Assembly: GCA_965249145.1 (NCBI GenBank)
Contig: OZ252223.1
Location: 2,121,757 to 2,185,756, forward strand
DNA length: 64,000 nt
Source: Dehalococcoidia bacterium
Lineage (GTDB): Bacteria > Chloroflexota > Dehalococcoidia > Lucifugimonadales > UBA3495
Direction: 5' to 3'
Part shown: piece after piece, positions 1 through 64,000 of the stretch
How the letters are laid out: each line of letters opens with the position of its first letter
How positions within the stretch are numbered: position 1 is the stretch's first letter
The notes under the pieces: generated by a model
What the model saw: only the letters and a program-made list of their open reading frames with translations
What the model was told of the DNA's origin: nothing
The model's database searches: none
Made by a program: the position numbers and the translations under genes

Positions 1-257
1 GCAAGGTGTCGGTTATTCAGGAGGCGCTGGACGGACTGGGCCTGCAAGTGGTGGACGGCGAGATGACCTGGACCAACCTGCAATTCAACGACTGGGTGGC
101 CCGCACCAATACTCCCGAGGCCGGGATCGAGCCCCTGCGGCGGGACTTCTTGGCCGCCACCCCGGAGATAGTGGGAGCCTTCCGGATAGCCCCTCAGGAA
201 GATGGCGACGTCCACTTCTCCTGGCCTTGCTGGGTCTTCCGCGCCGTGAAAGGCTAG
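1..257 (+). CDS. C-terminal fragment of a probable SAM-dependent methyltransferase; 5' end lies outside the window
   Basis: The ORF is open to the window edge. The tail (...FLAATPEIVGAFRIAPQEDGDVHFSWPCWVFRAVKG) resembles C-termini of class I methyltransferases. Weak, by eye only. Confidence 0.3.
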   Translation, partial: KVSVIQEALDGLGLQVVDGEMTWTNLQFNDWVARTNTPEAGIEPLRRDFLAATPEIVGAFRIAPQEDGDVHFSWPCWVFRAVKG

Positions 258-343
258 ACGCGTCCGTGACACGCCCGAATTGCAAATCGTAGGAGCAATG
301 CGCGAACCGCTCCTACTCCTTCGGAAGCAAATGTAACCCTGGT

Positions 344-571
344 TTATCGGATGCTGGCTTGCCTCGTCTCCACTTCCTGGGTGGCCTCGTCGGTCATCAC
401 GTAGGAGAAAATCACAATCACGATCAGCACCCCGAACCCGACAGCCAAGACGATGCCGATGGGCTTGGCGATACGCCCGCCACGGCGCACCATCATCGCC
501 CCAACGAACACCGGCACGGAGAGCAGCAGGACGACCACAATAATGTTGAGGACATCGCCCAAGAGCTCCAT
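344..571 (-). CDS. small integral membrane protein, function unknown
   Basis: 75-aa ORF with two long hydrophobic segments (IIVVVLLLSVPVFVGAMM; IGIVLAVGFGVLIVIVIF). It abuts the tenA stop codon. Confidence 0.4.
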   Translation of the reverse strand: MELLGDVLNIIVVVLLLSVPVFVGAMMVRRGGRIAKPIGIVLAVGFGVLIVIVIFSYVMTDEATQEVETRQASIR

Positions 572-1240
572 CTATACCTGCCACGCCTCCAGGTTGTAGG
601 CCATCTCCCAGAACTGGTATTCCAGCCGAAGACTGGTGACGTAGGCCGCCTCCATCGCTGCCTGCTCCGCCGGGGGAGCGGCGTCGCCGAGGCGGCTGGC
701 CAAGTCACGCAGGTAGAGCGCCAGGTCGCGGAACTCGTCGGAGGCGTACATGCCGACCCACTGGGCGTAGAGCGGCGCTTGGCTGGGCGCTCCCTGGCGG
801 GCCAGGTGCTCGCCGATTTCCCAATAACCCCAGCCGCAGGGAGTCAGACAGGCAACCAGCTCTCCGAAGCTGCCTTGGGTGGCGGTCTTTAGCAAATAGC
901 TGGTGTAGGCGACGGTGGTGGGCGCGGCGGGCGTGGCTTCCAGTTCCTCCTTGGTGATACCGAATTCGGCGCAATAGCCGAGATGCAGCGCCATTTCGAT
1001 GTTGAGGGTCGAGTCCAACAGACCGGCGAACCAAGACATGACATCCAGCTCCGGGGCCCGCACCACCGCCATAGCGAGAGCACGGCTGTAGTCGATCAGG
1101 TAGACATAGTCTTGAGCCACGTAATACTTGAACTTTTCCGTCGGCAGGTCCCCTCGCCCGACTCCGGTTACGAACGGGTGAGCCAGTATCGCCTGCCGCA
1201 GCGGCAACGTCCGGGCTTCGACGTCGTCAATAAACCCCAA
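572..1240 (-). CDS. tenA: TenA-family aminopyrimidine aminohydrolase (thiaminase II)
   Basis: 222 aa with typical TenA layout: HPFV..G.G.L....F.YY..QDY.YL, CLTPCGWGY active-site Cys region, and C-terminal EY.FW. TTG start. Confidence 0.8.
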   Translation of the reverse strand: MGFIDDVEARTLPLRQAILAHPFVTGVGRGDLPTEKFKYYVAQDYVYLIDYSRALAMAVVRAPELDVMSWFAGLLDSTLNIEMALHLGYCAEFGITKEELEATPAAPTTVAYTSYLLKTATQGSFGELVACLTPCGWGYWEIGEHLARQGAPSQAPLYAQWVGMYASDEFRDLALYLRDLASRLGDAAPPAEQAAMEAAYVTSLRLEYQFWEMAYNLEAWQV

Positions 1241-1267
1241 GGCTATCCTCTCGAAACGAGACTGCCC

Positions 1268-1298
1268 AGAAAAAGAAAAGGCCCCATAACAGGGGCCT
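1268..1298 (-). terminator. rho-independent terminator after the 1320-1667 gene
   Basis: On the minus strand, a GGCCCC-TGTTAT-GGGGCC hairpin (1280-1297) is followed by TTTTCTTTTT. Confidence 0.6.
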
Positions 1299-1319
1299 AA
1301 ATCTGGTGGTTGCTACGGG

Positions 1320-1667
1320 CTAGCCAATGATCGCAAGGGCAATGAACCCCGCGATCATCGTGGCCCATATGCCGCCCAACAATACGTACACGTTATTGAA
1401 CCGGCTGTTGGTCTCGGCGCGGAGAGCGTGGACCTCCCCTCGCAACTCCGTGTTGGCCCGGTTCATATCATCACGCAGACCGCTGACAGACTGGTTCATG
1501 TCGTCCCGCAGACCGCTGATCGACCGGTTCACGTCGTCGCGCAGACCGTTGATCGACCGGTTCATGTCGTCGCGCAGACCGTTGATCGACCGGTTCATGT
1601 CGTCCATACGCTGACCGGTCTGTTCGTATGCGCCTTCTAGCCTGCTTACCCGTTCCAACATTGCCAA
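1320..1667 (-). CDS. tail-anchored coiled-coil protein with 11-residue repeats
   Basis: 115 aa. Five tandem copies of (D)DMNRSINGLRD are followed by a C-terminal TM helix (VYVLLGGIWATMIAGFIALAIIG). Confidence 0.6.
   Translation of the reverse strand: MAMLERVSRLEGAYEQTGQRMDDMNRSINGLRDDMNRSINGLRDDVNRSISGLRDDMNQSVSGLRDDMNRANTELRGEVHALRAETNSRFNNVYVLLGGIWATMIAGFIALAIIG
1445..1609. repeat. 33-bp tandem repeat, about 5 units, in-frame and coding
   Basis: Units gaccg(c/t)tgatcgaccggttca(t/c)gtcgtc(g/c)cgca at 1478, 1511, 1544 and 1577, plus a degenerate unit upstream. Confidence 0.85.
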
Positions 1668-1764
1668 CGCACACTCCCCAAGCTAGCCTAGAGTATAGTA
1701 CCAGCAAGGCCCGGTTACCATCTATGGGCTCCTGTCAGTAGCGCTATGTGAGGCGGAGCCCGTG

Positions 1765-1792
1765 TTGCAGGAACGGTCCGGTAACGTATAAT
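1765..1792 (+). promoter_or_regulatory. sigma70-like promoter upstream of rplI-dnaB
   Basis: TTGCAG (1765-1770), a 16-nt spacer, then TATAAT (1787-1792), about 35 nt before the rplI start. Confidence 0.45.
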
Positions 1793-1827
1793 GTTTCACT
1801 AAACGTATTGCCCGAGATGTGACCACC

Positions 1828-2277
1828 ATGGAAGTTGTTTTCACCCAGGACGTTCCCAACAAGGCGCGGGCCGGCGAAGTCCGGCGGGTGCCGGACGGCT
1901 ATGCGCGAAACTACCTGCTCCCCAAGGGACTGGCCGAGATGGCCACACCCGAGGTGATGAAGCGCCTCCACAAGATCAAGACCGTGGGCGACGAGGTGCG
2001 CGCCCGCGAGACCCAGGTCTTGGAAGAACTCAAGGAAGTGCTTGATGGTACCCAAGTTTCCGTCCAAGCCCGGGTCACTCCCACCGGACGGTACTACGGG
2101 GCAATCACCAGCACCCACATCGCTATGGAACTAGGTGAAGTGATTGGACGCGAGGTGGAGCGCCGATGGGTCGAGATTGCCGAGCCCATCAGGGAGCCTG
2201 GGGAGTACGAGATCACCCTGCGGCTGTCCACCGACATTACGGCAACGATCAACGTAAACGCAGCGGTAGAAGGGTAG
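1828..2277 (+). CDS. rplI: 50S ribosomal protein L9
   Basis: MEVVFTQDV...GEVRRVPDGYARNYLLPKGLA is the canonical L9 N-terminus. About 149 aa, directly upstream of dnaB as in many bacteria. ATG at 1828 is preferred over the upstream GTG at 1819. Confidence 0.9.
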   Translation: MEVVFTQDVPNKARAGEVRRVPDGYARNYLLPKGLAEMATPEVMKRLHKIKTVGDEVRARETQVLEELKEVLDGTQVSVQARVTPTGRYYGAITSTHIAMELGEVIGREVERRWVEIAEPIREPGEYEITLRLSTDITATINVNAAVEG

Positions 2278-2415
2278 GGCGCTTCGAGAAGCGCCCTACC
2301 ACCACCGGCGCGCGGGTAGCAAGAACGAGTCACGCCGCGGGCGAAATACGCGTCACGGGCACGGAGGGTGTGCCCCTGTCTGGGAGAGGGAAGATGGGAG
2401 TGAGCGGATAAGACG

Positions 2416-3780
2416 ATGTACGCGGAAAAGCTATTGCCTCACGATCTGGAGGCGGAGGAAGCGGTTGTTGGGTCGGTGCTGATCGATGGGGAGTGTTTTT
2501 CCCGGGTCGCTCCTCTGCTTCAACCCAGAGACTTCTACCGCGAGCGGAACCAAATCTGCTATGCGGCCGCCATGTCCTTGTTCCAGCGGGACGAAGCCAT
2601 AGACCAGCTGACGTTGGCTGGCGAGTTGGGCCGCCAAGGCCAATTGGAATCGATCGGCGGCATGGCCTACCTGAGCCACCTGGTGTCCATCACCCCCACT
2701 TCGGCCCACTCCGAAGACTACGCCAAGGCGGTCTCCCGCACCTCCACGATGCGCAAGCTCATCGACGCCGCCTCGCGCATCTCGGCCATGGGCTACCAGG
2801 ACACCGAAGACGTCGATGCCACCCTCCGGCAGGCGGAAGACGTGTTGTTCCAGGTGCACGGCTCCGGGGCAGAGCGGGGATTCATGCCGCTGCGCCACAT
2901 CTACGACCAATACCTACAGGACCGAGCCGCCATCGTCGAGCCCTTCGGTGTCACCGGCGGCCCGGTGATGTCTGGATTCACCGATCTAGACGAGTTGCTC
3001 GGCGGTATCCAGCGCTCCGACATGGTAATCCTGGGTGCACGGCCGGCGCTGGGAAAGAGCACGCTGGCGCTGAACGTCTGCCTGAATGCGGCCAAGAACG
3101 GCTCTATCTCCGGCGTGTTCAGCCTGGAAATGAGTCGCGAGCAGCTGGCCCTGCGCATTTTGGCTTCCGAGGCTGGGATTGATTCCCACCGGCTTCGTCT
3201 CGGGTTGCTGACCAACGCTGAAGAGCAGCGGGTCATCGACTCCATCGGTCAGCTCTCCGATTTGCCGGTGTTTATCGACGATACGCCCTATCAAGGGCTC
3301 GTCGAAATGCGGAGCAAGGCCCGCCGCCTATCTTTGGAGCACGGTCTGGACCTGCTGGTAGTCGACTACCTGCAGCTGGTGCAGGGCCGGGGCAGGGGCG
3401 GCGACAACCGGGTGCAGGAGATCAGCGAAATTTCCCGCTCGCTCAAAGGGCTGGCCCGCGACCTGAATATCGGCCTGATCACCTGTTCGCAACTGAGCCG
3501 GTTGGTGGAGAACCGACCAGGGCACCGCCCCCAGCTTTCCGACCTGCGAGACAGCGGCAGCATCGAGCAGGATGCCGACGTAGTGATGTTCATCCACCGG
3601 GAAGACGTCTACACCACCGAGGACGAGTGGGAACGCCAGAACCCGGGCCGGCCCTACCCGAGAAACGTGGCCGACATCATCGTCGCCAAGCACCGCAACG
3701 GTCCCACCGGCAGTCTGCAACTCTACTTCCGCGACAACCTGGTTAGGTTTGATTCATTTTCCCGGGTGGACGAGTTCTAG
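2416..3780 (+). CDS. dnaB: replicative DNA helicase DnaB
   Basis: 454 aa. N-terminal PHDLEAEEAVVGSVLID, Walker A GARPALGKST, Walker B LLVVDYLQL, and SQLSR / IEQDADVV motifs. Confidence 0.95.
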   Translation: MYAEKLLPHDLEAEEAVVGSVLIDGECFSRVAPLLQPRDFYRERNQICYAAAMSLFQRDEAIDQLTLAGELGRQGQLESIGGMAYLSHLVSITPTSAHSEDYAKAVSRTSTMRKLIDAASRISAMGYQDTEDVDATLRQAEDVLFQVHGSGAERGFMPLRHIYDQYLQDRAAIVEPFGVTGGPVMSGFTDLDELLGGIQRSDMVILGARPALGKSTLALNVCLNAAKNGSISGVFSLEMSREQLALRILASEAGIDSHRLRLGLLTNAEEQRVIDSIGQLSDLPVFIDDTPYQGLVEMRSKARRLSLEHGLDLLVVDYLQLVQGRGRGGDNRVQEISEISRSLKGLARDLNIGLITCSQLSRLVENRPGHRPQLSDLRDSGSIEQDADVVMFIHREDVYTTEDEWERQNPGRPYPRNVADIIVAKHRNGPTGSLQLYFRDNLVRFDSFSRVDEF

Positions 3781-3781
3781 C

Positions 3782-4534
3782 ATGGCCGCTGGATTCACCC
3801 GCGAAACTCTCTACACCCCGGTCCCCAACTCGTTGCTGGGCGAGACGCTGGAGCAGGTCCAGGACCTGGCCGAGTTGAAGGTGACGCTGCGGGGGCTGTG
3901 GCTGCTGCACCGCAAGCAGGGCCCGTTTCGGGCGTTGTCGCTCGAGGAGTTCCTGAGCGACCAATCGCTGTTGAACGGACTGGAACAACCCGGCAAGGAC
4001 GGCGCGGAAGAGGCCAAGCGGGGCCTGCGCTTGGCGGTCCGGCGAGGGACGTTTCTCAGCCACGAGACAGACACGGGCATGGTGCTGTTCTTCTTCAACA
4101 ACGAGGCGGGCCGACGGTCTTTGGCGAGGCAGGTGGAATCGTCTGAGGAGCTGTTCCCAGAAGTTGGTTTAGACAGCAGGCCCAGGGGACCGGCGCCAAA
4201 GCCCAACATCTTCGCGCTCTATGAGGATAACATTGGCACGCTTTCGCCGATGCTGGCGGAACAGCTCAAAGAAGCGGAGGACCGTTACCCTTGGGCTTGG
4301 GTGCGGGAAGCGTTCCAAATCGCGGTAATGGAAAACAAGCGGAGCTGGCGATACATAGCGGGCATACTCAGACGTTGGGGCTCTGAGGGTAAGGACGGGC
4401 GGTCAGTCGAGGGGAAAGAGCATGGAAAGTCTGGGCGACATCCTGCGCAGAATCAGCGACAGAAGCACATTGAGGAGTATGAGCGGCGATGGGGCCGCAC
4501 CCCCAGAGGGAAGGCCGCCCGAAGAGGCTCCTGA
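3782..4534 (+). CDS. DnaD/DnaB_2-domain replication protein
   Basis: C-terminal NIFALYEDNIGTLSPMLAEQLKEAEDRYPWAWVREAFQIAVMENKRSWRYIAGILRRW matches the DnaD-domain signature. ATG at 3782 is preferred over the TTG at 3749. The 3' end overlaps the next gene by 113 nt. Confidence 0.65.
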   Translation: MAAGFTRETLYTPVPNSLLGETLEQVQDLAELKVTLRGLWLLHRKQGPFRALSLEEFLSDQSLLNGLEQPGKDGAEEAKRGLRLAVRRGTFLSHETDTGMVLFFFNNEAGRRSLARQVESSEELFPEVGLDSRPRGPAPKPNIFALYEDNIGTLSPMLAEQLKEAEDRYPWAWVREAFQIAVMENKRSWRYIAGILRRWGSEGKDGRSVEGKEHGKSGRHPAQNQRQKHIEEYERRWGRTPRGKAARRGS

Positions 4535-5810
4535 GGTCGAACTCTGCCGCCATTGCAACGGCAGCGGGTGGGTGACTCGCCGGGTCCATGTCGGCCATCC
4601 CGAATTCGGACAGGCCGTGCCCTGCCGTTGCCAGCAGGTACAGGACATCGCCTCTCGGGTTGCCGCCCTGCGCCGCTATAGCAACCTGGGCGCGCTCTCC
4701 CGCATATCCTTCGCCGATACCCGCCCCGAAGGGACGCCGGACGATACCGCGGCCCGTCGCTTGTTCGCCGACGCCTTCCCCAAAGCCAGGGCTTTCGCGG
4801 AAGACCCGGAGGGCTGGCTGGTGCTATCTGGCCCTACTGGCAGCGGCAAGACCCACCTGGCGGCGGCCATCGCCAACCGGTGCATCGAGCGCAGGCATAC
4901 CACCTTCTTTATCGCGGTCTCCGACCTACTGGACCACTTGCGGGCCACCTACTCGCCTGACAGTCCGACCACCTACGATGAGCTCTTCGAGCAGGTGCGC
5001 AACGTGCCGCTCTTGGTGTTGGACGACCTCGGAGTGCATAGCGCGACGCCTTGGGCCCAAGAAAAGCTCTTCCAAGTGATCAATCATCGCTACAATCACT
5101 CCCTGCCTACCGTCGTCACCGTCCGCGGGCCCTTGTCGCGCTTGGACGAGGCGGTCCGCACCCGGTTGGAGAACGAAGAGCGCTCCAAGGTCCTCATGTT
5201 GGGGCAATTCAGCAACCGCTTCGCCCAAGGCATTGGCGAAGTGCGTTCCGAAATGCTGGAGCGCATGACTTTCGACAACTTCGACCCCACCGGTGGCGCC
5301 AACGCCACTCGTAGGGACCGAGAGTCCTTGGTCAATGCCCTCTGGGCCGCTAGGACCTTCGCCGACGGTCCCGACGGATGGCTGCTCTTTACGGGCCCGC
5401 GTGGTTCGGGCAAGACCCATCTTGCCGTTGCCATCGCCGGCGAGTGCCTGAAGCAGGGGCGGCAGGTGTTCTTCGCCTTCGTGCCCACGCTGCTCGACCA
5501 CCTGCGGGCTACCTTCAGCCCCGACTCGTCCATTGGGTTCGACGAACTGTTCGAACAGCTGAATACCGTGCCGCTGTTGGTGTTGGACGACCTCGGCTCC
5601 GAGAGCAGCACCCCTTGGGCCGAGGAGAAGCTGTACCAAATCGTGGTGCATCGCCACGAAGGGCGACTGCCCACGGTCATAACCACGGCTTCATCCATCG
5701 ACCAATTGGAGGAATCGAAGCCCCGTATTTCCTCCCGGCTGGTTGACAGCAAAGTGGTGGACTGGGAGGGGATCACCGCCCCCAACTACCGCGATCAACG
5801 CCGGGTCTAA
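4422..5810 (+). CDS. helicase-loader-like protein with an N-terminal Cys4 ribbon and two tandem DnaC/IstB-type AAA+ modules
   Basis: CRHCNGSGW...CRC zinc ribbon. Two Walker A motifs (GPTGSGKTHLAAAIAN and GPRGSGKTHLAVAIAG), two Walker B motifs (LLVLDDLG twice), and a repeated LLDHLRAT(Y/F)SPDS...DELFEQ block. Confidence 0.8.
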   Translation: MESLGDILRRISDRSTLRSMSGDGAAPPEGRPPEEAPEVELCRHCNGSGWVTRRVHVGHPEFGQAVPCRCQQVQDIASRVAALRRYSNLGALSRISFADTRPEGTPDDTAARRLFADAFPKARAFAEDPEGWLVLSGPTGSGKTHLAAAIANRCIERRHTTFFIAVSDLLDHLRATYSPDSPTTYDELFEQVRNVPLLVLDDLGVHSATPWAQEKLFQVINHRYNHSLPTVVTVRGPLSRLDEAVRTRLENEERSKVLMLGQFSNRFAQGIGEVRSEMLERMTFDNFDPTGGANATRRDRESLVNALWAARTFADGPDGWLLFTGPRGSGKTHLAVAIAGECLKQGRQVFFAFVPTLLDHLRATFSPDSSIGFDELFEQLNTVPLLVLDDLGSESSTPWAEEKLYQIVVHRHEGRLPTVITTASSIDQLEESKPRISSRLVDSKVVDWEGITAPNYRDQRRV

Positions 5811-6658
5811 ACCAGCATCTGCCAGACTGCGCCCGTGAGCATCGCCGCTCCAACCGCCAGCAGGAAATACCCGTAGTTGAGCAGGGCGGCCAGCTTGAGC
5901 AGCAGACGGATCGCGGCCAGCCCGGTCAGGAATGCCACCAGCAGAGCCAGCAGCGCCTCCCGTGAGGCGGCCACTTCGGTCGTGACGGCGACGTACACCG
6001 CGGCGGCAACGCTCACCGGCACGCTCATCAGGAAGCTGAGGGTCAAAGCGTCGCGTCCGCTGAAAGAACGCCCCAACAGCAGGGCCAGGGTAACCCCGGA
6101 GCGGCTGATCCCAGGCACCACTGACAAGCCTTGGCAGAGCCCAGCCAGAACCCCGTCCAGCCGGTCAGCAGAGTCGTTGCTCCGGGTCCCGGCGGGTGGC
6201 CGGAGCAAGTGTGCAGCGGAGGTCAGTAGCATCGCCGCTCCGACGAAGGCCATCATCGTCGCGCCAGTAATGTCGGGAGTCTCGGTGATCACGAGCAGCA
6301 GGGGGATGCCGATCGCGCCGCTAACCACCGTGGACAGGAGTAGAAAGGCTGGCAACGGTGCTGGGCGCAGTGGGTTGGCCATCACGCCTCTGACCACTGC
6401 GGCAATCTCGGCCCGGAGCGCCAGCAGGGCGGCGGGAGCCGTTCCCAAGTGGAGCCAGAGCGCGAAATGTACGCCATCGCCGAGACCGCTTCCGTAAGCC
6501 AGGCTGTAGGCCGCCGCCACCGCTCCTTCGGAGCTGATGGGCAGCCACTCGAACACCCCTTGCAGGAAACCTAGGAAGACCGCGCCCGCCCAGTCGACCC
6601 CGTTGATGCTCCCGCCTCCCAGCTTCAAGTTGCGCCGATGCGACTCGTGCCCCATCAT
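5807..6658 (-). CDS. uppP: undecaprenyl-diphosphate phosphatase (BacA/UppP family)
   Basis: Polytopic membrane protein carrying QGVFEWLPISSEG and PGISRSG signature motifs. Confidence 0.7.
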   Translation of the reverse strand: MMGHESHRRNLKLGGGSINGVDWAGAVFLGFLQGVFEWLPISSEGAVAAAYSLAYGSGLGDGVHFALWLHLGTAPAALLALRAEIAAVVRGVMANPLRPAPLPAFLLLSTVVSGAIGIPLLLVITETPDITGATMMAFVGAAMLLTSAAHLLRPPAGTRSNDSADRLDGVLAGLCQGLSVVPGISRSGVTLALLLGRSFSGRDALTLSFLMSVPVSVAAAVYVAVTTEVAASREALLALLVAFLTGLAAIRLLLKLAALLNYGYFLLAVGAAMLTGAVWQMLV

Positions 6659-6690
6659 GGTAGCAGAGGCTGATTTTTCTGGAGGTCGGC

Positions 6691-7068
6691 GTGGCCCGAG
6701 TCAACCTGGTGACGGAGCAGGAAGCCACCGGCAAGGTCAAGGAGATATACGAGGACATCAAGGCTACGATGGGCTGGAGCTTCGTGCCGGAGACCTTCCA
6801 ACTCGTGGCCCACAACCCCGAGCACTTGGAGGCGTATTGGGGCCATTACCGGCGGACGATGGGTCCGGGGTTATTGGACCAGAGGACCAAGAAGCTGATC
6901 GCCTACGTCGTTTCCGCGATGAACAACTGCGGCGTTTGAGTGCGCTTCCATCTGGATGCCGTGAAGCATCTGGGGGTGGACGACGCGACTCTGGCCGAGG
7001 CGGTGGCAGTGATGACCGAGGTGGCCAAGGGCAACCTGATCATGCACTCAACCGGCGCGCGGCATTAG
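6691..7068 (+). CDS. AhpD/carboxymuconolactone-decarboxylase-family protein with in-frame TGA (candidate selenocysteine, CGVU motif)
   Basis: The ORF stops at TGA 6937-6939, exactly where the second Cys of the family N-x-C-x-x-C-x-x-x-H motif is expected (AMNNCGV-TGA-VRFH). The same frame stays open for 42 more codons to TAG 7066-7068. Total length of 125 aa is typical for the domain. Confidence 0.5.
6952..6973 (+). promoter_or_regulatory. candidate bacterial SECIS hairpin
   Basis: CUGGAUGC-CGUGAA-GCAUCUGG (8 bp including 2 G-U pairs) begins 13 nt after the UGA. The apical loop contains GU. Confidence 0.25.
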
Positions 7069-7397
7069 TCCTGCAGGATGATGTAGGCGGCGGAAGTCAC
7101 CCCGCGGTCAACGTGGGTGTGGCCTCGGCCGCTGGTGTCCTCCATCAGGCGCACGTCGCCAGCGCGAAAGACTTGCTTGGAGCCGTCGCTGGCCCCGATT
7201 TCCACCTCCCCGGACAGGTGAACGATAAGCCGTCGCTCGGGCAAGGGGTGAAAGTCCATGTTACGAGGCTCGTCGAATCTCTGCACCTTCACCTCGGAGA
7301 CGTTCAACAGCGAGCCCAATTCGGGCCGGTCGTCCAGCGAGATCTCCTCGATGTGACTCTCGCCGTCCGGCCCGGCGTACACGCGGTAGATAGCCAT
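7065..7397 (-). CDS. cupin-domain protein
   Basis: 110 aa of small beta-barrel type (FHPLPERRLIVHLSGEVEI...GDVRLMEDTSGRGH). Confidence 0.55.
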   Translation of the reverse strand: MAIYRVYAGPDGESHIEEISLDDRPELGSLLNVSEVKVQRFDEPRNMDFHPLPERRLIVHLSGEVEIGASDGSKQVFRAGDVRLMEDTSGRGHTHVDRGVTSAAYIILQD

Positions 7398-7483
7398 TCT
7401 CCTTCCTCCTACGGGAGTATTCTGGCCAAAGGGCGCCGCCCGGTCAAGAACGTCCGCGCAATAGCGATAGAAGGGACGACGGA

Positions 7484-7888
7484 TTGACTTGGACGCTGCT
7501 TATTGTCGGAATGATCTCCGGAGTGATCGCCGCGGCGGTTTTCGCTTACGGAGTTATCCGCTACCTGGGAAGGCGGGAACCCTACGCCTCGTTCGTTCGG
7601 ATGGGGGCGAGGCACAAGCTAACGTTCTTAAGGCTGCTGGTGTTCGACCGGCGGCTGCCCCTTTGGGTGCGGGCCCTGCCAGTGTTGGTTGTGCTCTATA
7701 TTGTGAGCCCCATTGACCTGCTGCCGGGGGTGCCGCTGGACGACGTGGCCTTCGCGCTGTTGGCGTTGGTATTGATCATCCGTTTCACCCCCCGCGAGGT
7801 CATCGCCGAAATCATCCAGGAGGCCGGGTCATCCACTCCCGGACCCGGCAGGTCCAAGGGCTTTCGACGTTGGCATGGTCCAAACTGA
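7484..7888 (+). CDS. DUF1232 (YkvA-like) membrane protein
   Basis: LYIVSPIDLLPGVPLDDVAFALLALVLI matches the DUF1232 signature. Confidence 0.6.
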   Translation: MTWTLLIVGMISGVIAAAVFAYGVIRYLGRREPYASFVRMGARHKLTFLRLLVFDRRLPLWVRALPVLVVLYIVSPIDLLPGVPLDDVAFALLALVLIIRFTPREVIAEIIQEAGSSTPGPGRSKGFRRWHGPN

Positions 7889-8672
7889 TCTGGAAGTGGT
7901 TGTGGCGCTGGCGCTCCATCTCCTCCACGTAAGCGCGTTGCCCTCGGAGCGCCTCGGCCATCAACGGGTGTTGCTCCCGCAGGTTGGGGAAGTCATCCTC
8001 TCCGATCTCTAGCAGGAAGGGCGTGGTGTTGCCCTCGACGTTGTACAGTGGGCTCGCTTCTCTCGCGTGATCCAAGGACGATAGGAACGCCTCTTGCCGT
8101 TCAGGCGGAGCATTGGTAACGTCGAAAACCCCGCTGACCGGGAAACATCCCTTGATGACGTCGGGCGGCAGTCCCTTCGCCTCCAGTGCGCTGGTCTGTA
8201 GCGTGACCATGGCGGCCAGATGCCCTCCAGCGGAGTGGCCGCCGACGAACAGCCGGGACGGGTCGCCGCCGTACCCGGCAATGTTCGCGTAGACCCATTT
8301 CAGTGCCTCGCGGCAGTCGTCCACCGGCAGGGGGTACTTTGCGCCGGGGGCCAATCGGTAGCCAGCGGACACGAATAGGGCTGGAGCGTTGGTCAAAGAG
8401 GGTGCCATGAAGCCGAGCAGGTCCTTGTGCCCAATGACCCAATAGCCGCCGTGCATGAACATTAGGACTGGCGCCGGAGTTAATGGAGTCGATTCGGGGA
8501 GGTAAACATCGAGTTTTTGACGCTCGTCGGGCCCGTAGGGGATGTTTAGTTCGCAACGGGTCTTCTCCCGCACGTCGTCGGACCAAGCCATCGCCTGCTC
8601 CAAATAGTCACCAGCGCCAGGTGAAGGGGCGGGTATTGGGCTGCTCTCCGTAACCATCTCTCCCTCAACCAT
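7812..8672 (-). CDS. alpha/beta hydrolase (esterase/formamidase-like)
   Basis: HGGYW oxyanion motif and GHSAGGHLA nucleophile elbow. Confidence 0.75.
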   Translation of the reverse strand: MVEGEMVTESSPIPAPSPGAGDYLEQAMAWSDDVREKTRCELNIPYGPDERQKLDVYLPESTPLTPAPVLMFMHGGYWVIGHKDLLGFMAPSLTNAPALFVSAGYRLAPGAKYPLPVDDCREALKWVYANIAGYGGDPSRLFVGGHSAGGHLAAMVTLQTSALEAKGLPPDVIKGCFPVSGVFDVTNAPPERQEAFLSSLDHAREASPLYNVEGNTTPFLLEIGEDDFPNLREQHPLMAEALRGQRAYVEEMERQRHNHFQISLDHANVESPWTCRVREWMTRPPG

Positions 8673-8705
8673 CTTGCCCTTTTTGGGGATGCTATTCTAA
8701 CACCC

Positions 8706-9467
8706 ATGGTGGTGCATTCCATGGTCGACCGCTACCGGCAGGCCCGCAGGGACCGGGCCTTGGTCGTGCTCGACGGTATCCATCCTCTCAAGCATGCGCT
8801 ACGGTTTGGTGCGGCTATGGTGGAGGCGGTCGGCCCCGACTTGGAGCGTGTGCGAAATCTGGCGGACGAGTTCGCACCCGACGTGGCGGACACCATCCTG
8901 GGCCTGGTCGCACCAGTGGATGCCGAGACGTTCAGGCAACTGTCGCCCGTAGCGCCCGACACCGGCGTAGTGGCGATCGCCCAGCGGCCGGCGTTCTCGG
9001 CGCGAGAAATAATTTGGGATAGGAACGGGTTGGTGGTGTTGCTGGAGAATCCGCGCAACCCGTTCAACATCGGGGCCGCGGTCCGGGTGGCTGCGGCCGC
9101 CGGCGCGACCGGTCTCGTGACCACCGGGCCGCAGGACCCGTGGCATCCGGCGTCTGTCGTCTCCGCCGCCGGGCTGCAATTCGCACTGTCAGTGGCCCGC
9201 GCCGAGTCCCTTGAGCACGCTGGCCTACCCGACGGCCGGACTCTCGCGGTCTTGGACCAGAGAGGCGAGACAATGCCTTGGGCTCCGGTACCTGCCGACG
9301 CGGTGGTGGCCTTTGGGACCGAGCGCCGGGGCGCCAGCGCGGGGCTTTTGGCTAGGGCCAACCGGCGGCTCGCCATCCCGATGAGAGCTGGGGTTTCCAG
9401 CCTGAATTTGGCCACCGCGGTCGCCGTTGCGCTTTATTCTCTCAAGACCGGCGGAGACGCCGCTTAA
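8706..9467 (+). CDS. TrmH/SpoU-family RNA 2'-O-methyltransferase
   Basis: LLENPRNPFNIGAAVRVAAAAG, FGTERRG and SSLNLATAVAVALY motifs. Confidence 0.8.
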   Translation: MVVHSMVDRYRQARRDRALVVLDGIHPLKHALRFGAAMVEAVGPDLERVRNLADEFAPDVADTILGLVAPVDAETFRQLSPVAPDTGVVAIAQRPAFSAREIIWDRNGLVVLLENPRNPFNIGAAVRVAAAAGATGLVTTGPQDPWHPASVVSAAGLQFALSVARAESLEHAGLPDGRTLAVLDQRGETMPWAPVPADAVVAFGTERRGASAGLLARANRRLAIPMRAGVSSLNLATAVAVALYSLKTGGDAA

Positions 9468-9579
9468 TCGATTTAGTCACGGTTTTACCTATTCCAACCA
9501 TGTGATATTCTTTATATTATCCGCTTTTCTCTCGTCTGCTCACGGTTTAGTTGGGGGGCGCCGTCAAGGGAGGTGAAGT

Positions 9580-10635
9580 TTGACCGCCCTGTGGACATTC
9601 AGGGCTCTGGGCGCCGTAGGTCTGGGGGCTCTCGGCTGGTGGGTTAGTTACAGTATTTCTGCTTTGCCCCCGAACGGGGCATTTCTTCCCTGGGGGCTGG
9701 TCTTCACCTTGGCGGGAGTTGTGATCGGCGGTGTCGCCACCCCCTTCGTCACCCTCAAACCAGGGCGTAGGCTTGCCGACCACATCGCCGCTATGCCGGG
9801 TCCAACGCTGTTGGCCTCGGTCGCCGGTCTGCTCATCGGTCTGGTGGTGGCGGCGTTGGTCTCTATCCCGCTCTACACCATTGGTGGTTGGGCGAGTTGG
9901 ATCGCGCCCATTGTGGTTAGCCTGGCGCTGGGGAGCGCTGGACTTTGGTTGGGCGCACAGCGGGGCCAAGACATCCGGGGAATCGTGCCCGGATTCGACC
10001 GCGGCGCCGCGCCCGAGGCCGGTGCGAGCTCCGCCCGCAACGGTACGATTCTGGTCGATACTAGCGCAATCATCGACGGCCGCATCGCCGACCTCAGCAT
10101 AACCGGCTTCTTGGAGGGCTCCTTGGTGGTGCCGCAATTCATCCTCGACGAACTGCGGCACATCGCCGACTCCAGCGACCCACTTCGCCGCAACCGAGGC
10201 CGCCGGGGACTAGAGGTGCTCCAAAGGCTTGGCAAAGACGAGAACGTGCCCCTTCAGGTGTTGGACGTGGGGCTGGAGAACGGCTTGGAAGTGGATGCCC
10301 GGCTGGTGCAACTAGCTCGAAGCATGAAGTCATCGATCCTGACGACCGACTACAACCTGAACCGGGTCGCGGAGATCCAGGGCATACAAGTCCTGAATGT
10401 AAACGAGCTGGCCAACGCGCTGAAGTCCATCGTACTGCCGGGCGAGGATATGCGGGTCAACATCGTGCAGGAGGGCAAGGAGGCCGGGCAGGGCGTGGCC
10501 TACTTGGACGACGGCACGATGGTGGTAATCGAGGGCGGCCGACGTTACATCAACACTTTCCATGACGTCACAGTAACGAGAGTGTTACAGACTGCCGCCG
10601 GGCGCATCATTTTCGCCCAACCCAAGGCCGGCTAA
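9580..10635 (+). CDS. PIN/TRAM-domain membrane-anchored protein (YacL-like)
   Basis: N-terminal TM helices, a PIN core (ILVDTSAIIDGRI...VPQFILDELRHIADS...ILTTDYNLN) and a C-terminal TRAM-like barrel. GGAGGTG RBS before the TTG start. Confidence 0.85.
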   Translation: MTALWTFRALGAVGLGALGWWVSYSISALPPNGAFLPWGLVFTLAGVVIGGVATPFVTLKPGRRLADHIAAMPGPTLLASVAGLLIGLVVAALVSIPLYTIGGWASWIAPIVVSLALGSAGLWLGAQRGQDIRGIVPGFDRGAAPEAGASSARNGTILVDTSAIIDGRIADLSITGFLEGSLVVPQFILDELRHIADSSDPLRRNRGRRGLEVLQRLGKDENVPLQVLDVGLENGLEVDARLVQLARSMKSSILTTDYNLNRVAEIQGIQVLNVNELANALKSIVLPGEDMRVNIVQEGKEAGQGVAYLDDGTMVVIEGGRRYINTFHDVTVTRVLQTAAGRIIFAQPKAG

Positions 10636-10638
10636 CCG

Positions 10639-11340
10639 GTGTCGACGCCAGGCAGTCCGCGCCCCGGCAGCCTTGGGGTGGTGGTGGTCGCCGCTGGCCG
10701 CAGCACCCGTATGGGCGGTGTCGACAAGACCTTCGCCCCAGTGTTGGGCCTGCCGCTAATCGCTCATACTTTGGAGCGCTTCGAATGGTTCGCGCCGGTG
10801 GATGAGATTGCGCTCGTGCTTGCCGAGAGCGCCTTGGACTCCGGACGGGAGTTGGTGAAGTCCCGAGGGTACCGCAAGGTGGGCCACGTTTGCGCCGGAG
10901 GCGAACGCCGCCAAGACTCGGTGCGCAACGGGTTAGAGCGCCTGTCTCCCTGCGAGTTGGTGATGGTGCACGACGGCGCGCGCCCCTGCTTGGACGAGGG
11001 CGTGCTGGAGCGAGCGTTATTCGCGGCGCGGGACGGCGGAGCGGCGGTGGCCGGGGTGCCGGTGAAGGACACCATCAAGCGGGTCTCCAGCGACGGCTGG
11101 GTGGAAGAGACCCCTGATCGCTCCCTCCTCTGGGCCGCTCAAACCCCCCAGGTTTTCAGCTACGACCTGCTGATGCGGGCCCACCTCGCCTACGCCGACA
11201 CCGTCACCGACGACGCGGCGATGGTGGAGTCGCTGGGTCATCCGGTGCGGATGTTCGAGGGTTCCTACGAGAATATCAAAGTCACCACGGCCGACGACCT
11301 GATCATCGCTGAGTCCTTTCTGCGGGCCCGGTCTCACTGA
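10639..11340 (+). CDS. ispD: 2-C-methyl-D-erythritol 4-phosphate cytidylyltransferase
   Basis: VVVAAGRSTRMG...DKTF, HDGARP and VPVKDTIK motifs. Sits adjacent to ispF. Confidence 0.9.
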   Translation: MSTPGSPRPGSLGVVVVAAGRSTRMGGVDKTFAPVLGLPLIAHTLERFEWFAPVDEIALVLAESALDSGRELVKSRGYRKVGHVCAGGERRQDSVRNGLERLSPCELVMVHDGARPCLDEGVLERALFAARDGGAAVAGVPVKDTIKRVSSDGWVEETPDRSLLWAAQTPQVFSYDLLMRAHLAYADTVTDDAAMVESLGHPVRMFEGSYENIKVTTADDLIIAESFLRARSH

Positions 11341-11341
11341 C

Positions 11342-11824
11342 TTGGATTTCCGCGTCGGCATCGGCTTCGACTCTCATCCGCTCACCGAGGGCCGAAGGTT
11401 GGTGCTCGGCGGGGTGGAAATCCCGAACGGCCGTGGACTGTCTGGGCACAGTGACGGCGATGTGCTGGTTCACGCCGTGATGGACGCCCTGCTGGGCGCG
11501 GCGAACTTGGGTGACAAAGGGCAATACTTCCCGTCCGGCGACCAGCAATACAAGGACATTTCCAGCCTGATACTGCTGGAACGGGTGGCCGCGCTGCTGA
11601 GCGAGGCCGGTTGGCGGGTGTCAAACGTGGATGCTACAATGTTGGCGCAAAATCCCAGGCTGAGCCCCTTCATTCCGAGCATGAAGGAGCGGGCCGCCAA
11701 GGCGCTTTCCCTGCCCGTTGGCCGCGTGAGCATCAAGGCTACCACCACCGATCACCTTGGGTTCGTGGGCCGGGCGGAAGGCATTGCGGCCTGCGCGGTT
11801 GCCTCGATTGTTTCGGACGACTAA
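11342..11824 (+). CDS. ispF: 2-C-methyl-D-erythritol 2,4-cyclodiphosphate synthase
   Basis: RVGIGFDSH...GHSDGDVLVHAVMDALLGA...GDKG motifs; 160 aa. Confidence 0.9.
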   Translation: MDFRVGIGFDSHPLTEGRRLVLGGVEIPNGRGLSGHSDGDVLVHAVMDALLGAANLGDKGQYFPSGDQQYKDISSLILLERVAALLSEAGWRVSNVDATMLAQNPRLSPFIPSMKERAAKALSLPVGRVSIKATTTDHLGFVGRAEGIAACAVASIVSDD

Positions 11825-11832
11825 ACCAGACG

Positions 11833-13215
11833 ATGAAGCTGTATAACACCCTAACTGGCGAGACCTCCGAATTCGCCCCCGCCGACGGTCACACCGTGAG
11901 GATGTACGTCTGCGGTGTTACTCCCTATTCCTCGACCCATGTCGGCCACGCCCTTAGCTACGTCGCATTCGATACCCTGCGCCGGTACCTGGAGTACCTG
12001 GGCTTCGAAGTCCGCCACATTCAGAACTTCACCGATGTGGACGACAAGATCATCGCCCGGGCCCAAGAACAGGGCATCAGCCCCGACGAACTGGCCGAGG
12101 AGTTCATCGAAGATTTCTTTCGGACGATGGACGCCCTGAATATCCAGCGGGCCCACGTCTATCCCCGGGCCACCCAGGAGATCGGCCCCATCCTGGACAC
12201 GATCGGCACGTTGGTCGACGAGGGCTACGCCTACGCCGTCGGCGGCGATGTCTATTTCCGGGTGGAGAGGAGCGAGGACTACGGCAAGCTGAGCCATCGC
12301 ACCCTGGAGGGGATGCAAGCGGGCATCCGGGTGGAGATCGACGAGAACAAAGAGCACCCGATGGACTTCGCGCTCTGGAAGGGCGCGCGCTCCGGTGAGC
12401 CATCGTGGGACAGCCCTTGGGGTCCGGGACGCCCTGGCTGGCATATCGAGTGCTCCAGCATGTCGATGACCTACCTAGGCGAGACCCTCGACATCCACGG
12501 CGGCGGCCAGGACCTGGTCTTTCCCCACCACGAGAACGAGATCGCCCAGAGCGAGGCTTCCACTGGCGTGACCCCCTTCTCGCGCTATTGGGTGCATAAC
12601 GGTCTGCTACGGTTGGGCGAAGACAAGATGAGCAAGTCGCTGGGAAACTTGGTGTCGGTGGAAGACGCCTTGGCCCGCTACTCGCCAGACGCGATGCGGA
12701 TGTATTTTCTGAGCTCCCACTACCGCAGTCCTCTCAGCTACACCGATGAGGGATGCGCCGCCATGGAACGCAGCCTGGAACGGTTACGGAACGCGCTGCG
12801 CTCCTCCAACGGCGCCGACGAGCGTCCGGTGGACGCGGCGCCGTTCCAGGACCAGTTCGTCCAAGCAATGGACGACGACCTGAACACCCCAAGGGCGTTG
12901 GCGTCGCTGTTCGACTTGGCCCGCGAGATAAACCGGGGAAAGGACGTGGGCCGGCCCGTGGATGCCGCGCAGCACCGCTTGCGGCGGCTCGGCGGCATTC
13001 TTGGACTGACCTTCGAGGAACGTTCATCGGCGGGTAGCGGCTATCAGCTTAGTGTCGGCCCGTTCATCGACCTCTTGCTGGAGACGCGAGCACAGTTGCG
13101 CCAGGCAAAGCAGTACGAGCAGGCCGACCGGATTCGGGAAGGGCTGGAACAGCGCGGGGTGGTGGTGGAGGACACCGCCAACGGCCCGGTCTGGGAATTC
13201 CGCCCCACTGTCTGA
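11833..13215 (+). CDS. cysS: cysteine--tRNA ligase
   Basis: MKLYNTLTG..., [14 protein letters not shown] (HIGH), KMSKSLGN (KMSKS) and WHIECS. ATG at 11833 is chosen over the long upstream ORF extension that overlaps ispF. Confidence 0.95.
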
Positions 13216-13219
13216 CAGT

Positions 13220-14620
13220 TTGGCTGACGCTCTTCCTGCTCCGCTGGTAGAATCTCTGGCCCGCATCGTCGGGCCGAACAACGTCCTGACCGATCCCTTC
13301 GACCTCGACTGCTACACCGGCGACGCCCTCTCCCCCACCAGGGCCTACGGCAACGAGGCCGTTTTCGAGCGCCTGGCCGACGTCGTGGTGCGTCCTGGCT
13401 CCACCGGCGAGGTCGCTGAGACAGTGCGCTTCGCCAACGATCATCGCCTTCCCATCATCCCCTACGGCGGCGGCACCGGTGTCATGGGCGGCACGGTCCC
13501 AGTCCGGGGAGGCATCGTCCTAGATATGGGCCGCATGAGCCGAATTTTGGCGGTCAACCCCCAAGACCTGACCGCCGACGCCGAGGGTGGGGTGGTTCTG
13601 GGCGATTTGGAAGCGGCGCTGCTCGAATACGGGCTGATGATCGGCCACGACCCCTACAGTGTGCCCATCGCCACCGTCGCCGGTACCATCTCCACCAATG
13701 GCGTCGGCTACCGGGCCAGTGCCCACGGGCCAATGGGAGAGCAGGTGGTGGGCTTGGAGGCGGTGTTGCCCGACGGCCGGGTAATCACCACCCGCAGCGT
13801 TCCAAAATATTCCGCTGGCCCCAACCTGAACCACCTGTTCATCGGCGCCGAGGGGGCCTTCGGCGTCATCACCCGCGCCACCATTCGGGTCTTCCGGCTT
13901 CCCGAGAGCCGCCAGTTCGCCAGTTTCGGCTTCGATTCCTTCGAGCAGGGATTCGGGGCGGTTACCGAGATGCTGGCCTTGGGCATCAAGCCCACTCTCC
14001 TCGACTTGACCGAGGAGGACGATGGTATCACTCTGCACCTGCTCTTCGAGGGATTCGACGAAGGAGTAGCCGCCAACCACGGGCGGGCCAAGCAGGTCTG
14101 CGGCGCGGCTGGCGGACAGTTCCTGGGGACCGGGCCCACCGAAGAATACTGGGAGGTGCGGCGCGACTCGGCAATCAACTACCGGGCCACCGCACTGGGG
14201 CGGCCCCGCAGCGTACGCTGGAGCCGCTGGCGCAGCCGCCGGGGTTTCGATTACCTGCACCTGGCCCTGCCCGTTTCCAAGGTGCTGGAGTACCGCCGTC
14301 AGGCCGACCTGATCATGGCCGAGGGCGGGATAAAGTCGGTGGAGTACGCTATTTGGGGGCGGCCCGAGCAATTCTCGATGCTGATAACTCCTGAAACTGG
14401 CGAGGGGGCTGAGGCCCGGGAACGCTTGGCCAAGACCGTCGACCAGGTCCTCCGGCTGGGGCAGGACATGGGAGGCACGATGGAGTACTGCCACGGCGTC
14501 GGCGTCAAACTGGTGCACCTGCTGGCCAGGGAACTGGGCGTGGGCCACGAGGTGGTGCAGGACCTCAAACGCACCCTCGACCCCAACGGCATAATGAACC
14601 CAGGCAAGCTGGCTCTCTAG
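13220..14620 (+). CDS. FAD-linked oxidase (GlcD / FAD_binding_4 family)
   Basis: PGSTGEVAETVRFANDHRLPIIPYGGGTGVMGG plus a C-terminal HGVG...LDPNGIMNPGKL. The start is tentative: in-frame TTG just after the cysS stop. Confidence 0.8.
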   Translation: MADALPAPLVESLARIVGPNNVLTDPFDLDCYTGDALSPTRAYGNEAVFERLADVVVRPGSTGEVAETVRFANDHRLPIIPYGGGTGVMGGTVPVRGGIVLDMGRMSRILAVNPQDLTADAEGGVVLGDLEAALLEYGLMIGHDPYSVPIATVAGTISTNGVGYRASAHGPMGEQVVGLEAVLPDGRVITTRSVPKYSAGPNLNHLFIGAEGAFGVITRATIRVFRLPESRQFASFGFDSFEQGFGAVTEMLALGIKPTLLDLTEEDDGITLHLLFEGFDEGVAANHGRAKQVCGAAGGQFLGTGPTEEYWEVRRDSAINYRATALGRPRSVRWSRWRSRRGFDYLHLALPVSKVLEYRRQADLIMAEGGIKSVEYAIWGRPEQFSMLITPETGEGAEARERLAKTVDQVLRLGQDMGGTMEYCHGVGVKLVHLLARELGVGHEVVQDLKRTLDPNGIMNPGKLAL

Positions 14621-14622
14621 TC

Positions 14623-15680
14623 ATGCAGTTCGGTCTGCAATTCTTCCCCGACGTTTCGCCAGCCCAAAAGTCGGGCCAGCAGTATTGGAACGAGTGCTTG
14701 GACCTGGTCGACCTGTGCGACGAGTTGGGCTACACGCAAGTCCGAACGGTGGAGCACTACTTCGAGTCCTACGGCGGGTACAGCCCGGCCCCGCACCTGT
14801 TCCTCACCGCTGCCTCGCAGCGCTCCAAGCATGCCAGGCTGCTCACTGGCGCAGTGTTGCCGGTGTTCAACCATCCGCTGAAGATTGCTGGCGAGATTGG
14901 AATGCTGGACGCCATCTCCGATGGGCGTTTGGACTGTGGGTTCGGGCGGGCCTTTCTCCCCAACGAGTTCCAGCGGTTCGAGCGGTCGTTGGACGAAAGC
15001 CGGGCCCGTTTCGACGAGGGTGTCGAGGCGGTCCGGCGCTTATTGGAAGAGGAAAATGTGACCTTCGAGGGGCAGTTTCCCGCTTCAAGAATGTAACTTC
15101 CCTGCCCCGGCCCACCCAACTCCCCAAGCCTCCCTTCTGGACGGCGGCCCTCGGAACGCCGGAATCGTTACGGCTGGCCGGGCAACGGGGCCACAACCTG
15201 ATGCTGGTGCCCTTCGCCGGGCCCCAGATGCGGGCCCCAATAGAGACCTATCGAGATGCTTGGGCCGAGGCGGGGCATCCGGGCTCCGGGAAGATTGCCT
15301 TGGGCTTCCACATGTTCTGCCACCAAGACCGGGAAGAGGCCTACCGTATCGCCGGGCCCAACATCGACGCGTATTTCAAGTCTCTGATAGCTGCCTCTGA
15401 GTTGGACGCTGGCTGGGGCGCGGGCGCTTCCTCGAAAGACTACCCCGATTACGACAGCAACATGGACCGCCTACGGGCCGCCAGTTTCGAGTCGTTGTTG
15501 GGGAGCGGTACGGTCTGGGTTGGGACGCCCGAAGACGTCAAGCAGCAAATCGCTTCCTACAATGGAGCCGTTGGCGGCTTTGACTACGCTTCGCTGCAAG
15601 TGAACTTCAACCAGATCACCAAAGAGCAAGCCGAGTCCTCCATGCGCCTTTTCGCCGAGGTAATTCACGCCTTCCGTTAG
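14623..15680 (+). pseudogene. luciferase-like (LLM-class) flavin-dependent oxidoreductase split by a 1-nt frameshift
   Basis: ORFs 14623-15096 and 14685-15680 join as ...VTFEGQF/RFKNVTSLPRPTQ... at the T3C3 run 15076-15081. Confidence 0.75.
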
Positions 15681-15685
15681 CATCG

Positions 15686-17161
15686 TCAACGGAGGCCGCG
15701 GGCCAGACGGTCCACCACGCCCTCGAGGACCGTCACGGCGTGGCCCAACGGGATGGGGTCGAGATGGTCTACCGTGTCCACCGGAGTGTTGATATACGAG
15801 AGGTCATCCGCGTACAGGGCCAGGACGTCTACTCCAGCATACTGAAACGGGAGATGGTCGGAACCAAGGGTTCCCAAGCCCCTTCGCACCGGTAGCTCAA
15901 TCCCCAGAGATTCGGCGACATCGCGAGCGACGTTAAGCATGGTTCCCGTTGCGATGGCCGCTATGTTGCCGGTCCCGACCGAATCTATGTTGAGCATTGC
16001 CAGAATCCGCGACCGCTCGGCATTCGCCAGCGTATGCACGTAGTGAAAGCTGCCGTTTAGCCCGGTCTCCTCCGCGCCGAAGAGCACGAGCCGCAGATCG
16101 AAGGGCAATTGATCGTCCGCCAATTCTTCGGCGAGCGCCAGCACCACTGCGACCCCGGTGCCATTGTCGTTGGCACCGGGAGAGTTGGGCGTGGTGTCGT
16201 AGTGGGCCCCGATCACCAGCACCTGGTCCCCGTCGATACCGTTTTCGAATTCAGCTATCACGTTTCTGGAAACTCTGGCTTCCTGGTTCGGATTGATTAT
16301 TTCCACATCAGTATTGGTGCCTGAATCGATGGCTCGCTCCAGCGGCTCCGCCTGTTCCGGCACGATGGCAACCGCTGGAATGTCCGAAGTCCCGGACATG
16401 CGTTCGAAGAAGTTTCTTTGCCGGACTACCACGACCGCCGCCGCACCGGCTTCGGTGGCCCGAGCGACTGCCTCGTCGAGGCTCAGCGGTCCTTGTTGGG
16501 CGAGAGCTATCTTGCCAGCAACGTCGATCGGCGTGGAACCTGGGGGAGCAGCCAGATCTATCAGGACGAACTCGCCTCGCACCGTTCTCTCCTTGCCCGT
16601 GAGAGAACCCGGATCCAAGGGCATCGCGAACATACGGACGACGTCAGGGCGCGGGTCGGGTTCGGTTGGGTGTCCAAAGGGGACCCACGACATGGGCACC
16701 GCCAAGCGTGCAGCGCCGAACAATTCCACCGCATCGAAGGGCTGAATCTCAACCTGGTAGCCGATGCGGGTTAACCTCTCGGCTAGCAACTGGGCCGCGG
16801 CCATTTCCTGACCGGTGGCGCTCTCCCGGGGGCTCAGCTCCGCCGCCAACGATAGCGTGGTATTCCAAGCGCGGTCGGCGAGGCTGTTGCCGTCTGCGTC
16901 TGGGGCCGCAGTCTGGACCACAGTTACCGGCGGAGTCGTGGGAGCTGCGAGGACGGCGGCGGTGGCCGTCGGCTTAGCATTGGGCGCTGGCGGAGCTACA
17001 GTCGGAGTAATGGGTGCGGCGGAGGGCGTTGGTGAGGGAGCGGTCTGGGCCCCCGGGGTTGCCTGTTGCCCGCCGCAACCAACGAGCAGGGAAACGAAGA
17101 CCAGGGTCGCCGCGACGGAAGCAGCCCGCCAATACCTATATATACGAATACTCATATTCAT
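15686..17161 (-). CDS. M28-family aminopeptidase lipoprotein with PA domain
   Basis: Lipobox LLVGCGG, Pro/Ala/Thr linker, GAHYDT, NDNGTGVAVVLALAE and FGAEETGLNGS metal-ligand motifs. Confidence 0.8.
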   Translation of the reverse strand: MNMSIRIYRYWRAASVAATLVFVSLLVGCGGQQATPGAQTAPSPTPSAAPITPTVAPPAPNAKPTATAAVLAAPTTPPVTVVQTAAPDADGNSLADRAWNTTLSLAAELSPRESATGQEMAAAQLLAERLTRIGYQVEIQPFDAVELFGAARLAVPMSWVPFGHPTEPDPRPDVVRMFAMPLDPGSLTGKERTVRGEFVLIDLAAPPGSTPIDVAGKIALAQQGPLSLDEAVARATEAGAAAVVVVRQRNFFERMSGTSDIPAVAIVPEQAEPLERAIDSGTNTDVEIINPNQEARVSRNVIAEFENGIDGDQVLVIGAHYDTTPNSPGANDNGTGVAVVLALAEELADDQLPFDLRLVLFGAEETGLNGSFHYVHTLANAERSRILAMLNIDSVGTGNIAAIATGTMLNVARDVAESLGIELPVRRGLGTLGSDHLPFQYAGVDVLALYADDLSYINTPVDTVDHLDPIPLGHAVTVLEGVVDRLARGLR

Positions 17162-17260
17162 ACCATATGTGTTGACGTGATACTATCGTCTGTATATCAT
17201 ATTAGGTAATCAGACCGATAGATCGATATGTCAATCGACAATATAGGAGGACGGACGCAA

Positions 17261-17449
17261 GTGGTCACTGTTGGCGAAAGCATCCGAGAGGTCAAACATT
17301 CCGGTTCGCACTTGGTTCATCGCATGGAGACGGGATTCGTGGCGGTCTATGACTGGCTGACCGGTCCGGCAATGAGCGACCAGGAGCGCCTGCGGCGGTC
17401 GATCGCCGAGACTGAGCCGGTCCGACGCTTGGGCGGCATCGAGTACTAA
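17261..17449 (+). CDS. small hypothetical protein
   Basis: An AGGAGG RBS lies 9 nt before the in-frame GTG at 17261. A terminator hairpin lies downstream. No recognisable domain. Confidence 0.3.
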   Translation: MVTVGESIREVKHSGSHLVHRMETGFVAVYDWLTGPAMSDQERLRRSIAETEPVRRLGGIEY

Positions 17450-17480
17450 ACCCAGGTCTAACCACGGGCCTCAAACAAGA

Positions 17481-17508
17481 GGGGCACCCAATAAAGGGTG
17501 CCCCTTTC
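17481..17508. terminator. bidirectional terminator hairpin between convergent genes
   Basis: GGGGCACCC-AATAAA-GGGTGCCCC followed by TTTCG. Confidence 0.55.
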
Positions 17509-17536
17509 GCGTGTATCGACCCGGTGATGGTGGTCA

Positions 17537-18496
17537 CTAGAGCGGTAATTCCTGGCCGATCCCCTGCTCCACCGCTTTCCGGTAAACCAGTCCCGCAGCG
17601 GCAATGTCCTCCAAGGCGACCCCCATCGACTCGAACAGCGTAATCGATTCGGGGCCCGGACGGCCAACCGCCCTTCCCGCGACCAGGTCGCTCAACTCGC
17701 GCACGGAGCCCCAGCGGAACCTTCCCCGGCCTTCCGGCCAGATTAGGTCGCCGCACTCGATTTTGGCTTGTTCCAAGTCGTCGACGGCGATCACGTCCGA
17801 GCGCAGCACCGCCTCCTCGTCAATCTCCCGTCGCATCCAGTGATTGCCTCCGGCGGCGTTAATGTGGACACCCGGCGCCAGCCATTCTCCCTTAAGCACC
17901 GGCTCCCGGGCCGAAGTTATCACGACGACAATGTCGGCCCCGGCCACGCATTCCTCGGCGCTCTCAACGGCGCTGATGTCTATGCCAAGCCGTTCGGCGC
18001 TCCGGCTAGCAAACTCCTCGCGCCGTTCCTCCCGGCGGCTGAACACCCTGGCTTGACCCACACTACGGGCGGCGCACACCGCCTCCAACTGGGTGCGGGC
18101 CTGGAAGCCGGAGCCCAGCACCGCGACGGTCGAAGCGTCTTCCCGCGCCATGTACTTCGTGGCCAGCCCGCTGGCCGCACCGGTGCGTATCTGGCCCAGC
18201 CGTCCCGCCTCCAAGCACGCCAACAGCCCGCCGGTCTCGTAGTCGTAGAGCATCACCATCATCTTGGCTTGCGACGGGCCGCCGAAGGAAGGGTACGCTT
18301 TGTAGCCGAACATGCCCTGGGACCCGTCGGACGCGGCCATGAAGTGAAAGAACCCGCCCGGCATGGCGATACGGGAGCGGGGCTTGTTTTCCACCTGACC
18401 GGCCCCGGCGTGGGCAAAGGCTCGGTCCAGGGCGTCGATACATTCGTCCATCGGCAGGAGCTGGACCACTTCCTGCTCGTTGAGGAAAAGCGCCAT
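17537..18496 (-). CDS. ornithine cyclodeaminase / mu-crystallin family protein
   Basis: Rossmann motif VAVLGSGFQARTQLEAV and overall family-like sequence. The start is taken at MALFLNEQEV; 18514 is an alternative. Confidence 0.8.
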   Translation of the reverse strand: MALFLNEQEVVQLLPMDECIDALDRAFAHAGAGQVENKPRSRIAMPGGFFHFMAASDGSQGMFGYKAYPSFGGPSQAKMMVMLYDYETGGLLACLEAGRLGQIRTGAASGLATKYMAREDASTVAVLGSGFQARTQLEAVCAARSVGQARVFSRREERREEFASRSAERLGIDISAVESAEECVAGADIVVVITSAREPVLKGEWLAPGVHINAAGGNHWMRREIDEEAVLRSDVIAVDDLEQAKIECGDLIWPEGRGRFRWGSVRELSDLVAGRAVGRPGPESITLFESMGVALEDIAAAGLVYRKAVEQGIGQELPL

Positions 18497-18590
18497 CGGG
18501 TCCTCCGGTGTCATGGGATGTCGGGTGACGGATAAGTATAGCACCGGAGTGCTACAATTCCGGGAACATCGGACCAAAGGGGAGGCGCGT

Positions 18591-19583
18591 ATGAACACGC
18601 CCCGGGCCTTCGTCAGCCGCCGGATGCATCAAGATGCCCTAGACGTAATCGCCGGGGCCACCGACATGGAGGTCTGGCCCAACGATGCGCCGCCCAGCCC
18701 CGAGCAGTTGCGCGAAAAGCTGGCCAACGCCGACGGCGCGCTGATCAATATCATGGACCGGGTTGATACGTCCCTGCTGGATGCTGCCCCCCGGCTCCGC
18801 GTTATCAGCCAGCTGGCCGCCGGTCTGGACAACATCGACATGGCCCAATGCACCAAACGCGGCATTCCGGTCGGCGCAACGCCTGGCATCCTCTCCAAGG
18901 CGGTGGCCGATCATGGTTTCGCCATGCTGCTGTCGGCGGCCCGGCGGGTCGTCGAGAGCGACAAATGGGTGCGGGGCAACAACTGGAAGCTTCAGTTCCA
19001 CCCGACGTACTGGCTGGGCGCGGAGGTGCAGAGCTCCACGCTGGGCATAATCGGCCTGGGACAGATAGGCTTGGAGATGGCCAGGCGCGCCGCCGGGTTC
19101 GATATGCGTCTTCTGTACCACTCCCGAAGTCGAAAGCCTGAAGCCGAAGCGCAATACGGTCTGGTGTACGCTGACCTCGACACCTTGCTGGCCGAGTCGG
19201 ACTTCGTGTCGTTGCATGTGCCGCTGACTCCGGAGACTCGGCACATCATCAACGAAGACGCGCTGCGCAAGATGAAGGCCACCGCCATACTAGTGAACCT
19301 GTCCCGGGGCCCCACGGTGGACACCGACGCCTTGACCCGGGCGCTGCGCGAGGGCTGGATCGGCGGGGCCAGCCTGGACGTGGTCGACCCGGAACCCATC
19401 CCGGTCGACCACCCGCTGCTAGCGATGGACAACGTAACCATCACGCCGCATATCGGCAGCGCTTCGTTGGGCTCCCGCCGGGCCATGAGCATAATGGCGG
19501 CCCAGAATCTAGTAGCCGGTCTAACAGGCGAGCCGATGGTCTACTGCGCCAATCCCGAAGCCTACGGGGCGGGCCGGGCGTAG
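18591..19583 (+). CDS. D-isomer-specific 2-hydroxyacid dehydrogenase (glyoxylate/hydroxypyruvate reductase-like)
   Basis: GIIGLGQIGLEMARR NAD-binding motif, NLSRG, and the catalytic region DVVDPEP...TPHIGS. GGAGG RBS before the ATG at 18591. Confidence 0.85.
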   Translation: MNTPRAFVSRRMHQDALDVIAGATDMEVWPNDAPPSPEQLREKLANADGALINIMDRVDTSLLDAAPRLRVISQLAAGLDNIDMAQCTKRGIPVGATPGILSKAVADHGFAMLLSAARRVVESDKWVRGNNWKLQFHPTYWLGAEVQSSTLGIIGLGQIGLEMARRAAGFDMRLLYHSRSRKPEAEAQYGLVYADLDTLLAESDFVSLHVPLTPETRHIINEDALRKMKATAILVNLSRGPTVDTDALTRALREGWIGGASLDVVDPEPIPVDHPLLAMDNVTITPHIGSASLGSRRAMSIMAAQNLVAGLTGEPMVYCANPEAYGAGRA

Positions 19584-19628
19584 GCCGAAAGCGGCCAACT
19601 ACCCGGGAGGGAGACAAGCTGCATCGGA

Positions 19629-20837
19629 ATGCAATCGGTACCAGCGGCTGGCGACCAAGTCCACAAGGCCTGGTTTCTCACCGTGTTGGGGCTGGCGGTT
19701 TTTGCCACCATGAGCGCGGTCATGATCGTTCCGCCGCTCTTGGTGGAAATCGCGTCGGACCTGGAAGTCTCGGTGGCGGTTGCGGGGCAGCTGGCCACCG
19801 CCACCTTCGCGGCCTGGGCGGTCTCGCTGGTGTCGGTGGGCCCCTTGTCCGACTCGTTTGGACGCCGCCCGGTGGCCCTCGCTGGCCTGGTGGTGCTCAC
19901 CGGGTCCGTCCTCGCCTCGGCTTTCGCCCCCAATATCGAAGCCCTGCTGGCGCTCCGGGTGTTGACCGGCTTGGGAGGGGGAGCGCTCCCGCCCAACGCG
20001 GTGGGGGCGGTGTCCGATGTCATCTCCCCGGCCAGGCGGGTCCAAGCGGTGAGCGGCCTGTTGGCCATCCAAGGAGTGGTCTCGGCGGTAACCGTCCCAA
20101 TGGTCGCAGTACTGGCTGGACTCGGGGGTTGGCGCGTTCCGTTTTTGGTTGCGGGCCTTCTGCTGGGATTGGCGTTTTTGATGAACTGGCTCTGGTTTCC
20201 CCGGGACAGCCAGGAGCGGGCCCGCAACTGGGCATTTGTCTCCAGGTACTGGTCGCTGATGTCCGTACGGTATTTCCGGGTGGCCGTGGCGGTCAACCTG
20301 ACCCAACGCGTCGCGTTCTGGACGATGGTGAGTTTCTTCGCCGCCTTCCTGATCCATACCTACGAGTTGAGCGTAGGATTTGTGGCCCTGCCGCTGGCGA
20401 TCGCCGCGTTAGCGCAGATAATCGGAAGCTACTCGGCGGCGTTCGTGGCGAACCGAAGGCGCCGCGCTGCCCTGCTCGCCGGCACCTCGGCCATCGGCGG
20501 GGTCTGCGGGTTCCTGTTCTTCTCGGTGGAGCTCAATCTGTGGGTGGCAGTGGGGGTGGCCACCATCGGCACCGGTCTGCTGAGTCTGTTGATGCCCGCT
20601 CTGGTCGCCGTGAGCACAGAGTATTCCGGGGAGTCCAAGGCGACCGGCGCCAGCCTGATGGGGGCCAGCAACCAGTCAGGAGGTGCGGTGGGGGCTGCCA
20701 TCGCCGGGGGGCTGTTGGCGAGCACGGGGGGTTACGAAGCGGTAGGCTTCATGTGCCTCGGGGTAACGATCGCCAGCGCATTGCTGACCGGCCTCTTCGG
20801 CCGACAGTTCGGCGAAAGCGCCGGGAGCGAGAACTGA
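19629..20837 (+). CDS. MFS transporter
   Basis: About 12 predicted TM helices and a GPLSDSFGRRPV loop motif. Confidence 0.8.
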   Translation: MQSVPAAGDQVHKAWFLTVLGLAVFATMSAVMIVPPLLVEIASDLEVSVAVAGQLATATFAAWAVSLVSVGPLSDSFGRRPVALAGLVVLTGSVLASAFAPNIEALLALRVLTGLGGGALPPNAVGAVSDVISPARRVQAVSGLLAIQGVVSAVTVPMVAVLAGLGGWRVPFLVAGLLLGLAFLMNWLWFPRDSQERARNWAFVSRYWSLMSVRYFRVAVAVNLTQRVAFWTMVSFFAAFLIHTYELSVGFVALPLAIAALAQIIGSYSAAFVANRRRRAALLAGTSAIGGVCGFLFFSVELNLWVAVGVATIGTGLLSLLMPALVAVSTEYSGESKATGASLMGASNQSGGAVGAAIAGGLLASTGGYEAVGFMCLGVTIASALLTGLFGRQFGESAGSEN

Positions 20838-20897
20838 TGCTATGGCGGAGAGGGCAGCCTCAAAAACACTAGAATTTGGAAACGTAATACTGGCAGT

Positions 20898-23094
20898 TTG
20901 AAGTTAACCCCCACAGTGGATTCTGACGCCCCGACGCAAGCCCTGTTCACCGGGACAATTCCTCCGCAACTTGGCCGACTATCCAATCTCAGGTCGCTCT
21001 TCCTTGGTGGCAACAATCTGACCGGTCCCATACCGCCAGAGCTGGCCAGGTTATCGAACCTTAATTCCCTCAGTTCACGGGGTAACGAGCATACCGGAAC
21101 AATTCCTGCTTGGCTCTCGGACCTACCGCGTCTTATCCACCTCGACTTGGGGGACGATCAACTGACTGGTGCCATTCCCCCTGGATTGGCACACATTCAG
21201 GGTCTCCGGCTTCTGTACCTGTTCGATAACCAGTTGACCGCGCCCATTCCGCCCGCGTTGGGCAACCTGTCCGAGATGGTTGACCTGATTCTTCGCGACA
21301 ATGAACTGACTGGTGAGATCCCACCCGAGATATTCAGCATGTCCAAGCTCCAGACCCTGGATCTAGGACATAACCAGCTCTCCGGCGTCCTCCCGGGGGG
21401 ACTGGTTGGACTGACCAATCTACGGGATCTGGTACTCGAACACAACCAGCTGACCGGGCCGATCCCGGAGTCGCTGTGCAACCTTCGCAATTTTGGGGGC
21501 TAAGGCTGCCCAATAACAGGTTCATCGGAACCATTCCGGTGCGGGCCTCGGAACTCAGCGAACTGCATTGGCTAGACGTCAGCCACAACCAGTTGACGAG
21601 CGCCATTCCATCTGGAATCTCGGATCTGCCGTATTTGGAGGAGCTCAAACTCGACGGAAACAAATTGACCGGATGTGTCCCATGGAACCTGACCCATAAT
21701 GACAAGCTGGCGGTGGTGCATGATGGACTTCCGGATTGTCCTCTGGCGGTCGAAGAGGGTGGCGCTCTTCCCCTTGCGATATCGAGCTTATTGGACGGGG
21801 CCGATTCCCGTCTGATTGAAGCCCGACAGGCCGTCAACGGCATGGCGTGGCAGGATCAAACCGTTATCTGGTATGAGCACGACGGGTCTGAGACTGGGAC
21901 TGGGACTGGGACTGGGGGATTCTCGTATGTCGCCCGCATCGGCAGTCGCTTCGTTGAAGGAACAGTGGAGGTCATGGTCCTACCGGTCAATGACCCGCCG
22001 GTGGCCGCACATGACGCCGCCGCTGTCGCTGAGGGCAATACCTTGGCGCTCAACCGGTCGGCGTTGCTGCAAAACGATTCCATGCCGAAGGAGACCCGCT
22101 GACAGTCATTTCGGTGAGCGACGCGGTCAATGGGTCGGCATCACTTGATGACGCTACCATCGTGTATACCCACGACGGTTCGGAAACCGCGACCGGCAGC
22201 TTCTCCTACACCGTCAGCGACGGAGCCGCCTCCGCTGTGGGAACGGTCATCCTCAACGTCTCGCCGGTGAACGGACCGCCGAGTTTGGGCGAGGACTTGG
22301 CCACCGTGGTAGAAGGCAACACGGTCTCGATCGATTTGCCCGATTTGCTGCTGAACGACCACGATCCCGAAGGGGAACTGCTCACCTTTGTAGGGGTTGG
22401 CGACCCCACCAATGGGACGGTTTCCCTGGATGGCGCGACCATTACTTACGCCCACGACGGTTTGGAAACCGCCACCGGCAGCTTTCGATATTCGGTGAGC
22501 GACGGACTGCTCACATCCGATGGCACCGTTATCCTCGACATTACTCCGGTGAATGATCCGCCGGTAGTCGCGGCTGACCGGGTGACGGTGGTACAAGGCG
22601 AGGCTGTTTCGATTGTGGCCTCTTTGCTGCTGGATAACGATGTCGACCCGGAGGGCCGGTTGGATGTGGTCTCCGTGGGGGATGCGATAAACGGCACAGT
22701 CTCCCTGGAAGGAGTGAAAATCACATACCGGCACTATGGCTCGGAGACCTTGACCGGAGGGTTCTCATACGCGGTCAGCGACGGTACCGTCTCTGCAAGC
22801 GCCGACGTGCCGGTCACCGTTACCCCGTCCAGCGAACCGCCTGCCCAAGACAGCCGCGCGGCGCCGCCTCCGGTACGCCCGGCATCCGGGGCAACTGTGC
22901 CACATACTCCCGGTCCGCCGATTTCCACGGCGCGAGCCCCAGCGACTGGAGCGGAGCAATCGCCCGCCAGCCCCGTCCCGGCGGGTGGTGGAGACGGGGT
23001 CCCCTTGGTTCTGGTGGTGGTGATCGCGGGAGTGGCCGCGATGGCCGGAGGCCTCGCGATGTTGCTTGTTGCTCGCCGCCGAGGATACCGGTAG
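20898..23094 (+). pseudogene. LRR plus cadherin-like/tandem-repeat surface protein with C-terminal TM anchor, broken by two frameshifts
   Basis: Three consecutive ORFs in different frames. Plant-type 24-residue LRRs (L..L.L..N.LTG.IP) are followed by about 95-aa repeats (DGSETATGSFSY.VSDG...V.PVNDPP). Junctions lie at the T4G5 run 21491-21499 and near 22080 (LLQNDS/DAEGDPLTV). No signal peptide at the first ORF. Confidence 0.7.
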
Positions 23095-23208
23095 GCTGTC
23101 CATCGGGGCGTGGCTTGGGCGGCTGACGGCGCAGAAGGCAGGGTTCGAGCCCGCGAGAAGCGCTAGCCTCCCCGCGCTAAGCTATCCGGACGAGCCAAGG
23201 GGGCACCT

Positions 23209-24036
23209 ATGCCGATGCTGAACCTAGCAGGCGGGCGTTTCCATTACCACCTGGACGACTTTTCCGATCCTTGGCTTCAGCCTGCGCCAGTGTTGCTGCA
23301 CCACTCCGCCGGAGGTAATTTGCACCGCTGGCGAGCTTGGGTTCCGACGCTGGCCCGGCGACGCCCAGTGGTCCGGTTCGATATGCGGGGACACGCGGGC
23401 ACGCTGTCCCCGCCTGAAATGCGGTTCGTGCTGCCGGAGCTGGCTGCCGACATCGCCCGGGTGCTGGACGCTCTGGGCATCGACAAGACTCACTTGGTGG
23501 GAGCTTCCGCCGGCGGCATCATCAGCCTCCGTTTCGCCCATGATTTCCCGGACCGCCTTCGCAGTCTGACTCTGGTAGCTTCCACGCCCAGGCTGGCGGG
23601 GATGGGGGCCGGCATGGACGCTGGGGTGTGGCGGCGAGTCCTCGAAGAGGAGGGCACCAGGGCCTGGCTCTTGTCGGATACCAACAAGCGGTTTGGGCCC
23701 GGCGCCGCCCGGCAGGTAATCGAGTGGTACGCTGACGAAGGGGCCAAGACTCCGGCGCCGGTCGTTCTGGCACTGCAGGGCTGCCTGCTGGCCGAGGACC
23801 TTAGCTCGCTGCTGCCGGATATATCTGCCCCCACGCTGGTGCTGGCCGCCGCTCGGGACGAAATCACTCCGATGGACGCGCAAGAGCAGATGGTTGCCCG
23901 AATGCCGCAGGCCAGGCTGGAGATCTTCGACGGCGTGGGCCACAACATGAAGGTGGAGATACCGGAAGTGCTGGCCGCCCACACCCTGGATTTCATATCC
24001 GGGATCGCTGTAGACCCTGGCACGGGAGAACCATGA
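23209..24036 (+). CDS. alpha/beta hydrolase (enol-lactonase-like)
   Basis: HHSAGG..., nucleophile elbow GASAGG, and a C-terminal GHNMKVE histidine region. Confidence 0.75.
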   Translation: MPMLNLAGGRFHYHLDDFSDPWLQPAPVLLHHSAGGNLHRWRAWVPTLARRRPVVRFDMRGHAGTLSPPEMRFVLPELAADIARVLDALGIDKTHLVGASAGGIISLRFAHDFPDRLRSLTLVASTPRLAGMGAGMDAGVWRRVLEEEGTRAWLLSDTNKRFGPGAARQVIEWYADEGAKTPAPVVLALQGCLLAEDLSSLLPDISAPTLVLAAARDEITPMDAQEQMVARMPQARLEIFDGVGHNMKVEIPEVLAAHTLDFISGIAVDPGTGEP

Positions 24037-24268
24037 CTCTCTCATCCGGGATGACGGTCAATAGCCGGGTATCAGTCCACGGCTTGCCGCCTACGGCCTC
24101 CTATCCAGCGGGACCCCAATTGATTTAGCGGCGTGGAGTTGTCAGGCTGTCGCCGCTACCCCAGTGGATTATCGTAGCATCCACGGACTTGACCGCCACG
24201 AGATTCCGGTGGCCCGCAGGCGGTGAGCCGCTCGAATCGTCAACCAAGGGAATCAGCCGGAGGAGAAG

Positions 24269-25097
24269 ATGATAGTAGTAACCGGAGCGGCGGGAAGGCT
24301 GGGACGCAGGGTAGTGCAATTGCTGGTGGACCAAAGCAAAGAAGTCCTGGCTACGGACCAATTAGATGCCGATGACCTTCCAGCGGAATTTGTGCGTTGC
24401 GATCTGGTCGACCTCAAGGCAGTGGAGGGTATTCTCAAGGACGCGGAAGCCGTCGTTCACATGGGCGCCATCCCCGGGCCGCTGCGGGAAAACCCAAAGG
24501 TCATTTTCAATAATAACGTGGTCAGCACCTTCAACGTCATGATGTCCGCGGCGGAGTTGGGCCTGCGGCGAGTGGTGTTCTCGTCCAGTGCCTTCGGGAT
24601 GGGATGGGCCCACGAAGGGAACGCATTCGTGCCACTGTACCTGCCATTGGACGAGGAACATCCCATGATGCCTTTCGAACCCTACGGACTGTCCAAGCAG
24701 GTAGGAGAGGATATCGGCAGAATGATCGCCCGCTGTTCCGAGACCACGGTCGTCAGCCTGCGGTTCACCAATATGGCGCCTCCGGAAGTCCAAGCGGAGT
24801 TTTCCTGGCTGCCCCCCACCGGAGATCCCCCTGACCCTGGTGATGTGGGCCTACGCCGACGCCAGAGACGTGGCCGAGGCCCACGTATTAGCGCTGGATG
24901 CGGAGATCGAAGAGTATGAAGCTTTCATGATCGCCCAGCCTTCCAGTCGTTTCAAAGAGCCGACGCTTGACCTTATCAAAAACAACTTTGGCGACCGTGC
25001 GGAGATACGGGGGGGAGGGGGGCTGAGCGGCACCGCCAGCGTAATCAGTACGGAAAAGGCGCAGCGACTGTTGGGCTGGAGACCTAGCTACGACTGA
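24269..25097 (+). pseudogene. NAD-dependent epimerase/dehydratase split by a frameshift
   Basis: N-terminal VTGAAGRLG Rossmann motif and YGLSK catalytic motif. The C-terminal part (WAYADARDVAEAH...) continues in another frame. The junction lies in the C6 run 24812-24817. Confidence 0.75.
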
Positions 25098-25481
25098 AGG
25101 TAAGAGGCAGCGCCAAATGGAAACGGCCTGGATCCTGGGAAAAGGGGGCCTGGCGGAGAGGGCGTCCGAATAATTGATACCTATTTTAGCTTTGCGATCA
25201 CCCATTGTTGAAACCATACAGCGTCTCCGTATACCACACTGTATACCAGATCCGTAGCAGGCCTGGATTCTGAGCCACAAGTGACCGTATCCCCTGTACC
25301 GTTTGTTGGCTCAGGGGATTTTCCTATCAGAGTTGTCATTTTGAACCCCAATATTGCGACGATTCGGACCCCGTCCAAGTGTGGAAGGGTGCCTCGCCGA
25401 GGCAATTTTGGGCCACTACCGCTAAAACGTCCTGTCAACGATCTGGCGTATGTTCCTCTTAAAGGAAGCCCGAGGTGAGAT

Positions 25482-25676
25482 ATGAACAGAATGTTGAGGC
25501 GGGAGGAGGTGCTGAAGTTCAGCGGCCTCTCGCGTTCCACGCTATACGAGATGATCCGCAACAGGACATTCCCGGCCCCGGTGCGTATCGGCGCGCGGGC
25601 CGTAGGCTGGCGGGAGTCGGAGGTTGTCTCCTGGCTCGAATCGCGGCACCGGGCGGCCGAGACGGAGTGGCGCTGA
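25482..25676 (+). CDS. alpA: AlpA-family phage/island regulatory protein (excisionase-like HTH)
   Basis: 64 aa: MLRREEVLKFSGLSRSTLYEMIRNRTFPAPVRIGARAVGWRESEVVSWL is the classic AlpA signature. Its stop overlaps the next start (ATGA). Confidence 0.8.
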   Translation: MNRMLRREEVLKFSGLSRSTLYEMIRNRTFPAPVRIGARAVGWRESEVVSWLESRHRAAETEWR

Positions 25677-26900
25677 TGGCGCCCGTTAAGTCGGTTGGGC
25701 GGAAGGCTGGGCACCGTTCGACAGCCGACGCCTTGGTGCAGTGCGCAGTTGGGACCATGGAACTATTCCACGATGGAGGTGACCCATTCTCCAGCCTGGA
25801 GGTGGACGGCCATAGAGAGACGCTCGGGATCGGCTCGCTGCAGCTGATGCGAAAGCTGATCCTGGCCCATTATGAAGCTTCGGGCGAGAGCCCCTCCCCT
25901 GCCGCTTTGAGGCAGGTGGTAGCCACGCTGGACGCAATAGCCATGGCACCGTCCGCGCCCGAAATCCCCGTTTACCGAAGGGTAGCCACGGTCGTAGACA
26001 AACTCTATGTCGACTTCGCGGACCGGCATTGGCAGTGTATCGAGATTGATTCGGCCGGATGGCGAGTGGTCTCGGAGGAGCCTCGATTTGTCCGCTCCAG
26101 CGGGACGCGTGCGCTGCCAGTACCAGAGCACACCACCGCTCGGGACGGAGTGATGCACCTGAAGGAGCTTCTGAGCCTCAACCGAGATGATTTTTTGGCC
26201 GTTCTCGACTGGATGCTGGCTGCGCTCAGGGATACTGGTCCCTACCCGGTGCTGGTTTTGCTTGGAGAACACGGGACTGCGAGACGACCGCCACAGAGAT
26301 GATCGAATCCCTTGTCGACCCGTCCGCCATCGAAACCCGGGCAATGCCGAAGTCGGAGCGCAATGTTTGTGACCGCAAGGCACAGCCGTGTGCTCGCGTT
26401 CGATAACGTTAGCTTAATCCGTCGGTGGCTATCCGACGCGTTCTGCCGGCTGTCCACAGGTAGCGCGTATCCTACCCGGATGCTTTGGACTGACGGGGAT
26501 GAATTCTGGATCGAGGCAATGCGGCCGATCATCATAAATGGCATTACCGCTGACCCGACCCGGGGAGACCTAGCGGACCGGTTCAATGAAGCCTGACCGT
26601 TCATCTTCGGCGGGCTGCTGGAGGGTCTAACGGCAGGGGTTCGCCACCTGCCCGAGACTCATCCGAGCCACACCTGCCCCGATTGGCAGATTTTGTTCAA
26701 CGGGCCACGGCTTGTGAGTCTGCGTTCTGGTTGGCCTGGCACTTCATGCGGGTCTTCGAGACGGGTCGCAGGACGGCCTCCGAGACGGTGGTGCAGACAT
26801 CTACGGTCGGACGAGCCACCGTGGGTCGGATGGGTGAGACAGGCCAATGGGTGGGCACGATGTCGGATCTCAGAGCCACGCTCGACCACCGGGCCTCTGA
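25676..26900 (+). pseudogene. genomic-island P-loop ATPase (primase/helicase-associated type), multiply frameshifted and interrupted by IS21
   Basis: Pieces in three frames: ...PYPVLVLLGEHGTA(K)..., VLAFDNVSLIRRWLSDAFCRLSTGSAYPTRMLWTDGDEFWIEAMRPIIINGI, and ...MADFVQRATACE.... The gene continues after the IS at 29235. Confidence 0.55.
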
Positions 26901-27004
26901 TGTTACCGCCGATGCAAAAATGAGCGAAATCGCCGAGATTGAATTGACCCACCACAGAAAAGTGGCATCATCCGCAGACACTGTGCGGAGGTGCCTCAGA
27001 CAAA

Positions 27005-28240
27005 TTGCTGAAGGTGGGAGAAGTGAAAGAGATCTACGAGATGAAAGGAGCGGGGCGTTCCATACGGCGGATCGCCGGGGAACTGGGCATCGGCAGGAAC
27101 ACGGTGCGCCGGTATCTGAAATCGCCGGAGGCCATCAGGGCCAAACCTCGACCGCAGCGAGCATCCAAGCTGGACCCCTACACCGGGTACGTCGACCGTC
27201 GCCTGGAGGAGGGGCTGGAGAACTGCGTGGTGCTGCACCGGGAGTTGAGGGCCCGGGGCTATGAGGGCGGCTACTCGATCCTGAAGTCCTACGTGTCGCC
27301 GCGGCGGCGACCCCGGCAGCCGGATGCCACGATGCGTTTCGAGACAGCGCCAGGGGAGCAGGCGCAGGTGGACTGGGGCAGCCTAGGCTACCTTGACGAG
27401 GCCGGCAAGAGGCGTCGCATCTGGGTGTTCGTGATGACCCTGGGCTGGTCCCGGGCCTGCTATGTGGAGTTGGTCAGGCGGGCGGACACCGCCGCCTTCA
27501 TCCAGTGCCACGTGAATGCCTTCGAGTATCTGGGCGGTGTGCCGCGGCGCTGCCTCTACGACAATGCCAAGGTGGTGACCCTGGGCAGGGACGAGGACCA
27601 GATGCCGCTGTGGAACCAGCGGATGCTGGACTTCGCCATGCGGGTGGGTTTCGAGGTCCGGCTTTGCCGTCCCTACCGGGCCCAGACCAAGGGCAAGGTC
27701 GAGAGCGGCGTCAAGTACGTCCGGCGCAACATGTGGCCCAGCATGCGCTTCACCGACGACGCCGACCTGAATCGCCAGGGGCTGGAGTGGTGCGACACGG
27801 TGGCCAACCGGCGGATCCACGGGACCACCCACCGGGTGCCCGGGGAGATGCTGGCCGAGGAGCGGCCACACTTGGGGAAGCTGCCCGGCCGGAATGCACT
27901 GGCACCCTATCTCCGGGAGGACCGCAAGGTGGCCCGGGACGGCTTCATCAGCTGGGAGGGCTCCCGCTACGGAGTCCACTGGAAGTGGGCCGGTCGCATC
28001 GTCCAGGTGGGACGGCGCCAGGGCACGGTGGAGATCTGGGCCGGCGATGAGCGCATCGCGGTCCATCCCCGGGCCCAGCGGGCAGGACAGCGCTTCATCC
28101 TGCCCGGCCAGTGGGTAGGACTGCCCAGGGGGGATGGCCGGCCACGCCGGGAAGCGGTGGCGGTGCAGATCCCCGTTGGTGAGGTGGAGCGCCGCTCTCT
28201 GGACGCATACGGACTGGCCGCCGTGGGAGGTGCCAGGTGA
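27005..28240 (+). CDS. istA: IS21-family transposase IstA
   Basis: N-terminal HTH (GRSIRRIAGELGIGRNTVRRYL) and a DDE core (QVDWG..., YDNAK, KGKVES). Confidence 0.9.
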   Translation: MLKVGEVKEIYEMKGAGRSIRRIAGELGIGRNTVRRYLKSPEAIRAKPRPQRASKLDPYTGYVDRRLEEGLENCVVLHRELRARGYEGGYSILKSYVSPRRRPRQPDATMRFETAPGEQAQVDWGSLGYLDEAGKRRRIWVFVMTLGWSRACYVELVRRADTAAFIQCHVNAFEYLGGVPRRCLYDNAKVVTLGRDEDQMPLWNQRMLDFAMRVGFEVRLCRPYRAQTKGKVESGVKYVRRNMWPSMRFTDDADLNRQGLEWCDTVANRRIHGTTHRVPGEMLAEERPHLGKLPGRNALAPYLREDRKVARDGFISWEGSRYGVHWKWAGRIVQVGRRQGTVEIWAGDERIAVHPRAQRAGQRFILPGQWVGLPRGDGRPRREAVAVQIPVGEVERRSLDAYGLAAVGGAR

Positions 28241-29043
28241 TCGCCCTGGAACAGGCCCGCCAGTACCTGGAAAGTCTCGGACTCAAGCAGGCGGTGGAGG
28301 TCTTGGACAACACCCTGGACACCGCCGCCAGCAAGCAGCTGACCTATCCCGAGATGCTGGAACAGCTGCTGGGCGCCGAGGTGGCGGCCCGGAGGGAGCG
28401 CTATCTTTCCACCCGGACCAAGATGGCCCACTTCCCCTTCCAGCGGACCCTGGAGCAATTCGACTTCGCCTTCCAGCCATCCATCGACGAGCGGCAGGTC
28501 GAGGAACTGGCCAACTTGGCCTTCGTGGCCGAAGCCACCAACATCCTGCTGCTGGGGCCACCCGGCGTGGGGAAGTCGCACTTGGCGGTGGCCCTGGCCA
28601 AGAGGGCCATCGAGCGTGGCTACGGGGCCTACTTCGTCCGGGCCTACGACCTAATGGAGGACCTGCGCAAGGCCAGGGCGGAGCACAACCTGGACCGGCG
28701 GCTGCGCATCTACCTGGCGCCCAAGGTGCTGGTGGTGGACGAGTTCGGCATCTGGCCCTACGACCGGGACGCCGCCACCGCTTTCTTCACCCTGGTGTCG
28801 GCCAGGTACGAACGGGGCAGCATCATCCTGACATCGAACAAGGGCTTCGGTGAGTGGGGCGAGCTTTTGGGCGACACCGTCATTGCCTCGGCGGTGCTGG
28901 ACCGGCTGCTGCACCACAGTCATGTGCTCAACATCCGTGGCGAGAGCTACCGGCTCAGGGAGAAACGACAGTCCGGAATCTTCAGTTCGCATCACCTGCT
29001 GGGAGCAATGCCGGCTAGTGGCAACGACAACTATCCCGACTGA
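28237..29043 (+). CDS. istB: IS21-family helper ATPase IstB
   Basis: LLLGPPGVGKSHLAVAL (Walker A), VLVVDEFG (Walker B), ILTSN. Overlaps the istA stop. Confidence 0.9.
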   Translation: MIALEQARQYLESLGLKQAVEVLDNTLDTAASKQLTYPEMLEQLLGAEVAARRERYLSTRTKMAHFPFQRTLEQFDFAFQPSIDERQVEELANLAFVAEATNILLLGPPGVGKSHLAVALAKRAIERGYGAYFVRAYDLMEDLRKARAEHNLDRRLRIYLAPKVLVVDEFGIWPYDRDAATAFFTLVSARYERGSIILTSNKGFGEWGELLGDTVIASAVLDRLLHHSHVLNIRGESYRLREKRQSGIFSSHHLLGAMPASGNDNYPD

Positions 29044-29234
29044 CAGAGTCGCTGGCCAATTGGCTGCTGACGAAGTCGCTGGACATTAGCTGGGTGGGTC
29101 AATTTTAGCTTGGCGGTCCTGAAAACCAACAAGCAGGAGGTGGGTCAATTCCAGATCGGCGGTAAGAATAACCGGAACCTGGTGGGTCAGATCACCATCG
29201 GCGATACCGGGTCATTTCTCCGTCGGCGTTGACA

Positions 29235-29603
29235 CTGATCTTGACCGAGGCTCAACGGACTGGCCCGGGTCGGCGGAAGCGTTGGCCAGAGAGCTGGACC
29301 GACTTGCACCGGACCTTAGAGCAGGTGGTATCGCGGAAGGTGGACCCTGACGGCTACCAGGGGCACGATCCAATAGGGTACATTCGTCTGGGGCGGCAGG
29401 GCCTGACGGCGCTGATCGGCCTGGTCCAGTGCTCTCCTGGACCCCTTCGTGAGCCTGCTGGAAGTCCAGAGGCCCTTGAGGCTCGATTCGCGTCGCCGGT
29501 TTTCCAAGTGGGGCGGCTAGGTCTCTGGTCCCCTTCGGGTGGAGAAAGTTCCTTGGCCCGCGCCAAGATGGCGCGGACGTCCGAGTCTACAATTGACTGG
29601 TAG
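29235..29603 (+). pseudogene. 3' remainder of the IS21-interrupted island ATPase gene
   Basis: The reading frame resumes directly after the IS right end and TSD (…DHRASD | LILTEAQRTGPGRRKRWPESW…). Confidence 0.4.
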
Positions 29604-29684
29604 CCCGGGAGTGTTGGAAATCGGGCGGTCAGCGGGTTGGTATCGCGCCGATCCTGTGGATTGGTTGTAGATGATGGCGGGGAT

Positions 29685-29891
29685 CTACGGCACGAACCTA
29701 AACTCCGGGTCCGCCTCGAACGCGCTCTGTACCAAGACCTCGATGTCCGTTACGGTCGGGTATAGTTTCCGGTTAGCCGATATCAGAGCCTTTAATGCAA
29801 AGTTCAAGGCCATGTGCGCGTGTTGCCCAGCGATGATGTCTCCGACTTCCCCGGCGACGTGAAAGGCGTCCAGGCGGATCTCAGCCCGCTG
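29685..29891 (-). pseudogene. HEPN-domain fragment downstream of the MNT gene
   Basis: Minus-strand frame reads AEIRLDAFHVAGEVGDIIAGQHAHMALNFALKALISANRKLYPTVTDIEVLVQSAFEADPEF. This is HEPN-like helix content, only about 68 codons, with no canonical start. Confidence 0.4.
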
Positions 29892-29900
29892 TCAGCGCTC

Positions 29901-30320
29901 TTAGGTTACGATCCGTTCGTATTCGTAATCCGGGCTGTCTCGGCGTAGGAACTCAGGCTCCTGTCCGATCACGATCCCGTCTCTGAGCGCGCTCGCGACC
30001 ACATCGTTTATGGTCCTTCGTCTCCTCGAGAATTCCTCCGTGGTGATCCATACGATACCCTCGGATACCCGGCTGCCGTATTCTTCCTCCGTGTAGGTCC
30101 GGATCTTGTTCCATACCCTGCGCACCTGCTCTTCGGAGGGCGTGGATCCCTGCACCAACATAATGTCTATGTCGGATTGGTCCTCTCGGTAGTCGCCCCG
30201 GGCGCGGGAGCCAAAGAGGATAGTGAATTCAGGACGCTCGGAATCGTGCAGTTTCTGGACAACCCGAAGGGCCCTAGGATCAGATGGTTTCATGGTCTCG
30301 TCTTCCTGATCGGATCCCAC
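29901..30320 (-). CDS. minimal nucleotidyltransferase (MNT), HEPN/MNT module
   Basis: LFGSRARGDYREDQSDIDIM is the G-S-x(n)-D-x-D polymerase-beta-type NTase motif. An alternative start lies at 30293. Confidence 0.75.
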   Translation of the reverse strand: MGSDQEDETMKPSDPRALRVVQKLHDSERPEFTILFGSRARGDYREDQSDIDIMLVQGSTPSEEQVRRVWNKIRTYTEEEYGSRVSEGIVWITTEEFSRRRRTINDVVASALRDGIVIGQEPEFLRRDSPDYEYERIVT

Positions 30321-30511
30321 GCAGTGTTTTGCGCTCTGCCCGAACGCACCAGCATGGCCAATGGTTTACTCGCTGGGAGGATCCCCGCAGTCCATCTGCA
30401 AGAAACTGCGACACACTGGGCCTCACCAGAGCAGCCCCAGACATAATAGAAATATCGATAACCGGGCACGCCAGTTGGGAGGCCAGTGTCAACGGCATCA
30501 CGCGAGTCAGA

Positions 30512-31246
30512 GTGGCCTACGGACAAGCCACAATCCCGACCCAACCCATCGAATTTGAAGAGTTTAAAGACATCGCAGAACGCACCATCATCGGTGACGT
30601 CAATATAAAAGCAATCTGGGAGATGGTCCAAGCTGCCCAGGGAAGTGGACACGGCGCCATGATAGTGATATCAAGTGCTCCAGACGCGGAAGCCGAACGC
30701 CTCAGCAACGAGGGAATGCCGATTGACGCCGACTACCTAGACCCAGAGGAAATCGTTAGGCTGAGCTCCGTAGACGGGGCAGTGATAGTTGCACCTGATG
30801 GTCGCTGTCACGCCTTTGGCGTCATCCTAGATGGGGTGGCAAACGAGAGCGGGGACCGCTCTCGGGGCTCGCGATTCAACTCCGCTGTCCGCTACCAGAA
30901 CATGGAAGAGGCACCTTCAATGGTTGTCGTCGTATCAGACGACGGAACAGTGGACGTACTGCCACGGCTCATGCCTAGAGTACGTAAAGCCGAGGTGGAG
31001 GCAGCTGTTAACGGCTTCTGCCATTACTGCGAGTCTGAATCTGTCGACAGCGAAGTCTTCGCACGGTTGCACGGGAGAGTAAAACGTCTAGAGTTTTACC
31101 TTGACGAGGAACAGTGCCGTAGGATGAGCGAGGCGTACGAGCAGGAGATGGGTCGGCGATCAGCAGGCGGTGGGCTTAAGCTAAGCGAGGGAGGCCTTAA
31201 GCCTAACCCTGAGATGAACGAGTCCTACTTCGTCTGGGACCCCTAG
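30512..31246 (+). CDS. DisA_N (diadenylate-cyclase fold)-like protein with divergent catalytic motif and C-terminal helical extension
   Basis: GHGAMIVIS, VDGAVIVAPDG (DGA motif), GSRFNSAVRY in place of GTRHRAA, and MVVVVSDDGTVDVL. The start is uncertain: GTG at 30512, and the upstream part of the ORF overlaps the MNT gene. Confidence 0.55.
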   Translation: MAYGQATIPTQPIEFEEFKDIAERTIIGDVNIKAIWEMVQAAQGSGHGAMIVISSAPDAEAERLSNEGMPIDADYLDPEEIVRLSSVDGAVIVAPDGRCHAFGVILDGVANESGDRSRGSRFNSAVRYQNMEEAPSMVVVVSDDGTVDVLPRLMPRVRKAEVEAAVNGFCHYCESESVDSEVFARLHGRVKRLEFYLDEEQCRRMSEAYEQEMGRRSAGGGLKLSEGGLKPNPEMNESYFVWDP

Positions 31247-31316
31247 AGCTTGCCCAGAGCGCTAGGAGCGTCACGATGGGCGTCTTCATCCGCCGTATTA
31301 GGAGATCCATTCGTAG

Positions 31317-31934
31317 TTAAGGCACCGATGCCAGGCGACCCGCCGGGTCTGGCACCAACTCCAAGTAAATCAACGTCGTGGTGATCGACTTGTGGCCCAA
31401 CCACCGCGACAAATAGTTGATGGGAACACCGTGTAACAGCAGGTGCCGGGCGTAGGAATGCCGGAAAGTGTGAGTCCCGATTTGCCGGCCGGCGGGCAGG
31501 GCGCCCAGCTCCACGGCCCGGTCAACAGCTGACTGGACCCACCGCCAGGCGCGGATAATGCCGCCCTTCGATATGTCGGCGAACTGCAGCACGGCGACCA
31601 AGGCGTTTTGCAGCTCGGGGTGGACCGGCACGATCCGGCTACGCCCGCCCTTGCCCGACCGGACCTTGATGGTTGGTTGGTCCGAGTCGAGCGACAGGTC
31701 AGCGGCTTGCAGAGCCAGGGCCTCGGAGACCCTTAGTCCAGCTCGCCACTGAAGCAGCATGAGCAGGCGGGCCCGCGGGTTAGGGGAGGCTGCCAGGACC
31801 GCCTGGACTTCCCGGGCTTCGAGGTACTCCGGCAGAGTGGAACCTTTCTCTCCGGGAAATTGTTGCACCGGGGACTTGCGGGGGTGCTGGCCCCGGGGTC
31901 GGCGCGCGATTGCGGTGTTGGGGTTCGCCGGCAT
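31317..31934 (-). CDS. short tyrosine recombinase (catalytic domain only, 205 aa)
   Basis: WRAGLRVSEALAL (Arg I), HTFRHSYARHLL (H-x-x-R), LGHKSITTTLIYLE (His/Tyr). There is no N-terminal arm- or core-binding domain. Confidence 0.85.
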   Translation of the reverse strand: MPANPNTAIARRPRGQHPRKSPVQQFPGEKGSTLPEYLEAREVQAVLAASPNPRARLLMLLQWRAGLRVSEALALQAADLSLDSDQPTIKVRSGKGGRSRIVPVHPELQNALVAVLQFADISKGGIIRAWRWVQSAVDRAVELGALPAGRQIGTHTFRHSYARHLLLHGVPINYLSRWLGHKSITTTLIYLELVPDPAGRLASVP

Positions 31935-32108
31935 AGGTGCAACAATAGGACTGATTTTGTTGCACGGTCAACCGGCCAACGTCAGTAACACCGGTGAAGC
32001 CTACCGCGCTGGTGGACCGGCGACCGCCCCAGTTCTAACAGTATCCAGATTCTTGGCAGAGGCCAGTTAGGCGCTACCTGCCGGACGTGGCCTTGGCCTC
32101 CTGACTCC
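31871..32108. repeat. module A: integrase 5' codons, palindromic site and about 145-bp upstream arm
   Basis: Near-identical to 35468-35709 and partly to 34027-34167. Confidence 0.8.
31939..31963. promoter_or_regulatory. 9-7-9 inverted repeat GCAACAATA-GGACTGA-TTTTGTTGC embedded in a putative leaderless integrase promoter
   Basis: It sits 4 nt from the integrase ATG. On the minus strand, TTGACC-N18-TATTGT-N7-ATG is conserved in all three module copies. Confidence 0.5.
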
Positions 32109-32289
32109 TCGGTCCCGTGCTCGGCGTCGGCCGGTGGCCGGCTGGTGCCTCTTCAACTCGCCTGCCGCCAGGAGCAACATTCCCGGCGATGTGCAAGATG
32201 CCAGATCCTCGCCGCCAAAGAGACACCGTTGGTACCGACAGGTCGAAGGCTTCCGCCAAGGCTGCGTCTGACCAGCCCAACCCATGGAG

Positions 32290-32450
32290 AAACCCGCTGG
32301 GACATGCTGAACGCGGTGACCGAATTCGTTGACCACCGCCGCGGAGGCCAAGGGTCGGTTGAGCCGGGCGTACAGGCCAAGCGGCTGCACAGCGCTTGGT
32401 TCGGGGCCGGCGCGCAACTAAAGCAAAGGACCTGGGACACATTGGCGCGG
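32290..32450 (+). pseudogene. C-terminal fragment of a DUF932-type (phage/plasmid-like) protein
   Basis: WDMLNAVTEFVDHRRGG...AKRLHSAWFGAGAQLKQRTWDTLA resembles the conserved DUF932 C-terminus. No N-terminal part is present. Confidence 0.35.
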
Positions 32451-32585
32451 CGTCAGACCTCCTTACCGATCCCGCTATGCAGTACGGGCGGTCGAAAAGG
32501 TGCAGCCGACTTGCCCAAGTGTGCGCCCTACTTCACAATGGTGGACACCCAGCCCTGGATTGAAGTTGGGGAGGGGGTGACCTAA

Positions 32586-33806
32586 ATGTCCCACATGGCA
32601 ACATGGCTGACTCCCTTACGTCTTTGCGTACTTGTGCTGATTCTTCTGGCGCTGCTGGCCGCCTGTGGTTCGGATGCGCCGCCGGACACGCCCTCGCCAA
32701 CATCCAGGCCAGCAATTACAAACACATCGCCCGAAACGGACCGGGAAGCGCTGGTCGCGCTATACAGTGCCACGGCCGGCCCAAACTGGCGTCGTAACGT
32801 CAACTGGTTGAGCGAAGAGCCTATCGGCGAATGGTTAGGCGTGACCACCGACGACAATGGCCGGGTGACAGGCCTGGACCTCAGCGAACAAGGTTTGAGC
32901 GGGGAGATACCGGCGGAGTTGGGCAACCTGGCCAGCCTGAGATCGCTGGACCTCTACAGTAACCAGCTGAGTGGGGAGATACCGCCGGAGTTGGGCAACC
33001 TCGCCAGCCTGGAAGTGCTGAGCCTCTACGACAACCAGCTGAGCGGGGAGATACCGCCGGAGTTGACCAAACTCTCCAGCCTGACAGTGCTGAACCTCGC
33101 CGCAAACCAGCTGAGCGGGGAGATACCGGCGGAGTTGACCAAACTCTCCAACCTGACAGTGCTGAATCTCCCCGCAAACCAGCTGAGCGGGGAGATACCG
33201 GCGGAGTTGGTCACACTCTCCAACCTAATAGTGCTCAGCCTCGTCTATAACCAGCTGAGCGGGGAGATACCGCCGGAGTTGGCCAACCTGGCCAGCCTCG
33301 AAAAGCTGTGGCTCCGTGGCAACCAGTTGAGCGGGGAGATACCGCCGGAGTTGGCCAACCTGGCCAGCCTCGAAAAGCTGTGGCTCCGTGGCAACCAGTT
33401 GAGCGGGGAAATACCGCCGGAGTTGGGCAAACTCGCCAGCCTGGAATCGCTGTATCTCGGGCTCAACCAGTTGAGCGGGGAGATACCGCCGGAGTTGGGC
33501 AACCTCGCCAGCTTGGGATTCCTGGGCCTCAGGGGCAACCAGCTGAGCGGGGAGATACCGCCGGAGTTGGGCAACCTGGCCAGCGTGGAGTTGCTGTATC
33601 TCGCCGGAAACCAGCTGAGCGGAGCGATACCGCCGGAGTTGGGCAACCTGGCCAGCCTGAAAGGACTCGGCCTCACCGGAAACCAGCTGAGCGGGTGCGT
33701 ACCAGGCAGCTTGCAACGCCGATTGTTTATGAGTACTCCGACTTGGGCGGCCTGCCGTTTTGCTGAGGGCCTGCCTCATTATTCGGCAGCAATCGCAGGA
33801 CGGTAA
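32586..33806 (+). CDS. leucine-rich-repeat lipoprotein (plant-type LRR, about 13 repeats)
   Basis: Lipobox LLAACGS, LRRNT-like REALVALYSATAGPNWRRNVNWLS...W.GVT, then 24-residue LxxLxLxxNQLSGEIPPELGNLAS repeats. The last about 15 codons appear frameshifted; the expected end ...YEYSDLGGLPFC* is at 33766. Confidence 0.8.
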   Translation: MSHMATWLTPLRLCVLVLILLALLAACGSDAPPDTPSPTSRPAITNTSPETDREALVALYSATAGPNWRRNVNWLSEEPIGEWLGVTTDDNGRVTGLDLSEQGLSGEIPAELGNLASLRSLDLYSNQLSGEIPPELGNLASLEVLSLYDNQLSGEIPPELTKLSSLTVLNLAANQLSGEIPAELTKLSNLTVLNLPANQLSGEIPAELVTLSNLIVLSLVYNQLSGEIPPELANLASLEKLWLRGNQLSGEIPPELANLASLEKLWLRGNQLSGEIPPELGKLASLESLYLGLNQLSGEIPPELGNLASLGFLGLRGNQLSGEIPPELGNLASVELLYLAGNQLSGAIPPELGNLASLKGLGLTGNQLSGCVPGSLQRRLFMSTPTWAACRFAEGLPHYSAAIAGR

Positions 33807-34026
33807 ACGGAGTGATTTCGCGTTCTCCACGTGCCCCGTAATTGGGGCCACCCTACGGCATATCTACGACCCCCATTGCCTCCGAAGCGGAGTTGATGTG
33901 GTAAACCAGCCGGCGGTGCTGGCGGGCAAGCCGGGTATTGTTCCGCATCGGCCTGGCGTCGGCAAATCCCGGGTCTGTCAACAGCATCAGCTACCGCCAC
34001 CTCGGCTCCCATTACGGAAGATTCCT

Positions 34027-34167
34027 CGCGGGGGTGCTGGCCCCGGGGTCGGCGCGTGATTGCGGTGCAGGCGGTGGTCGTCATTGACGCAACAAAATCC
34101 TTCCTTTTGTTGCACGGTCAACCGGCCAACGTCAGTACCACCGGCGAAGCCTATCGCGCTGGTGGAC
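34027..34167. repeat. module B: integrase-start remnant, palindrome GCAACAAAA-TCCTTCC-TTTTGTTGC and first about 55 bp of the arm
   Basis: Remnant ORF start MTTTACTAITRRPRGQHPRE compares with MPANPNTAIARRPRGQHPRK of the intact integrase. Homology to modules A and C ends at ...gctggtggacc. Confidence 0.75.
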
Positions 34168-34477
34168 CTTCCCCGGTGGATAGTTCAGCTCGATTAGGTA
34201 TGGGCCAACTTCCGAACAGCACTCAGCATTTATTACGCACTTCTCACATTCTTGGCGTGGGGGATTGTTGATTGTTGCCTTCCTGGGGTTCCCCTGCTCC
34301 CCAACGCGATGAAGCAGTCGACAATTAGTGTACGCTATAGCAGCCACTGTACCTTGCCGGGGGTTCCTTGCCTGTCCTTCGGTGATTTGGAACGGCCTCT
34401 GGCCGCAGTACCTCCACCTTGACAAAGGGTATATGTCTCACTAGTTTTAGTTTACGCATCACTGAAAGGGGCGCGTT

Positions 34478-34729
34478 TTGTTTAGGTTACTCAAATGGGG
34501 CCGGAATCCGGATAAAGACGAGGCGCTAGATAGACCAGAAATTCATGTCAGGCCTAACGGTACGATATACGTCAAACCTGGCGAACTTCTTCGAAGCAAA
34601 AGAGGGAAAGCCGTAGTCGATAGGATGCTGAAAGCAGACCTTACGAAACTCAAGAAGAGAGCAAACAGGAAAAGAATGGCCCTTCGGAGACGGAACCTCC
34701 GCCGGCGGACTGAGAGAACCGATAATTGA
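34478..34729 (+). CDS. small protein with a highly basic tail, function unknown
   Basis: 83 aa with C-terminal KKRANRKRMALRRRNLRRRTERTDN. TTG start, stop overlapping the next start, and visibly lower GC than the surroundings. Confidence 0.4.
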   Translation: MFRLLKWGRNPDKDEALDRPEIHVRPNGTIYVKPGELLRSKRGKAVVDRMLKADLTKLKKRANRKRMALRRRNLRRRTERTDN

Positions 34730-35409
34730 CCATTGGTCTGCTTCTGCTGCCCGCCGTGGGTGGCTATTGGTTTCTTACTCACTGGAATTTCACCCGGTAC
34801 CGTGCAGCGCGACAATCCGGCTATCACCTTCTTTTCCGATCCGCCCTGTTTGGCATCGTTCTCTACTGCGCCGCCCGCTTCATCACGCTGGCCATTGACG
34901 TCCGCTACCCGTCGGCAACCGGGTTTTGGGACGATCATTTCCCTGAGCCGTTCACCAGCGAAGTGGTGGTGAGCCTCGTCTTGGCCGTTCTGATACCCCC
35001 AGTGTTCAACTTGTTTTACTCCAAAGATAGAGGTGCTGAGAAAGTGGCGGAAGATTCAGGTGATCACATCGAACTACTCATTGCCGACTCTATCAGAAAC
35101 CCAATGCCCATTGAGGTAACTCTCCGTAATAGGAAATCTTATATCGGACTGGCTCTGAACAGCGGAATAGGCAGCACTACTGAAGCCGACATAGAGCTGG
35201 TCCCGATGTATAGCGGCTACCGCGACAAAGAAACCCTTGACCTGGAAATAACCTTGGACTATGTCCCTGTGGTTTCAGATTACCTGGAAGACCCGGCGTG
35301 GTTAGAGGAAGATTTCAGGGTCGTGATCCCGCTGTCTGAAATCGTGTCAGTTCGACTTTTCGACGAAGAAGCTTACGACGAATTTCAGGGGTGGCGCGAC
35401 ATACCATAA
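34726..35409 (+). CDS. membrane protein (3-4 TM) with C-terminal soluble domain, function unknown
   Basis: 227 aa with hydrophobic N-terminal half. Translationally coupled to the preceding ORF. Lower-GC cassette. Confidence 0.5.
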   Translation: MTIGLLLLPAVGGYWFLTHWNFTRYRAARQSGYHLLFRSALFGIVLYCAARFITLAIDVRYPSATGFWDDHFPEPFTSEVVVSLVLAVLIPPVFNLFYSKDRGAEKVAEDSGDHIELLIADSIRNPMPIEVTLRNRKSYIGLALNSGIGSTTEADIELVPMYSGYRDKETLDLEITLDYVPVVSDYLEDPAWLEEDFRVVIPLSEIVSVRLFDEEAYDEFQGWRDIP

Positions 35410-35467
35410 CCCAAGCAATAGGTCGGCTAATGTCGGAACCCTCCGGCGGACCAGGAGCCACCCTCCG

Positions 35468-35709
35468 AACCCCGGGGCCTTGCGGGAGTGCTAGCCCAGG
35501 GGACGACGGGTGATTGAAGTCCTAGCAGTGGTGGTCATTGGTGCAACAATATGCTCGATTTTGTTGCACGGTCAACCGGACAGCGTCAGTACCACCGGCG
35601 AAGCCTACCGCGCTGGTGGACCGGCGACCGCCCCAGCTCTGACAGTATCCAGATTCTTAGCGGTGGCCAGTTAGGCGCTACAGGCCGCCGGCCGAGGCCT
35701 CCTGACCCC
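35468..35709. repeat. module C: decayed integrase start (contains a stop), palindrome GCAACAATA-TGCTCGA-TTTTGTTGC and full upstream arm
   Basis: Aligns with module A over about 240 bp. Confidence 0.8.
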
Positions 35710-35742
35710 TCTATCCGGGCTTGACGCCGGCCGGGCAGGCCG

Positions 35743-36325
35743 TCAGCAAAACGGCAGGCCGCCCAGGTCGGAGTACTCCATATCCAATTGGCCCTGCAAG
35801 CTGCCTGGTACGCACCCGCTCAGCTGGTTGCCGTTGAGGCGCAGCCGGGTTAAGCGGGCGAGGTTGCCCAACTCCGGCGGGTATCCACCCGCTCAGCTGG
35901 TTGTTTTGGAGCCACAGACCCTGCAGGTTGGCCAGGTTGCCCAACGCCGGCGGTGTATCCCAGGTCAGCTCGTTCGAGGAGAGGTCCAGCACTCGCAGGT
36001 TGGCCAAGTTGCCCAACGCCGGCGGTATTTCCCCGCTCAACTGGTTATCGTTGAGGACCAGTTGTGTAACGAGGCCGGCGACGTTAGTGTCGACTCCACG
36101 CCAAAGGAACATTGGTGCGTCGCTCAGCCAGTTTTCGTTATGCATCCAAGTGGGGCCGTCCGTGGCGTTGTAGAGGGCGACCAACGCTTCCCGGTCCGTT
36201 TCGGGTGATGTGTTTACAAGGGCTGAACTGGCGGGTGTGTCCGAACCGCAGGCGGCGAGCAGAGGCAGAAGAAACAGCACAAGGCCGTAAAGATGTAAGG
36301 GAGCCAGCCGTGTGGGCGTCACCAT
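35743..36325 (-). pseudogene. LRR lipoprotein with a 1-nt frameshift near the 3' end
   Basis: Lipobox LLAACGS, REALVALYNATDGPTWMHNENWLS, then LRRs. Frame is lost at the run near 35879-35881. The corrected reading ends ...GNQLSGCVPGSLQGQLDMEYSDLGGLPFC* at 35743. Confidence 0.65.
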
Positions 36326-36531
36326 GGGAGTGTCGGCACGTATACCGCAACTATGACAAGTCGCCCATGCCAAAGTTGCAAGGTGACCTTCTTGAGGAGC
36401 CACCACAAAGCACCGGGCGCAGAGTTCAGCAAAGGCTACCCATCACCCTATACGTTGTCCATTGTGATAACGGCCGCTGCCGTATCAGCTTTGGTTGTGA
36501 TACTAGGGGTTGCCGCGACTCCCGCTCAACG

Positions 36532-38385
36532 TCATTCGCCGTGCCACGGTGGCAAGACAATTTCGCCCCCTCCCCAGCAGATGACGGTGCCGTCGGTTCT
36601 GACCCCGCAGGTGTAGTTGCTCCCGGCGCTGACAGAGACGAACTCCCCGCCTGGTGGCGTGGCCTCACCATTGAAATCATTGCCCCAGCAGGCAATGGAG
36701 CCGTCGGTTCTCACTCCGCAGGTATGGTTGTTACCGGCGCTGACGGAGACGAACTGCGATGCGGGCGGCGTGGCCTGGCCTTCTTCATTATTGCCCCAGC
36801 AGGAGATGGAGCCGTCGGTTCTCACTCCGCAGGTGTGGTAGGATCCGGCGCCGAGGGAGACGAAATCCCCTTGAGGCGGCGCGGCTTGGCCGTATTGATC
36901 AAGACCCCAGCAGGAGACGGAGCCGTCGGTTCTAACACCGCAATTGTGGTCGTAACCGGCGCTGAGGGCGGCGAATTGCCCCCGGGGCGGAGTGGATTGG
37001 CCGCGGTGGTCATAGCCCCAGCAGGAGACGGAGCCGTCGGTCCTCACCCCGCAAGTGTGGGACAGACCAGAGCTGACGGAGCCGAATCCCCCTGGGGGCG
37101 GCGAGTTTCGTCCTTTGCGATCATCCCCCCAGCAGTCAATTGAGCCGTCGGTTCTCACTCCGCAGGTGTGGTTGTACCCGGCGCTGACAGAGGCGAACTC
37201 CCCTTGGGGCGGCGTGGCCTGGCCGTGGCTATTATTGCCCCAGCAGGCGGCTAACCCGTCGGCCCTCGTCCCGCACGCGTGCCAGGACCCGGCGCTAACG
37301 GAGGCGAATTCCCCGGTGAACGGCGAGGCCCTGAGGTAGGATTCATTGCCCCAGCAGGAGACGGAGCCGTCGGTTCTCACTCCGCAGGTGTGGTAGTACC
37401 CGGCGCTGACGGAAGCGAATTCTCCCTGAGGTGGGGTGGCTTGGCCGGAATCATTATTGCCCCAGCAGGAGACGGAGCCGTCGGTTTTCACTCCACAGGC
37501 GTGGCTCCCGCCAGCGCTGACGGAGGCGAAATTGCCGGTTGTTGGCGTGGAACGGACAACGATACGACTTCCCCAGCAGGAGATGTAGCCACCGTGCCTC
37601 ACCCCGCAGCTGTGCCAGTTCCCGGCGCTGACGGAGACGAACTGCGATGCGGGCGGCGTGGCTTGGCCGGAATCATTATTGCCCCAGCAGGAGACGGAGC
37701 CGTCGGTCCTCACCCCGCAGGTGTGGAAGTACCCGGAGCTGACCGAGGCGAAGTCCCCCTGGGGTGCCGCGGCCTGGCCTTCTTCATCATTGCTCCAGCA
37801 GGAGACGGAGCCGTCGGTCCTCACCCCGCAGGTGTGGAAGCCCCCGGCGCTGACGGAGGCGAATGCCCGGGTTGGCGGCGTGACCAGGCCATGAGAATTA
37901 TCACCCCAGCAGGCGACCGAGCCGTCGGTTCTCACCCCACAGGAGTGGCTCCCGCCAGTGCTGACGGAGGCGAATTGCCATTGGGGCGGCGTGGCCAGGC
38001 CATGAGAATTATCACCCCAGCACACGACGGAGCCGTCGGTTCTCACGCCGCAAGAGTGGTGTAACCCGGCGCTGACGGAGGCGAACCTGACCTCCCCATT
38101 TTCGACATCACTGCCTCCGCCCACCTCGGGGTTGGCGTCGCCCGCTTCTTCAGTGTCGTCCGGTTGGGCGGTAGGCTCAGGAGTTGACGTGGAGGTAGAT
38201 GTCTGCGTCGGTGAAGGTACCGGGGTGTTCGTCGGACTCGTTGTTGCCAGTGACTCAGGTGTGAATCCGGGCCTCGGAGTCGCCGTGGGAAGCGGGGTCG
38301 GCGTAGGAGTGACGGCGGGTTCGGCCTCACAGGCAATTGCGAGCAGGAGTGCGAGGCCCAGTGCAATGGCCGTCGCCAGCTTCAT
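36532..38385 (-). CDS. RCC1-repeat lipoprotein (about 22 repeats)
   Basis: Lipobox LLAIAC and a Pro/Thr-rich linker, followed by repeated F.SVSAG..HTCGVRTDGSV.CWG.N..GQATPP units. Confidence 0.85.
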   Translation of the reverse strand: MKLATAIALGLALLLAIACEAEPAVTPTPTPLPTATPRPGFTPESLATTSPTNTPVPSPTQTSTSTSTPEPTAQPDDTEEAGDANPEVGGGSDVENGEVRFASVSAGLHHSCGVRTDGSVVCWGDNSHGLATPPQWQFASVSTGGSHSCGVRTDGSVACWGDNSHGLVTPPTRAFASVSAGGFHTCGVRTDGSVSCWSNDEEGQAAAPQGDFASVSSGYFHTCGVRTDGSVSCWGNNDSGQATPPASQFVSVSAGNWHSCGVRHGGYISCWGSRIVVRSTPTTGNFASVSAGGSHACGVKTDGSVSCWGNNDSGQATPPQGEFASVSAGYYHTCGVRTDGSVSCWGNESYLRASPFTGEFASVSAGSWHACGTRADGLAACWGNNSHGQATPPQGEFASVSAGYNHTCGVRTDGSIDCWGDDRKGRNSPPPGGFGSVSSGLSHTCGVRTDGSVSCWGYDHRGQSTPPRGQFAALSAGYDHNCGVRTDGSVSCWGLDQYGQAAPPQGDFVSLGAGSYHTCGVRTDGSISCWGNNEEGQATPPASQFVSVSAGNNHTCGVRTDGSIACWGNDFNGEATPPGGEFVSVSAGSNYTCGVRTDGTVICWGGGEIVLPPWHGE

Positions 38386-38503
38386 AGGTCAGGAGCCATG
38401 ATGGGGCACTATAGTGGTGGGCAGCGCGGCAGTCAACGGGGAAGCAGGTTAAGCATCCCCATTCCGTTGGACGCGGCGCCAGCGGCGCCTGAGAACGGCG
38501 TTC

Positions 38504-38692
38504 TTACCCGGATCCGGGTTGCTCTGTATCCGACTCTTCCCTGACCTCGCGCATCGCGTCAGTCAGTCGCCCGAATTGTTCCTCGGTGAGCTCGGGGGAG
38601 TCATCGTCATCGAGGAACGATGCCGCGTACATGGCTTCCTTGCTGACGCGGTAGTGCGTGATTCCGTTTTCGTCTACCCATGAGGTGGTCAT
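38504..38692 (-). CDS. small acidic protein, last gene of the polyvalent-protein operon
   Basis: 62 aa, rich in D/E (FLDDDDSPELTEEQF...EESDTEQ). Its start overlaps the stop of the 1030-aa gene (ATGA). Confidence 0.45.
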   Translation of the reverse strand: MTTSWVDENGITHYRVSKEAMYAASFLDDDDSPELTEEQFGRLTDAMREVREESDTEQPGSG

Positions 38693-41600
38693 TGCGTCTT
38701 GATTATCTCCATCTTAAAGTCGTCCACGCCCTTGAAGACCACTTCGTCCTCACTGGTGAAAGAGCCGGTTGTGTGGGCTAGGTCGGTGAGGATTATCGAG
38801 TCGACAGGCACTTCGGCTTTCGCCACAAAGGAGCCGTGGCCCCCCTGGAAGTTGTGCGCCACCGAGGGAGAGAAGCTCCAGGAGTAGAGCGGGGGGTCGT
38901 CCAGGTTAACAATTGAGCCCACCTGGGAATTTTTCAGGCCCAGGTACTTCACCTGGTCGGGCTTCCAGCCCCGGTAGACCGTGATCTTGTCCTTGCCTGG
39001 GCGCTTCATCGCCATCAGGACCTCGTTCTGTTCGCTGGTGACCTTCAGGCCCTTTACCAGGTCCTGGGCCTCCGGCTCGGCGGTAGCCTTCTTCATATAG
39101 TCGGCGTACTCTTTCCGGTTCTTTGCCGAAAGAGCCCCTTCCTTGACCAGAAACTCGTTGAACTTATCCAGCCTCCGCAGCTCCTGGTCTCCTTCGGCGT
39201 GCAGCTCGCCGGCGCCCCAACGAAGGACCGAGCCCCCGGGACTAATTGACGACCCCTTCCAGCTCCCGTACCGGGACCGCACCCTATCGGCGGCTGCGCT
39301 TCCCTCGGTTTGTCCCAGCTCCATGGCCATTATCTTTTCAGTCAGTTGCCATTTGGCGTCGGGACCAGGGGAGCTGATCTTGTAGCCGTTGGCTTTGTCG
39401 GCGATCGCCTCTACGCTCGCGTCCTTCAGGTCCGAGAGCCCCTTCAGCTGCTGCAGCGTGGCAGCCTTCTTCTGTTGCTGCTTCAGGACCTTCTCCACGA
39501 TGTAATCCCTGCGCTGCTTAAGACGGCTTTTGACCAACCCGGGCAGGTCCTTGGCGGCCTCTCCGAATTGGGAGACCGGGTATTCGGGCGACGTCTTGGG
39601 CAGGTCGGCGCTATCTACGGCAAAGTCGATCTGGTCATCGGTAATGGCGGCCACCCGTTCCGCGCTCGCCGCAATTTCCGCCGAAGACATATCGGCGAAA
39701 ACTTTGGAGGCCTCCTTGGATTGGCTAGGATTGCGCATGGTGTCTATTTCCTGGACGGTTTCGGGGAAGTCCCGGCCTTTCCCCTGGGCCCGGAACAGCA
39801 GGCTGCCGCCCACGTCGGTCCGGTAAGCCTTGTCCCCAGGTCCTCCTACCACGTTATCCGCCTGCAGGCCCACAACGTCCCAATTCGCCAGCCAAGCGTC
39901 GACCGCAAAGCCGGCCCGGACGTCCGGGTGGACTCTCATATCCTCAAAGGTCATCGGGGCGGCCTCGTCGATCCAGTCGGACATCACCGCGTCCTTGCCC
40001 TGGAAGTTGATGACGCGGACGGACGGGACCGGGACCTCCGCGTAGCTGTACAGCAGGGCAGTGAGCCCTTCCATCTTGGCCCGGGCCTCGGAGTTCGGCC
40101 ATTTCACGTAGTGCAGCGATCCGAGGTGTTTGTCCTTGAACAGACCCCCTTCGTTGGAGCCCTTCTTGCCGGAGATTTTCTGTAGGTCAGCATTGTAGTC
40201 CTTAGTGCCCTGCTTGATCTGGTTGCGGTGCTTTTTCAACGTCGCGGCGGCCGGGGTTTCCTGCCCGGGTAATTTCACCTCGCCGCTGCCAACGCTGGCC
40301 ATGGTGTCGCCGAAGCCGGAGCCGCCATCTCCCTCCAGGACCGGCTGCCCCTGGACCTTGCCTTTCAGCTCGGCTGCAACATTCAGGACGGCCGCCTTCT
40401 TGGCCGGACTCAGCATCTTGGCCAACAGAGTCCCGGCCACCTGGTCCACCTCGTCGGGGCTTCCGGTTTGGGCAGCCTTTTCCAGCTTCTTGACGTTGAC
40501 GGGCGTGATCAGGGCCTTCCCCTTGTTGTCATGGGGGACAACACCGGCAGTTATCGGATCGGCCTGTTGCGACGCCGGCGTCGGCGCTGGTGCGGGGGCC
40601 TGGTCATCCTGGTCATCCACCGAGGAGCTTCCGCCCACGGCGATCGCGTCCAGTTGGCCCTGCAGCGCGCCCACAACGTCGAAGAGCGCCTTCTTGGCGG
40701 CCGGAGTCTTGTAGCTTGGCCCTGCTGCCATGATGTTGGCGGTCGCCGTGAGGAAGCCCTTGTCGCCGGTCACCGCGACAGTCTCGAGCTGCTTGACCTG
40801 GCCCGCATCGATCCCAAACGGGATGCCCGCCAGCGTGGGCTTGCCGGTAACTGCGGCCTGGGCCTCAGCCGCTTTTTTGTTTGCCTCGATGAGCTGGTTC
40901 TCCAGCTCATTCGCGGCCTTTTGTACCAGGTGCTTCTTGCCGTATTGGCCGGTCTGGTCCACCAGGTCCTTGGCCGTCTGATGCAGGGTGTCTATATTGC
41001 CAGTTGAAGCGGCGCCCTCGAGCAGGTTTATCTCGCTTTCGGTCAGCGGGTCGTCGTCATAGTGGCCATCGGTATCCATTGGTTTGAGCTTGGCCGCGAA
41101 GGTGCCCCTGACGCCCTTCGTTTCTCCGGCATAGCCGGCGGCGTTGAGCATGCGCCATTCGGCTTGGTAGCCGAGGGCGTGGAAGGTCAGGAACCACGCT
41201 TGGAAGTGCTTGCCCCTGTGGGCCTTGTCCGGGCGGCCGTCGTGGTCGAGCGGGCCCCATTCCACGAACTCCGGAACGTTCTCGATGAGGACGCACCTGA
41301 CGTCCAGCTTCGTCAGCCAGTTGTGAATCGCCCAAGGGTTCATCCTGCCTTGGTCGTGGACCGGCTTTCCGCCGCGGGCGCGGGAGTAGAACTTGCACTC
41401 CGGGCTGGCCATGAGCAGGTCGAGGCGTCCCTCTTCGACCACCGCCTCCGGGTCCACGATGCTGACATCCTCGACCAGGTGCCGGGCGGATGGGTGGTTC
41501 GCTGAGTGGGTCGCGACTGCGATGTTCCAGTGGTTGACGGCGACCAGCTCCATCGACCCGCCGATCTCGGCGATGGCCTTCTTGGCGCCGGTCGACGAGC

Positions 41601-41781
41601 CGCCCGCGCCGCAGAACAGGTCCGCGACCAGGTAGGTATCGGTCGCGGTCATTGCCGGAAGGGCTGCCGGCGTCGGGGCGGATGCCTCGACGTTAGGCGC
41701 TACCAGCTCCTGGGCGGCGTCGGCTGTGGGCGCGGGCATCTGCGAATGGTGCCGTCGGCGCAGCCTCGCGGCCGTCATCAT
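38689..41781 (-). CDS. polyvalent protein: C5-cytosine-methyltransferase N-terminal half, helical repeats, protein-kinase-like core and R-S-ExE ADP-ribosyltransferase
   Basis: - aa 55-61 FCGAGGS, 126-133 SPECKFYS, 166-172 IENVPEF
- aa 541-560 GSNEGG...HYVK, 633-643 NWDVVGLQADN, 655-660 TDVGGS
- aa 936-938 YRG, 967-971 SWSFS, 1010-1016 SEDEVVF. Confidence 0.8.
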   Translation of the reverse strand: MMTAARLRRRHHSQMPAPTADAAQELVAPNVEASAPTPAALPAMTATDTYLVADLFCGAGGSSTGAKKAIAEIGGSMELVAVNHWNIAVATHSANHPSARHLVEDVSIVDPEAVVEEGRLDLLMASPECKFYSRARGGKPVHDQGRMNPWAIHNWLTKLDVRCVLIENVPEFVEWGPLDHDGRPDKAHRGKHFQAWFLTFHALGYQAEWRMLNAAGYAGETKGVRGTFAAKLKPMDTDGHYDDDPLTESEINLLEGAASTGNIDTLHQTAKDLVDQTGQYGKKHLVQKAANELENQLIEANKKAAEAQAAVTGKPTLAGIPFGIDAGQVKQLETVAVTGDKGFLTATANIMAAGPSYKTPAAKKALFDVVGALQGQLDAIAVGGSSSVDDQDDQAPAPAPTPASQQADPITAGVVPHDNKGKALITPVNVKKLEKAAQTGSPDEVDQVAGTLLAKMLSPAKKAAVLNVAAELKGKVQGQPVLEGDGGSGFGDTMASVGSGEVKLPGQETPAAATLKKHRNQIKQGTKDYNADLQKISGKKGSNEGGLFKDKHLGSLHYVKWPNSEARAKMEGLTALLYSYAEVPVPSVRVINFQGKDAVMSDWIDEAAPMTFEDMRVHPDVRAGFAVDAWLANWDVVGLQADNVVGGPGDKAYRTDVGGSLLFRAQGKGRDFPETVQEIDTMRNPSQSKEASKVFADMSSAEIAASAERVAAITDDQIDFAVDSADLPKTSPEYPVSQFGEAAKDLPGLVKSRLKQRRDYIVEKVLKQQQKKAATLQQLKGLSDLKDASVEAIADKANGYKISSPGPDAKWQLTEKIMAMELGQTEGSAAADRVRSRYGSWKGSSISPGGSVLRWGAGELHAEGDQELRRLDKFNEFLVKEGALSAKNRKEYADYMKKATAEPEAQDLVKGLKVTSEQNEVLMAMKRPGKDKITVYRGWKPDQVKYLGLKNSQVGSIVNLDDPPLYSWSFSPSVAHNFQGGHGSFVAKAEVPVDSIILTDLAHTTGSFTSEDEVVFKGVDDFKMEIIKTQ

Positions 41782-43114
41782 TCTAGGAACTCCTCGAATG
41801 CCGCGTACCGCTCGAGAAGGGCCAAGTGAAGAGTGCCCACCGGCCCGCTCCGGTTCTTGGCGACGATGATCTCAGCCACGCCCTTCGGGTAGGGTTCGCC
41901 CAAGTTCGTGCGGCACCACTCATCCTCCGTGATGTACCGGTCCGGCCGGTGGATGAACATCACCACATCGGCATCTTGCTCGATGCTGCCGCTTTCCCGA
42001 AGGTCCGACAGTATGGGCCGGCGGTCCGGCCGGTTCTCCGGCCGGCGCGAGAGCTGGGAGCACACCACCATGCCGCAGGCCAACTCCCTGGCCAGCCCCT
42101 TCAGCGCTGCGCTGATGCCGCTAACCTCCTGCTCGCGGTTCTCCCGGGCCCTTCCCTGGACCAATTGCAGGTAGTCCACCGCCAGCAGGTCGAGGCCCTG
42201 TTCCGCGGCCAGGCGCTTGGCCTTTCGGCGGATCTCGCCCACCGTCTGCTGCGGGGTGTCGTCGATGTAAAGGGGAAGCTCCGAAAGCCGGCCTATAGAG
42301 TCCATGATCCTAGCTTCCTCAGCGTTGGTCAGAAGGCCCAGCGCCATCCGGTAGGGGTCAACTTGTGCCTCGGCAGCGAGAACGCGGACAGGCAGCTCCG
42401 ACCGGCTCATTTCCAGGGAAACGAATTCCGCCACGCTTCCCTGCCGGGCGGCGTTCAAGACCATGCCCAATGCCAGTGATGTCTTCCCCACCGAGGGGCG
42501 CGCCCCGACGATCACCACTTGTCCGCGTTTGATGCCCCCGAGCAGCTCGTCGATGCTGGCGTACCCGGTGAAGACGGGCCTGGCGGGGCCGGCGCCGACA
42601 TCGGCCCGTTCCTCCAGGAACTCGTCGTACACTTCCCTCAACGGGATAGGGCCGTCAAGGCGGGCTTGAGGGTTGTCTATAGCTTGCAGCACGGCCTCCG
42701 CCTGGCGGAGTGCCGCGCCGATGTCGTCAGTGTCCTGGTATCCCATCGAGGAGATGCGCGACGCCGCGTCGACCAACTTTCTCATGGTGGAGGTGCGCGA
42801 GACCGCGTTGGCGTAGTCTTCCGCGTGGGCCGACGTCGGAGTGATCGCTACAAGATGGCTCAAATATGCCATCCCCCCGACGACTCCAGGAGACCGGTGC
42901 GGCCCAACTCTCCGGCGATGGTCAGCTGGTCGATGGCGTCGCCCCGGTCGAAGAGGTCGCGGGCGGCTTGAAACACCACGGCGTTTCGTTCCCGGTAGAA
43001 GTCGCCAGCCTGCAGTTCCAGGCGGGTCATGCACTCGCCGTCGATCAGGAGGCTGCCAATCACAGCCTCCTCCGCCTCGGTGTCGTGGGGCAGGAGCTTC
43101 TCCGCGAACACCAT
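41778..43114 (-). pseudogene. DnaB-family helicase paralogue carrying a homopolymer frameshift
   Basis: - The N-terminal 84-aa ORF (MVFAEKLLPHDTEAEEAVIGSLLIDGE...) and the 448-aa ORF join at the C6 run 42873-42878 (LLESSGG/MAYLSHL).
- Walker A GARPSVGKTS.
- Locally very similar to chromosomal DnaB (GGMAYLSHLV.ITPTSAH.EDYA.AVSRTSTMRKL.DAASRIS.MGYQDT). Confidence 0.8.
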
Positions 43115-43116
43115 GC

Positions 43117-43833
43117 CTAACCATCCACCACCGCAGCCCAGCGGACGAATCTCCGGTCGGTCAACTTCGCCGGCAGGGCGGGGTCGTCCGGGAGCATCCG
43201 GGTGGTAACCACGGTTGCCAGTTTGTGCTCATAGCGGTGATTGACCAGATTGGCCAGCTGTTCGTCGGCCCACTCCGTCTGCCGCTCCTCGCCCAGGCCG
43301 TCCAGCGCCAGCAACCGGGCGTCCATGATCCGGGAGTAATCGAACACCTCGCGGAATTCGGGGCTGCGCATCCGGTCCAAGAGCCTCACCACCCCCGCCC
43401 ATGTCCCCGGATGCGCAGCTGCGGCCAGCACCGCCTTGGCCAGGTGCGACTTGCCCGCACCAGCAGGGCCGTTCAGGACCAAGAACCCTTCCGGGTTAGC
43501 GGCGTACTGCCGGGCGGCGGCCAATGCCGCAACTAGCGCCGGCCCCTTCGAGCAGTCAAACGTGTCGAAGGACGATTCCCGAAGCCGCTGCAGGCCGAGA
43601 TCCCCCAGTGGGGCCTTGACCCCGAAGGCCGCTGCATCGCCGCTGCAATCCTTGCAGATTGACGACCCGGCCAGGCGGCCCGCCGGGTCACGAAACTTCC
43701 GGAACCCCTTGCCGCCGCAAAGCTCACACGCAGGCGGCAGCATCGGCTCCAGGAATTCCGTCGGGGTAGACTGCGTCGATGTATGCCTGTGCCGGATGTC
43801 CTGCAGTATTTCTCCCAGGGCTTGCACTTGCAT
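43117..43833 (-). CDS. DnaC/IstB-like AAA+ loader with N-terminal Cys4 ribbon (single module)
   Basis: CELCGGKGF...CKDCSG, Walker A GPAGAGKSHLAKAV, Walker B LLALDGLG. The N-terminal LGEILQDI parallels LGDILRRI of the chromosomal gene. Confidence 0.75.
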   Translation of the reverse strand: MQVQALGEILQDIRHRHTSTQSTPTEFLEPMLPPACELCGGKGFRKFRDPAGRLAGSSICKDCSGDAAAFGVKAPLGDLGLQRLRESSFDTFDCSKGPALVAALAAARQYAANPEGFLVLNGPAGAGKSHLAKAVLAAAAHPGTWAGVVRLLDRMRSPEFREVFDYSRIMDARLLALDGLGEERQTEWADEQLANLVNHRYEHKLATVVTTRMLPDDPALPAKLTDRRFVRWAAVVDG

Positions 43834-44575
43834 TTCCCTTCCTCCCCCTCGCTATGATTTTCACTTCCTGGGCGAAAAAGCCGTTCAATACCCTTAGCCG
43901 GTCGGGCGCGTCCGGATAGCAACGCTCCTCGAAAGCCCGGTAGGCACTCTCGGCCTGGGCCTCGCTTAGGCCGTGGTCCTGGTAGGCCCTGCGGACCTCG
44001 CCCCAGTCCATCTCGTCGGCATGGACCGACCGGTTGAACCATTCGGGGCCCGATTGTTTTTTTTCATGTCCAACGACGTCGTTATCTATTACATCTAGAC
44101 TAGTAATAGGTATGGGGTGACAACTACTGTCACACCCCCCTCGATTTTCCAAGCTAACCGTTGTCGTACCCACCGCGACAATAGTTGTCGCACCCCCCAC
44201 GATAGTAGTTGTCGCACCCAAGGGCCAGACCGCCACCAGAATCCCCTCGTTTCCGCTGCCTTCGGTCCGCGCCAAGCCCACCGCTTCCAGGGCTTTCAAA
44301 CATCGCCCGGCGGTCCGGCGGTGGATGCTGAGGGCGTCGGCCAATGACTCCAGAGTGAGCTGGCAATACCCCTCGAATCTGCCCTTTCTCGTGCGTGAAA
44401 GAGCTAGGAATTCGTAGGTACGCAAAGCTGTGGCCATGGACACGCACTCGCGTTTGCCGTGTTGGGATTTCAATCCCTGAAGGTGGTCGGCGAGGGCGGC
44501 TACGGCCCCGGCCGGTAGCTTGACGTAGTTGTTCGCGGGCCACTCCGGCCGCTGCGTGGTATCATGGCTTTCCAT
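43724..44575 (-). CDS. winged-helix DNA-binding protein, putative replication initiator
   Basis: wHTH-like LTLESLADALSIHRRTAGRCLKALEAVGLA. Located upstream of the loader and helicase genes. Contains the iteron-like repeats. Start taken at MESHD. Its 3' end overlaps the loader gene by 110 nt. Confidence 0.45.
   Translation of the reverse strand: MESHDTTQRPEWPANNYVKLPAGAVAALADHLQGLKSQHGKRECVSMATALRTYEFLALSRTRKGRFEGYCQLTLESLADALSIHRRTAGRCLKALEAVGLARTEGSGNEGILVAVWPLGATTTIVGGATTIVAVGTTTVSLENRGGCDSSCHPIPITSLDVIDNDVVGHEKKQSGPEWFNRSVHADEMDWGEVRRAYQDHGLSEAQAESAYRAFEERCYPDAPDRLRVLNGFFAQEVKIIARGRKGNASASPGRNTAGHPAQAYIDAVYPDGIPGADAAACV
44113..44222. repeat. iteron-like cluster: GTTGTCG(C/T)ACCC at exact 24-bp spacing plus inverted copies
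   Basis: Direct copies at 44160, 44184 and 44208. A related CTGTCACACCCC lies at about 44127. Inverted copy within GGGGTGACAAC at 44115-44125. GCGACAA at about 44175. Confidence 0.5.
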
Positions 44576-44672
44576 GAGTTCACCCCACCCCTTCCCGGGT
44601 AACTTTTGCCCCGCTCTGCCGCAGTTTGAAGCCCGGCTGAGCACCGAAAATCCTAGGGCATATTGATCGGCA

Positions 44673-45665
44673 TCAAAGGGTTATGCCAACCCTGTATGCC
44701 CTACTACAACCCCTCGTAACAAACGTCTTGCTCGCACCCCGGCGACCTACCGCAGACCCCTTAAAATCCTGCTCATGCTCGGCCGCGATTTCCACTTGAG
44801 TCTTCCCGCGAGCCGCGGCTTCCCGTATCGATTCGTTTCTTAGCCCCCTTTCCTCGTCCGAGAGGTGCCAGGGGCGGGCGGCAGGACGGATCTTGACCAC
44901 CCGTGACGTCTTGCCAGGCCACCGCCCCAGGGCGGCCGCGGCATAACGCTCATCGATTTCCATGGCGTAACCCTCCTTCAGCCCGCGCTCCAGCGCCGCC
45001 AACAACGTGGTGCCAGACCCGGCAAATGGGTCGTAAACCGCCCACTCTTCGGCCCCCAAGGCGTGCATCAGCGCCTTAACTACTGATACCGGCTTTTGCG
45101 TAGGATGAACCCGGTTCCTCGGAGGCACCGGTGGCGCAAGGATGACGTCGGGTTTGCCCCACACGGATGGCCCTGGCTGCCGCTTCCCCTGCAGGACCTT
45201 CTCGAAGGCAAGGACATCCTCGTGGGCGCTGCGCCACTCCCCTCCGACGCCCGCCACCACTTTGCTTCGGTCGTGCGTGGTTTTGACCCAGACGACCTCC
45301 GCGCTCAGGGCGAAGCCTGCCCCCTGGATGATGTCGCCGGTGAGGGCCAACTGCCGCCAGTCGGTGAAGATGTAGACCCTGTCCGGGACCGCCCGGTCTA
45401 GCATTCTCACTATCAGGTCTCGGTAGCCCGTCTCATTCAGCACGTCGCCGCGGATGGGCTCGTAGTTCGACCTGGTCCCCTTGCTCCCCAGGATTTTGTT
45501 GTTGAGCCGCCCGGCGGAGTAGGCTGGGTCGGTCATTACGCACAGCCTGGATCTACGGCGTTCCCTGAGCAGGTGGCGGACGTCCTCCGCCCGGGTGGAG
45601 TCGCCGCACATTAGGTAGAACTCGCTCTCCTCGTGGGTCAGCTTGTAAATTTCGCCGCGCCGCAT
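44673..45665 (-). CDS. N4/N6 DNA methyltransferase (beta-class, PF01555-like) with C-terminal HTH-like tail
   Basis: TDPAYS (DPPY-type motif IV) precedes HPTQKP and FAGSGTT (motif I). Start taken at MRRGEIYKL. Confidence 0.8.
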   Translation of the reverse strand: MRRGEIYKLTHEESEFYLMCGDSTRAEDVRHLLRERRRSRLCVMTDPAYSAGRLNNKILGSKGTRSNYEPIRGDVLNETGYRDLIVRMLDRAVPDRVYIFTDWRQLALTGDIIQGAGFALSAEVVWVKTTHDRSKVVAGVGGEWRSAHEDVLAFEKVLQGKRQPGPSVWGKPDVILAPPVPPRNRVHPTQKPVSVVKALMHALGAEEWAVYDPFAGSGTTLLAALERGLKEGYAMEIDERYAAAALGRWPGKTSRVVKIRPAARPWHLSDEERGLRNESIREAAARGKTQVEIAAEHEQDFKGSAVGRRGASKTFVTRGCSRAYRVGITL

Positions 45666-45733
45666 TGGCCCCCCTACCTCCCAATCCGAACATCCGCCTT
45701 TGGCCGTGCAATTCTGGCGACCAGGCATGGCCC

Positions 45734-46126
45734 CTACTCTGTCCCCAGGAGAGGAAAGGGCGGCCGCGGGTGATCCCGTGGGTCGACGACGTTGCTCTGG
45801 TCGTCGCCTGAGGCGTCGCGCTGGTCTGCAGCCGCGGTTTTAGCGAGCCGGCCGTAAGCGGCGTCCCGGCGCACTTCCTTGATGATGCGATCCCGGTAGG
45901 CGATGATCCGGTCGATCACCGCACCAGGGAGCTTGAACGTATCGCCGTCATGACCGATGGTGGCCTCCCAAGTGCCCTGGACCCTCCGGACTGCCACGAT
46001 GTAGTGTTCTTCGACAATGTCGCTTCGGTTCTGGGCCAGGATCCCTGGGGCATTGTGCTCAACCTGCCGCAACTTTTCCGGGGCGAACAGGGAGGCCGCG
46101 AAGGAGTCCATCTCGATCGTGACCAA
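45734..46126 (-). CDS. hypothetical protein, first clear gene of the minus-strand operon
   Basis: 130-aa ORF on the same strand, 5 nt upstream of the methyltransferase ORF. No recognisable motif. Confidence 0.4.
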   Translation of the reverse strand: MVTIEMDSFAASLFAPEKLRQVEHNAPGILAQNRSDIVEEHYIVAVRRVQGTWEATIGHDGDTFKLPGAVIDRIIAYRDRIIKEVRRDAAYGRLAKTAAADQRDASGDDQSNVVDPRDHPRPPFPLLGTE

Positions 46127-47307
46127 AGCCCTGTTTTTTGTACTCCCCGTTCATCCGGGGGGCGGGCCGCTTGCGCTCCTTGGTGGTTTTTGGGTGGTTT
46201 TTGGTTTGGGTGTGTTCTTCGCCGTATACGTACCCTCCTAGAGTTAGGCGGCTACTGAAGTTCGTGTCCGCCGCGGGCAGGTGTATTCCCTCCGCGAAAG
46301 GCAAAGCAGTGGTGGAGCTGGCGGTGGTGGACATCATCAGGAGGATGGACTCGCGTATAGTATTCCGCCTGGACCAGTGAGTTTCTGGTCCAGGCGTCAT
46401 CGCGGCACTATGCAAGAGCAAGACCGGGGCGAAGGGTCTCAACGCCTCGGCGACCGCATCGCAGCCAGGGGTGTACATAAGCGAGGCGAACGGGCCCTTC
46501 TTCGACGGGCAGGCCCCGCACACCCAGTTGGCCCAATGGGAATCGTCGGGAGCTAGGGAGTGGCCGCAGTCAGGACGCATAACGCCCCCCACCCAGCGCG
46601 TCGGACAAAATGCCAGTAGCCCGCTGCGGAGGCGGGCACTCTGTCAACGCGCAGGTAGAGGACGCAGGAGGGGGATGACTAAAGCAATAGGGGACGGCCA
46701 CAAGGCCGCGGTTGGGGAAGGACATTCCGGGTCATCTCCTACTAGCCGAAGATCGTTGAACTGAGCAGTTCAAGAGTAAGAGATGAACCAGCGATTGGTC
46801 AAGGGCCCAAACCAATTTCTCTTGAGGTCTGCGAACCCTAGTTTGTGGTGTCCGACGAGATCATACTTTATCGGGGTTAGATAGTTTCGATTTGTGGGCG
46901 AGGCGATCACCCGAAAATGCGAAGCGGACAGCCGTTTAGCTGCCCGCTTATACTTTTGGTGAGAGGACTGGAACCGGCGGACCTTCTCGGAAAACGAGTT
47001 TGCTCAGAACAACGAACCCCGAGGAGGCCAGTCAGAGACGGCGGTTGTTAAGTCCGCCGGTCCAGCCCTATTTTACCCCAGCCCGGTGGCTGACGCCACA
47101 AGGCGCAGAGCCTGAGTTGTTAAGCGCCCGTTAAGGGACGCGGGCGCGCCATGACCTCCGTGTTAGCTTTGCTCCTGGTCTGAAGGAGGAGCTGGTGCGC
47201 GATAACCTTCGATACGGTTACTCCCCTGCTTTCTTAGAACTACGGCTTTTATTCCCCTGCGAGATCCCCCATAAACGACGAGATGGGGCCCTCTTCATGC
47301 CCCCTTC

Positions 47308-47366
47308 GGCTGGGGTCTGGCTAGGACTCCTGATCCAGAGTCATACGTCCTATTACTGCTCCCCGC
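47308..47366 (-). pseudogene. decayed tRNA-Gln-like relic directly 3' of the intact tRNA-Gln
   Basis: Shares GGCTGGGG...CTGATCCAGAGTCA..CGTCCTA with the adjacent tRNA. It lacks the T-arm and has mismatched stems. Confidence 0.45.
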
Positions 47367-47371
47367 TTCTT

Positions 47372-47445
47372 TGGCTGGGGATGGAGGATTCGAACCTCCG
47401 CTACCTGATCCAGAGTCAGGCGTCCTACCGCTAGACTAATCCCCA
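47372..47445 (-). tRNA. tRNA-Gln (anticodon CUG)
   Basis: A 74-nt cloverleaf folded by hand:
- acceptor TGGGGAT/ATCCCCA with U1-A72, discriminator G73, encoded CCA
- D-stem GTCT/GGAC
- anticodon stem CCTGA/TCAGG with loop CT-CTG-GA
- T-arm GGAGG-TTCGAAT-CCTCC. Confidence 0.9.
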
Positions 47446-47718
47446 GCGCGGTACGGTCGAGAAAAGAGTGAACGCAGATTGTTGTAGGGTGCCTATGCGA
47501 GGAAACGACTTCGGGTCTTTTCTGCTAGGTCTAAGCTCCTTCCCTGAGGGGTGGCTTCTGCCATGGTATCAAAGTGCAACGCATTGGGTAAACTGTCGCC
47601 AGCCAATCGGCCCGAGACAGGGGCCACGTCCCGAGCCCGTCATCTGGTTGAGGTCGCTGGAATAAAGAGCTATTGGTTCTGTTGCATTTTGCGGGGTAGA
47701 CTCGCGTTACCGTTGGCG

Positions 47719-48243
47719 TTACTGCCCGTGAGCGAGCGCTGGCCGGTTTTCTATCACCCACCGCTTTGCCTGGTCCGCGGGATCGTGGACAGTGGGATTC
47801 TTATCCATCCGCGCTCCGATGGTTACCCACTTTCTCAGCTCCGCGTCAGTCATTTCTATCAGCTCAACCCAGTCCTCTGTAGTCAAGGCAGACCCTGCGG
47901 CTACCCGGTTGCGCAGGGTGTCCATAAGCTTGTTGTTGAATGCCCGCGACTCTTCCCACCATTCGTGATATCGGTCAGCTCGGCTTCGTTGATAAGCGAC
48001 CTTACTGTCCATCTTGGTCTGCATGCGGTCCGTGACGTTGGCGTCCTCTTTGCGCAGCAGGTCCCTGAAGGCAGCTTTTAGTCTTGACTCCAACAACATG
48101 AAGGCTAACTCGTCTCTCCGCTTGCGTGCCTTGAACTCATTCAGGGGCGGTTGTACGACCTCGTCGATGGCCTGGTCGAGCCGGAGCCACTCATCCCCGA
48201 CAACTTCGGCTGATGGTTGGTTCTGCTTTTTGGGCCTTGGCAC
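47719..48243 (-). CDS. hypothetical protein (helical, charged)
   Basis: 174-aa ORF beginning with GTG. It may be fused to the upstream zinc-ribbon ORF if a frameshift is present. Confidence 0.4.
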   Translation of the reverse strand: MPRPKKQNQPSAEVVGDEWLRLDQAIDEVVQPPLNEFKARKRRDELAFMLLESRLKAAFRDLLRKEDANVTDRMQTKMDSKVAYQRSRADRYHEWWEESRAFNNKLMDTLRNRVAAGSALTTEDWVELIEMTDAELRKWVTIGARMDKNPTVHDPADQAKRWVIENRPALAHGQ

Positions 48244-48346
48244 GGTTCGCCCGCTGCCGGCAGGTCCCGCCGCAGTACCTAGCCGTGCCCCGTTGGGCCT
48301 GAAACTCTGTGCCGCACGTCTCGCAACGTAGCTTTAACCCTGGCAT
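48191..48346 (-). CDS. small Cys4 zinc-ribbon protein
   Basis: MPGLKLRCETCGTEFQAQRGTARYCGGTCRQRANR. A GGAGG RBS lies 7 nt upstream of the ATG at 48346. Confidence 0.45.
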   Translation of the reverse strand: MPGLKLRCETCGTEFQAQRGTARYCGGTCRQRANRAKAQKAEPTISRSCRG

Positions 48347-49019
48347 TAGCGTTACCTCCGGCCTGTAACGTGATGATAGTCCCTCCTGGTGACTGCGTGT
48401 TACTGGCCCTAATTGTAACGCGAGGCTACCCCGCAAAATGCAACAAAACCCCCAAAGACACTTTCAACTGTGGACTCTAAGCATTGCATCACGCGGTTGG
48501 CAACCGGGAACTGTCACTGCCTGAGTGGAGTTGATGGGAGGCCCAAATCTCCGTGGCACCGCTTAAGGCCCAGGGCCGTCCCTCGGGTGAGCTGGCAAAG
48601 AAGCTAGGCCGTGCGTATTGCACCAGCCGTAGGCCCGGCGGGTGCCATGACGTCGTGCTGAACGTCGTCGACGTCCATGAGTGCAGCTGGTCGAGGGCCA
48701 TAGTTAGGCGCTACTTCACATTTGAGTTTCGCCCCGGGCAATCCTCGCAGGCTTCGTCGGCGTGCTATGGTGCCAGCTCGAGCTCGGCCAAGGCAACTTG
48801 GACGGCATCGAAGGCAAATAGGCCCCCGTTTTGCAACCGGGAGGCCATGCGTTCGGCCTTCCAGTCTGTCTTGTCAGACCAGGGCATCAACTGCCCCGCT
48901 CGTCGATGCCCAGCGGAATAACCCGAAGAGCTTCGTCTGCGGCCCGGAGCGGTCCCGAAGGGCCCCTGGCCGACGTTGGGGCCACCCCATCGGGTGTTAC
49001 TGTTCAGCGTCAACTACTT

Positions 49020-50696
49020 CTGCCGGCCTGTTGCCTCACCGGAAAATGTTACCGAAACTTTAGCACCTAGAATCCACTCCGATCAGCGCCAGTTCCGGGA
49101 GTCCATGCGGTTCCGTTGAAGCGGCAGCAGTCCCGGCGTAAACCAGTTTTTTGGCCATGATGCAGCGCCACGCCTTCACCCGGCGTTGCATGGTTCGTAA
49201 CTGTGCCGTGCTGAAACGATCTGGGTGTTCCGCCTGCAATCTGGTCATCAGCGCCTTGCCGGTCACATCCGGGTGGGCTTGCAACCAGACCAGCACGTTG
49301 CCCCAAACCCCTTCGATGGGGTCCTTGCGGGTTCGCCAGTGCCGGGGACACCGGACTCGGGCCGCGTGGGTAGGTAGGCCGGACTTCGCCTTGGCGCCAC
49401 AGCCTGGGCAATTTGGCGAGGAAACGTTCAAGGCTTTCGCCCGTTGGCGTTTCCTGCACGTCTGGAGGGGTCGCTGCCACCAGGGCCGACTGGGCTTCCC
49501 GGATGGTATGCAGCAACAGCAGCGGATCCAGCCTGGCTCGGTATTGGCGGAGCGCGTCCTTCATGTCACCGTCGATTGCATCGTGCTGTATCGCGCGGTC
49601 GCAGGGCGTGGTGGGCTGACTGTAATGCTTGACGGTGGTGGCGCCGTGCCGGGTCTTGTTGATCAGCTTGAACGAGGGTTGGAAGAGTTCACGTACAGCC
49701 GCAACGCCCCGTAAAGGTGCGCCATGGTCTGCCCGGCGACCTGGCCCGAATAACGATCATGGCCGACGAAGGGGCGTACCACAGAACCATTTTTCTGCTC
49801 GATGCAGGCCTGATCGTTGCTGCGGTACGCTCGCGACCGGGTGAACTCAATGTCACGGTCAGCGCAGTACTGGATCAGCGTCTCGTTGATGAACACGCCA
49901 TCGTTGTCCGAGTCGATGCCGCGGATGGGGAAGGGCAACCGCTGACCAATGGCTTCCAATCCAGCCACGATCAGGGACTGCTCCCTAGCCAGCAGGGGAA
50001 CGGCTTCGGTCCAGCCGGTGCAGATGTCGGTAGCCACCAGGCTGTGGATGAATGATCCGGACAGCGGTCCACCACAGTGCGCCACCAGGTCTATCTCCAG
50101 GAACCCGGGCGGCGGTCCGTTCCAACCATTGTACGTACGCACCGGAACGCGTTTCCCCATCGCTTGCCGACGCCGCCGTCGGCGTCGGGTGCCCGCTGTG
50201 GGACGGATCGGTTTCAGGAGACGGTCCAGGGTGGCTGCGCTGGCAGCGAGGAGACGATCCCGCACCTCAGGATCCAACGCGAGATGACCATGGCGCTCCA
50301 TGGAATCCACCAGGTGGGACAGCGCCGCCTTCAGGCGTTTCCCACAGATACGGTCAGCAGCTTCCCAGATCACGATCACTGCTTCTCGAACGGCCTCATC
50401 GTAGATGCGCCGGCCTCGTGCCGGTCGCGGTGTATCCTCATTATCGTCAAGCTGCCCTAGCAACCTGATGCCGTGCTTGCGATGGTGTCCAGTGATCGCA
50501 ATGAACTCGTCCAGGATACGGCTCTTCTCCTTCTTTGAGGAGCTCCGGTAACGGTCTCTCAGTGTCGCCAGTAATTCCCGCTTTGCCATCCTGCTTATGC
50601 CTCCACCCACGTGGCCGCCTCCGAGTTTTCGGTAACATTTTAGTTGAGGCAACAATCTCCGTTGGTAACGTTTTAGGTGAGGCAATCCGCCGGCAA
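49020..50696 (-). mobile_element. insertion sequence with rve/DDE transposase (ISNCY/IS1202-group-like; family tentative) and about 30-bp imperfect terminal inverted repeats
   Basis: Ends are CTGCCGGCCTGTTGCCTCACCGGAAAATGTTACCG (49020-) and GGTAACGTTTTAGGTGAGGCAATCCGCCGGCA (-50695). An extra internal copy GGTAACATTTTAGTTGAGGCAACA lies at about 50632. Confidence 0.7.
49060..50685 (-). pseudogene. DDE transposase with at least two frameshifts
   Basis: Three overlapping ORFs:
- N-terminal MAKRELLATLRDRYRSSSKKEKSRILDEFIAITGHHRKHGIRLL
- DDE core (EIDLVAH..., GIDSDNDGVFIN, IEQKNG)
- C-terminal RTRKDPIEGVW...LRTMQRRVKAWR in other frames. Confidence 0.75.
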
Positions 50697-50973
50697 AGTT
50701 AATTGTCGTTGTTCAGGGGGCGATGGGATTCGCCCTCGGCAGCGGATAGAGTGGGCCGCAGGCTAGTCCCGTTCCGCTGGCAACGATCTTTGATCGTCTA
50801 AGCCTTCAAGGATTATCACCAAGGCCAACCGTTGGACAGTCTCCGGAACGGGGAAATCTGCGCCACGAGCAAGAGCAGCCCGAAGCCGAAGCAGGCGGCG
50901 AGACCGCCGAGCCAGAGCCACCAGGATACGAACCACGTGATTTAGTGAAGAATTTCTTGGGGAGCAGGCAGCA

Positions 50974-51261
50974 ATGGAAGCCAAGAGGAAACGGTTTACC
51001 CTGGACTTGGACCCGCCAGTGCAGCGGCGCTTGAACACCATCGCAGCGATCAAGGGCATAAGTATGCGCCAGTATTGCCTAACCGCAATAACTAGAGAGT
51101 TGTCCAAAGACGAGGCCCAAGGGATCATAGACCTCCCCTTCGGGCACGAAGCTCTGGACCGTCTGGATACTCTCCGGAGGGAGATATTCGGTGACAAAGT
51201 TCTCCCCGGCGACTCAGTAGATTTTATTCGTGAGGCTCGGGAGTCCAGGAGCACATCGTGA
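50974..51261 (+). CDS. ribbon-helix-helix-type antitoxin (VapB-like)
   Basis: 95 aa. KRKRFTLDLDPPVQRRLNTIAAIKGISMRQY is RHH-like. Its stop overlaps the vapC start. Confidence 0.65.
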   Translation: MEAKRKRFTLDLDPPVQRRLNTIAAIKGISMRQYCLTAITRELSKDEAQGIIDLPFGHEALDRLDTLRREIFGDKVLPGDSVDFIREARESRSTS

Positions 51262-51701
51262 ATGGCATTGTCGTCGTGGATGCGAACCTGGCTTTCAAGT
51301 GGCTGGTAAGCGAGGAGAATTCAGACCTAGCACATTCAATCTCCAGGTCATGGGTCAATAACGGTATCCAAGCCGCAGCGCCCTACCTGATGCCGGTGGA
51401 AGTAGCGAACGCCCTCCACCGGCGGGTTGTGCGGGGTGAACTGACCGTGGAAGACGCGGTGCAACTTCTGGAATACCTTCTCGCATCGGGAATCGAACTG
51501 CGCGACGAACCCAGCCTCCATGCGAGGGCTTTACAGATTTCAAGCCGACTCCGCCAAGGGGCTGTCTATGACGCCCACTATCTCGCTCTGGCGGACATCC
51601 TCGGTTGCGAATACTGGACCGCCGACGAGAGTTTTTATCGCGCGGCCGCTCCCTCTCCCCAAAACGTGCACTGGATAGGCGAGTTCGCCGCACCGGAATA
51701 G
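51258..51701 (+). CDS. vapC: PIN-domain toxin VapC
   Basis: VVDANLAFKWL (Asp1), ...PVEVANAL..., AVYDAHYLALA, YWTADESF: the acidic PIN residues in typical spacing. Confidence 0.8.
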   Translation: MNGIVVVDANLAFKWLVSEENSDLAHSISRSWVNNGIQAAAPYLMPVEVANALHRRVVRGELTVEDAVQLLEYLLASGIELRDEPSLHARALQISSRLRQGAVYDAHYLALADILGCEYWTADESFYRAAAPSPQNVHWIGEFAAPE

Positions 51702-51978
51702 CGACTGAGGTTTATGCTGAGGATCTTCGCCAATCTTAACCAGGACCCCAAGCTCCTGCCCGCCCTACAGGATACCTCCGCCCTCTCGTCACGGGCGGAC
51801 TTCTGCGTAGGTTACTTCAACCTCCCGGGTTGGGGGATAAGGGGAGGCCTTCGGCTATGTGGCACGGTATTAAGGCCACTACACGTAAGTATGGGTCAAT
51901 ATCCGGGAAGGCGACGGGATTATTTGTTCGGCTCCAGTCGCCTCCATACGAAATTAGTAAGGGTGGAAAGTCAAGAAT

Positions 51979-52560
51979 TTGAAACCGATCAACATAGTGG
52001 TTACATGCACAAAAAGAAAGCGGTTGCCTCCGGCTGGAGGTTCGGAAATGTGGGGCATAGATGCACACGACGTGGACTCGGCTTTCGCGGAATGGTCAAG
52101 CCGCTTGGAACGTTGCACCGCGGAACCAGTCCCCGCCAGAAGGTTGTACACTGGTGACCACTGGAGTGTAGTTCAATCCCTGGAGGACGTTGCCGCCGCC
52201 TCCAAACTCGACTCTGCGATTTGGGTTTGCTCCGCTGGGTATGGCCTCATAGGCATCGATACCAACATCAAACCCTATTCTGCGACGTTTTCTTCACGCC
52301 ATCTGGATACGGTGTGCAGATGGAATCGACATTCTGATTCAGGTCCAAATGACGGCCGTTCTTGGTGGGAATGCCAGCAAGCATGGGGTGGTCCCGAACC
52401 TTCGATGCCTCGTTCCATCGCCGAAATCGCAGCGCTGGACTCCCGATCGCCAGTGTTGATCGTGGCCTCCAGAGGCTACATGAGAGCAATAGTTGGCGAT
52501 GTCCAAAGAGCGACTAGGCTGCTTACCGATCCTGACTTATTGTCTATCATCTCCACTGGC
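51979..52560 (+). CDS. hypothetical protein truncated by, and fused in-frame to, a partial IS3 transposase
   Basis: MKPINIVVTCTKRK...RRLYTGDHW...VCSAGYGLI...KPYSATF loosely resembles DUF6884-type proteins (tentative). The ORF runs on into IS3 orfB sequence, giving a 439-aa chimera. Confidence 0.4.
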
Positions 52561-53315
52561 ACAGGTAAGGGCGCGGCCGATGAACCGGTGGTGCGGGGTC
52601 TGATTAGAGAGTTGGCCCAACTGCGGCCCCGGTCCGGGAGTCCCCGGCTGAGTGCGCTGGTACGGCGGGAGTTGGGAGCGGTCAATCACAAGAGGGTGGA
52701 ACGGATCTACGCCCAGGAAGGGCTGCAGTTGCCGCGGCGGCGCAAGGGAAGACGCCGGGGCGCCGGACGGGCGGTCCCTTTGGCGGCTTTGACTGGACCC
52801 AACCAGCGTTGGCCGATGGACTTTGTCCAGGACAGCACGGTGGGTGGGCGGAGAATCAGGGCCTTGACCATCGTGGACCAGTTCACCCGGGAGTGTCCGG
52901 CCATTGAGGTGGACACATCGATCACTGGTCAGCGGGTGGTCCGGGTGCTGGACCGGCCCAGCGGGACCCACGGACTACCCCAGGCGCTGGTGCTGGATAA
53001 CGGACCGGAGTCCACCAGCAAAGCCTTGGAGGCTTGGGCTCAGCGCAGCGGGGTAAGGCTGTACTTTATTACACCGGGCAAACCGACGGAGAACGGGTAC
53101 ATCGAGAGTTTCAATGGCAAGTTCCGGGATGAGTGTCTGAACTTGAATTGGTTCCAGGACCTGGCCGACTCCCGGGTGACGATTGAGGACAGGCGCACCG
53201 ACTACAACCGGGACCGGCCCCACAGCTCATTGGGATACCTGACACCATTGGAGTTCAAGCAGAACATGGACCGGAACCTCTCATTGACGGTGGTATAACT
53301 TTTGGGGGAAGGTCA
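52560..53315 (+). mobile_element. 5'-truncated IS3-family copy (orfB from about codon 30 to the right end)
   Basis: Nearly identical to 62587-63340 in inverse orientation. It ends with the same terminal ...CTTTTGGGGGAAGGTCA. Confidence 0.85.
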
Positions 53316-53520
53316 CATCCAACGGCGAAGACTCTACGACAGGACCCTCAGGGAGTTCACCAGACCTCCATCCGACTCCTGATCTCTCGGGGCTCAAAGT
53401 GTCCCACTTTTGCTGGTTGACAACACTTCAGGAGGCTCGCCGGTTATGCCGTCATTCTCAACCCGCGGGGCCGGTGCCCAGACCGCCCTCTGTCGCTTCA
53501 GCATCTGGGCGTCCGCCAGT

Positions 53521-56500
53521 CTATATCGGGCCGCGTTTCCGTACAATTATGTATATCACGGCTGCGCCCGCCACGGCCCCGGCCGCCATAAGGATGATCC
53601 ACCACAGGCTAATTCCGCCATCGTCGACAGGCACGATTGGCGCCGGTGTCGGGCTGGGGACCACCGTAGGCCTCGCGACCGGTTCGGGGACCACCGTAGG
53701 CCTCGCGACCGGTTCGGGGAGTCTCTGGACCGGGTTGTTCAAGACGGCCTGCGCCTGCTTGCCTGAGCCCTCACCGTCAGCGTAAGTCACTGTGACCCGC
53801 AGATACTTGTCCGCGTCCAAGTCAACAGGGGTATAGTTGGAGAAAGACGCGCCGGCTATATCTTGCCAGTCCGTGCGATCAGAGGACCTCTCCCATTGCC
53901 AGGAGATATCAGACAGCGAGCCCTCGGGATCGCTCAGGGAGACGACCAGCGCGATCCCGACCTCCGGTTGTTCAAGGGACACGGACACCGTACCAGCCTC
54001 ATCGACGTTGCTGACGTCGATGCTCACTTCAACAAAATCGTCGACCTCAGTGTCGTCTTTGCCGTAGGCGTCTCCGCCGTCGTGGACGGAGACGATGACC
54101 GCGTATCTCGTAGGGCCAGTCTCGTAGTCGAGCAGGGTACCGGAGCCAACGGTGATCTGACCGGTGGCGCCATCTATGACGAAGAAAGCAGCGTCGTTCC
54201 CCCACATGGAGTAGGTCAGGATATCGCCGTCCGGATCTGTCGCGGTGATAGCTTCTCCCACCAGACCGCCCGGCGGTGTGTTCTCGTTGACAGACAGTGT
54301 GACGTCGCCATCGAAGGACGGGGCTCTCTGCGCGGTCTGGCTTTCCATGACGGCGTGTGCGGTCTTGCCAGGGCCGTGTCCGTCCCTATAGGAGGCCGTC
54401 GCCCGGAGGTATCTGCCCACATCGACCGAGACCGGGACGTAGGAGTCCGAGTTGGCCCCGGAGACGTCGCTCCAGTCGGAACCATCTGAGGAAGCGGCCC
54501 ACTGCCAGGAGATATCGGACAGCGAGACGTCGGGATCGCTCAGGGAGACGACCAGCGCCGTCCCGACCTGCGGTTGTTCCGGAGACACCGCCACCGTACC
54601 AGCCTCATCGACGTTGCTGATGTCGATGTTCACTTCAATGCTGTCGTCGACCGAGGCGTCGTCGTTGCCGTAGACGTCCCTGCTGTCGTGGACCGAAACG
54701 ACGACTGTGTACCTCGTAGGCCCGGACTCGTAGTCGAGCATGCTCCCGGACCCGACGGTGATCTGACCAGTGGAGCCGTCTCGGACGACGAAAGACGCGT
54801 CGGTCCCCCACAGGGAGTAGGTTAGGACATCGCCGTCCGGATCCGTCGCTGTGATAGCGTCTCCCACCAGACTGCCCGGCGGCGTGTTCTCGTCAACAGT
54901 CAGTGTGACGTCGCCTTCGAAGGACGGACCTCTTTGGGCGGTTGGCAGTCTAGTGACCACATGTGCGGACTTGCCGGAGCCGAATCGGTCTACGTAGGAG
55001 GCAGTTGCCCGGAAGTAGCTGCCCGCATCGTCTGCGACCGGAGTGTAGACACTGGAGTTGGCCCCGGAGATGTCGCTCCAACTGGATCCATCTGAGGAAG
55101 CGGCCCACTGCCAGGAGATGTCGGACACCAAGCCGTCGGGATCGCTCAGGGAGACGACCAGCGCGGTCCCGACCTTCGGTTGTTCCAGGGACACGGCCAC
55201 CGTCCCGGCCTCATCTACGTTGTTTACGAAGATGGTCACATCGACGTCGTCGCTGGCGTTGCGGGCGTCGCTGACCCGGACCGTCACCTCGTAGACGGAC
55301 TTGGTCTCAAAGTCCAGCGGCTCCTTCACAATCAACTGGCCGGTGCTGCTGTCAATGCCGAAGTAATAGGCGTCGGTCCCTGACAAGGAGTACGAGAGCC
55401 TATCGCCGTTCGGATCTGTGGCAGTGAGGGCGCTGCCCACGGGCGTGCCCGGCGACGGGTTCTCATCGATGGTGAATGTGGCGCTGTCACTGCCAATAAT
55501 GAAGTAAGGGGATCGGTTGGGCGGCGCATCTGGCGCGGCCCGGGCGATGTCCGAGGGCAAGCCCTCTCCATAGAAGTCGAAGGCGCGGACCTGGAAAGCA
55601 TACTCCACACCGTTGGTCAAGCCTCTCACCGTAGCGGACGTGGTCTCTGCTCCACTGGCCAAAAAGGCCCATTGTGGTATGTCCGACACGTAGACCGAAC
55701 CGAAGCCATCGTTGCCCTCGGGCACCCCGACCACGATGCTCTGGCCGTCCAGGGCGACGGAGTATCCGAACTCGTCGTACTTCTCTACTGTCCCTTCTTC
55801 GGTGGGTAAGGTGAGCTTGCCCGACTCCGTTCTGTAGTCTTTGTTTGGATCGTTGGCCCAGTCAACGTTGGCCGGCTTGGTGAAGACGTAAGCCGCGCCG
55901 GAACGAGCGCTATCGTCATCCTCAGGGTCGATATCGGCGGCGTACGCCCCGACCACGATGGTGCTATCCCTCACTGCAACGGAGGACCCGAATTCTTCGG
56001 ACCCATCGCTGTCAGAAGCCTCGAGCTTGGCCGCTTCGGACCACATACCAGAGCCCGGAACGAATACGAATACGTAAGCTGCGTTCTTGTCGGCCCCGAC
56101 CACGGCGGTGTTACCGTCCACCGCTACCGAAGACCCGAACTTGTGGCTACCGGCGGCGGCGGTTAGCTTGACCTCAGTGCGATCGGCCCAGCTGCCGTCG
56201 GTGGGCCTGGTAAAGACGTAGGCCGCACCCGAGTCGTCGTCTTGGCCTTCGGTAACGTCGTGCAGGTGCGCTCCAACCACGATGGTGTTGCTGTCCATCG
56301 CAACGGAATGACCGAAATAGTCGACGGTGGCGCCGCCGGTTGCGGTGAGCTTGGCCGTCTCTGTTCTGTGGGTTTCTGAGACCACCGGAGCGTTGCCCCA
56401 CACACCGCCGACCTTGGTGAATACATAGGCCGCACCCGTCTTGCCGCTGTGCCCCCGCGCCCCAATCACGACGGTATCGCCCTCAACTGCTACGGAATAC

Positions 56501-59500
56501 CCAAACACGTCGTTCGCCGCGGCGTCGGAGGCGGTGAGTTTGACCGGCTTGCTCCACCCACCGGTAACCGAATTCCTGGTGAATACATAGGCCGCACCGG
56601 CATCGGCGAGGGTGTTGTTTTCGCCGTCGGTAAGGTCGTGCTGGTACGCCCCGACCACGATCGTGTCCCCATCCCCATCCACCGCTACGGAGTACCCGAA
56701 CCAGTCGTTCTCCGCGCCGTCCGAGCCGGCAGTGAGCTCGATTGGATCGCTCCACGCACCGGAGTTCGGGTTTCTGGTGAAGACGTAGCCCGCACCGGCA
56801 TCTGTGATGGCGTCGCCTCCGGAGTCCGTGCCGTCGTGCTCGGGCGCACCCACCACGGCGGTGCCATCGTCCACTGCTACCGATTCCCCGAACTCTCCGT
56901 CCGTCTCGCCGTCCGAGCCGGCGGTAAGTTTGATTTGCTCGGTAGGCTGCAGTACCTGGTAGCCGGTTAGAGACGAATCGCGCGGGTCATCCCAACTGAG
57001 CGTTACCCGCCGGTTTCCCGCTTTGGCGGACAGACCTTCGGTCCTCCCCGGCTTGGCAAGCATGGGCGTGGCCGCGACGGTTTCGGCAGACGGACGATTG
57101 GCGGCGGCGTTCACCGAACGCACCCGGAAGGCGTACTCTTGGTCGTTGGTCAGATTGAGCACCCGGTAGAAGTTTTTGCCGTCGTCGTCTATTCCTGTTG
57201 GGACGAAGTCCGCCCACTCCGCGTCTGAGATGTCCATCGCGTAGGCAAAACCGGGACTATTGTCGTCCTGAGGCGCGCCTGCCAGGAGGGTACCGTCGTC
57301 TACTGCGACGGAGTATCCGAGCCGGTCATTCTGGTCGGGACCGGGGCCGGCGAGATTGAGCGTCTGGCTCCACACCCCTAACTTCCGGGCAAACACGTAA
57401 GTCGAACCGGTGTCACGAGCGGCGTTGTCGCGGTCGTCCAGGTACGCCCCGACGACGGCGGTATTGCCGTCCACCGCAACGGAGTTCCCGAACCCATCGT
57501 CTGCGTGGCCATTGGAAGCGGTGAGCTTGAGCGGCTGGCCCCACTTGCCGGAGTTCGAATCCCTCGTGAAGACGTAGGCCGCACCAGCATTGGCGTTGGC
57601 ACCGACGTCGTGCAGGTGCGCTCCAACCAGGACAGCATCAACGTCGATGGCCACCGAGACCCCGAATTCGTCGTTCGCCGCGCCGTCGGGGGCGGTGAAT
57701 TTGGCCCCCTTAGTGTTGTCGGTCCAGCCGCCGGTGGGCTTGGTGAAGACGTAGGCCGCACCGGGCCCCACCTCGACGGTCACATCGTTTTCGTCTTGGT
57801 ACTCGGGCTGGTGCGCCCCAACCACCGCGGTGTTGCCATCTATCGCTACCGAATACCCGAACTTGTCGTTGGGCGCGCCGTCGGAGGCGGTGAGCTTGGC
57901 CTTCTCGGTGGCGTCGGCCCAGCCGCCGCTTCCGGGCTTCGTGAAGACGTAGGCCGCACCGGAGTCACTGACATCGTTGGTGCCGTCTTGGTCGTCGTCA
58001 TTGGCGTTTTCCAGGTGCGCACCTACGACCACGGTTTCGCCGTGCACAGCCACCGAGATTCCGAACTCGTCGTTCGCCGCCGCGTCGAAGGCGGTGAGCT
58101 TGGCCTTCTGGCCCCACATACCGGAGACCCTGGTGAAGACGTAGGCGGCGCCTTCGTCGTTGTCGTTTTCATCGGCGTCGTTTTGGTGTGCGCCCACGAC
58201 GATGGTGTCGCCGTCGATAGCGACGGAGGTTCCGAACTTGTCGTTCGCCGCAGGCACGGGGGCGGTGAGCTTGGCTGCTTGGCTCCACACACCGTCGTCG
58301 GCGGCGTCGTCGGCCTCGGTGAAGACGAAGACGTAGGCCGCGCCGGCGTTGCTGTTGCTCCCCGGGGCCCCAACCACCGCGGTGTTGCGATCTATCGCTA
58401 CCGAATACCCGAACTCGTCGTCGTTAGCACGGTCGTCGGCGGTCAGCTTGCTCTGCGCAAGCTGTAATAGCTGGTGCTTGTCTATCGGCCGATCCGTGGT
58501 TTCGACCGTCACATTCCAGTGGAACGTCGTCTGGGTGTCGCCGCTGGTAGTGCCGAGCCCGGTGGGTCGCTGGGGCGTGGCGACGATTGTGACGGACCAG
58601 GGGTTGGGGGGGCCGCTTTCGCCGGCGCCGTTGACGGCGCGTACAGCGAAGGTGTAGTCCCCAGTGTTCAGATTGGTGACGGTGTGGGAGACGGTGCTGG
58701 AATCGCTACCGTCGACGTCGGTCCAACCGTCCCCGGTCACCCCGGGGCTCTGGTAGAACGAATAACCGGCGACGGTCAGCGGGTAGCGGTGCGCGTCCCA
58801 CGTCAACTCCACCTGGCCGACGCCGGTCTGAGTGGCGGAAAAGTTTGCGGGTGCGGCGGGGGCCGAGGTCGCCGCCACCGGCGTTGCGGACTCCTCGTCG
58901 GTCGGATCGCCCTCTCCAACCGCGTTCACCGCGCGGACCCGGAAAGTGTGCTTGACGTTGTTGCGCAGACCCCTGGCTATGTGAGAGTCCGTCCCCGCTC
59001 CACTGCCGGGGATGTCGGCCCACTCACCGCTGAACACGTAGGCCGAACCCTTATCGCTATCGTCCCCAACTGCGCCAACCAACACGGTGTCGCCGTCGAC
59101 CGCCACGGAGTGACCAAACCGGTCTTTCTGACTGCGATCGTAGGCCGTGAGCTTGTCCGTTTCCACTCGGTAGGTTTCGTTCTCTACAGCATGGCCCCAG
59201 AAGCCGCCGGATTTCTTGAACACGTAGGCGGCGCCCGCACCGGAATCGGCTGGACCGTCATCCCAGTTTGCTCCAACCACGACGGTGTCGCCGTCCAGCG
59301 CTACGGAATACCCGAACTGATCGCGTTCCACGCGGTCAGAGGCCAAAAGCTTGACCGTTTCCGTGCCGGTAGCCCAGCCAGACATGGGCCTGGTGAACAC
59401 GTAGGCCGAGCCGGAGTTGGTTGCATCATCGTCGTCGAAGACCGCCCCAACCGCGATGGTGTCGCCATCAAATGCGACCGACCAGCCGAAATAGTCCCCA

Positions 59501-60447
59501 TCACCGCGGTCGGAAGAGGTGAGTTTGGCCGCATTACCAGTAGCGGTATCAGTGTCTATGCTGTTCCACACGCCGTTGGCGGGTTTGGTGAAGACGTACA
59601 CCCTCCCTTTCTTGTCATTTGCTTGGGGTTCTCCCACTACTACGGTGTCGCCCTGCACAGCCACGGAACGGCCGAAACGGTTTCCACTCGACGCCGCCTG
59701 CAACTCGGCCGTCTCTTCACTATCGGTCCAAGCATCGCCGGGCTTAGTGAAAATGTACGCTGAACCATCCCCACCTACGCCTCGCTCAGGAGCCCCGACC
59801 ACGATGGTTTCGCCGTGCACAGCCACCGAAGTTCCGAACTCGTCGTTGGCCGCAGCGTCGGAGGCGGTGAGCCTGGCCGTCTCAGTCATGTCGGCCCAGC
59901 CGGTGTCAGGCCTAGTGAAGACGTATGCAGCGCCAACATCGCCGTAATCGACGTTGGGGTCGTTGGGGTTGGGGTGGTCCTCTTGGTACGCACCAACCAC
60001 GATGGTGTCACCATGCACGGCGACGGCATGCCCGAAGCCGGCATCTTTTTTGCGATCGCTGGCGGTGAGCTTGCCCGCTTGGGTCCAGCCGCCGGCAACC
60101 CTGGTGAATACGTAGGCGGCGCCGACATTGAGGATGGTGCCGTCGTCGTCCCCGAGGGCCCCAATCACCAGGGTGTCACCGTCCACGGCGACCGACCACC
60201 CTAACTCGTCGTCACCATCGCGGTCGCTGGAGATCAGCTTGATGACGCTCTCAGGGAACTGGAAGATCTGATACTTGTCTATCGTCGAATCGTCGGGGTC
60301 CTCCCAGCTCAACCTCACCTGGGTGTCGCCCGCCTCGGCGGACAGCCCGGTCGGCTTGGCCGGAGGGTCTGTCTGCGCGGACGTGTTCAACGGACTGGCG
60401 TACCACGAGATCAAGGCCAAGACAGTGACCATCGCCGCTATGGCCAA
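53521..60447 (-). CDS. 2308-aa cell-surface protein: signal peptide, FN3 domains, about 30 FG-GAP-like repeats, cadherin-type domains, C-terminal TM anchor
   Basis: - Repeats: D.FG.SVAV.GDT.VVGA...D......GAAYVF, alternating with FN3 (P..P.GL...AG...V.LSW)
- Three cadherin-like units (DEN.PPG..VG..ITATDPDGD.LTYS)
- ISWQW...S.W.DI.GA units
- C-terminal tail ISLWWIILMAAGAVAGAAVIYIIVRKR. Confidence 0.85.
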   Translation of the reverse strand: MAIAAMVTVLALISWYASPLNTSAQTDPPAKPTGLSAEAGDTQVRLSWEDPDDSTIDKYQIFQFPESVIKLISSDRDGDDELGWSVAVDGDTLVIGALGDDDGTILNVGAAYVFTRVAGGWTQAGKLTASDRKKDAGFGHAVAVHGDTIVVGAYQEDHPNPNDPNVDYGDVGAAYVFTRPDTGWADMTETARLTASDAAANDEFGTSVAVHGETIVVGAPERGVGGDGSAYIFTKPGDAWTDSEETAELQAASSGNRFGRSVAVQGDTVVVGEPQANDKKGRVYVFTKPANGVWNSIDTDTATGNAAKLTSSDRGDGDYFGWSVAFDGDTIAVGAVFDDDDATNSGSAYVFTRPMSGWATGTETVKLLASDRVERDQFGYSVALDGDTVVVGANWDDGPADSGAGAAYVFKKSGGFWGHAVENETYRVETDKLTAYDRSQKDRFGHSVAVDGDTVLVGAVGDDSDKGSAYVFSGEWADIPGSGAGTDSHIARGLRNNVKHTFRVRAVNAVGEGDPTDEESATPVAATSAPAAPANFSATQTGVGQVELTWDAHRYPLTVAGYSFYQSPGVTGDGWTDVDGSDSSTVSHTVTNLNTGDYTFAVRAVNGAGESGPPNPWSVTIVATPQRPTGLGTTSGDTQTTFHWNVTVETTDRPIDKHQLLQLAQSKLTADDRANDDEFGYSVAIDRNTAVVGAPGSNSNAGAAYVFVFTEADDAADDGVWSQAAKLTAPVPAANDKFGTSVAIDGDTIVVGAHQNDADENDNDEGAAYVFTRVSGMWGQKAKLTAFDAAANDEFGISVAVHGETVVVGAHLENANDDDQDGTNDVSDSGAAYVFTKPGSGGWADATEKAKLTASDGAPNDKFGYSVAIDGNTAVVGAHQPEYQDENDVTVEVGPGAAYVFTKPTGGWTDNTKGAKFTAPDGAANDEFGVSVAIDVDAVLVGAHLHDVGANANAGAAYVFTRDSNSGKWGQPLKLTASNGHADDGFGNSVAVDGNTAVVGAYLDDRDNAARDTGSTYVFARKLGVWSQTLNLAGPGPDQNDRLGYSVAVDDGTLLAGAPQDDNSPGFAYAMDISDAEWADFVPTGIDDDGKNFYRVLNLTNDQEYAFRVRSVNAAANRPSAETVAATPMLAKPGRTEGLSAKAGNRRVTLSWDDPRDSSLTGYQVLQPTEQIKLTAGSDGETDGEFGESVAVDDGTAVVGAPEHDGTDSGGDAITDAGAGYVFTRNPNSGAWSDPIELTAGSDGAENDWFGYSVAVDGDGDTIVVGAYQHDLTDGENNTLADAGAAYVFTRNSVTGGWSKPVKLTASDAAANDVFGYSVAVEGDTVVIGARGHSGKTGAAYVFTKVGGVWGNAPVVSETHRTETAKLTATGGATVDYFGHSVAMDSNTIVVGAHLHDVTEGQDDDSGAAYVFTRPTDGSWADRTEVKLTAAAGSHKFGSSVAVDGNTAVVGADKNAAYVFVFVPGSGMWSEAAKLEASDSDGSEEFGSSVAVRDSTIVVGAYAADIDPEDDDSARSGAAYVFTKPANVDWANDPNKDYRTESGKLTLPTEEGTVEKYDEFGYSVALDGQSIVVGVPEGNDGFGSVYVSDIPQWAFLASGAETTSATVRGLTNGVEYAFQVRAFDFYGEGLPSDIARAAPDAPPNRSPYFIIGSDSATFTIDENPSPGTPVGSALTATDPNGDRLSYSLSGTDAYYFGIDSSTGQLIVKEPLDFETKSVYEVTVRVSDARNASDDVDVTIFVNNVDEAGTVAVSLEQPKVGTALVVSLSDPDGLVSDISWQWAASSDGSSWSDISGANSSVYTPVADDAGSYFRATASYVDRFGSGKSAHVVTRLPTAQRGPSFEGDVTLTVDENTPPGSLVGDAITATDPDGDVLTYSLWGTDASFVVRDGSTGQITVGSGSMLDYESGPTRYTVVVSVHDSRDVYGNDDASVDDSIEVNIDISNVDEAGTVAVSPEQPQVGTALVVSLSDPDVSLSDISWQWAASSDGSDWSDVSGANSDSYVPVSVDVGRYLRATASYRDGHGPGKTAHAVMESQTAQRAPSFDGDVTLSVNENTPPGGLVGEAITATDPDGDILTYSMWGNDAAFFVIDGATGQITVGSGTLLDYETGPTRYAVIVSVHDGGDAYGKDDTEVDDFVEVSIDVSNVDEAGTVSVSLEQPEVGIALVVSLSDPEGSLSDISWQWERSSDRTDWQDIAGASFSNYTPVDLDADKYLRVTVTYADGEGSGKQAQAVLNNPVQRLPEPVARPTVVPEPVARPTVVPSPTPAPIVPVDDGGISLWWIILMAAGAVAGAAVIYIIVRKRGPI
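53658..53717. repeat. 30-bp perfect tandem duplication in the stalk just before the TM anchor of the giant protein
   Basis: ggaccaccgtaggcctcgcgaccggttcgg occurs twice, encoding PEPVARPTVV twice. Confidence 0.9.
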
Positions 60448-61035
60448 TCTTGGGACCGGGAGCTAGAACGCATAGAAGACGTGCCGCCTCCTTAGGTTCG
60501 TGCGCGGCGTGTGCCGCCGAGCTGACTTCAAACCAAGTGCGGAATACAACTCAAGGCTACACGGCTATCTGCCAAACGTACAAAGCTTTTAAGCCCATAA
60601 ATAGCTAGCACATGATATCTTAAAATCCACCACCTAGACCAATAGGGGGTCCTTTGTCTGTGACGCTATGTCGTCGGGAGGATAGTCAGGCTCTTGGACC
60701 GATGAAATAGGGTTTCTGATCGTAACGACAAACTCGAACGTGGTTCTGGCTATAGTAAACTTAGGCCCACCAAGGAAGGCTCGAACCATCATGCGGTCCG
60801 GCGTTGAGGTGGATTACCGGACATCGTGAAGAAAGCGATGTTCGAGTGGATCGACTGGAATTCGGGTGTTACGGAAGCATGGAGCGTCGCGACCACTAAG
60901 ACCGACGGTGTTGCCCTCACAGCGGTTGTATCGCTGGCCGTGACCTTCACCGCCCAGGCCCTAGCGCTACCCATCGCTAACTACGCCCACCGCCCACGAG
61001 TACCGCAGAGTTTTGTTTCTATTGGCTCTCGCCCA

Positions 61036-61506
61036 TGAGCAGTGAAGAGTACCATGCGTGCGCATTGCGGGAGGAAGGCACTGTGCTGTGCTGGGGCAGC
61101 AAGCTGGATGGTCATCAAGCCTCGCCCGGAGAGGGTTATAAGTTCACGTCCGTCAGCAGCGGCCCGCTCTCACGGGTGCGCTCTGCGCGATGATGGCGCG
61201 GCCCTGTGTTGGCGATGGCCATAAACGAGGGAGTTGGAGTCACTCTGGTTGGACCATGACATCGACAACGGTATTCAGGTTCACCGCCCACGAGCACCGC
61301 AATCTTCTGTGTCGTTGCCCTCAACATCGGGTAACGGGTGAGCGGCGACATTGAGTGGACACGATTACCGCGCTACCTACACCGTAGGCGAACTGGTGTG
61401 CAACACATCTTATGAGTTCCGCGTGAGCGCATACGCGGACGGCCAGATCTACAAAGGCGAGTGGGGTGGCGCAGAGGTATCCGCAACGACCGGAGTCTGT
61501 AGCTAA
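61036..61506 (+). pseudogene. remnants of an RCC1-repeat/FN3 gene
   Basis: EEYHACALREEGTVLCWG and DDGAALCW fragments lie in shifted frames. The terminal YEFRVSAYADGQIYKGEWGG is FN3-like. A 24-nt motif CACCGCCCAYGAGYACC.CA recurs at about 60990, 61283 and 61577 (about 294-bp period, or two RCC1 repeats). Confidence 0.45.
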
Positions 61507-61531
61507 GCCCTAGAGAAGCAACTCTTCCCAT

Positions 61532-62170
61532 TCAGGGGATTAGCCGCCAACTCCAGTTCCACCACTCCCAGCGGCATCCAAGTCCACCGCCCATGAGTAC
61601 CTCAGTTTTTGTCGTCGATTGAGAAATGGGGATGGTGTAGCGGATGGTCGCCATGCCAGACGCGACCGCGACCTCCCTGACGAAGCTCCGAATGAACGCC
61701 TTGGACTCGGCGATATCGCTTGCGCTGAGGTACTTGGCCATATCCTTGGCAAATGCGGCTATGGTATCTCCGTCGTTCAGGGTGATTCTCCTCTCCCTGA
61801 GAAGTGCACGGGCGTCTTCCAGGGCGGCCTCCAAATGCTCGTGCCGATGGCGGTGTTCCCGTATTCGGGGGGCAGGTCGGGGACTTCGATAAGATAGTAG
61901 AGCCTCTCCAACCGGCGGCGTACTTCGCCCAGTTCCTTTTCGAGAGTCTCGACCTTCTCCCTTTGCTCCAGGGCGATACCGTCCATCTCCTCGTCGTCCA
62001 TCCTGACCCTGGCGGATTTGGTCGATGATGAGCCGCTCGAACCGCTTAACGTTGTGCCTGGGAGTTTTGCAGGTGCCTCTGCCGCGCTTCAGTAGGTAGT
62101 GACATACGTAGTAGCTTCCCGCTCATGACAGGTAGTGACATACGTAGTAGCTTCCCGCTCATGACCTCGT
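61532..62170 (-). pseudogene. C-terminal remnant of a large serine recombinase
   Basis: Zinc-ribbon piece (YYVCHYLLKRGRGTCKT), a coiled-coil (EKELGEVRRRLERLYYLIE) and a tail FIRSFVREVAV...IRYTIP. No resolvase catalytic domain. Several frames. Confidence 0.55.
62095..62166. repeat. 36-bp tandem duplication inside the recombinase remnant
   Basis: ggtagtgacatacgtagtagcttcccgctcatgac(a/c) occurs twice. Confidence 0.85.
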
Positions 62171-62603
62171 GGGCGATCATCGCCTTAGGGCTCTTCAGGG
62201 AGAAATACGGTCTTGGATAATCCCTCTTGAACGTATGATCGCCTGGTTGGTCCAGTTCCTAGGAGTCTGTCTAATAATTAAGTGGTGGATTCGATAATCG
62301 TTGCCAAACGGGCAGTAGACATTGTTTGGTTACAGGCCATAAGTTGAACTAGCCACATTTGTTCTGTATGGCTTCGACATTCGTCTCAACTTTTAAATAT
62401 TGGACAGGCTCCTAGATCAACAGACAGGCTTGATTCTATGAATAGTCCCGGCTACCTTGCCTATCTTCTGCTTCAGCCCCATGCGCGAGTTTTCCTGGCT
62501 CTTGGGACGGTTCCTGAAGCTCTCGTCGCCCGGCGTGGTGGCGACTTCTGACTTATCAATGTTTACATGCTCAGCGATAAGACGCATGACCTTCCCCCAA
62601 AAG

Positions 62604-63422
62604 TTATACCACCGTCAATGAGAGGTTCCGGTGCAGATCCCGCTTGAACTCCAGCGGGGTCAGGTATCCCAATGAGCTGTGGGGCCGGTCCCGGTTGTAG
62701 TCGGTGCGCCAGTCCTCAATCGTCACCCGGGAGTCGGCCAGGTCCTGGAACCAATTCAAGTTCAGACACTCATCCTGGAACTTGCCATTGAAACTCTCGA
62801 TGTACCCGTTCTCCGTCGGTTTGCCCGGTGTAATAAAGTACAGCCTTACCCCGCTGCGCTGAGCCCAAGCCTCCAAGGCTTTGCTGGTGGACTCGGGTCC
62901 GTTGTCCAGCACCAGCGCCTGGGGTAGTCCGTGGGTCCCACTGAGCCGGTCCAGCACCCGGACCACCCGCTGACCGGTGATCGATGTGTCCACCTCAATG
63001 GCCGGACACTCCCGGGTGAACTGGTCCACGATGGTCAAGGCCCTGATTCTCCGCCCACCCACTGTGCTGTCCTGGACAAAGTCCATCGGCCAACGCTGGT
63101 TGGGTCCAGTCAAAGCCGCCAAAGGGACCGCCCGTCCGGCGCCCCGGCGTCTTCCCTTGCGCCGCCGCGGCAACTGCAGCCCTCCCTGGGCGTAAATCCG
63201 TTCCACCCTCTTGTGATTGACCGCTCCCAACTCCCGCCGTACCAGCGCACTCAGCCGGGGACTCCCGGACCGGGGCCGCAGTTGGGCCAACTCTCTAATC
63301 AGACCCCGCACCACCGGTTCATCGGCAGCGGCCCTACCCTGGTGCCGGTACGTCCCCCGTCCGATGGCCGCCTGGACACAGGCCCTCCGTTCGCTTACTC
63401 CCACCCTTCTCATCGCGTCCAC
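62604..63422 (-). CDS. IS3-family transposase OrfB (rve/DDE)
   Basis: WPMDFV...TIVDQFTRE, LDNGPE and YIESFNGKF.DECL motifs. Confidence 0.9.
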   Translation of the reverse strand: MDAMRRVGVSERRACVQAAIGRGTYRHQGRAAADEPVVRGLIRELAQLRPRSGSPRLSALVRRELGAVNHKRVERIYAQGGLQLPRRRKGRRRGAGRAVPLAALTGPNQRWPMDFVQDSTVGGRRIRALTIVDQFTRECPAIEVDTSITGQRVVRVLDRLSGTHGLPQALVLDNGPESTSKALEAWAQRSGVRLYFITPGKPTENGYIESFNGKFQDECLNLNWFQDLADSRVTIEDWRTDYNRDRPHSSLGYLTPLEFKRDLHRNLSLTVV

Positions 63423-63445
63423 CGCTTCCTTCCTCTGTGGACGCG

Positions 63446-63731
63446 TCAGTACTTTTTTGATAGGGCCGCCAGCAGACCCAGGATGTCCAGCTCTTTATCG
63501 GCCACCAGTTGCTTCAGACGCCGGTCCTCTTCCTCCAGCGCTCGTAGCCGCTTGGCCTCTGAGACCTCCAGGCCGCCGTACTTGGACTTCCACCGGTAAC
63601 TTGGACTTCCACCGGTAATAGGTGGCCTCGGAGATGCCCTGCTGGCGGCACAGGTCACTGACCTGCAGCCCGCTCTCGGCTTCCTTGAGTACCCGGATGA
63701 TCTGTTCCTCGGTGAATCTCTTGCCCTTCAT
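63446..63731 (-). pseudogene. IS3 OrfA (HTH) disrupted by a 19-bp tandem duplication
   Basis: MKGKRFTEEQIIRVLKEAESGLQVSDLCRQQGISEATYYRWKSK, then frame loss. The reading resumes as YGGLEVSEAKRLRALEEEDRRLKQLVADKELD in the other ORF. Confidence 0.8.
63581..63618. repeat. 19-bp perfect tandem duplication
   Basis: cttggacttccaccggtaa occurs twice, back to back. Confidence 0.9.
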
Positions 63732-64000
63732 TTCCAGTCCTCCGTCCTCTTCATGTTACCGGAGAACTCTCATCCCTACTGGTTCAGTTTCAGGGGGAAA
63801 CGTCAGCCGGACCCCCTTCTTTTGCATCCCGCCGGGTCTCCGGTGCTACATTGAGCCGATCTGCCATCTGGCATATTAAAGGGAGGCCGTCAGTGTCATT
63901 GCCGTGGTACTCTGAAGCGGAACATAGTGTCCCAGCCCCCGCTAGCCCTTGTCACTAAGCCTATGGCTAAGATCCGGCGCTGGCCTAGGGCATGCACAGT

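What the first reader, a model, noticed from the sequence alone, without database searches (positions are those of the whole stretch)
31317..35710. Three direct copies of an integrase-start / 9-7-9 palindrome / upstream-arm module bracketing cargo cassettes
**Seen in sequence.**
- A 205-aa catalytic-domain-only tyrosine recombinase starts 4 nt from GCAACAATA-GGACTGA-TTTTGTTGC.
- The module comprises the first about 20 integrase codons, the palindrome, and up to 145 bp beyond. It recurs at 34027-34167 and 35468-35709 in the same orientation. In those copies the integrase is reduced to a start-codon remnant (MTTTACTAITRRPRGQHPRE; the third copy has an internal stop).
- The 9-bp arms are conserved, but the 7-bp spacers all differ: GGACTGA, TCCTTCC, TGCTCGA.
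- On the minus strand every copy keeps TTGACC-N18-T(A/T)TTGT-N7-ATG. That is a leaderless-type promoter with the palindrome across it.
- Between the modules lie discrete cargo blocks: a DUF932 fragment plus an LRR lipoprotein, then a low-GC two-gene cassette, then LRR and RCC1 lipoproteins.

**Established knowledge.** Tyrosine-recombinase core sites are inverted 9-13-bp arms around a 6-8-bp overlap region. Tandem accretion of elements at one att site leaves attP-like junctions.

**Inference.** Two readings are possible:
- A tandem array of related small integrative elements whose integrases decayed.
- A cassette-type system in which the conserved module is the recombination or expression unit, loosely reminiscent of integron logic but built differently.

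The differing spacers argue against simple recombination between the copies.
Basis: partly seen in the sequence, partly recalled or inferred. Interest (0 to 1): 0.75.

Follow-up and report, generated by a model that had tools for sequence, protein, structure and literature searches.

The report
Decayed tandem copies of small recombinase genes
The three repeats are the promoter, a recombinase-binding palindrome and the first 20 or so codons of three related small tyrosine-recombinase genes, one near-intact and two truncated; they lie in a decaying variable island of a probable Dehalococcoidia chromosome and do not form an integron-like cassette system.

Summary
Three diverged direct copies of arm, 9-7-9 palindrome and integrase 5' end lie at about 31871-32114, 34021-34168 and 35475-35711.

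The module is not a free-standing element. It is the conserved 5' end of a family of more than 2,000 minimal tyrosine recombinases of about 210 aa, whose closest relatives are Xer proteins. The named hits are Dehalococcoidia MAGs.

- **Palindrome P.** In every close relative, GTGCAACAAAA-N7-TWWTGTTGCAC sits between TTGAC(C/G) and a TATTGT-like -10 box, 4 nt before the ATG.
- **Second site S.** GTGCAAC-N18-GTTSCAC lies at codons 23-33, and its sequence changes together with the palindrome arms in distant relatives.
- **Spacers.** The 7-nt spacers are unconstrained across the family.
- **Remnants.** Both window remnants stop just 5' of S. Remnants elsewhere stop at about +9, +40-60 and +250, and one lies downstream of its intact gene.
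- **Polymorphism.** A close relative (L001) lacks the 4.2-kb block, but the indel endpoints lie outside P and S.

The region is full of pseudogenes. The best reading is tandem paralogous recombinase-plus-cargo units that decayed, with P and S as Int-binding sites that are probably autoregulatory. The integron-like reading is not supported.

The parts
31317..31934 (-). Near-intact small tyrosine recombinase gene (205 aa, catalytic domain only). It carries a 5-aa in-frame deletion relative to its family.
   Evidence: Pfam PF00589 covers residues 37-192, E 1.3e-21. More than 2,130 homologs of about 210 aa were found. In the alignment the catalytic residues R68, K95, H155, R158, H181 and Y190 are present, but the GVSRS segment is missing. 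The nearest solved structures are Xer catalytic domains.
31937..31965 (-). Palindrome P1. Read on the integrase strand it is GTGCAACAAAA-TCAGTCC-TATTGTTGCAC. It lies between the -35 box (31966-31971) and the ATG, and its right arm overlaps the -10 box.
   Evidence: The same site sits at the same distance from the ATG in L001 (two genes), L002, L003, L053, L085, L197-199, L206 and L209.
31837..31868 (-). Internal site S at integrase codons 23-33: GTGCAAC-N18-GTTCCAC. Both remnants end at its 5' edge.
   Evidence: GTGCAACAA occurs only in the modules. S starts at +68 in 9 of 11 relatives examined; L053 gives +62 under a different ATG call and the L200 gene has no TGCAAC there. It covaries with the palindrome arms in distant relatives L141-143 and L165. 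It forms a full inverted repeat in L206. Gln codons at S are CAA in 13 of 13 cases, against 21 of 57 elsewhere in these genes.
31966..32114 (-). Upstream arm A1. It holds the -35 TTGACC, a conserved CTGAC box, and the 3' end plus downstream spacer of an HTH gene.
   Evidence: A1 is 93% (distal part) and 85% (proximal part) identical to the arm of L001a.
32074..32442 (-). Frameshifted, 5'-truncated HTH pseudogene. It is homologous to the 133-aa gene that follows the integrase in L002.
   Evidence: blastp hits fall in two reading frames, E 3e-6 and 2e-4. There is a weak HTH_23 match.
32277..32400 (+). Weak C-terminal fragment of a DUF932 protein, abutting the HTH pseudogene.
   Evidence: Pfam E 0.006, profile positions 189-227 of 227, below the cut-off.
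32586..33806 (+). LRR lipoprotein gene, frameshifted near its 3' end.
   Evidence: Pfam LRR families match. The lipobox LLAACGS is present. The true C-terminus YSDLGGLPFC lies in another frame, in ORF 33308-33766.
34021..34168 (-). Module copy 2. It comprises a short arm, palindrome P2 (34089-34113) and a 20-codon integrase remnant that starts at 34084 and ends just before where S would be.
   Evidence: Homology to L002 ends at +61.
34418..35388 (+). Two-gene cassette with its own TTGACA promoter. The genes are an 83-aa basic protein (34478-34729) and a 227-aa membrane protein (34726-35409). GC is 0.55-0.58.
   Evidence: The block recurs at 89.6% identity in L201, again beside an integrase module but with different flanks. 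No Pfam, NCBIfam or PADLOC match was found. The 227-aa protein has 134 homologs.
35475..35711 (-). Module copy 3. It comprises an arm with the last 10 or so codons of an HTH gene, palindrome P3 (35543-35567) and a 22-codon integrase remnant with an internal TAG, starting at 35538.
   Evidence: Homology to L002 ends at +65, 2-3 nt before where TGCAACAA would start.
35711..36325 (-). Second LRR lipoprotein gene, also frameshifted. It is an inverted paralog of 32586-33806.
   Evidence: Inverted repeats I1-I25 include a 45-nt stretch at 96% (33731-33775 against 35734-35778). Pfam LRR families match. The true C-terminus lies in ORF 35743-35871.
36532..38385 (-). RCC1-repeat lipoprotein gene. It marks the start of the block syntenic with L001.
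   Evidence: Pfam RCC1_2, E 1e-117. Window 36345-41129 matches L001 5032-9820 at 96.8%.

Best explanation
The module is the regulatory region and 5' end of a gene family, not an autonomous repeat.

**The family.** It comprises minimal tyrosine recombinases of about 210 aa with only a Xer-like catalytic domain. All named genome hits are Dehalococcoidia MAGs. Each gene carries three conserved features:
- a TTGAC(C/G) -35 box;
- an 11-7-11 palindrome P whose right arm doubles as the -10 box, ending 4 nt before a probably leaderless ATG;
- a second imperfect palindrome S at codons 23-33.

**What the sites do.** P and S share the same half-site, and that half-site changes in step with the recombinase in distant relatives. 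The recombinase itself most likely binds both. My preferred mechanism is inferred, not shown: Int bound at P occludes its own promoter, possibly bridging to S about 100 bp away, so that the recombinase is autoregulated. The spacer is not contacted and drifts freely.

**What the window holds.** It contains three tandem, same-orientation copies of such genes, each with different neighbouring cargo, inside a larger variable or mobile island. That island carries methyltransferases, a DnaB-type helicase with a primase, a truncated anti-phage gene, an IS21 element and a nearby tRNA-Gln. Two of the three genes lost everything from S onward. The third survives with a 5-aa deletion.

**The arm.** The shared upstream arm is what remains of an HTH gene that once lay between consecutive units.

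**How the array arose.** It probably arose by accretion or duplication of integrase-plus-cargo units, followed by deletions, frameshifts and an LRR-gene insertion or replacement. Active cassette shuffling is not needed to explain it.
For: **P is a family feature.**
- The palindrome sits at the same distance from the ATG in every close relative with sequence in hand: L001 (two genes), L002, L003, L053, L085, L197-199, L206-208 and L209-216.
- The arms are 90-100% conserved, while spacer columns show only a 40-55% majority base.
- The promoter scan reports TTGACC-18-TATTGT, with the -10 box ending 7 nt before the ATG.

**S is a DNA-level site.**
- Its position is fixed at +68 in 9 of 11 relatives examined.
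- Gln codons at S are CAA in 13 of 13 cases, against 37% elsewhere in these genes and 32% in window ORFs.
- Arm variants recur in S: GCGACAAA in L141-143 and TGAAACA in L165.

**Paralogs and fragments are common in relatives.**
- There are two family integrases within 7 kb in L001 and within 4 kb in L200.
- L126, L129 and L172 hold arrays of integrase 3' fragments.
- L206-208 hold an orphan module, L201 a codon-83 truncation, L197-199 an in-frame TAG, and L085 an integrase match split into two segments.

**The locus is decaying.**
- Both LRR genes are frameshifted.
- The HTH gene is frameshifted and truncated.
- The DS2_3 anti-phage gene is only a C-terminal half, scoring 271 bits against a cut-off of 630.
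- An IS21-like ORF pair lies at 27005-29043.

**The structural polymorphism is not site-specific.** The L001 indel endpoints (36345 and 32115) are not at P or S and share only CGG.

**The arm is unlinked from integrase phylogeny.** Copy 1 and L001a share a 93% identical arm. Copy 1 and L002 share only 48%, although both integrases are about 88-90% identical to copy 1.
Against: - **Breakpoints at S.** Both window remnants end within about 5 nt of the same position, immediately 5' of S (+61 and +65). For uniformly random breakpoints the second would fall that close to the first about 1% of the time (my estimate). This hints that S is a preferred breakpoint, which plain decay does not predict.
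- **Conserved arms in dead genes.** The palindrome arms in the two dead copies are almost perfect (22/22 and 21/22 by my count on the and 22 alignments) while the coding remnant decays. They may still be under selection.
- **Arm versus coding identity.** The proximal arm is more similar among the three copies (84-92%) than the coding remnants are (67-84%). This suggests exchange at or near P.
- **Not demonstrated.** Neither binding of the recombinase to P or S nor the leaderless start is shown.
- **Unknown substrate.** The recombinase's true recombination substrate is unknown.
Confidence: 0.58

Rival explanations
1. **Active modular recombination at P.** The palindromes are genuine dif- or lox-like core sites (11-7-11). 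The recombinase exchanges, inserts or excises the DNA blocks between them. This would resemble pdif modules or IMEX arrays at dif, with the recombinase gene physically linked to its site as in XerS/difSL.
For: - P has canonical core-site geometry, and the catalytic domain is nearest to Xer.
- XerS and XerH genes sit next to their sites (PMC5357621).
- Identity is discordant on the two sides of P. Copy 3 shares its arm with L001a (85-88%) and 6 of 7 spacer positions (direct comparison of TCGAGCA with TCGGGCA), but its coding remnant matches L002 (84%) and not L001a (49%).
- The two-gene cassette lies next to the arm side of a module in two different contexts.
- The arms remain conserved in the dead copies.
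Against: - The three spacers differ at 4-6 of 7 positions, so the copies cannot recombine with each other by the usual homology rule.
- P is almost never found without the integrase 5' end. None occurs in the 64-kb window and none in the 13 close-clade integrase-bearing loci; the single exception is L080, which holds only a distant paralog. No terminal bare site closes any array.
- The position of P is locked to the -35 and -10 boxes and the ATG, as expected for an operator.
- The L001 indel endpoints are not at P.
- The cassette-to-module intergenic DNA is not conserved between the window and L201.
- The discordant identities can also come from homologous exchange at the only conserved patch.
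Confidence: 0.17
2. **Integron-like or SSV-like capture at S.** Circular units of cargo, arm, P and integrase 5' end insert at S inside the resident integrase gene. Each insertion gives the gene a new 5' end and leaves the old promoter and 5' end behind. The remnants therefore pile up on the 5' side of one intact gene.
For: - Both window remnants end at the 5' edge of S.
- The intact gene is the last of the three in the direction of transcription.
- S is a conserved DNA site.
- The two-gene cassette is linked to the module downstream of it in both the window and L201.
Against: - The orphan module in L206-208 lies downstream of the intact integrase.
- Other remnants end at about +9 (L080) and +250 (L201).
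- The candidate split genes, the 188-aa MQQ... proteins, are nonsense mutants or calls lacking P, not clean splits at S.
- No orphan integrase 3' part exists in the window.
- The breakpoint is at the outer edge of the S half-site, not at the arm-spacer border where tyrosine recombinases cut (established knowledge).
- The sequences joined to the remnants share no motif.
- LRR(-) lies between the syntenic flank and arm 3, which this model does not explain.
Confidence: 0.1
3. **Chromosome-dimer resolution.** The recombinase and P form a XerS/difSL-type module at the replication terminus. The extra copies are scars of elements that integrated at this dif-like site.
For: - The recombinase is Xer-like and linked to its site.
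- The cumulative GC skew in the window peaks near 39 kb, a few kb from the locus.
Against: - Several paralogs occur per chromosome or contig.
- Many copies are pseudogenes.
- They lie among defence genes and IS elements.
- The protein lacks the core-binding domain that all Xer proteins have.
- The GC-skew trace is noisy at this scale.
Confidence: 0.04

Closest known systems
Single-recombinase Xer modules (XerS/difSL, XerH/difH)
   Same: - The catalytic domain is nearest to Xer proteins: XerA 4a8e at E 1e-24, and the NCBIfam XerA, XerC and XerD models are the top hits.
- An inverted-repeat site of about 30 bp lies directly beside the recombinase gene, as described for xerS/difSL and xerH/difH (PMC5357621).
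   Different: - The protein is about 210 aa with no core-binding domain.
- Scores fall far below every Xer cut-off, for example 103 bits against 220.
- Several paralogs and pseudogenes occur per genome, in variable islands.
- The site overlaps the gene's own promoter, and a second site lies inside the coding region.
Tandem accretion of integrative elements or islets at one locus
   Same: - Same-orientation repeats of integrase-proximal sequence separate unrelated cargo blocks.
- The integrases are decayed.
- Content differs between close relatives.
   Different: - No att-type direct repeats bound the units.
- The repeated sequence is the gene's promoter and 5' end, not an attachment site.
- The 7-nt spacers all differ.
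- The one mapped indel has non-specific endpoints.
Integrons (IntI, attI and attC cassettes)
   Same: - A tyrosine recombinase sits at one end of an array of cargo blocks separated by imperfect palindromes.
- Cargo in units 1 and 2 is transcribed divergently from the recombinase.
   Different: - The recombinase is not an IntI: it scores 79 bits on TIGR02249 against a cut-off of 265.
- The repeats are integrase 5' ends, not attC hairpins.
- The cassette has its own promoter.
- The polarity rule is broken in L206.
FimB/FimE-type small tyrosine invertases
   Same: Both are about 200 aa and consist essentially of the catalytic domain, acting on 9-bp inverted repeats (the latter from established knowledge).
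   Different: - The match is only weak: NF007371 at 42 bits against a cut-off of 222.
- The module copies are direct, not inverted.
- No invertible promoter segment was identified.
SSV1-type integrases, with attP inside the int gene
   Same: An N-terminal integrase fragment with its promoter is left next to foreign DNA. The break falls at a conserved site in the 5' coding region.
   Different: - No matching C-terminal integrase part is present within 64 kb.
- The protein is a bacterial Xer-like one.
- The breakpoints are not uniform across loci.

Membership tests
Integron | An IntI-type integrase, carrying the IntI-specific insertion and scoring above the integron-integrase model cut-off. | tested here: not met
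   TIGR02249 scores 79 bits against a cut-off of 265, and NF011946 scores 50 against 435. The match covers only the shared catalytic motifs.
Integron | Cassettes, mostly promoterless, each ending in an attC imperfect-palindrome hairpin. | tested here: not met
   The repeats are integrase promoter and 5' ends. The two-gene cassette begins at its own TTGACA promoter.
Integron | Insertion next to the integrase gene, so that remnants or cassettes have a fixed polarity relative to it. | tested here: not met
   The orphan modules are upstream of the intact gene in the window but downstream of it in L206-208.
Xer/dif dimer-resolution system | A two-domain Xer recombinase (core-binding plus catalytic) that meets the family model cut-offs. 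| tested here: not met
   Only the catalytic domain is present: Pfam covers residues 37-192 of 205, and PDB hits align to XerA residues 94-263. Scores are 103 bits against 220 for XerA and 88 against 335 for XerC.
Xer/dif dimer-resolution system | One conserved copy per chromosome, at the replication terminus. | tested here: not met
   Several paralogs share a contig, and many copies are pseudogenes. Terminus position could not be tested in a 64-kb window.
Xer/dif dimer-resolution system | A cognate inverted-repeat site with a 6-8 bp (11 bp in difSL) central region, linked to the gene in single-recombinase systems. | tested here: met
   An 11-7-11 palindrome lies 4 nt upstream of the ATG in all close relatives. 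Linkage in XerS and XerH is described in PMC5357621. Recombination at the site was not tested.
FimB/FimE-type DNA invertase | Membership of the tyrosine-type DNA invertase subfamily. | tested here: not met
   NF007371 scores 42 bits against a cut-off of 222, and NF007370 scores 20 against 221.
FimB/FimE-type DNA invertase | Inverted repeats flanking an invertible segment. | tested here: not met
   All three modules have the same orientation. The only long inverted repeats are the LRR gene paralogs.
Tandem array of site-specifically integrated elements | Units bounded by direct repeats of the attachment core, with identical overlap sequence, including a terminal site without an integrase. | tested here: not met
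   The spacers differ at 4-6 of 7 positions. No palindrome or half-site lies outside the three modules in 64 kb.
Tandem array of site-specifically integrated elements | Repeated integrase genes or fragments in one orientation, separating unrelated cargo that varies between relatives. | tested here: met
SSV-type split integrase | Both halves of the integrase gene present at the two ends of the integrated element. | tested here: not met
   tblastn finds only one integrase match in the window. The 188-aa MQQ... proteins are not clean splits.

The most novel reading that the evidence does not exclude
P and S are both active recombination sites of a self-contained system. In this reading the promoter and 5' end of the recombinase gene form an exchangeable module. 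Recombination at S, or at P, captures or releases cargo blocks and re-equips the recombinase gene with a new 5' end. That would be a cassette-capture platform mechanistically unrelated to integrons, and possibly widespread in defence and variable islands of Dehalococcoidia.
Probability: 0.1. Interest if true: 0.85.

Novelty: new variant of a known kind. Interest (0 to 1): 0.38.

Why it matters
The array itself is ordinary genome decay in a variable island. The gene family behind it is of moderate interest.

- **Scale.** More than 2,000 minimal, catalytic-domain-only, Xer-like recombinases were found. All named genome hits are Dehalococcoidia, and I found no description of the family in the literature searches I ran.
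- **Architecture.** The family has a fixed layout: a recombinase-type palindrome built into a probably leaderless promoter, plus a second related site about 100 bp downstream inside the coding region. Both sites co-evolve with the protein.
- **What could be learned.** If the sites are autoregulatory operators, this is a compact example of a recombinase repressing itself through core-type sites. If they are recombination substrates, the family could explain how cargo turns over in these islands, where defence genes cluster in an uncultured, environmentally important class.
- **Testability.** Either outcome can be tested with simple binding and reporter assays.

Tried and rejected
- **Genome-collection scan with the bare palindrome pattern.** The pattern was too unspecific. 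Only four Dehalococcoidia loci were useful.
- **Split integrases.** I predicted that the 188-aa MQQ... proteins were integrases split at S. L197-199 instead have an in-frame TAG just before the GTG of S. The second L200 gene lacks P but is not cut at S.
- **Hairpin around S.** Short inverted repeats flank TGCAACAA in about half of the relatives, but not in L002, L197 or L198. I do not count this as covariation.
- **tRNA-linked integration.** tRNA-Val lies 2-7 kb downstream of two family integrases, but no tRNA fragment duplicates bound those blocks. The 8.85-kb block shared by L209 and L210 is most simply conserved chromosome flanked by IS elements and an island, not proof of mobility.
- **Viral collection.** No module and no close family member was found, so phage carriage is unlikely.
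- **Exact-protein look-ups.** P0005 and the window's RCC1 protein are not on record, so the window's own genome and population could not be examined.
- **Literature searches.** Nothing was found on this family.
- **Cargo function.** Pfam, NCBIfam and PADLOC gave no function for the two-gene cassette.
- **Mosaic analysis around P.** The upstream arm is unlinked from integrase phylogeny and the coding remnant is the fastest-evolving segment. This cannot separate site-specific from homologous exchange.

Full report
**1. Observation**

The window holds a 205-aa ORF at 31317-31934 (-).
- Pfam Phage_integrase covers residues 37-192 (E 1.3e-21).
- PDB Xer hits align only to their C-terminal catalytic domains: XerA 4a8e residues 94-263 at E 1e-24.

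The description "catalytic-domain-only tyrosine recombinase" is therefore correct.

The ATG at 31934 lies 4 nt from GCAACAATA-GGACTGA-TTTTGTTGC at 31939-31963.

Three direct copies of the surrounding sequence exist.
- The repeat finder places them at 31868-32083, 34018-34233 and 35472-35687, with 65% and 83% identity to copy 1.
- A multiple alignment confirms them.
- A profile of the core module finds 31871-31992, 34021-34142 and 35475-35596 with E values of about 1e-30.

Diagnostic strings are far above chance.
- The 21-mer TTTTGTTGCACGGTCAACCGG occurs 3 times against 0 expected.
- GTGCAACAA occurs 6 times against 0.34 expected, every time inside a module.

The promoter scan reports the site for copies 1 and 3. 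Copy 2 has TTTTGT.

The copies are diverged, and related modules occur on independent contigs. This is not an assembly artefact.

**2. The module is the 5' end of a gene family**

The integrase has more than 2,130 homologs, nearly all about 210 aa. Several share a contig length with another family member.

All named genome hits are Dehalococcoidia long-read MAG chromosomes. No family member closer than about 31% identity is in IMG/VR.

In every close relative whose DNA I could read, the same architecture recurs at the same distances. These relatives are L001 (two genes), L002, L003, L053, L085, L197-199, L206-208 and L209-216. The shared elements are:
- a CTGAC box;
- TTGAC(C/G);
- GTGCAACAAAA-N7-TWWTGTTGCAC;
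- 3-4 nt;
- the ATG.

Arm columns are 90-100% conserved. Spacer columns show only a 40-55% majority base. The differing spacers in the window are therefore the family norm.

**3.

At integrase codons 23-33 (window 31837-31868) lies GTGCAAC-N18-GTTCCAC.

Three observations argue that it is constrained as DNA, not only as protein.
- Its start is fixed at +68 in 9 of 11 relatives examined.
- The two Gln codons there are CAA in 13 of 13 cases, against 21 of 57 elsewhere in the same genes and 32% in window ORFs.
- In distant relatives the half-site of S changes together with the arms of P: GCGACAAA in L141-143 and TGAAACA in L165.

In L206 it is a clean inverted repeat.

A protein that co-evolves with both sites is most simply the recombinase itself. 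The two sites are about 100 bp apart centre to centre. P lies across the -35 to -10 interval of what looks like a leaderless promoter.

From this I infer autoregulation by Int binding, possibly with P-S bridging. That step is inference. Nothing here shows binding.

**4. Anatomy of the array**

The order below is read in the direction of integrase transcription, which is the minus strand.
1. The RCC1 lipoprotein gene.
2. A spacer.
3. LRR(-), frameshifted.
4. Arm 3, P3 and a 22-codon remnant.
5. The two-gene cassette, on the opposite strand.
6. A short arm 2, P2 and a 20-codon remnant.
7. About 215 nt of unassigned sequence.
8. LRR(+), on the opposite strand and frameshifted.
9. A weak DUF932 3' fragment.
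10. An HTH pseudogene.
11. Arm 1, P1 and the integrase.

The distal arm shared by copies 1 and 3 and by L001 is the last 10-12 codons of an HTH gene plus its downstream spacer. The window's 32074-32442 ORF is a frameshifted, 5'-truncated homolog of the 133-aa gene that directly follows the integrase in L002.

The ancestral repeat unit was therefore probably integrase, then HTH, then the next integrase.

The surviving integrase lacks five residues (GVSRS), including a near-invariant Arg, although the canonical R-K-HxxR-H-Y residues are present.

The neighbouring genes show that this is a decaying variable or mobile island.
- A C-terminal half of a DS2_3 anti-phage protein, scoring 271 bits against a cut-off of 630.
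- A nucleotidyltransferase.
- An IS21-like ORF pair at 27005-29043.
- Two methyltransferases.
- A DnaB-type helicase with a primase.
- A tRNA-Gln with a 24-nt partial duplicate beside it.

**5. Comparison with relatives**

*L001.* This contig is 96.8% identical to window 36345-41129. It then continues directly into arm, P and integrase, which match window 32114-31321 at 84%. It therefore lacks the 4.2-kb block from LRR(-) to the HTH pseudogene. Cargo content is thus polymorphic between close relatives. However, the endpoints (36345 and 32115) lie upstream of the LRR(-) start and inside the HTH 3' end, not at P or S. They share only CGG. That looks like illegitimate deletion or insertion.

*L201.* The two-gene cassette (34418-35388) recurs at 89.6% identity, again beside the arm side of an integrase module.
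- Homology starts exactly at the cassette's own -35 box.
- The DNA between cassette and module is not conserved.
- The far flank differs.
- That integrase is truncated at codon 83.

*Other orphans.*
- L206-208 have a degenerate P with a remnant about 5 kb downstream of the intact gene, in the same orientation.
- L080 has a P with its -35 box, cut at about +9.
- A sister clade shows arrays of integrase 3' fragments.

Paralog accumulation and decay are therefore general. Neither the breakpoint nor the polarity is fixed.

**6. What remains odd**

- Both window remnants stop at +61 and +65 relative to L002, right at the 5' edge of S. I estimate that chance alone would place the second breakpoint that close to the first about 1% of the time.
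- The arms of P2 and P3 are almost perfect, 21/22 and 22/22 by my count.
- The proximal arm is more alike among the three copies (84-92%) than the coding remnants are (67-84%).
- Copy 3 shares its arm and most of its spacer with L001a, but its coding remnant matches L002.

These points keep alive the idea that P or S acts as a recombination hotspot. Against that stand several facts.
- The break is at the outer edge of the S half-site, not at the arm-spacer border where tyrosine recombinases cleave.
- The joined sequences share no motif.
- The predicted split genes (188-aa MQQ... proteins) turned out to be nonsense mutants or otherwise not cut at S.
- P is practically never found without the integrase 5' end, and no terminal bare site closes an array.

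**7. Comparison with known systems**

By sequence the nearest relatives are Xer recombinases, but every curated cut-off is missed by a wide margin and the core-binding domain is absent.

The gene-site linkage resembles XerS/difSL and XerH/difH (PMC5357621). The copy number, the pseudogenes and the island context argue against dimer resolution.

It is not an integron: IntI scores 79 bits against 265, there are no attC sites, the cassette has its own promoter, and polarity is inconsistent. It is not a Fim-type invertase system, because the match is weak and the repeats are direct. It is not an SSV-type split integrase, because no C-terminal partner is present.

It behaves like tandem accretion of integrase-bearing islets. 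It lacks the att repeats that define site-specific accretion.

**8. Verdict**

The array is ordinary decay. The underlying family, with its promoter-embedded palindrome and intragenic second site, appears to be an uncharacterised variant of small Xer-like recombinases and deserves a modest follow-up.

- Interest: 0.38.
- Most novel reading not excluded: P and S form a capture platform. Probability about 0.1.

Noticed in passing
window 47329-47352 and 47372-47445: tRNA-Gln(CTG) has a 24-nt partial duplicate of its anticodon-arm region about 20 nt beyond its 3' end (22 of 24 identical). This looks like an att scar. The adjacent 38.7-47.3 kb holds two methyltransferases and a DnaB-type helicase with a primase, so it may be an integrated replicative element.
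   Followed up: partly
window 32586-33806 (+) and 35711-36325 (-): Two LRR lipoprotein paralogs lie in inverted orientation around modules 2 and 3 and the two-gene cassette. Their signal-peptide regions are 85% complementary over 74 nt and their 3' ends 96% over 45 nt. Both are frameshifted just before the conserved YSDLGGLPFC terminus. Homologous inversion of the 2-kb segment between them is possible. An LRR 3' remnant also precedes the integrase module in L002 (9811-9882).
   Followed up: partly
window 30284-31246 (+) and 29901-30320 (-): The first ORF matches only the C-terminal half of NCBIfam NF053872, a DS2_3 anti-phage protein with a DAC-like domain (271 bits against a cut-off of 630). 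It sits next to a nucleotidyltransferase that hits the PADLOC candidate PDC-S09. This looks like a broken defence gene directly downstream of the integrase.
   Followed up: partly
window 27005-29043 and 29093-29206: An IS21-like pair of ORFs, judged by eye as IstA-like (411 aa) and IstB-like (268 aa) and not profile-checked, is followed by three direct 26-nt repeats (GGTGGGTCAAT...GGCGGT) spaced 46 and 42 nt apart. These are probably the multiple terminal repeats of the IS.
   Followed up: no
L197 9998-10003, L198 9672-9677 and L199 1832-1837: The same family integrase in three samples carries an in-frame TAG immediately before the GTG of site S, so gene callers start the protein at MQQ... (188 aa, P0037). 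It could be a pseudogene, or a variant expressed from the GTG inside S.
   Followed up: partly
L126 10423-10552, 14105-14234 and 16142-16271 (also L129 and L172): A sister clade, about 66% identical and mostly from the MKWU01 assembly, shows the mirror image of the window. An intact integrase is followed by two same-orientation 3'-end fragments that each keep about 20 nt past the stop codon, with different cargo between them. Its upstream sites use a different motif (GATTATCACGA/GTGAT).
   Followed up: partly
L080 1908-1967 and 4304-4344: A perfect-armed palindrome (TGCAACAAAATGCCCAATTTTGTTGCA) with a -35 region but no integrase coding remnant lies about 700 nt downstream of a 213-aa distant paralog (42% identity). 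A weaker second copy lies 2.4 kb away across a DDE-type transposase-like ORF (judged by eye, not profile-checked). This is the only P found without an integrase 5' end.
   Followed up: partly
L003 16955-17031 and L209 12534-12610: Two different family integrases, 78% and 70% identical to the window's, both lie 2-7 kb on the 5' side of a tRNA-Val(GAC) gene in the same orientation. No tRNA fragment duplicates were found. In L209, L211 and L212, a separate island with a D5_N primase and (in L212) a serine recombinase begins right after this tRNA; it is absent in L210.
   Followed up: partly
window 1-64000: The cumulative GC skew rises steadily to a maximum near 39 kb and then falls. At this scale that may only reflect gene orientation, but a position near the replication terminus cannot be excluded.
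   Followed up: no
window 38689-41781 (-): A 1,030-aa ORF fuses an N-terminal C5 cytosine methyltransferase domain (residues about 50-305) to a long uncharacterised C-terminal region. In L001 the corresponding DNA is called as separate genes of 208 and 472 aa.
   Followed up: no

Follow-up and report, generated by a model that had tools for sequence, protein, structure and literature searches.

Phage T4 Alt is an ADP-ribosyltransferase (ART) of the R-S-E type that is packaged in the virion head, injected, and ADP-ribosylates host proteins. The MuF-type polymorphic toxins of temperate phages, an account of which is attributed to Jamet et al. in 2017, reportedly have downstream immunity genes; as in the effector described below, a phage protein ends in a toxin domain and its gene is followed by a small cognate gene. 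Polyvalent proteins are large multi-domain proteins of phages and conjugative elements with predicted DNA co-delivery (Iyer, Burroughs, Anand, de Souza and Aravind 2017, PMC5512222), and they share with the effector the combination of ARTs and kinases with repeated helical modules, and a domain make-up that varies among relatives. Here, we compare these systems to an open reading frame (ORF) in a 64,000-nucleotide stretch of Dehalococcoidia DNA (hereafter, the window), which had initially been annotated as a polyvalent protein of a new architecture: a half C5 DNA methylase, helical repeats, a kinase-like core, and an ART. Our results show that this chimera is a one-off in-frame join and not a designed new architecture.

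The 1030-aa ORF exists as annotated, with a single uninterrupted reading frame throughout. All four domain identifications (N-terminal half of a C5 methylase, three helical modules, kinase fold, R-S-ExE ART) were upheld, and the residue ranges given for them were correct within about 20 aa. The ORF, its parts, and its neighbors are arranged as follows:

44673..45728, minus strand: N6/N4 DNA methyltransferase of the same prophage remnant
43724..44644, minus strand: 306-aa protein; its helix-turn-helix matches are weak and fall short of Pfam thresholds throughout
43117..43833, minus strand: DnaC-like helicase loader
41778..43124, minus strand: phage-type DnaB helicase, whose stop overlaps the start of the ORF
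38689..41781, minus strand: chimeric ORF, 1030 aa, stop codon included
41653..41781, minus strand: leader, codons 1–43, Arg-rich and then Ala/Pro-rich, between the DnaB stop and M44
41131..41652, minus strand: N-terminal half of a phage C5 DNA methylase, codons 44–217, with motifs I, IV, VI and the start of VIII
41129..41130, minus strand: recombination junction (...GGCTATG / CCGGAGAAACG...), in frame, at most 2–3 nt of microhomology
38692..41130, minus strand: C-terminal 813 aa of a larger effector, codons 218–1030 (similarity to L006 and P0001–P0003)
40888..41046, minus strand: helical module 1, aa 246–298 (module profile)
40645..40806, minus strand: helical module 2, aa 326–379 (module profile)
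40345..40509, minus strand: helical module 3, aa 425–479 (module profile)
39610..40227, minus strand: kinase-like (K) domain, aa ~519–724, protein-kinase fold closest to CtkA/HipA
38989..39606, minus strand: all-helical region, aa 726–931, which precedes and packs with the ART core
38692..38988, minus strand: ART beta-core, aa 932–1030, with R937, S967/S969, E1011/E1013
38504..38692, minus strand: conserved 62-aa acidic protein; its start overlaps the ORF stop

The stop codon of DnaB and the ATG of the ORF overlap (ATGA), with GAGGAG ~10 nt upstream, whereas the methylase-type start of the ORF is M44; the leader in between may or may not be translated. This leader resembles the 'VAPNxE' linkers of the effector family, and the match of codons 15–43 to effector-type linkers is above chance (48 bits; codon-shuffle maximum: 33.7), a hint that the locus was rearranged more than once or that an effector gene captured the methylase piece. 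Together with the N6/N4 methylase, 306-aa protein, DnaC-like loader, DnaB, and 62-aa genes, the fusion forms a prophage remnant of ~9 kb near tRNA-Gln. Close by are a truncated integrase ORF and IS copies; repeats and mobile elements abound in this region, and long tandem repeats are resolved in the window. The lack of virion genes, in view of which the delivery route had been left open, most likely reflects the element's state as a remnant and not an unknown delivery route.

Using a profile built from ~140 instances in homologues, we found exactly three copies of the helical module in the ORF (i-E: 1e-14 to 1e-22), whereas plain self-BLAST of the ORF protein detected no repeats. The conserved core of the module is ~52 aa long, with a period of 80–100 aa. 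The kinase-like core was upheld by an AlphaFold2 model of aa 515–725 (pLDDT 88.9) and by a Foldseek comparison against the PDB, in which 94 matches had E ≤ 1e-3 and the 50 listed were all kinases or other kinase-fold enzymes. As modelled, the K domain has a bilobal protein-kinase-like fold that is closest to the HipA/CtkA branch: CtkA and HipA (PDB 3fbr, 3akk) gave the top structural superpositions (TM 0.47–0.49 to CtkA), and their catalytic-loop pattern (D/N-x-D ... N, then Asp downstream) resembles that of the K domain. The Gly-rich loop (G541/G545), Lys-Glu pair (K560/E571), D635, N643, and metal-binding D656 are conserved, and K560, E571, D628, N633, D635, N643, R654, and D656 are invariant or nearly so. 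Compared to HipA, the K domain comprises only ~200 aa without the HipA N-terminal domains, is embedded in giant proteins, and often occurs in multiple copies. The query K module had no significant match in Pfam, NCBIfam, or PHROGs. Weak matches to HipA_C (PF07804) and HipA_2 (PF20613) were found in 12 and 6 of 26 diverse modules, respectively (best E: 3.3e-3 and 5.3e-4), and not in the query, with every sequence match below curated thresholds. Kinase-PolyVal (PF18762) was neither among the Pfam matches of the query nor among the families matched by any of the 26 modules (E ≤ 1). The K module was present in >2500 protein clusters at E < 1e-10, often as several copies per protein, in proteins of up to 7004 aa, and also in NUDIX fusions.

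Judged by sequence, the C-terminal domain is a DRAT-like R-S-ExE ADP-ribosyltransferase of predicted arginine type. The catalytic residues of the R-S-ExE call occur in order and are conserved: R937, S967/S969, and E1011/E1013 show no variation among 15 close relatives; across 24 diverse relatives, the same applies to R937 and E1013, with S967 conservation of at least 90%. With the C-terminal 200 aa, Pfam DRAT (PF07357) was matched below its gathering cut-off of 25 (E = 5.7e-5, 22.9 bits), from aa 882 and over profile positions 118–247 only; this family was matched by 10 of 24 ART-family members (best 7.5e-8). DraT, the only Pfam family matched there, has the same R, S, ExE pattern and is itself specific for arginine, whereas the ART domain here occurs without nitrogenase context or a DraG partner. 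A sequence profile search of the PDB with the ART part gave no matches. The top four Foldseek matches in the PDB were all ARTs (HopU1, SpvB twice, VahC), but with E of only 0.16–0.6; in BFVD, matches reached E 4.7e-6, with annotated phage ARTs at 3e-3, and those of the C-terminal model included phage proteins annotated with a head-morphogenesis domain (MuF). By analogy, T4 Alt and other head-packaged R-S-E ARTs may provide a mechanistic model for the effector core, which likewise carries its R-S-E ART at the protein end, although T4 Alt is without a kinase-like domain or a conserved small acidic partner.

A polyvalent-type trait is present in the window protein, i.e., at least two effector domains (kinase fold and ART) in one large chain with phage-type neighbors. 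However, Pfam at E ≤ 1 gave only PF00145 and DRAT, so that it showed no polyvalent hallmark domain (LPD, MuF, MPTase, ART-PolyVal, Kinase-PolyVal, DarB-type methylase-helicase), and neither did P0003 and P0121; an N-terminal MuF or head-morphogenesis domain was found in none of these three proteins (Pfam, PHROG). Genuine polyvalent proteins have H-Y-type ARTs, a C-lobe-less kinase family of the Ser/Thr/Tyr group that differs from the K domain, and DarB-type adenine methylases fused to helicases (PMC5512222), in contrast to the R-S-ExE, DRAT-like ART and truncated C5 methylase of the window protein.

Without the methylase, the kinase-like/ART core is recurrent (at 50% identity, ~45 clusters carry it in full), and its order in Dehalococcoidia genomes is helical module, kinase-like domain, helical linker, and ART. 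Intact effector relatives comprise about 1000–3000 aa with 5–10 helical modules, usually two kinase-like domains, and never a methylase; in eight relatives, neither a C5 methylase nor DnaB was found within 10 kb of the effector gene. The 62-aa acidic protein, which had been noted as co-transcribed, follows the effector gene with translational coupling in every relative examined. No virion or conjugation genes were identified beside the effector in the window or in eight related Dehalococcoidia loci (PHROG/Pfam), and the effector gene adjoins integrase genes at the ends of elements in L004, L006, and L001. Given the absence of virion neighbors and the integrase-side position, it is solely the distant phage relatives of the kinase-like module that point to virion delivery. 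Among these, gp129 of the cultured Yersinia phage fHe-Yen8-01 (WOL24339.1; 2146 aa) is annotated as 'ADP-ribosyltransferase toxin, phage particle associated protein', and its gene adjoins others annotated in this way and a tail fibre gene. Its aa 1582–1762 are a K module with 44% identity to that of the window (E = 2e-36), followed ~270 aa later by a PF03496 ART (aa 2035–2117), in the same order as in the window protein; gp129 differs in that its ART belongs to another family, the remainder is unrelated, the K module is unannotated, and no 62-aa partner was identified. In Actinomycetia phage DSL-LC01, the K module occurs in a 3289-aa protein encoded two genes upstream of the capsid maturation protease gene. 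A K module followed by a C-terminal ART of varying families recurs, including in annotated cultured phages, and the general idea that links this part of the ORF to large phage effector proteins holds.

The methylase half carries the C5 signature (motif I DLFCGAGG, catalytic-Cys motif IV SPECKFYS, motif VI IENVPEF), shows 90% aa identity to P0016, and matches PHROG methyltransferase families at aa 35–218. The PF00145 match (aa 52–234, E = 6.3e-13) covers only profile positions 3–164 of 324; positions 165–324 are unmatched, and the ORF has no target-recognition domain, motifs IX/X, or complete motif VIII (QxRxR), in agreement with the half-methylase originally described. Likeness to full-length methylases ends at '...MLNAA' (codon ~217), inside motif VIII and not at a domain border, and no C-terminal half was found anywhere within the 64-kb window. 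The fragment corresponds to the first 174 codons, counted from the methylase's own start, of a phage early-region C5 methylase, a family that is also found in the early region of a temperate prophage (L015); this piece is presumably enzymatically dead.

DNA comparisons revealed close counterparts of both parts of the ORF. Window positions 41132–41649 show 96.9% DNA identity to L002 1742–2259, a complete 642-aa methylase gene, and positions 38505–41129 show 97.3% identity to L006 2296–4930, the 3' portion of a far longer effector gene. In L006, the effector frame continues upstream past the junction point for at least 765 aa and includes a further kinase-like copy. The two stretches of similarity abut within 2 nt. 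Codons 218–1030 share ~70% aa identity with P0001–P0003, and the break on the effector side lies in an inter-module linker. The two parent genes occur separately, at ~97% DNA identity, in metagenome assembly ERZ26167216. A search for the same domain order, as had been suggested, found no second protein that spans both parts among 5.8 billion clusters: a kinase-like or ART part was present in none of 105 methylase homologues (all 571–843 aa), and a methylase in none of 169 kinase-module and 60 ART-module proteins. The junction 33-mer was absent from three public collections. The value of dN/dS is 0.13 on either side of the junction, which fits either a recent event or retained function.

Taken as a whole, the fusion is probably the product of deletion or illegitimate recombination in a decaying prophage remnant, derived from a putatively injected effector. 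In the ORF, the front of a C5 methylase is fused, without homology but in frame, to the final 813 codons of a far larger effector gene, presumably through deletion within one prophage or illegitimate exchange between two, with presumed loss of the rest of the methylase, the effector front, and everything between, including virion genes. No contig with both parental genes was found and the single-deletion route is a proposal only; the replication genes upstream of the methylase are not alike in the window and L002, and this counts against the explanation, as do the effector loci of the eight relatives with neither C5 methylase nor DnaB, the linker-like leader, and the sub-threshold ART match of the query. 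Judging from its relatives, the effector core would be carried by the virion and injected alongside the DNA, its CtkA/HipA-like kinase and arginine-type (ExE) ART would modify host proteins early in infection, and the 62-aa acidic protein would provide immunity or serve as a chaperone within the producing cell. The truncated version could presumably no longer be packaged, and may be a recent relic or persist as a toxin/immunity pair, with expression driven by the replication operon.

It is unlikely, although worth weighing, that the junction is a sequencing or assembly artefact in which a methylase fragment and an effector fragment from elsewhere or another strain were misjoined, in which case no cell would contain the protein. 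The separate parents in a single metagenome assembly, a junction seen nowhere else, the low coverage of related contigs from the ERZ26167216 sample (2–5x in names), frameshifts in L006, and the repeat- and mobile-element-rich surroundings are all consistent with a misjoin. However, the 2–3 nt shared at the join offer nothing for an assembler to collapse on, and the parts are co-oriented and in frame (~1 in 6 for a random join). Both parts are ~3% diverged from the known copies, so that the window is no chimera of those contigs, and the resolved long tandem repeats suggest long reads, which would span the site. The operon is also coherent: the methylase start is promoter-proximal and coupled to DnaB, and the partner gene downstream is intact.

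If the kinase-like/ART gene and the 62-aa gene were not virion cargo but a toxin-immunity or defence module of the chromosome, located near integrases and the reason why the remnant was kept, this would account for the strict conservation and coupling of the small partner, the position beside integrases at element ends, and the lack of recognizable virion genes near any Dehalococcoidia locus examined. The folds of HipA-type kinases and DRAT-type ARTs are also those of classic toxins. We consider this improbable, given that a size of 1000–3000 aa, together with many repeated modules and kinase-like domains in several copies, is typical of phage polyvalent/virion proteins, that one cultured phage has the K module in a protein with a particle-associated annotation, and that structural matches include phage proteins annotated with a head-morphogenesis domain.

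Split methylases exist (e.g., M.AquI), and the intact ORF, its low dN/dS on either side, the linker-like leader, and the effector-side break in a linker would suit a functional new effector that acquired the methylase half by domain accretion and uses it to bind S-adenosylmethionine or DNA, or together with a separately encoded C-terminal half, but this is very improbable given the methylase-side break inside motif VIII, the missing C-terminal half, a combination unique among billions of proteins, and a low dN/dS that is mostly pre-join history. Also counted in its favor was the report that polyvalent proteins gain methylase domains repeatedly (PMC5512222).

Returning to the preferred explanation of a recombination-derived fusion in a prophage remnant, we tentatively suggest, as a possibility we consider less likely than not, that the core represents an undescribed class of injected phage effectors, in which the K module and ADP-ribosylation act jointly on host targets. 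Its components may be the 52-aa modules, the ~200-aa CtkA/HipA-like kinase module, the linker, the DRAT-like ART, and the obligatory 62-aa partner, and the window may show reshuffling at Ala/Pro-rich linkers, with a methylase fragment captured.

The main value of this analysis is a correction: the apparent four-part polyvalent protein is the junction of two ordinary genes. The fusion should not enter catalogues as a new architecture, and it provides no basis for a half-methylase role in effectors. Of lasting interest is the effector family itself, with its widespread kinase-fold module, giant phage proteins, and C-terminal ARTs. Should the K module prove to be an active kinase that is delivered at infection, it would add a second, unstudied protein-modifying activity beside Alt-like injected ARTs, and would provide an experimentally tractable toxin/neutraliser pair.

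The 1030-aa gene at 38689..41781(-) is a single ORF with a GC3 of 0.81, in line with the real genes of this 62% GC window. Its start codon shares the bases ATGA with the stop codon of the DnaB gene upstream, GAGGAG lies ~10 nt before the ATG, and its own stop codon runs into the start of a 62-aa gene. The four parts proposed in the initial annotation (a methylase half, helical modules, a kinase-like domain, and an ADP-ribosyltransferase [ART]) are all present, based on Pfam/PHROG, a module profile, and AlphaFold2 with Foldseek. The methylase half matches PF00145 at aa 52–234 (E = 6.3e-13), covering profile positions 3–164 of 324 only; PHROG methyltransferase families align to aa 35–218 only, and the match to TIGR00675 is far under the cut-off. 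Three helical modules (aa 246–298, 326–379, and 425–479; i-E 1e-14 to 1e-22) were identified using a profile built from ~140 homologous instances, which was needed to see them, given that self-BLAST of the ORF protein detected no repeats.

For the kinase-like domain (aa 515–725), the AlphaFold2 model (22-sequence alignment; pLDDT 88.9) has 94 Foldseek matches in the PDB at E ≤ 1e-3, and among the matches listed (50) all are kinases or kinase-fold enzymes, with the best superpositions on Helicobacter CtkA (TM 0.47–0.49), MEK1, GCN2, and HipA. The ART part (aa 726–1030; pLDDT 84.9) was modeled with a long helical bundle leading into a small beta-core. Its best four PDB matches are ARTs (HopU1, SpvB twice, and VahC), yet at E values of 0.16–0.6; predicted phage proteins are matched significantly (4.7e-6 to 8e-4), one of them a head-morphogenesis-domain protein of 1390 aa, and the arginine ART of Synechococcus phage S-PM2 is also matched at 3e-3. 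The last 200 aa match Pfam DRAT at E = 5.7e-5 (22.9 bits; cut-off 25), a family matched by 10 of 24 diverse ART family members (best 7.5e-8), and other families do not recur. Residues R937, S967/S969, and E1011/E1013 are invariant in close relatives, as are R937 and E1013 in diverse relatives. PDB sequence searches with the protein and three profiles gave chance-level matches, apart from a weak match of the kinase-like profile to the N-terminal region of LepB.

Judged from sequence comparison, the ORF is a chimera of methylase-gene and effector-gene sequence. Its homologues fall into two separate groups: effector-side proteins (P0001–P0015; 613–1741 aa) without a methylase, whose similarity is confined to aa ~220–1030 (48–72% identity), and complete C5 methylases (P0016–P0120; ~570–840 aa), whose similarity is confined to aa ~45–230 (mostly 72–90% identity). 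Within the collected set, a kinase-like or ART module is found in 0 of 105 methylase homologues, and a methylase in 0 of 169 kinase-module and 0 of 60 ART-module proteins. At the DNA level, window positions 41132–41649 are 96.9% identical to the first 518 nt (5') of a complete 642-aa methylase gene (locus L002), and 38505–41129 are 97.3% identical to an effector locus (L006, 2296–4930), both from ENA assembly ERZ26167216. Alignment of the three sequences places the switch point ('...GCCGCCGGCTATG/CCGGAGAAACG...', the slash marking the break) at 41130/41129, between codons 217 and 218, where the parents have at most 2–3 nt in common and the frame is kept. On the methylase side, the break lies inside motif VIII: the intact enzyme goes on '...LNAADYGDATTRKRFF...', and the window has '...LNAAGYA/GETKGVR...'. 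On the effector side, it lies in an inter-module linker, and the L006 frame extends at least 765 aa further upstream of the junction, with an additional kinase-like domain and helical modules. A methylase split into two genes was also considered and rejected, because tblastn found no missing C-half encoded in the whole window.

The initial annotation had not recognized the order half-methylase, repeats, kinase-like domain, and ART as one already described. It is not an architecture in its own right: no second protein in the homologue search spans both parts, and the junction 33-mer has zero matches in GTDB genomes, IMG/VR, and JGI metagenomes. As to whether the two parental genes share a contig, the lengths of the contigs carrying their homologues differ, and the two never occur together within the 10-kb flanks examined. 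The half-methylase architecture is a one-off recombinant. The simplest account would be that a single prophage underwent a non-homologous deletion, or that two prophages in the same cell underwent an illegitimate exchange; the event would have run from mid-methylase to the effector linker, removed all between, and stayed in frame by chance. The dN/dS ratio is 0.13 against both L002 (14 differing codons) and L006 (46 differing codons); therefore neither half has long been adrift as a pseudogene, and the event is recent or its product still useful. C5 methylase activity requires motif X and the target-recognition domain, and the methylase half alone therefore cannot be an active enzyme; nor does the ORF protein belong among the C5 methylases.

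Genuine capture of a methylase by an effector gene (domain accretion) has some support. ORF codons ~15–43 (41654–41704, 'TADAAQELVAPNVEASAPTPAA') resemble the Ala/Pro-rich 'VAPNxE' linkers of effector genes in L006, L003, and L001 (48 bits against L006; maximum 33.7 in 100 codon shuffles), and the methylase piece may therefore have effector-type sequence on both sides. However, a break inside motif VIII and an architecture without a second example speak against a function. An assembly or read chimera is a less likely, though plausible, source of the junction, given the lack of shared sequence at the join, the co-oriented, in-frame parts, and the equal divergence (~3%) of both halves from known copies.

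As the initial annotation had noted for virion and conjugation genes of the element, the window contains no recognizable virion, lysis, or conjugation gene. The features of the element and its surroundings are as follows:

Upstream of the ORF, same strand: phage-type DnaB helicase
Upstream of the ORF, same strand: DnaC-like loader
Upstream of the ORF, same strand: 306-aa protein, its helix-turn-helix matches weak and all under Pfam thresholds
Upstream of the ORF, same strand: N6/N4 methylase
47372–47445: tRNA-Gln

In a methylase prophage (L015), the same C5 methylase family lies within a typical temperate-phage early region (CI-like repressor, HicAB, replication initiator, and DnaC-like gene). 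Because of its gene content and this setting, the window element appears to be a prophage's early or replication part, the late region having been lost. A search for direct repeats bounding the element as att sites found none near 38.4 kb and only a 24-nt partial duplicate beside tRNA-Gln (47404–47427 duplicated at 47329–47352, 75 nt apart, 92% identity), possibly left behind when an element integrated into or excised from the tRNA. A truncated 205-aa tyrosine-integrase-like ORF lies at 31317–31934, with partial copies at 34024–34168 and 35472–35747; homologues of 204–241 aa adjoin the L001 and L006 effector loci, and others occur in L015. IS transposases are also close to the element. A 780-bp unit (47675–48452) is bounded by terminal inverted repeats of 36 bp and resembles a small transposable element that travels with these prophages; its 174-aa ORF, 47719–48243(-), has no Pfam or PHROG match. 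Copies of the unit occur in L002 (9652–10434, 95% identical) and, as a 116-bp end, directly after the effector locus in L006, and the ORF recurs in a Dehalococcoidia MAG (L009; 83% aa identity). Immediately downstream of the 62-aa gene are a gene for a 617-aa protein of RCC1-like 'CGVRTDGSVxCWG' repeats (36532–38385; 111-bp-period tandem array, 72–76% between copies) and leucine-rich-repeat genes (32586–33806 and 35711–36406). Elsewhere, the window holds a 2308-aa ORF (53521–60447) encoding cadherin, fn3, and Ig-like domains as well as 21 FG-GAP repeats, two 752-bp IS copies in inverted orientation (52564–53315 and 62587–63338, 97% identity) that overlap a transposase gene of the rve family (51979–53298), and a second, presumably chromosomal DnaB gene (2416–3780; 454 aa) with 67% DNA identity to that of the element (41842–43110).

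The effector core has a conserved order: helical module, kinase-like domain, ~200 aa helical linker, and ART. An exhaustive search of 1.84 billion representatives found 4066 proteins at E ≤ 1e-3 (2520 of them at E < 1e-10), and ~45 clusters carry the whole core; among the matches listed, most align to the kinase-like module alone, often in giant proteins (up to 7004 aa). There are up to five kinase-like copies per protein, and close relatives mostly have two, together with many helical modules. In every relative examined, the effector gene is directly followed by one encoding a homologue of the acidic 62-aa protein, with overlapping stop and start codons; five such sequences share 17 invariant positions. 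The closest relatives have the effector spread over two or three gene calls (L001 7189–13642, 843 + 1213 aa; L003 5764–12607, 1424 + 868 aa), and the L006 copy (2296–4930) has frameshifts on a contig with 3.2x coverage; sequencing errors, pseudogenes, or truly split genes may each account for this.

By analogy with T4 Alt, a virion-carried, injected effector (PMC5512222, PMC9503650), and with the phage relatives of the core, the intact effector may be carried in the virion and injected; its kinase domain and ExE-type (arginine-directed) ART would then modify host proteins, and the 62-aa acidic protein would serve as its neutralizer or chaperone in the cell that produces it. The core would function as an injected effector of the polyvalent or Alt type. 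It does not belong to the described polyvalent families: their hallmark domains are absent, their ARTs are H-Y-type whereas this one is R-S-E, and the kinase module does not match Kinase-PolyVal. Members of the family lie in chromosomes of Dehalococcoidia MAGs, which, along with the composition of the window, points to a probable host of this class; no ART-module relatives were found in IMG/VR. A chromosomal toxin/immunity module, as another reading of the core, is compatible with the integrases that adjoin the core and with neighbors lacking recognizable virion genes (a PHROG scan of ten neighbors in L001, L004, and L005 gave no match).

A tblastn search located the kinase-like module in cultured phages as well. 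In Yersinia phage fHe-Yen8-01, gp129 (2146 aa; 'ADP-ribosyltransferase toxin; phage particle associated protein') contains the module at aa 1582–1762 (44% identity) and a PF03496 ART at its C-terminus; the arrangement of a kinase-like module ahead of a C-terminal ART is therefore found repeatedly, with ARTs of different families. In Actinomycetia phage DSL-LC01, the module lies in a 3289-aa protein whose gene is two positions upstream of that for the capsid maturation protease. Literature searches on fHe-Yen8-01 and on HipA-like virion ARTs found no paper. The module is also found stand-alone and NUDIX-fused; in a short protein (P0271; plasmid NZ_CP091089.1, 49037–49528) it comes with a fused or annotated NUDIX (ADP-ribose pyrophosphatase) domain, a second link to ADP-ribose chemistry. 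At the thresholds used, searches of Pfam, NCBIfam, and PHROGs gave no match to the query's module, and diverse copies weakly match HipA_C (12 of 26) and HipA_2 (6 of 26). It is this uncurated kinase-like module, together with its partner protein, that is worth following.

Follow-up and report, generated by a model that had tools for sequence, protein, structure and literature searches.

The window analysed here is a 64-kb stretch of a Dehalococcoidia MAG, and it contains a block of seven co-oriented open reading frames (ORFs) on the minus strand (38504-46126), all of which were recovered at the places and in the order claimed in an earlier note on this DNA. The tight packing described there also holds, with an ATGA overlap between the polyvalent and acidic-protein genes and short overlaps or gaps of 2-28 nt at the other junctions. 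In reading order the block encodes a hypothetical protein, an N6/N4 DNA methyltransferase (MTase), a putative replication initiator, a DnaC-like helicase loader, a DnaB-like helicase, a chimeric protein and a small acidic protein. Pfam, PHROG and NCBIfam back the MTase, DnaB, DnaC-like and N6/N4 MTase assignments, and every annotatable gene of the block has phage-family matches. Family searches detected no structural (capsid or tail), terminase, conjugation or integrase genes within the block, again as the earlier note had it, and structural, lysis, regulatory and packaging genes are absent from the entire 64-kb window, including the DNA contiguous with the block. The same type of search found no repressor, excisionase, terS, capsid-redirection or cos/pac-type genes.

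The first gene of the block encodes a hypothetical 130-aa protein (45734..46126, minus strand; GC3 0.79) for which Pfam, PHROG, NCBIfam and defence-model searches gave nothing. A coding-like GC3 signal lies upstream at 46275-46575, and the gene may extend across an A6 run into a Cys/His-rich ORF at 46260-46592. The gene that follows (44673..45728, minus strand), ahead of the initiator-loader-helicase module, is the N6/N4 DNA methyltransferase proposed previously: Pfam (N6_N4_Mtase, 4e-11), PHROG (498, 2.8e-31) and PADLOC type II MTase models agree on an orphan beta-class enzyme with DPAY and FDPFAGSGTT motifs, and no restriction partner was found nearby.

The third gene (43724..44644, minus strand) is an ORFan, putatively assigned as the replication initiator from its position, its weak winged helix-turn-helix (wHTH) matches and the repeats embedded in it. 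The wHTH region (aa 78-136) has sub-threshold Pfam matches (E 0.002-0.009), and searches of 5.8 billion clustered proteins and of 1.84 billion representatives returned only the protein itself, with no homologues in phage or plasmid collections. The GC3 of the gene is coding-like at both ends and dips mid-gene, where GC is 50% compared to a background of ~62%. Thus, of the wHTH protein with iteron-like repeats in the earlier description, the repeats are real, while the wHTH fold has sub-threshold matches only. The repeats (TRF period 24, score 87, 44160-44220) form part of a putative origin within the coding sequence (44051..44218, minus strand), which was delimited by TRF and pattern search and consists of three copies at 24-bp spacing (44200-44218, 44176-44194 and ~44152-44170), a related palindrome (44114-44138) and then an AT-rich stretch of ~60 nt (44051-44113). 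The second copy (44176-44194) is a perfect dyad, GCGACAAC..TTGTCGC, and two 19-mers match the origin pattern where 0.02 would be expected by chance. In lambda (O-P) and SPP1, the origin lies within the initiator gene and consists of repeated dyad-symmetric sites followed by an AT-rich unwinding region, and the SPP1 genes G38P-G39P-G40P run in the order initiator, helicase loader and DnaB-type helicase. The block shares both this gene order and this origin layout, and it is plausible that its initiator gene carries its own origin of the lambda-O/SPP1 type. Its initiator differs from those of SPP1 and lambda in having no detectable similarity to known initiator families or to other proteins.

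The DnaC/IstB-like AAA+ helicase loader with an N-terminal zinc ribbon (43117..43833, minus strand) is consistently assigned by Pfam (IstB_IS21, Zn_Ribbon_Prim), PHROG 50 and NCBIfam, bearing out the loader proposed from the sequence alone; the true start is likely at 43743, and the database gene call is 208 aa. The IstB-like type and the zinc ribbon set it apart from lambda P, the closest phage loaders are ~32% identical and a single distant database homologue was found at 30% aa identity. Given these results for the initiator and the loader, the block does not correspond to conserved chromosomal synteny.

The helicase gene (41778..43114, minus strand; to 43124 in the ORF listing) belongs to the DnaB family as originally claimed (Pfam DnaB_C 1.4e-84, PHROG 19), but its frame is broken: the N-terminal domain (42860-43114) lies in another frame as the result of a 1-nt loss at a G6 run (42873-42878). 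In alignment, the two frames match the host DnaB from one end to the other and would give a full-length protein if one nucleotide were restored. Unlike the helicases of SPP1 and lambda, this one is a close paralogue of the host enzyme, with 62-66% aa identity to the chromosomal DnaB encoded at 2416-3780. The frameshift may be an assembly error, because similar frameshifts occur elsewhere in the window, in genes for a luciferase-like protein and an epimerase and in a Zn-ribbon cassette. If it is one, the replication genes could all be intact, and the designation of the block as a relic rests mainly on the chimeric gene and the missing modules.

That chimeric gene is a 1030-aa ORF (38689-41781, minus strand) previously described as a polyvalent MTase-kinase-ART protein. 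Kinase-like and ADP-ribosyltransferase (ART) domains are present, but the MTase is only the 5' portion of a phage gene for a C5 cytosine DNA methyltransferase (41133..41652, minus strand), fused to the rest by a junction. The fragment retains motifs I-VI and is broken in motif VIII, where the homology ends at aa 231 of 1030; the Pfam DNA_methylase match spans only profile positions 3-164 of 324. It amounts to about the first 40-50% of a C5 methylase (~190-215 codons) and is 85-92% aa identical to the first ~190 aa of full-length MTases of 570-715 aa, 87% aa identical to the MTase of L004, a textbook prophage with integrase, cI-type repressor and Xis, and 96.9% nt identical to positions 1742-2259 of a phage-like metagenome contig (L003). 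The similarity to L003 stops at 41132, and similarity to two further loci, L001 and L002 (74% nt), starts at 41116/41103. These breakpoints place an in-frame recombination or deletion junction at 41116..41132 (minus strand), across which GC3 remains coding-like. Judged from this evidence, the protein is a chimera produced by deletion or illegitimate recombination, and its C5 half is predicted to be catalytically incomplete and dead. Only one of the two methylases counted in the earlier note can therefore be active: the N6/N4 enzyme looks intact, whereas the C5 enzyme is partial. Conversely, the 1030-codon frame stayed open, perhaps because selection kept the product functional.

The C-terminal ~800 aa of the chimera (38689..41132, minus strand) correspond, by homology and structure model, to a polyvalent effector with helical repeats, a kinase-like domain (about 39697-40209) and an R-S-ExE ART domain (about 38692-39138). 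This part is 70% aa identical to two proteins (P0001 and P0002) from aa 216/223 through the C-terminus, and it is without the N-terminal 400-900 aa found in most homologues. The AF2 model (pLDDT 72.8) has only weak Foldseek matches in the PDB (best E 3e-3, none <=0.001), among them CtkA (prob 1.0, TMt ~0.5), HipA and eukaryotic-type kinases, while BFVD matches include phage ART and head-morphogenesis polyvalent proteins with E down to 3e-10. Structurally, the central domain is closest to the kinases CtkA (Helicobacter pylori) and HipA (prob 1.0, TMt ~0.5), though the matches are weak at Foldseek E >=3e-3; there is no significant sequence similarity to either, and the block domain differs from both in being embedded in a multidomain protein with an ART. 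The polyvalent kinase-like family has an invariant D-x4-N catalytic loop and an invariant D-x-G-G motif. For the ART, the DRAT Pfam match (E 5.6e-5) falls under the cut-off and ART folds predominate in a Foldseek list that is itself weak; the motifs YRGW, YSWS and ExE are invariant across 15 sequences.

The presence of kinase-like and ART domains in one large polypeptide of phage origin resembles the polyvalent proteins of phages and conjugative elements (Iyer et al. 2017, PMC5512222). Domains found in polyvalent proteins from 20 cultured phages share 32-44% identity with the kinase-like domain of the block; proteins that contain it include the particle-associated 'ADP-ribosyltransferase toxin' of Yersinia phage fHe-Yen8-01 and, on an IMG/VR contig, a 1699-aa MuF/head-morphogenesis protein encoded beside terminase and portal genes. 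There are several differences. The block copy and its close relatives are without a MuF or portal module, the relatives' gene lies in an accessory region beside an integrase and not in a head gene cluster, the ART signature is R-S-ExE and not the H-Y-D type reported as typical of polyvalent proteins (PMC5512222), and the copy in the window has lost its N-terminus and is joined to half a methylase. In addition, the gene is followed by one for a conserved small acidic protein (38504..38692, minus strand; 62 aa, net charge about -11), whose start overlaps the polyvalent stop. It is a conserved partner: in L001, L002, L005 and L006, homologues (47-68% aa) come immediately after the polyvalent gene. 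It has zero matches in Pfam, PHROG, NCBIfam and defence-model searches. Considering the accessory position beside an integrase in relatives, a prophage-expressed role for the putative kinase/ART gene as toxin, in defence or in conversion fits equally well as the anti-defence role suggested earlier.

The phage-derived DNA appears to extend beyond the block. Immediately downstream lie genes assigned by Pfam and NCBIfam to an RCC1-repeat protein (36532-38385, minus strand), an inverted pair of LRR lipoproteins (35711-36406, minus strand; 32586-33806, plus strand) and a short tyrosine recombinase consisting of the catalytic domain only (31317-31934, minus strand). The recombinase, 6.6 kb downstream of the block, is 205 aa, the size of a FimB/FimE invertase, and has 80% and 60% aa identity to those of L001 and L006. 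On the contig L006, tail-like genes accompany the same early genes (C5 MTase, DUF1643, DUF5131); its LRR gene, between the polyvalent/acidic pair and the recombinase, is ~70% nt identical to the window LRR genes. The pair is also linked to a recombinase in L001 and L005. The segment 31317-38385 is thus a probable continuation of the same phage-derived region, and as a related phage-like contig also groups polyvalent gene, acidic partner, LRR genes and short recombinase, the relic probably spans ~31.3-46.6 kb.

On the other side of the block, a tRNA-Gln(CUG) gene (47372..47445, minus strand; ARAGORN, Rfam 68.7 bits) lies 1246 nt from the first block gene, in keeping with the ~1.2 kb given previously. 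The decayed copy noted beside it was also recovered, 17 nt downstream of the tRNA (47310..47352, minus strand); it runs from the anticodon arm to the 3' end, has lost the T-arm, matches at 22/24 nt (47329-47352) and keeps a 3' remnant, CCCCAGCC. The tRNA has the same sequence as the chromosomal tRNA-Gln in 19 Dehalococcoidia species, but it is without the upstream promoter seen in most of them and without the neighbour gene present in 14/19. On its far side, an inverted-repeat search identified a 778-bp unit with 36-nt inverted repeats at its ends (47675..48452, minus strand), which encodes a Zn-ribbon and helical protein (PHROG matches for the Zn-ribbon part; tblastn 86-96% aa). The unit is 95.3% nt identical to L003 9652-10434, with the similarity ending exactly at the repeats, and by these matches is phage-derived, such that phage-derived DNA flanks the tRNA on both sides. 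The absence of a second att repeat was confirmed, with no distal repeat within 64 kb and no integrase beside the tRNA. On account of these absences, the missing canonical upstream context and the phage DNA on both sides, the tRNA is not supported as the att site of the block, nor is the earlier idea of an integrase-less element attached there; a recombinase also lies just outside the coordinates considered. Even so, the partial copy shows some past site-specific integration at tRNA-Gln, and this counts against reading the block as a prophage remnant.

Taken together, the block is likely an early/replication module that survives from a temperate phage, kept with an accessory module as a defective prophage remnant. 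This agrees with the original description of a replication and early module of an element without structural genes: phage-type origin, initiator, loader and helicase are present, and the 64 kb hold no structural genes. The signs of decay are the MTase cut in motif VIII, the missing polyvalent N-terminus and the lack of structural and regulatory genes in 64 kb. The ancestral phage is one that we infer, as no intact relative of the replication module was found. In such an ancestor, the initiator would have bound the repeats and opened the AT-rich DNA, the loader would have put the helicase on the opened DNA and host primase and polymerase would have finished theta replication. The methylases would have shielded phage DNA from restriction, and the kinase/ART protein may have modified host or competitor proteins, with the acidic protein as its inhibitor or partner. 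Through deletion or illegitimate recombination, the first ~215 codons of the C5 methylase were joined in frame to the last ~800 of the polyvalent gene.

Several other explanations can be considered. A composite island of ~17 kb (31.3-48.5 kb), possibly still mobile, would bring together the recombinase (31317-31934), the replication module, the polyvalent toxin pair and a cargo of LRR/RCC1 surface proteins; tRNA-Gln would lie inside it or at its edge. The linkage of recombinase, LRR genes and polyvalent/acidic pair in L006, L001 and the window would be expected of such an island, as would the phage-derived DNA on both sides of the tRNA and the missing chromosomal context of the window tRNA copy. 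We consider this unlikely: a 205-aa, catalytic-domain-only recombinase among inverted LRR genes and repeats fits an invertase of FimB/FimE size better than an integrase, terminal direct repeats were not found, and the order and orientation of the linked genes vary between loci. An artefact, in which the MTase-polyvalent junction and/or the DnaB frameshift are long-read metagenome errors and the real genes are intact and separate, is very improbable. Several window genes are frameshifted at short homopolymers, and the MTase segment is a repeat common to >100 phage variants in the same community that could mislead an assembler. Yet a repeat-induced chimera would run on into the remaining MTase, whereas here the similarity to MTases ends within the gene and the next 800 in-frame codons belong to an unrelated one, with coding-like GC3 across the junction; error accounts well for the frameshift and not for the junction.

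The interpretation proposed in the earlier note, a compact satellite-like or cryptic replicon at tRNA-Gln, here taken to be functional, with its own origin, and mobilised or packaged by a helper phage or other recombinase, is improbable, somewhat more so than the island. It would account for origin, initiator, loader and helicase within one tight operon, an intact-looking N6/N4 MTase, a DnaB frameshift that is possibly an assembly artefact and a partial tRNA duplicate left by earlier integration, and the patches in common with a co-occurring phage-like contig, at 95-97% identity, suggest that the block met potential helpers. The block resembles phage satellites (PICI, cfPICI, P4-like, PLE) in being small, near a tRNA, equipped with replication functions and devoid of most structural genes. 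Against this, no satellite hallmark was found: the tRNA has no adjoining integrase, distal att repeat or canonical context, and a master repressor, excisionase, terS and packaging, cos/pac-type, capsid-size or capsid-redirection genes were not detected. PICIs and P4 typically carry a primase-helicase, and the block replication genes are instead of the initiator/loader/DnaB type. The junction that cuts the C5 MTase resembles a deletion scar and points to decay, and with no further copies or relatives of the module in 5.8 billion proteins, there is no family of related elements.

The block is thus most likely an ordinary kind of relic, neither a new satellite nor a new cryptic replicon, within a mobile-element-rich island of a Dehalococcoidia (Chloroflexota) chromosome. 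With excision, regulation, packaging, capsid, tail and lysis genes missing, such a prophage remnant would be unable to complete a phage cycle. The defective (cryptic) prophages of E. coli K-12 are fragments of temperate phages kept after deletion of morphogenesis genes. The present block differs in its host, in the absence of an adjacent integrase or repressor and in the replication module and toxin-like pair that were kept, and it resembles them in its mosaic patches near-identical to circulating phages, set amid insertion sequences. At most, the element as it stands could start replication from its origin in place or pass sequence on to related phages.

The seven tightly packed minus-strand genes of the block (38504–46126) are all present in the order described by the earlier note, and they are probably the remnant of a defective prophage, in which a replication module of the lambda/SPP1 type may be intact on paper. 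Family searches back the assignments of a DnaB helicase, a DnaC/IstB-like loader and an N6/N4 methylase, and the C5 methylase match is also real at the start of the 1030-aa protein (38689–41781, minus strand), as a fragment only. Structural, terminase, conjugation and integrase genes are indeed absent from the block, no structural genes were found in the whole 64 kb, and the view stands that an element has lost its structural genes here, leaving its replication and early module as the block. The surrounding DNA is chromosomal (~62% GC), with no compositional anomaly in the block.

The case for a lambda/SPP1-type module is made by the putative initiator ORF (43724–44644, minus strand), which by its sequence would hold an origin composed of repeated initiator-binding sites and an AT-rich region. 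Inside the ORF are three repeats spaced by 24 bp, the second of which is a perfect dyad (GCGACAAC..TTGTCGC), a related palindrome at 44114–44138 and an AT-rich stretch of ~60 nt; GC falls to 50% mid-gene, with coding-type third-position GC kept at both ends. This layout is like that of lambda, where the origin lies inside gene O, and SPP1, where oriL lies inside gene 38. An IstB/DnaC-like AAA+ loader and a DnaB-family helicase follow directly downstream, the helicase ORF being broken by one frameshift, and the gene order is that of SPP1 genes 38-39-40, which encode an initiator, a loader and a DnaB-type helicase. The loader carries a zinc ribbon and is 30% identical to its best foreign match and ~32% identical to phage DnaC-like loaders.

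The initiator itself appears to be an ORFan. No Pfam, PHROG or NCBIfam family, including the known phage initiator families, matched it above threshold, and both a word-indexed search of 5.8 billion clustered proteins and an exhaustive HMMER pass over 1.84 billion representatives returned the window protein alone, the database entry of which lies on a 3.42-Mb contig. The earlier note proposed to look for homologous modules in phage-plasmids and satellites; the initiator had zero matches in the phage and plasmid collections and in a single-protein scan of IMG/VR. An intact relative of the replication module was not recoverable, with the initiator and loader searches yielding essentially themselves alone; exact-protein look-ups of window genes gave no record, and a nucleotide search of 36–50 kb against 50,697 phage records gave zero matches. 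The block is a clean example of a lambda/SPP1-style origin within an initiator that has no relatives among ~15 billion proteins.

The helicase is a confident family member (DnaB_C, 1.4e-84) and is 62–66% identical to the chromosomal DnaB of the same window. Its N-terminal domain (42860–43114) and remainder (41778–~42884) occupy separate frames that together align end to end with the host DnaB, and the shift corresponds to one base missing in a G6 run at 42873–42878. Other genes in the window are similarly affected (14623–15680, 24227–25094, 26683–28240 and 49060–50685): the ORF of a luciferase-like monooxygenase breaks at a short homopolymer, an NAD-epimerase lies in two frames, and (probably) the IS21 istA and one rve transposase also look frameshifted, which suggests either assembly indel errors or unusually many pseudogenes. 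Based on these shifts and on the coverage tags in the names of related contigs from the same study, which go down to 1.9x, the DnaB frameshift may be an assembly error and not evidence of decay. Its use as proof of pseudogenisation was rejected, as other window genes are similarly frameshifted, and the presence of homopolymer frameshifts bears on any pseudogene claim made from the same assembly. Upstream of the first block gene, a Cys/His-rich ORF with a coding-like GC3 signal (46135–46592) may form with that gene a single ~280-aa gene, broken close to 46135 in an A6 run, and 46182–46204 holds a short tandem repeat (GGTGGTTTTTG x2). After the chromosomal DnaB (2416–3780) comes a 462-aa protein (4422–5810) that contains two AAA+ modules of the IstB/DnaC-like type, so the genome has a host helicase/loader-like pair besides the phage-derived pair.

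The 1030-aa gene is a chimera. Residues 38–231 are 85–92% identical to the first ~190 residues of >100 full-length C5 methylases (~570–840 aa), and at the nucleotide level 41132–41649 is 96.9% identical to L003, a phage-like metagenome contig, and 88% identical to L004, a prophage with an integrase, a cI-type repressor and Xis. The methylase similarity ends at residue 231 in motif VIII, where the window reads LNAAGYA and is unrelated thereafter, while L003 reads LNAADYGDATTRKRF. The Pfam methylase match spans profile positions 3–164 of 324, the match to PDB 3g7u covers residues 5–124 of 376, and of the complete set of motifs I–X and target-recognition domain only the N-terminal half is found. 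Without the motif VIII arginines, the target-recognition domain and motifs IX–X, the methylase half cannot be active. From residue ~216/223 to its end, the protein is instead 70% identical to two homologous polyvalent proteins (P0001 and P0002) and, over shorter C-terminal spans, 48–63% identical to a dozen larger proteins, mostly of 1063–1741 aa. DNA similarity to the polyvalent relatives begins at 41116/41103, which, combined with the end of the methylase similarity, places the junction within 41116–41132. The simplest history is one in which a deletion or illegitimate recombination would have removed all that lay from midway in the phage's C5 methylase gene to midway in a polyvalent gene, the frame being kept by chance. 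A repeat-induced assembly chimera at the junction was rejected, because the post-junction sequence is not the rest of the methylase gene.

The remainder of the protein belongs among the polyvalent proteins, a class described by Iyer et al. (PMC5512222), as it combines two effector domains, kinase-like and putative ADP-ribosyltransferase (ART), and has relatives of phage provenance. An AlphaFold model of residues 226–1030 (15-sequence alignment, mean pLDDT 72.8) matches protein-kinase folds at uniformly weak E-values (best 3e-3), with H. pylori CtkA and HipA as the best-fitting small kinases (prob 1.0, TMt ~0.5, E-values again weak), and all members of the family share an invariant D-x4-N loop and D-x-G-G motif. 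Against predicted viral structures, the same model matches large phage proteins with E down to 3e-10, the annotations of which include ADP-ribosyltransferase, head-morphogenesis and portal fusions, and a PI3/4-kinase-like domain protein. In the C-terminal 200 residues, YRGW, YSWS and ExE motifs are invariant among 15 sequences; the DRAT Pfam match (22.9 bits) falls under the 25-bit cut-off, and a confident model of the putative ART domain (pLDDT 84) returned a weak Foldseek list (E at least 0.07) composed mostly of ART catalytic domains (PARP12/14/15, VahC and Rhs ART toxins). PDB sequence searches with the kinase and ART parts gave zero matches. The kinase-like domain is 32–44% identical to protein segments of 20 cultured phages; several of these proteins are annotated as ADP-ribosyltransferase, including the 2146-aa particle-associated toxin of Yersinia phage fHe-Yen8-01. 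Additionally, an IMG/VR contig, a single distant locus found by the alignment-based scan alone, has the domain within a 1699-aa MuF/head-morphogenesis protein directly after terminase and portal; the single-protein IMG/VR scan with the polyvalent protein gave zero matches.

Relative to the polyvalent proteins of PMC5512222, the lineage in the window differs in its putative R-S-E type ART, in the absence of a MuF or portal module from the window copy and its close homologues (a link to the virion or transfer apparatus is seen in distant relatives only), and in a 60–63-aa acidic partner with an overlapping start that is kept at all five loci compared (62 aa, 38504–38692, in the window). Upstream of the polyvalent relatives on two other contigs (L001, 527–9720; L002, 1–10038) lie giant ORFs of 843–1654 aa, with paralogous copies of the kinase-like domain in the 843-aa ORF of L001 and the 1424-aa ORF of L002. 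For those tested, Pfam gave no family and PHROG no informative match, PHROG also left the long homologues unmatched, and the giant ORFs and polyvalent relatives constitute arrays of uncharacterised polyvalent proteins.

The loci of these relatives also inform the extent of the phage-derived DNA. In L005, an inserted element ends with the polyvalent/acidic pair, next to which come a 342-aa integrase and then ordinary chromosomal genes. In L006, a 42-kb phage-like contig, one flank of the pair is a same-strand gene run including fn3- and collagen/trypsin-domain proteins, which we read as tail-like and to which no tail gene family is assigned, and the other flank has an LRR gene (~70% nucleotide identity to the LRR genes of the window) and a 188-aa tyrosine recombinase (60% amino acid identity to that of the window). 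Further along L006 are a primase-like gene, DUF5131, DUF1643 and a C5 methylase, the last three of which also occur in prophage L004. In L001, a recombinase 80% identical to that of the window lies 3 kb downstream of the pair. Based on this linkage, the 31.3–38.5 kb interval, with an RCC1 protein, two inverted LRR lipoprotein genes and a short recombinase, most likely belongs to the same phage-derived region as the block. "Integrase-less", as the earlier note had it, thus holds within the block and fails beyond it. The recombinase is 205 aa, has the catalytic domain only and is of FimB/FimE invertase size, and given its position among inverted LRR genes and ~216-nt repeats its present role may be inversion, not integration. 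The LRR genes share inverted repeats of 352 nt at 74% and, at their 3' ends, 45 nt at 96%, and three direct copies of the ~216-nt repeat, which holds the 5' end of the recombinase, occur at 31868, 34018 and 35472. Together the recombinase and LRR genes (31317–36406) resemble a shufflon or invertible-cassette system serving surface LRR proteins. The recurrent phage accessory module, in which LRR lipoprotein genes and a short tyrosine recombinase accompany a kinase-like/ART polyvalent protein and its small acidic partner, may prove more useful than the block itself, as may the caution about homopolymer frameshifts in this assembly.

The tRNA-Gln(CUG) at 47372–47445 (minus strand) is real, lies 1246 nt from the first block gene and, 17 nt beyond it, has its anticodon arm and 3' end repeated in a decayed copy. 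Searches for a distal att site over the 64 kb with the tRNA 3' end, with the anticodon arm and by blastn-short returned only this adjacent partial copy. The replication genes are separated from the tRNA by 1.2 kb that is mostly non-coding; no integrase adjoins the tRNA, and the nearest tyrosine recombinase, 15.4 kb away, is the one with the catalytic domain only. The exact 74-nt tRNA is found in the genomes of 19 species representatives, each labelled a Dehalococcoidia MAG (1.4–5 Mb), which makes a large-genome Dehalococcoidia the most probable host; most of the 19 have in common an upstream promoter-like sequence (CTTGACAC ... ATACCAT). A divergent alpha/beta-hydrolase gene lies upstream in 14 of the 19, the sequence fetched being too short to check in three of the other five, and no conserved sequence was found downstream in the 19. 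The window has neither the promoter-like sequence nor the hydrolase neighbour, and the empty-site comparison found neither of its tRNA flanks shared with these genomes. The tRNA may be the canonical one, in surroundings that were heavily rearranged, or else a copy within phage-derived DNA, and in either case it does not define an end of the block; the partial copy beside it is the trace of an older integration, of an element since lost. Starting 230 nt upstream of the tRNA, a 778-bp unit with 36-nt inverted repeats at its ends (47675–48452) is 95% identical to L003 (9652–10434), with the similarity stopping exactly at the repeats. It encodes a Zn-ribbon and helical protein, frameshift-split in the window and in one frame in L003, and resembles a small mobile cassette that passes from one phage genome to another.

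Several other explanations can be weighed against a prophage remnant. A larger island that the short recombinase still mobilises would agree with the linkage of that gene to the polyvalent pair in relatives; the catalytic-domain-only recombinase may instead act in inversion, and we consider such an island unlikely. The functional cryptic replicon or satellite-like element envisaged by the earlier note would draw on the helicase, loader and origin-like initiator, and is quite improbable. Its satellite reading in particular fell away: the integrase, master repressor and packaging or capsid-redirection genes of PICI, P4-like or PLE satellites are in neither the block nor its immediate surroundings (Pfam, PHROG, NCBIfam and PADLOC), there is no att pair, no family of related elements was found, and one gene is a deletion scar. 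PADLOC assigned no defence system past generic MTases. A conjugative or plasmid origin was rejected in the absence of a relaxase, T4SS or Rep family.

An assembly artefact would fit the homopolymer shift and the low coverage tags; it is a likely cause of the frameshift and an unlikely one of the junction, which continues into a different gene, and as an account of the block it is very improbable. Most speculative, and credited with only a slim chance, is that the block is functional and belongs to an unsampled class of replicative elements in Dehalococcoidia that are derived from phages, independent of an integrase and similar to satellites or phage-plasmids. The ORFan initiator/origin would fire in situ or once a helper had mediated excision, and selection, not a deletion scar, would account for the in-frame MTase'-kinase-ART fusion, which with its acidic partner would be an effector/immunity pair. 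The prophage remnant we favor matters little as such, and is a record of phages moving through and decaying in the genomes of large-genome soil Dehalococcoidia, a group not known to have cultured phages.

The block occurs in a window divided in character. The first ~24 kb hold housekeeping genes (TenA, DnaB, a DnaC-like protein, BacA, SpoU methylase, PIN-TRAM, IspD, CysS and others), and mobile DNA dominates from there to the window end, with an IS21 element, three rve-type transposase genes, a large serine recombinase fragment and the short tyrosine recombinase, accompanied by repeat-protein genes (LRR, RCC1 and a 2308-aa FG-GAP/cadherin protein). Near the IS21 element, a DisA_N/diadenylate-cyclase-domain protein (30284–31246) adjoins an MNT-type nucleotidyltransferase (region 29901–31246) that matches the PADLOC candidate system PDC-S09, and the two are a possible defence or toxin-antitoxin pair. 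Two inverted IS3-family copies, 97% identical (52564–53315 and 62587–63338), bracket the 2308-aa protein, an FG-GAP/cadherin/fn3 surface protein (53521–60447), in a composite-transposon-like layout; the ORF of the left copy (51979–53298) starts with a DUF6884 domain. The serine recombinase fragment (61535–62122) is a C-terminal piece in broken frames, 38% identical to a recombinase directly downstream of the identical tRNA-Gln in another genome (L018), and near it is an exact 36-nt tandem duplication (AGGTAGTGACATACGTAGTAGCTTCCCGCTCATGAC x2) at 62094–62165.
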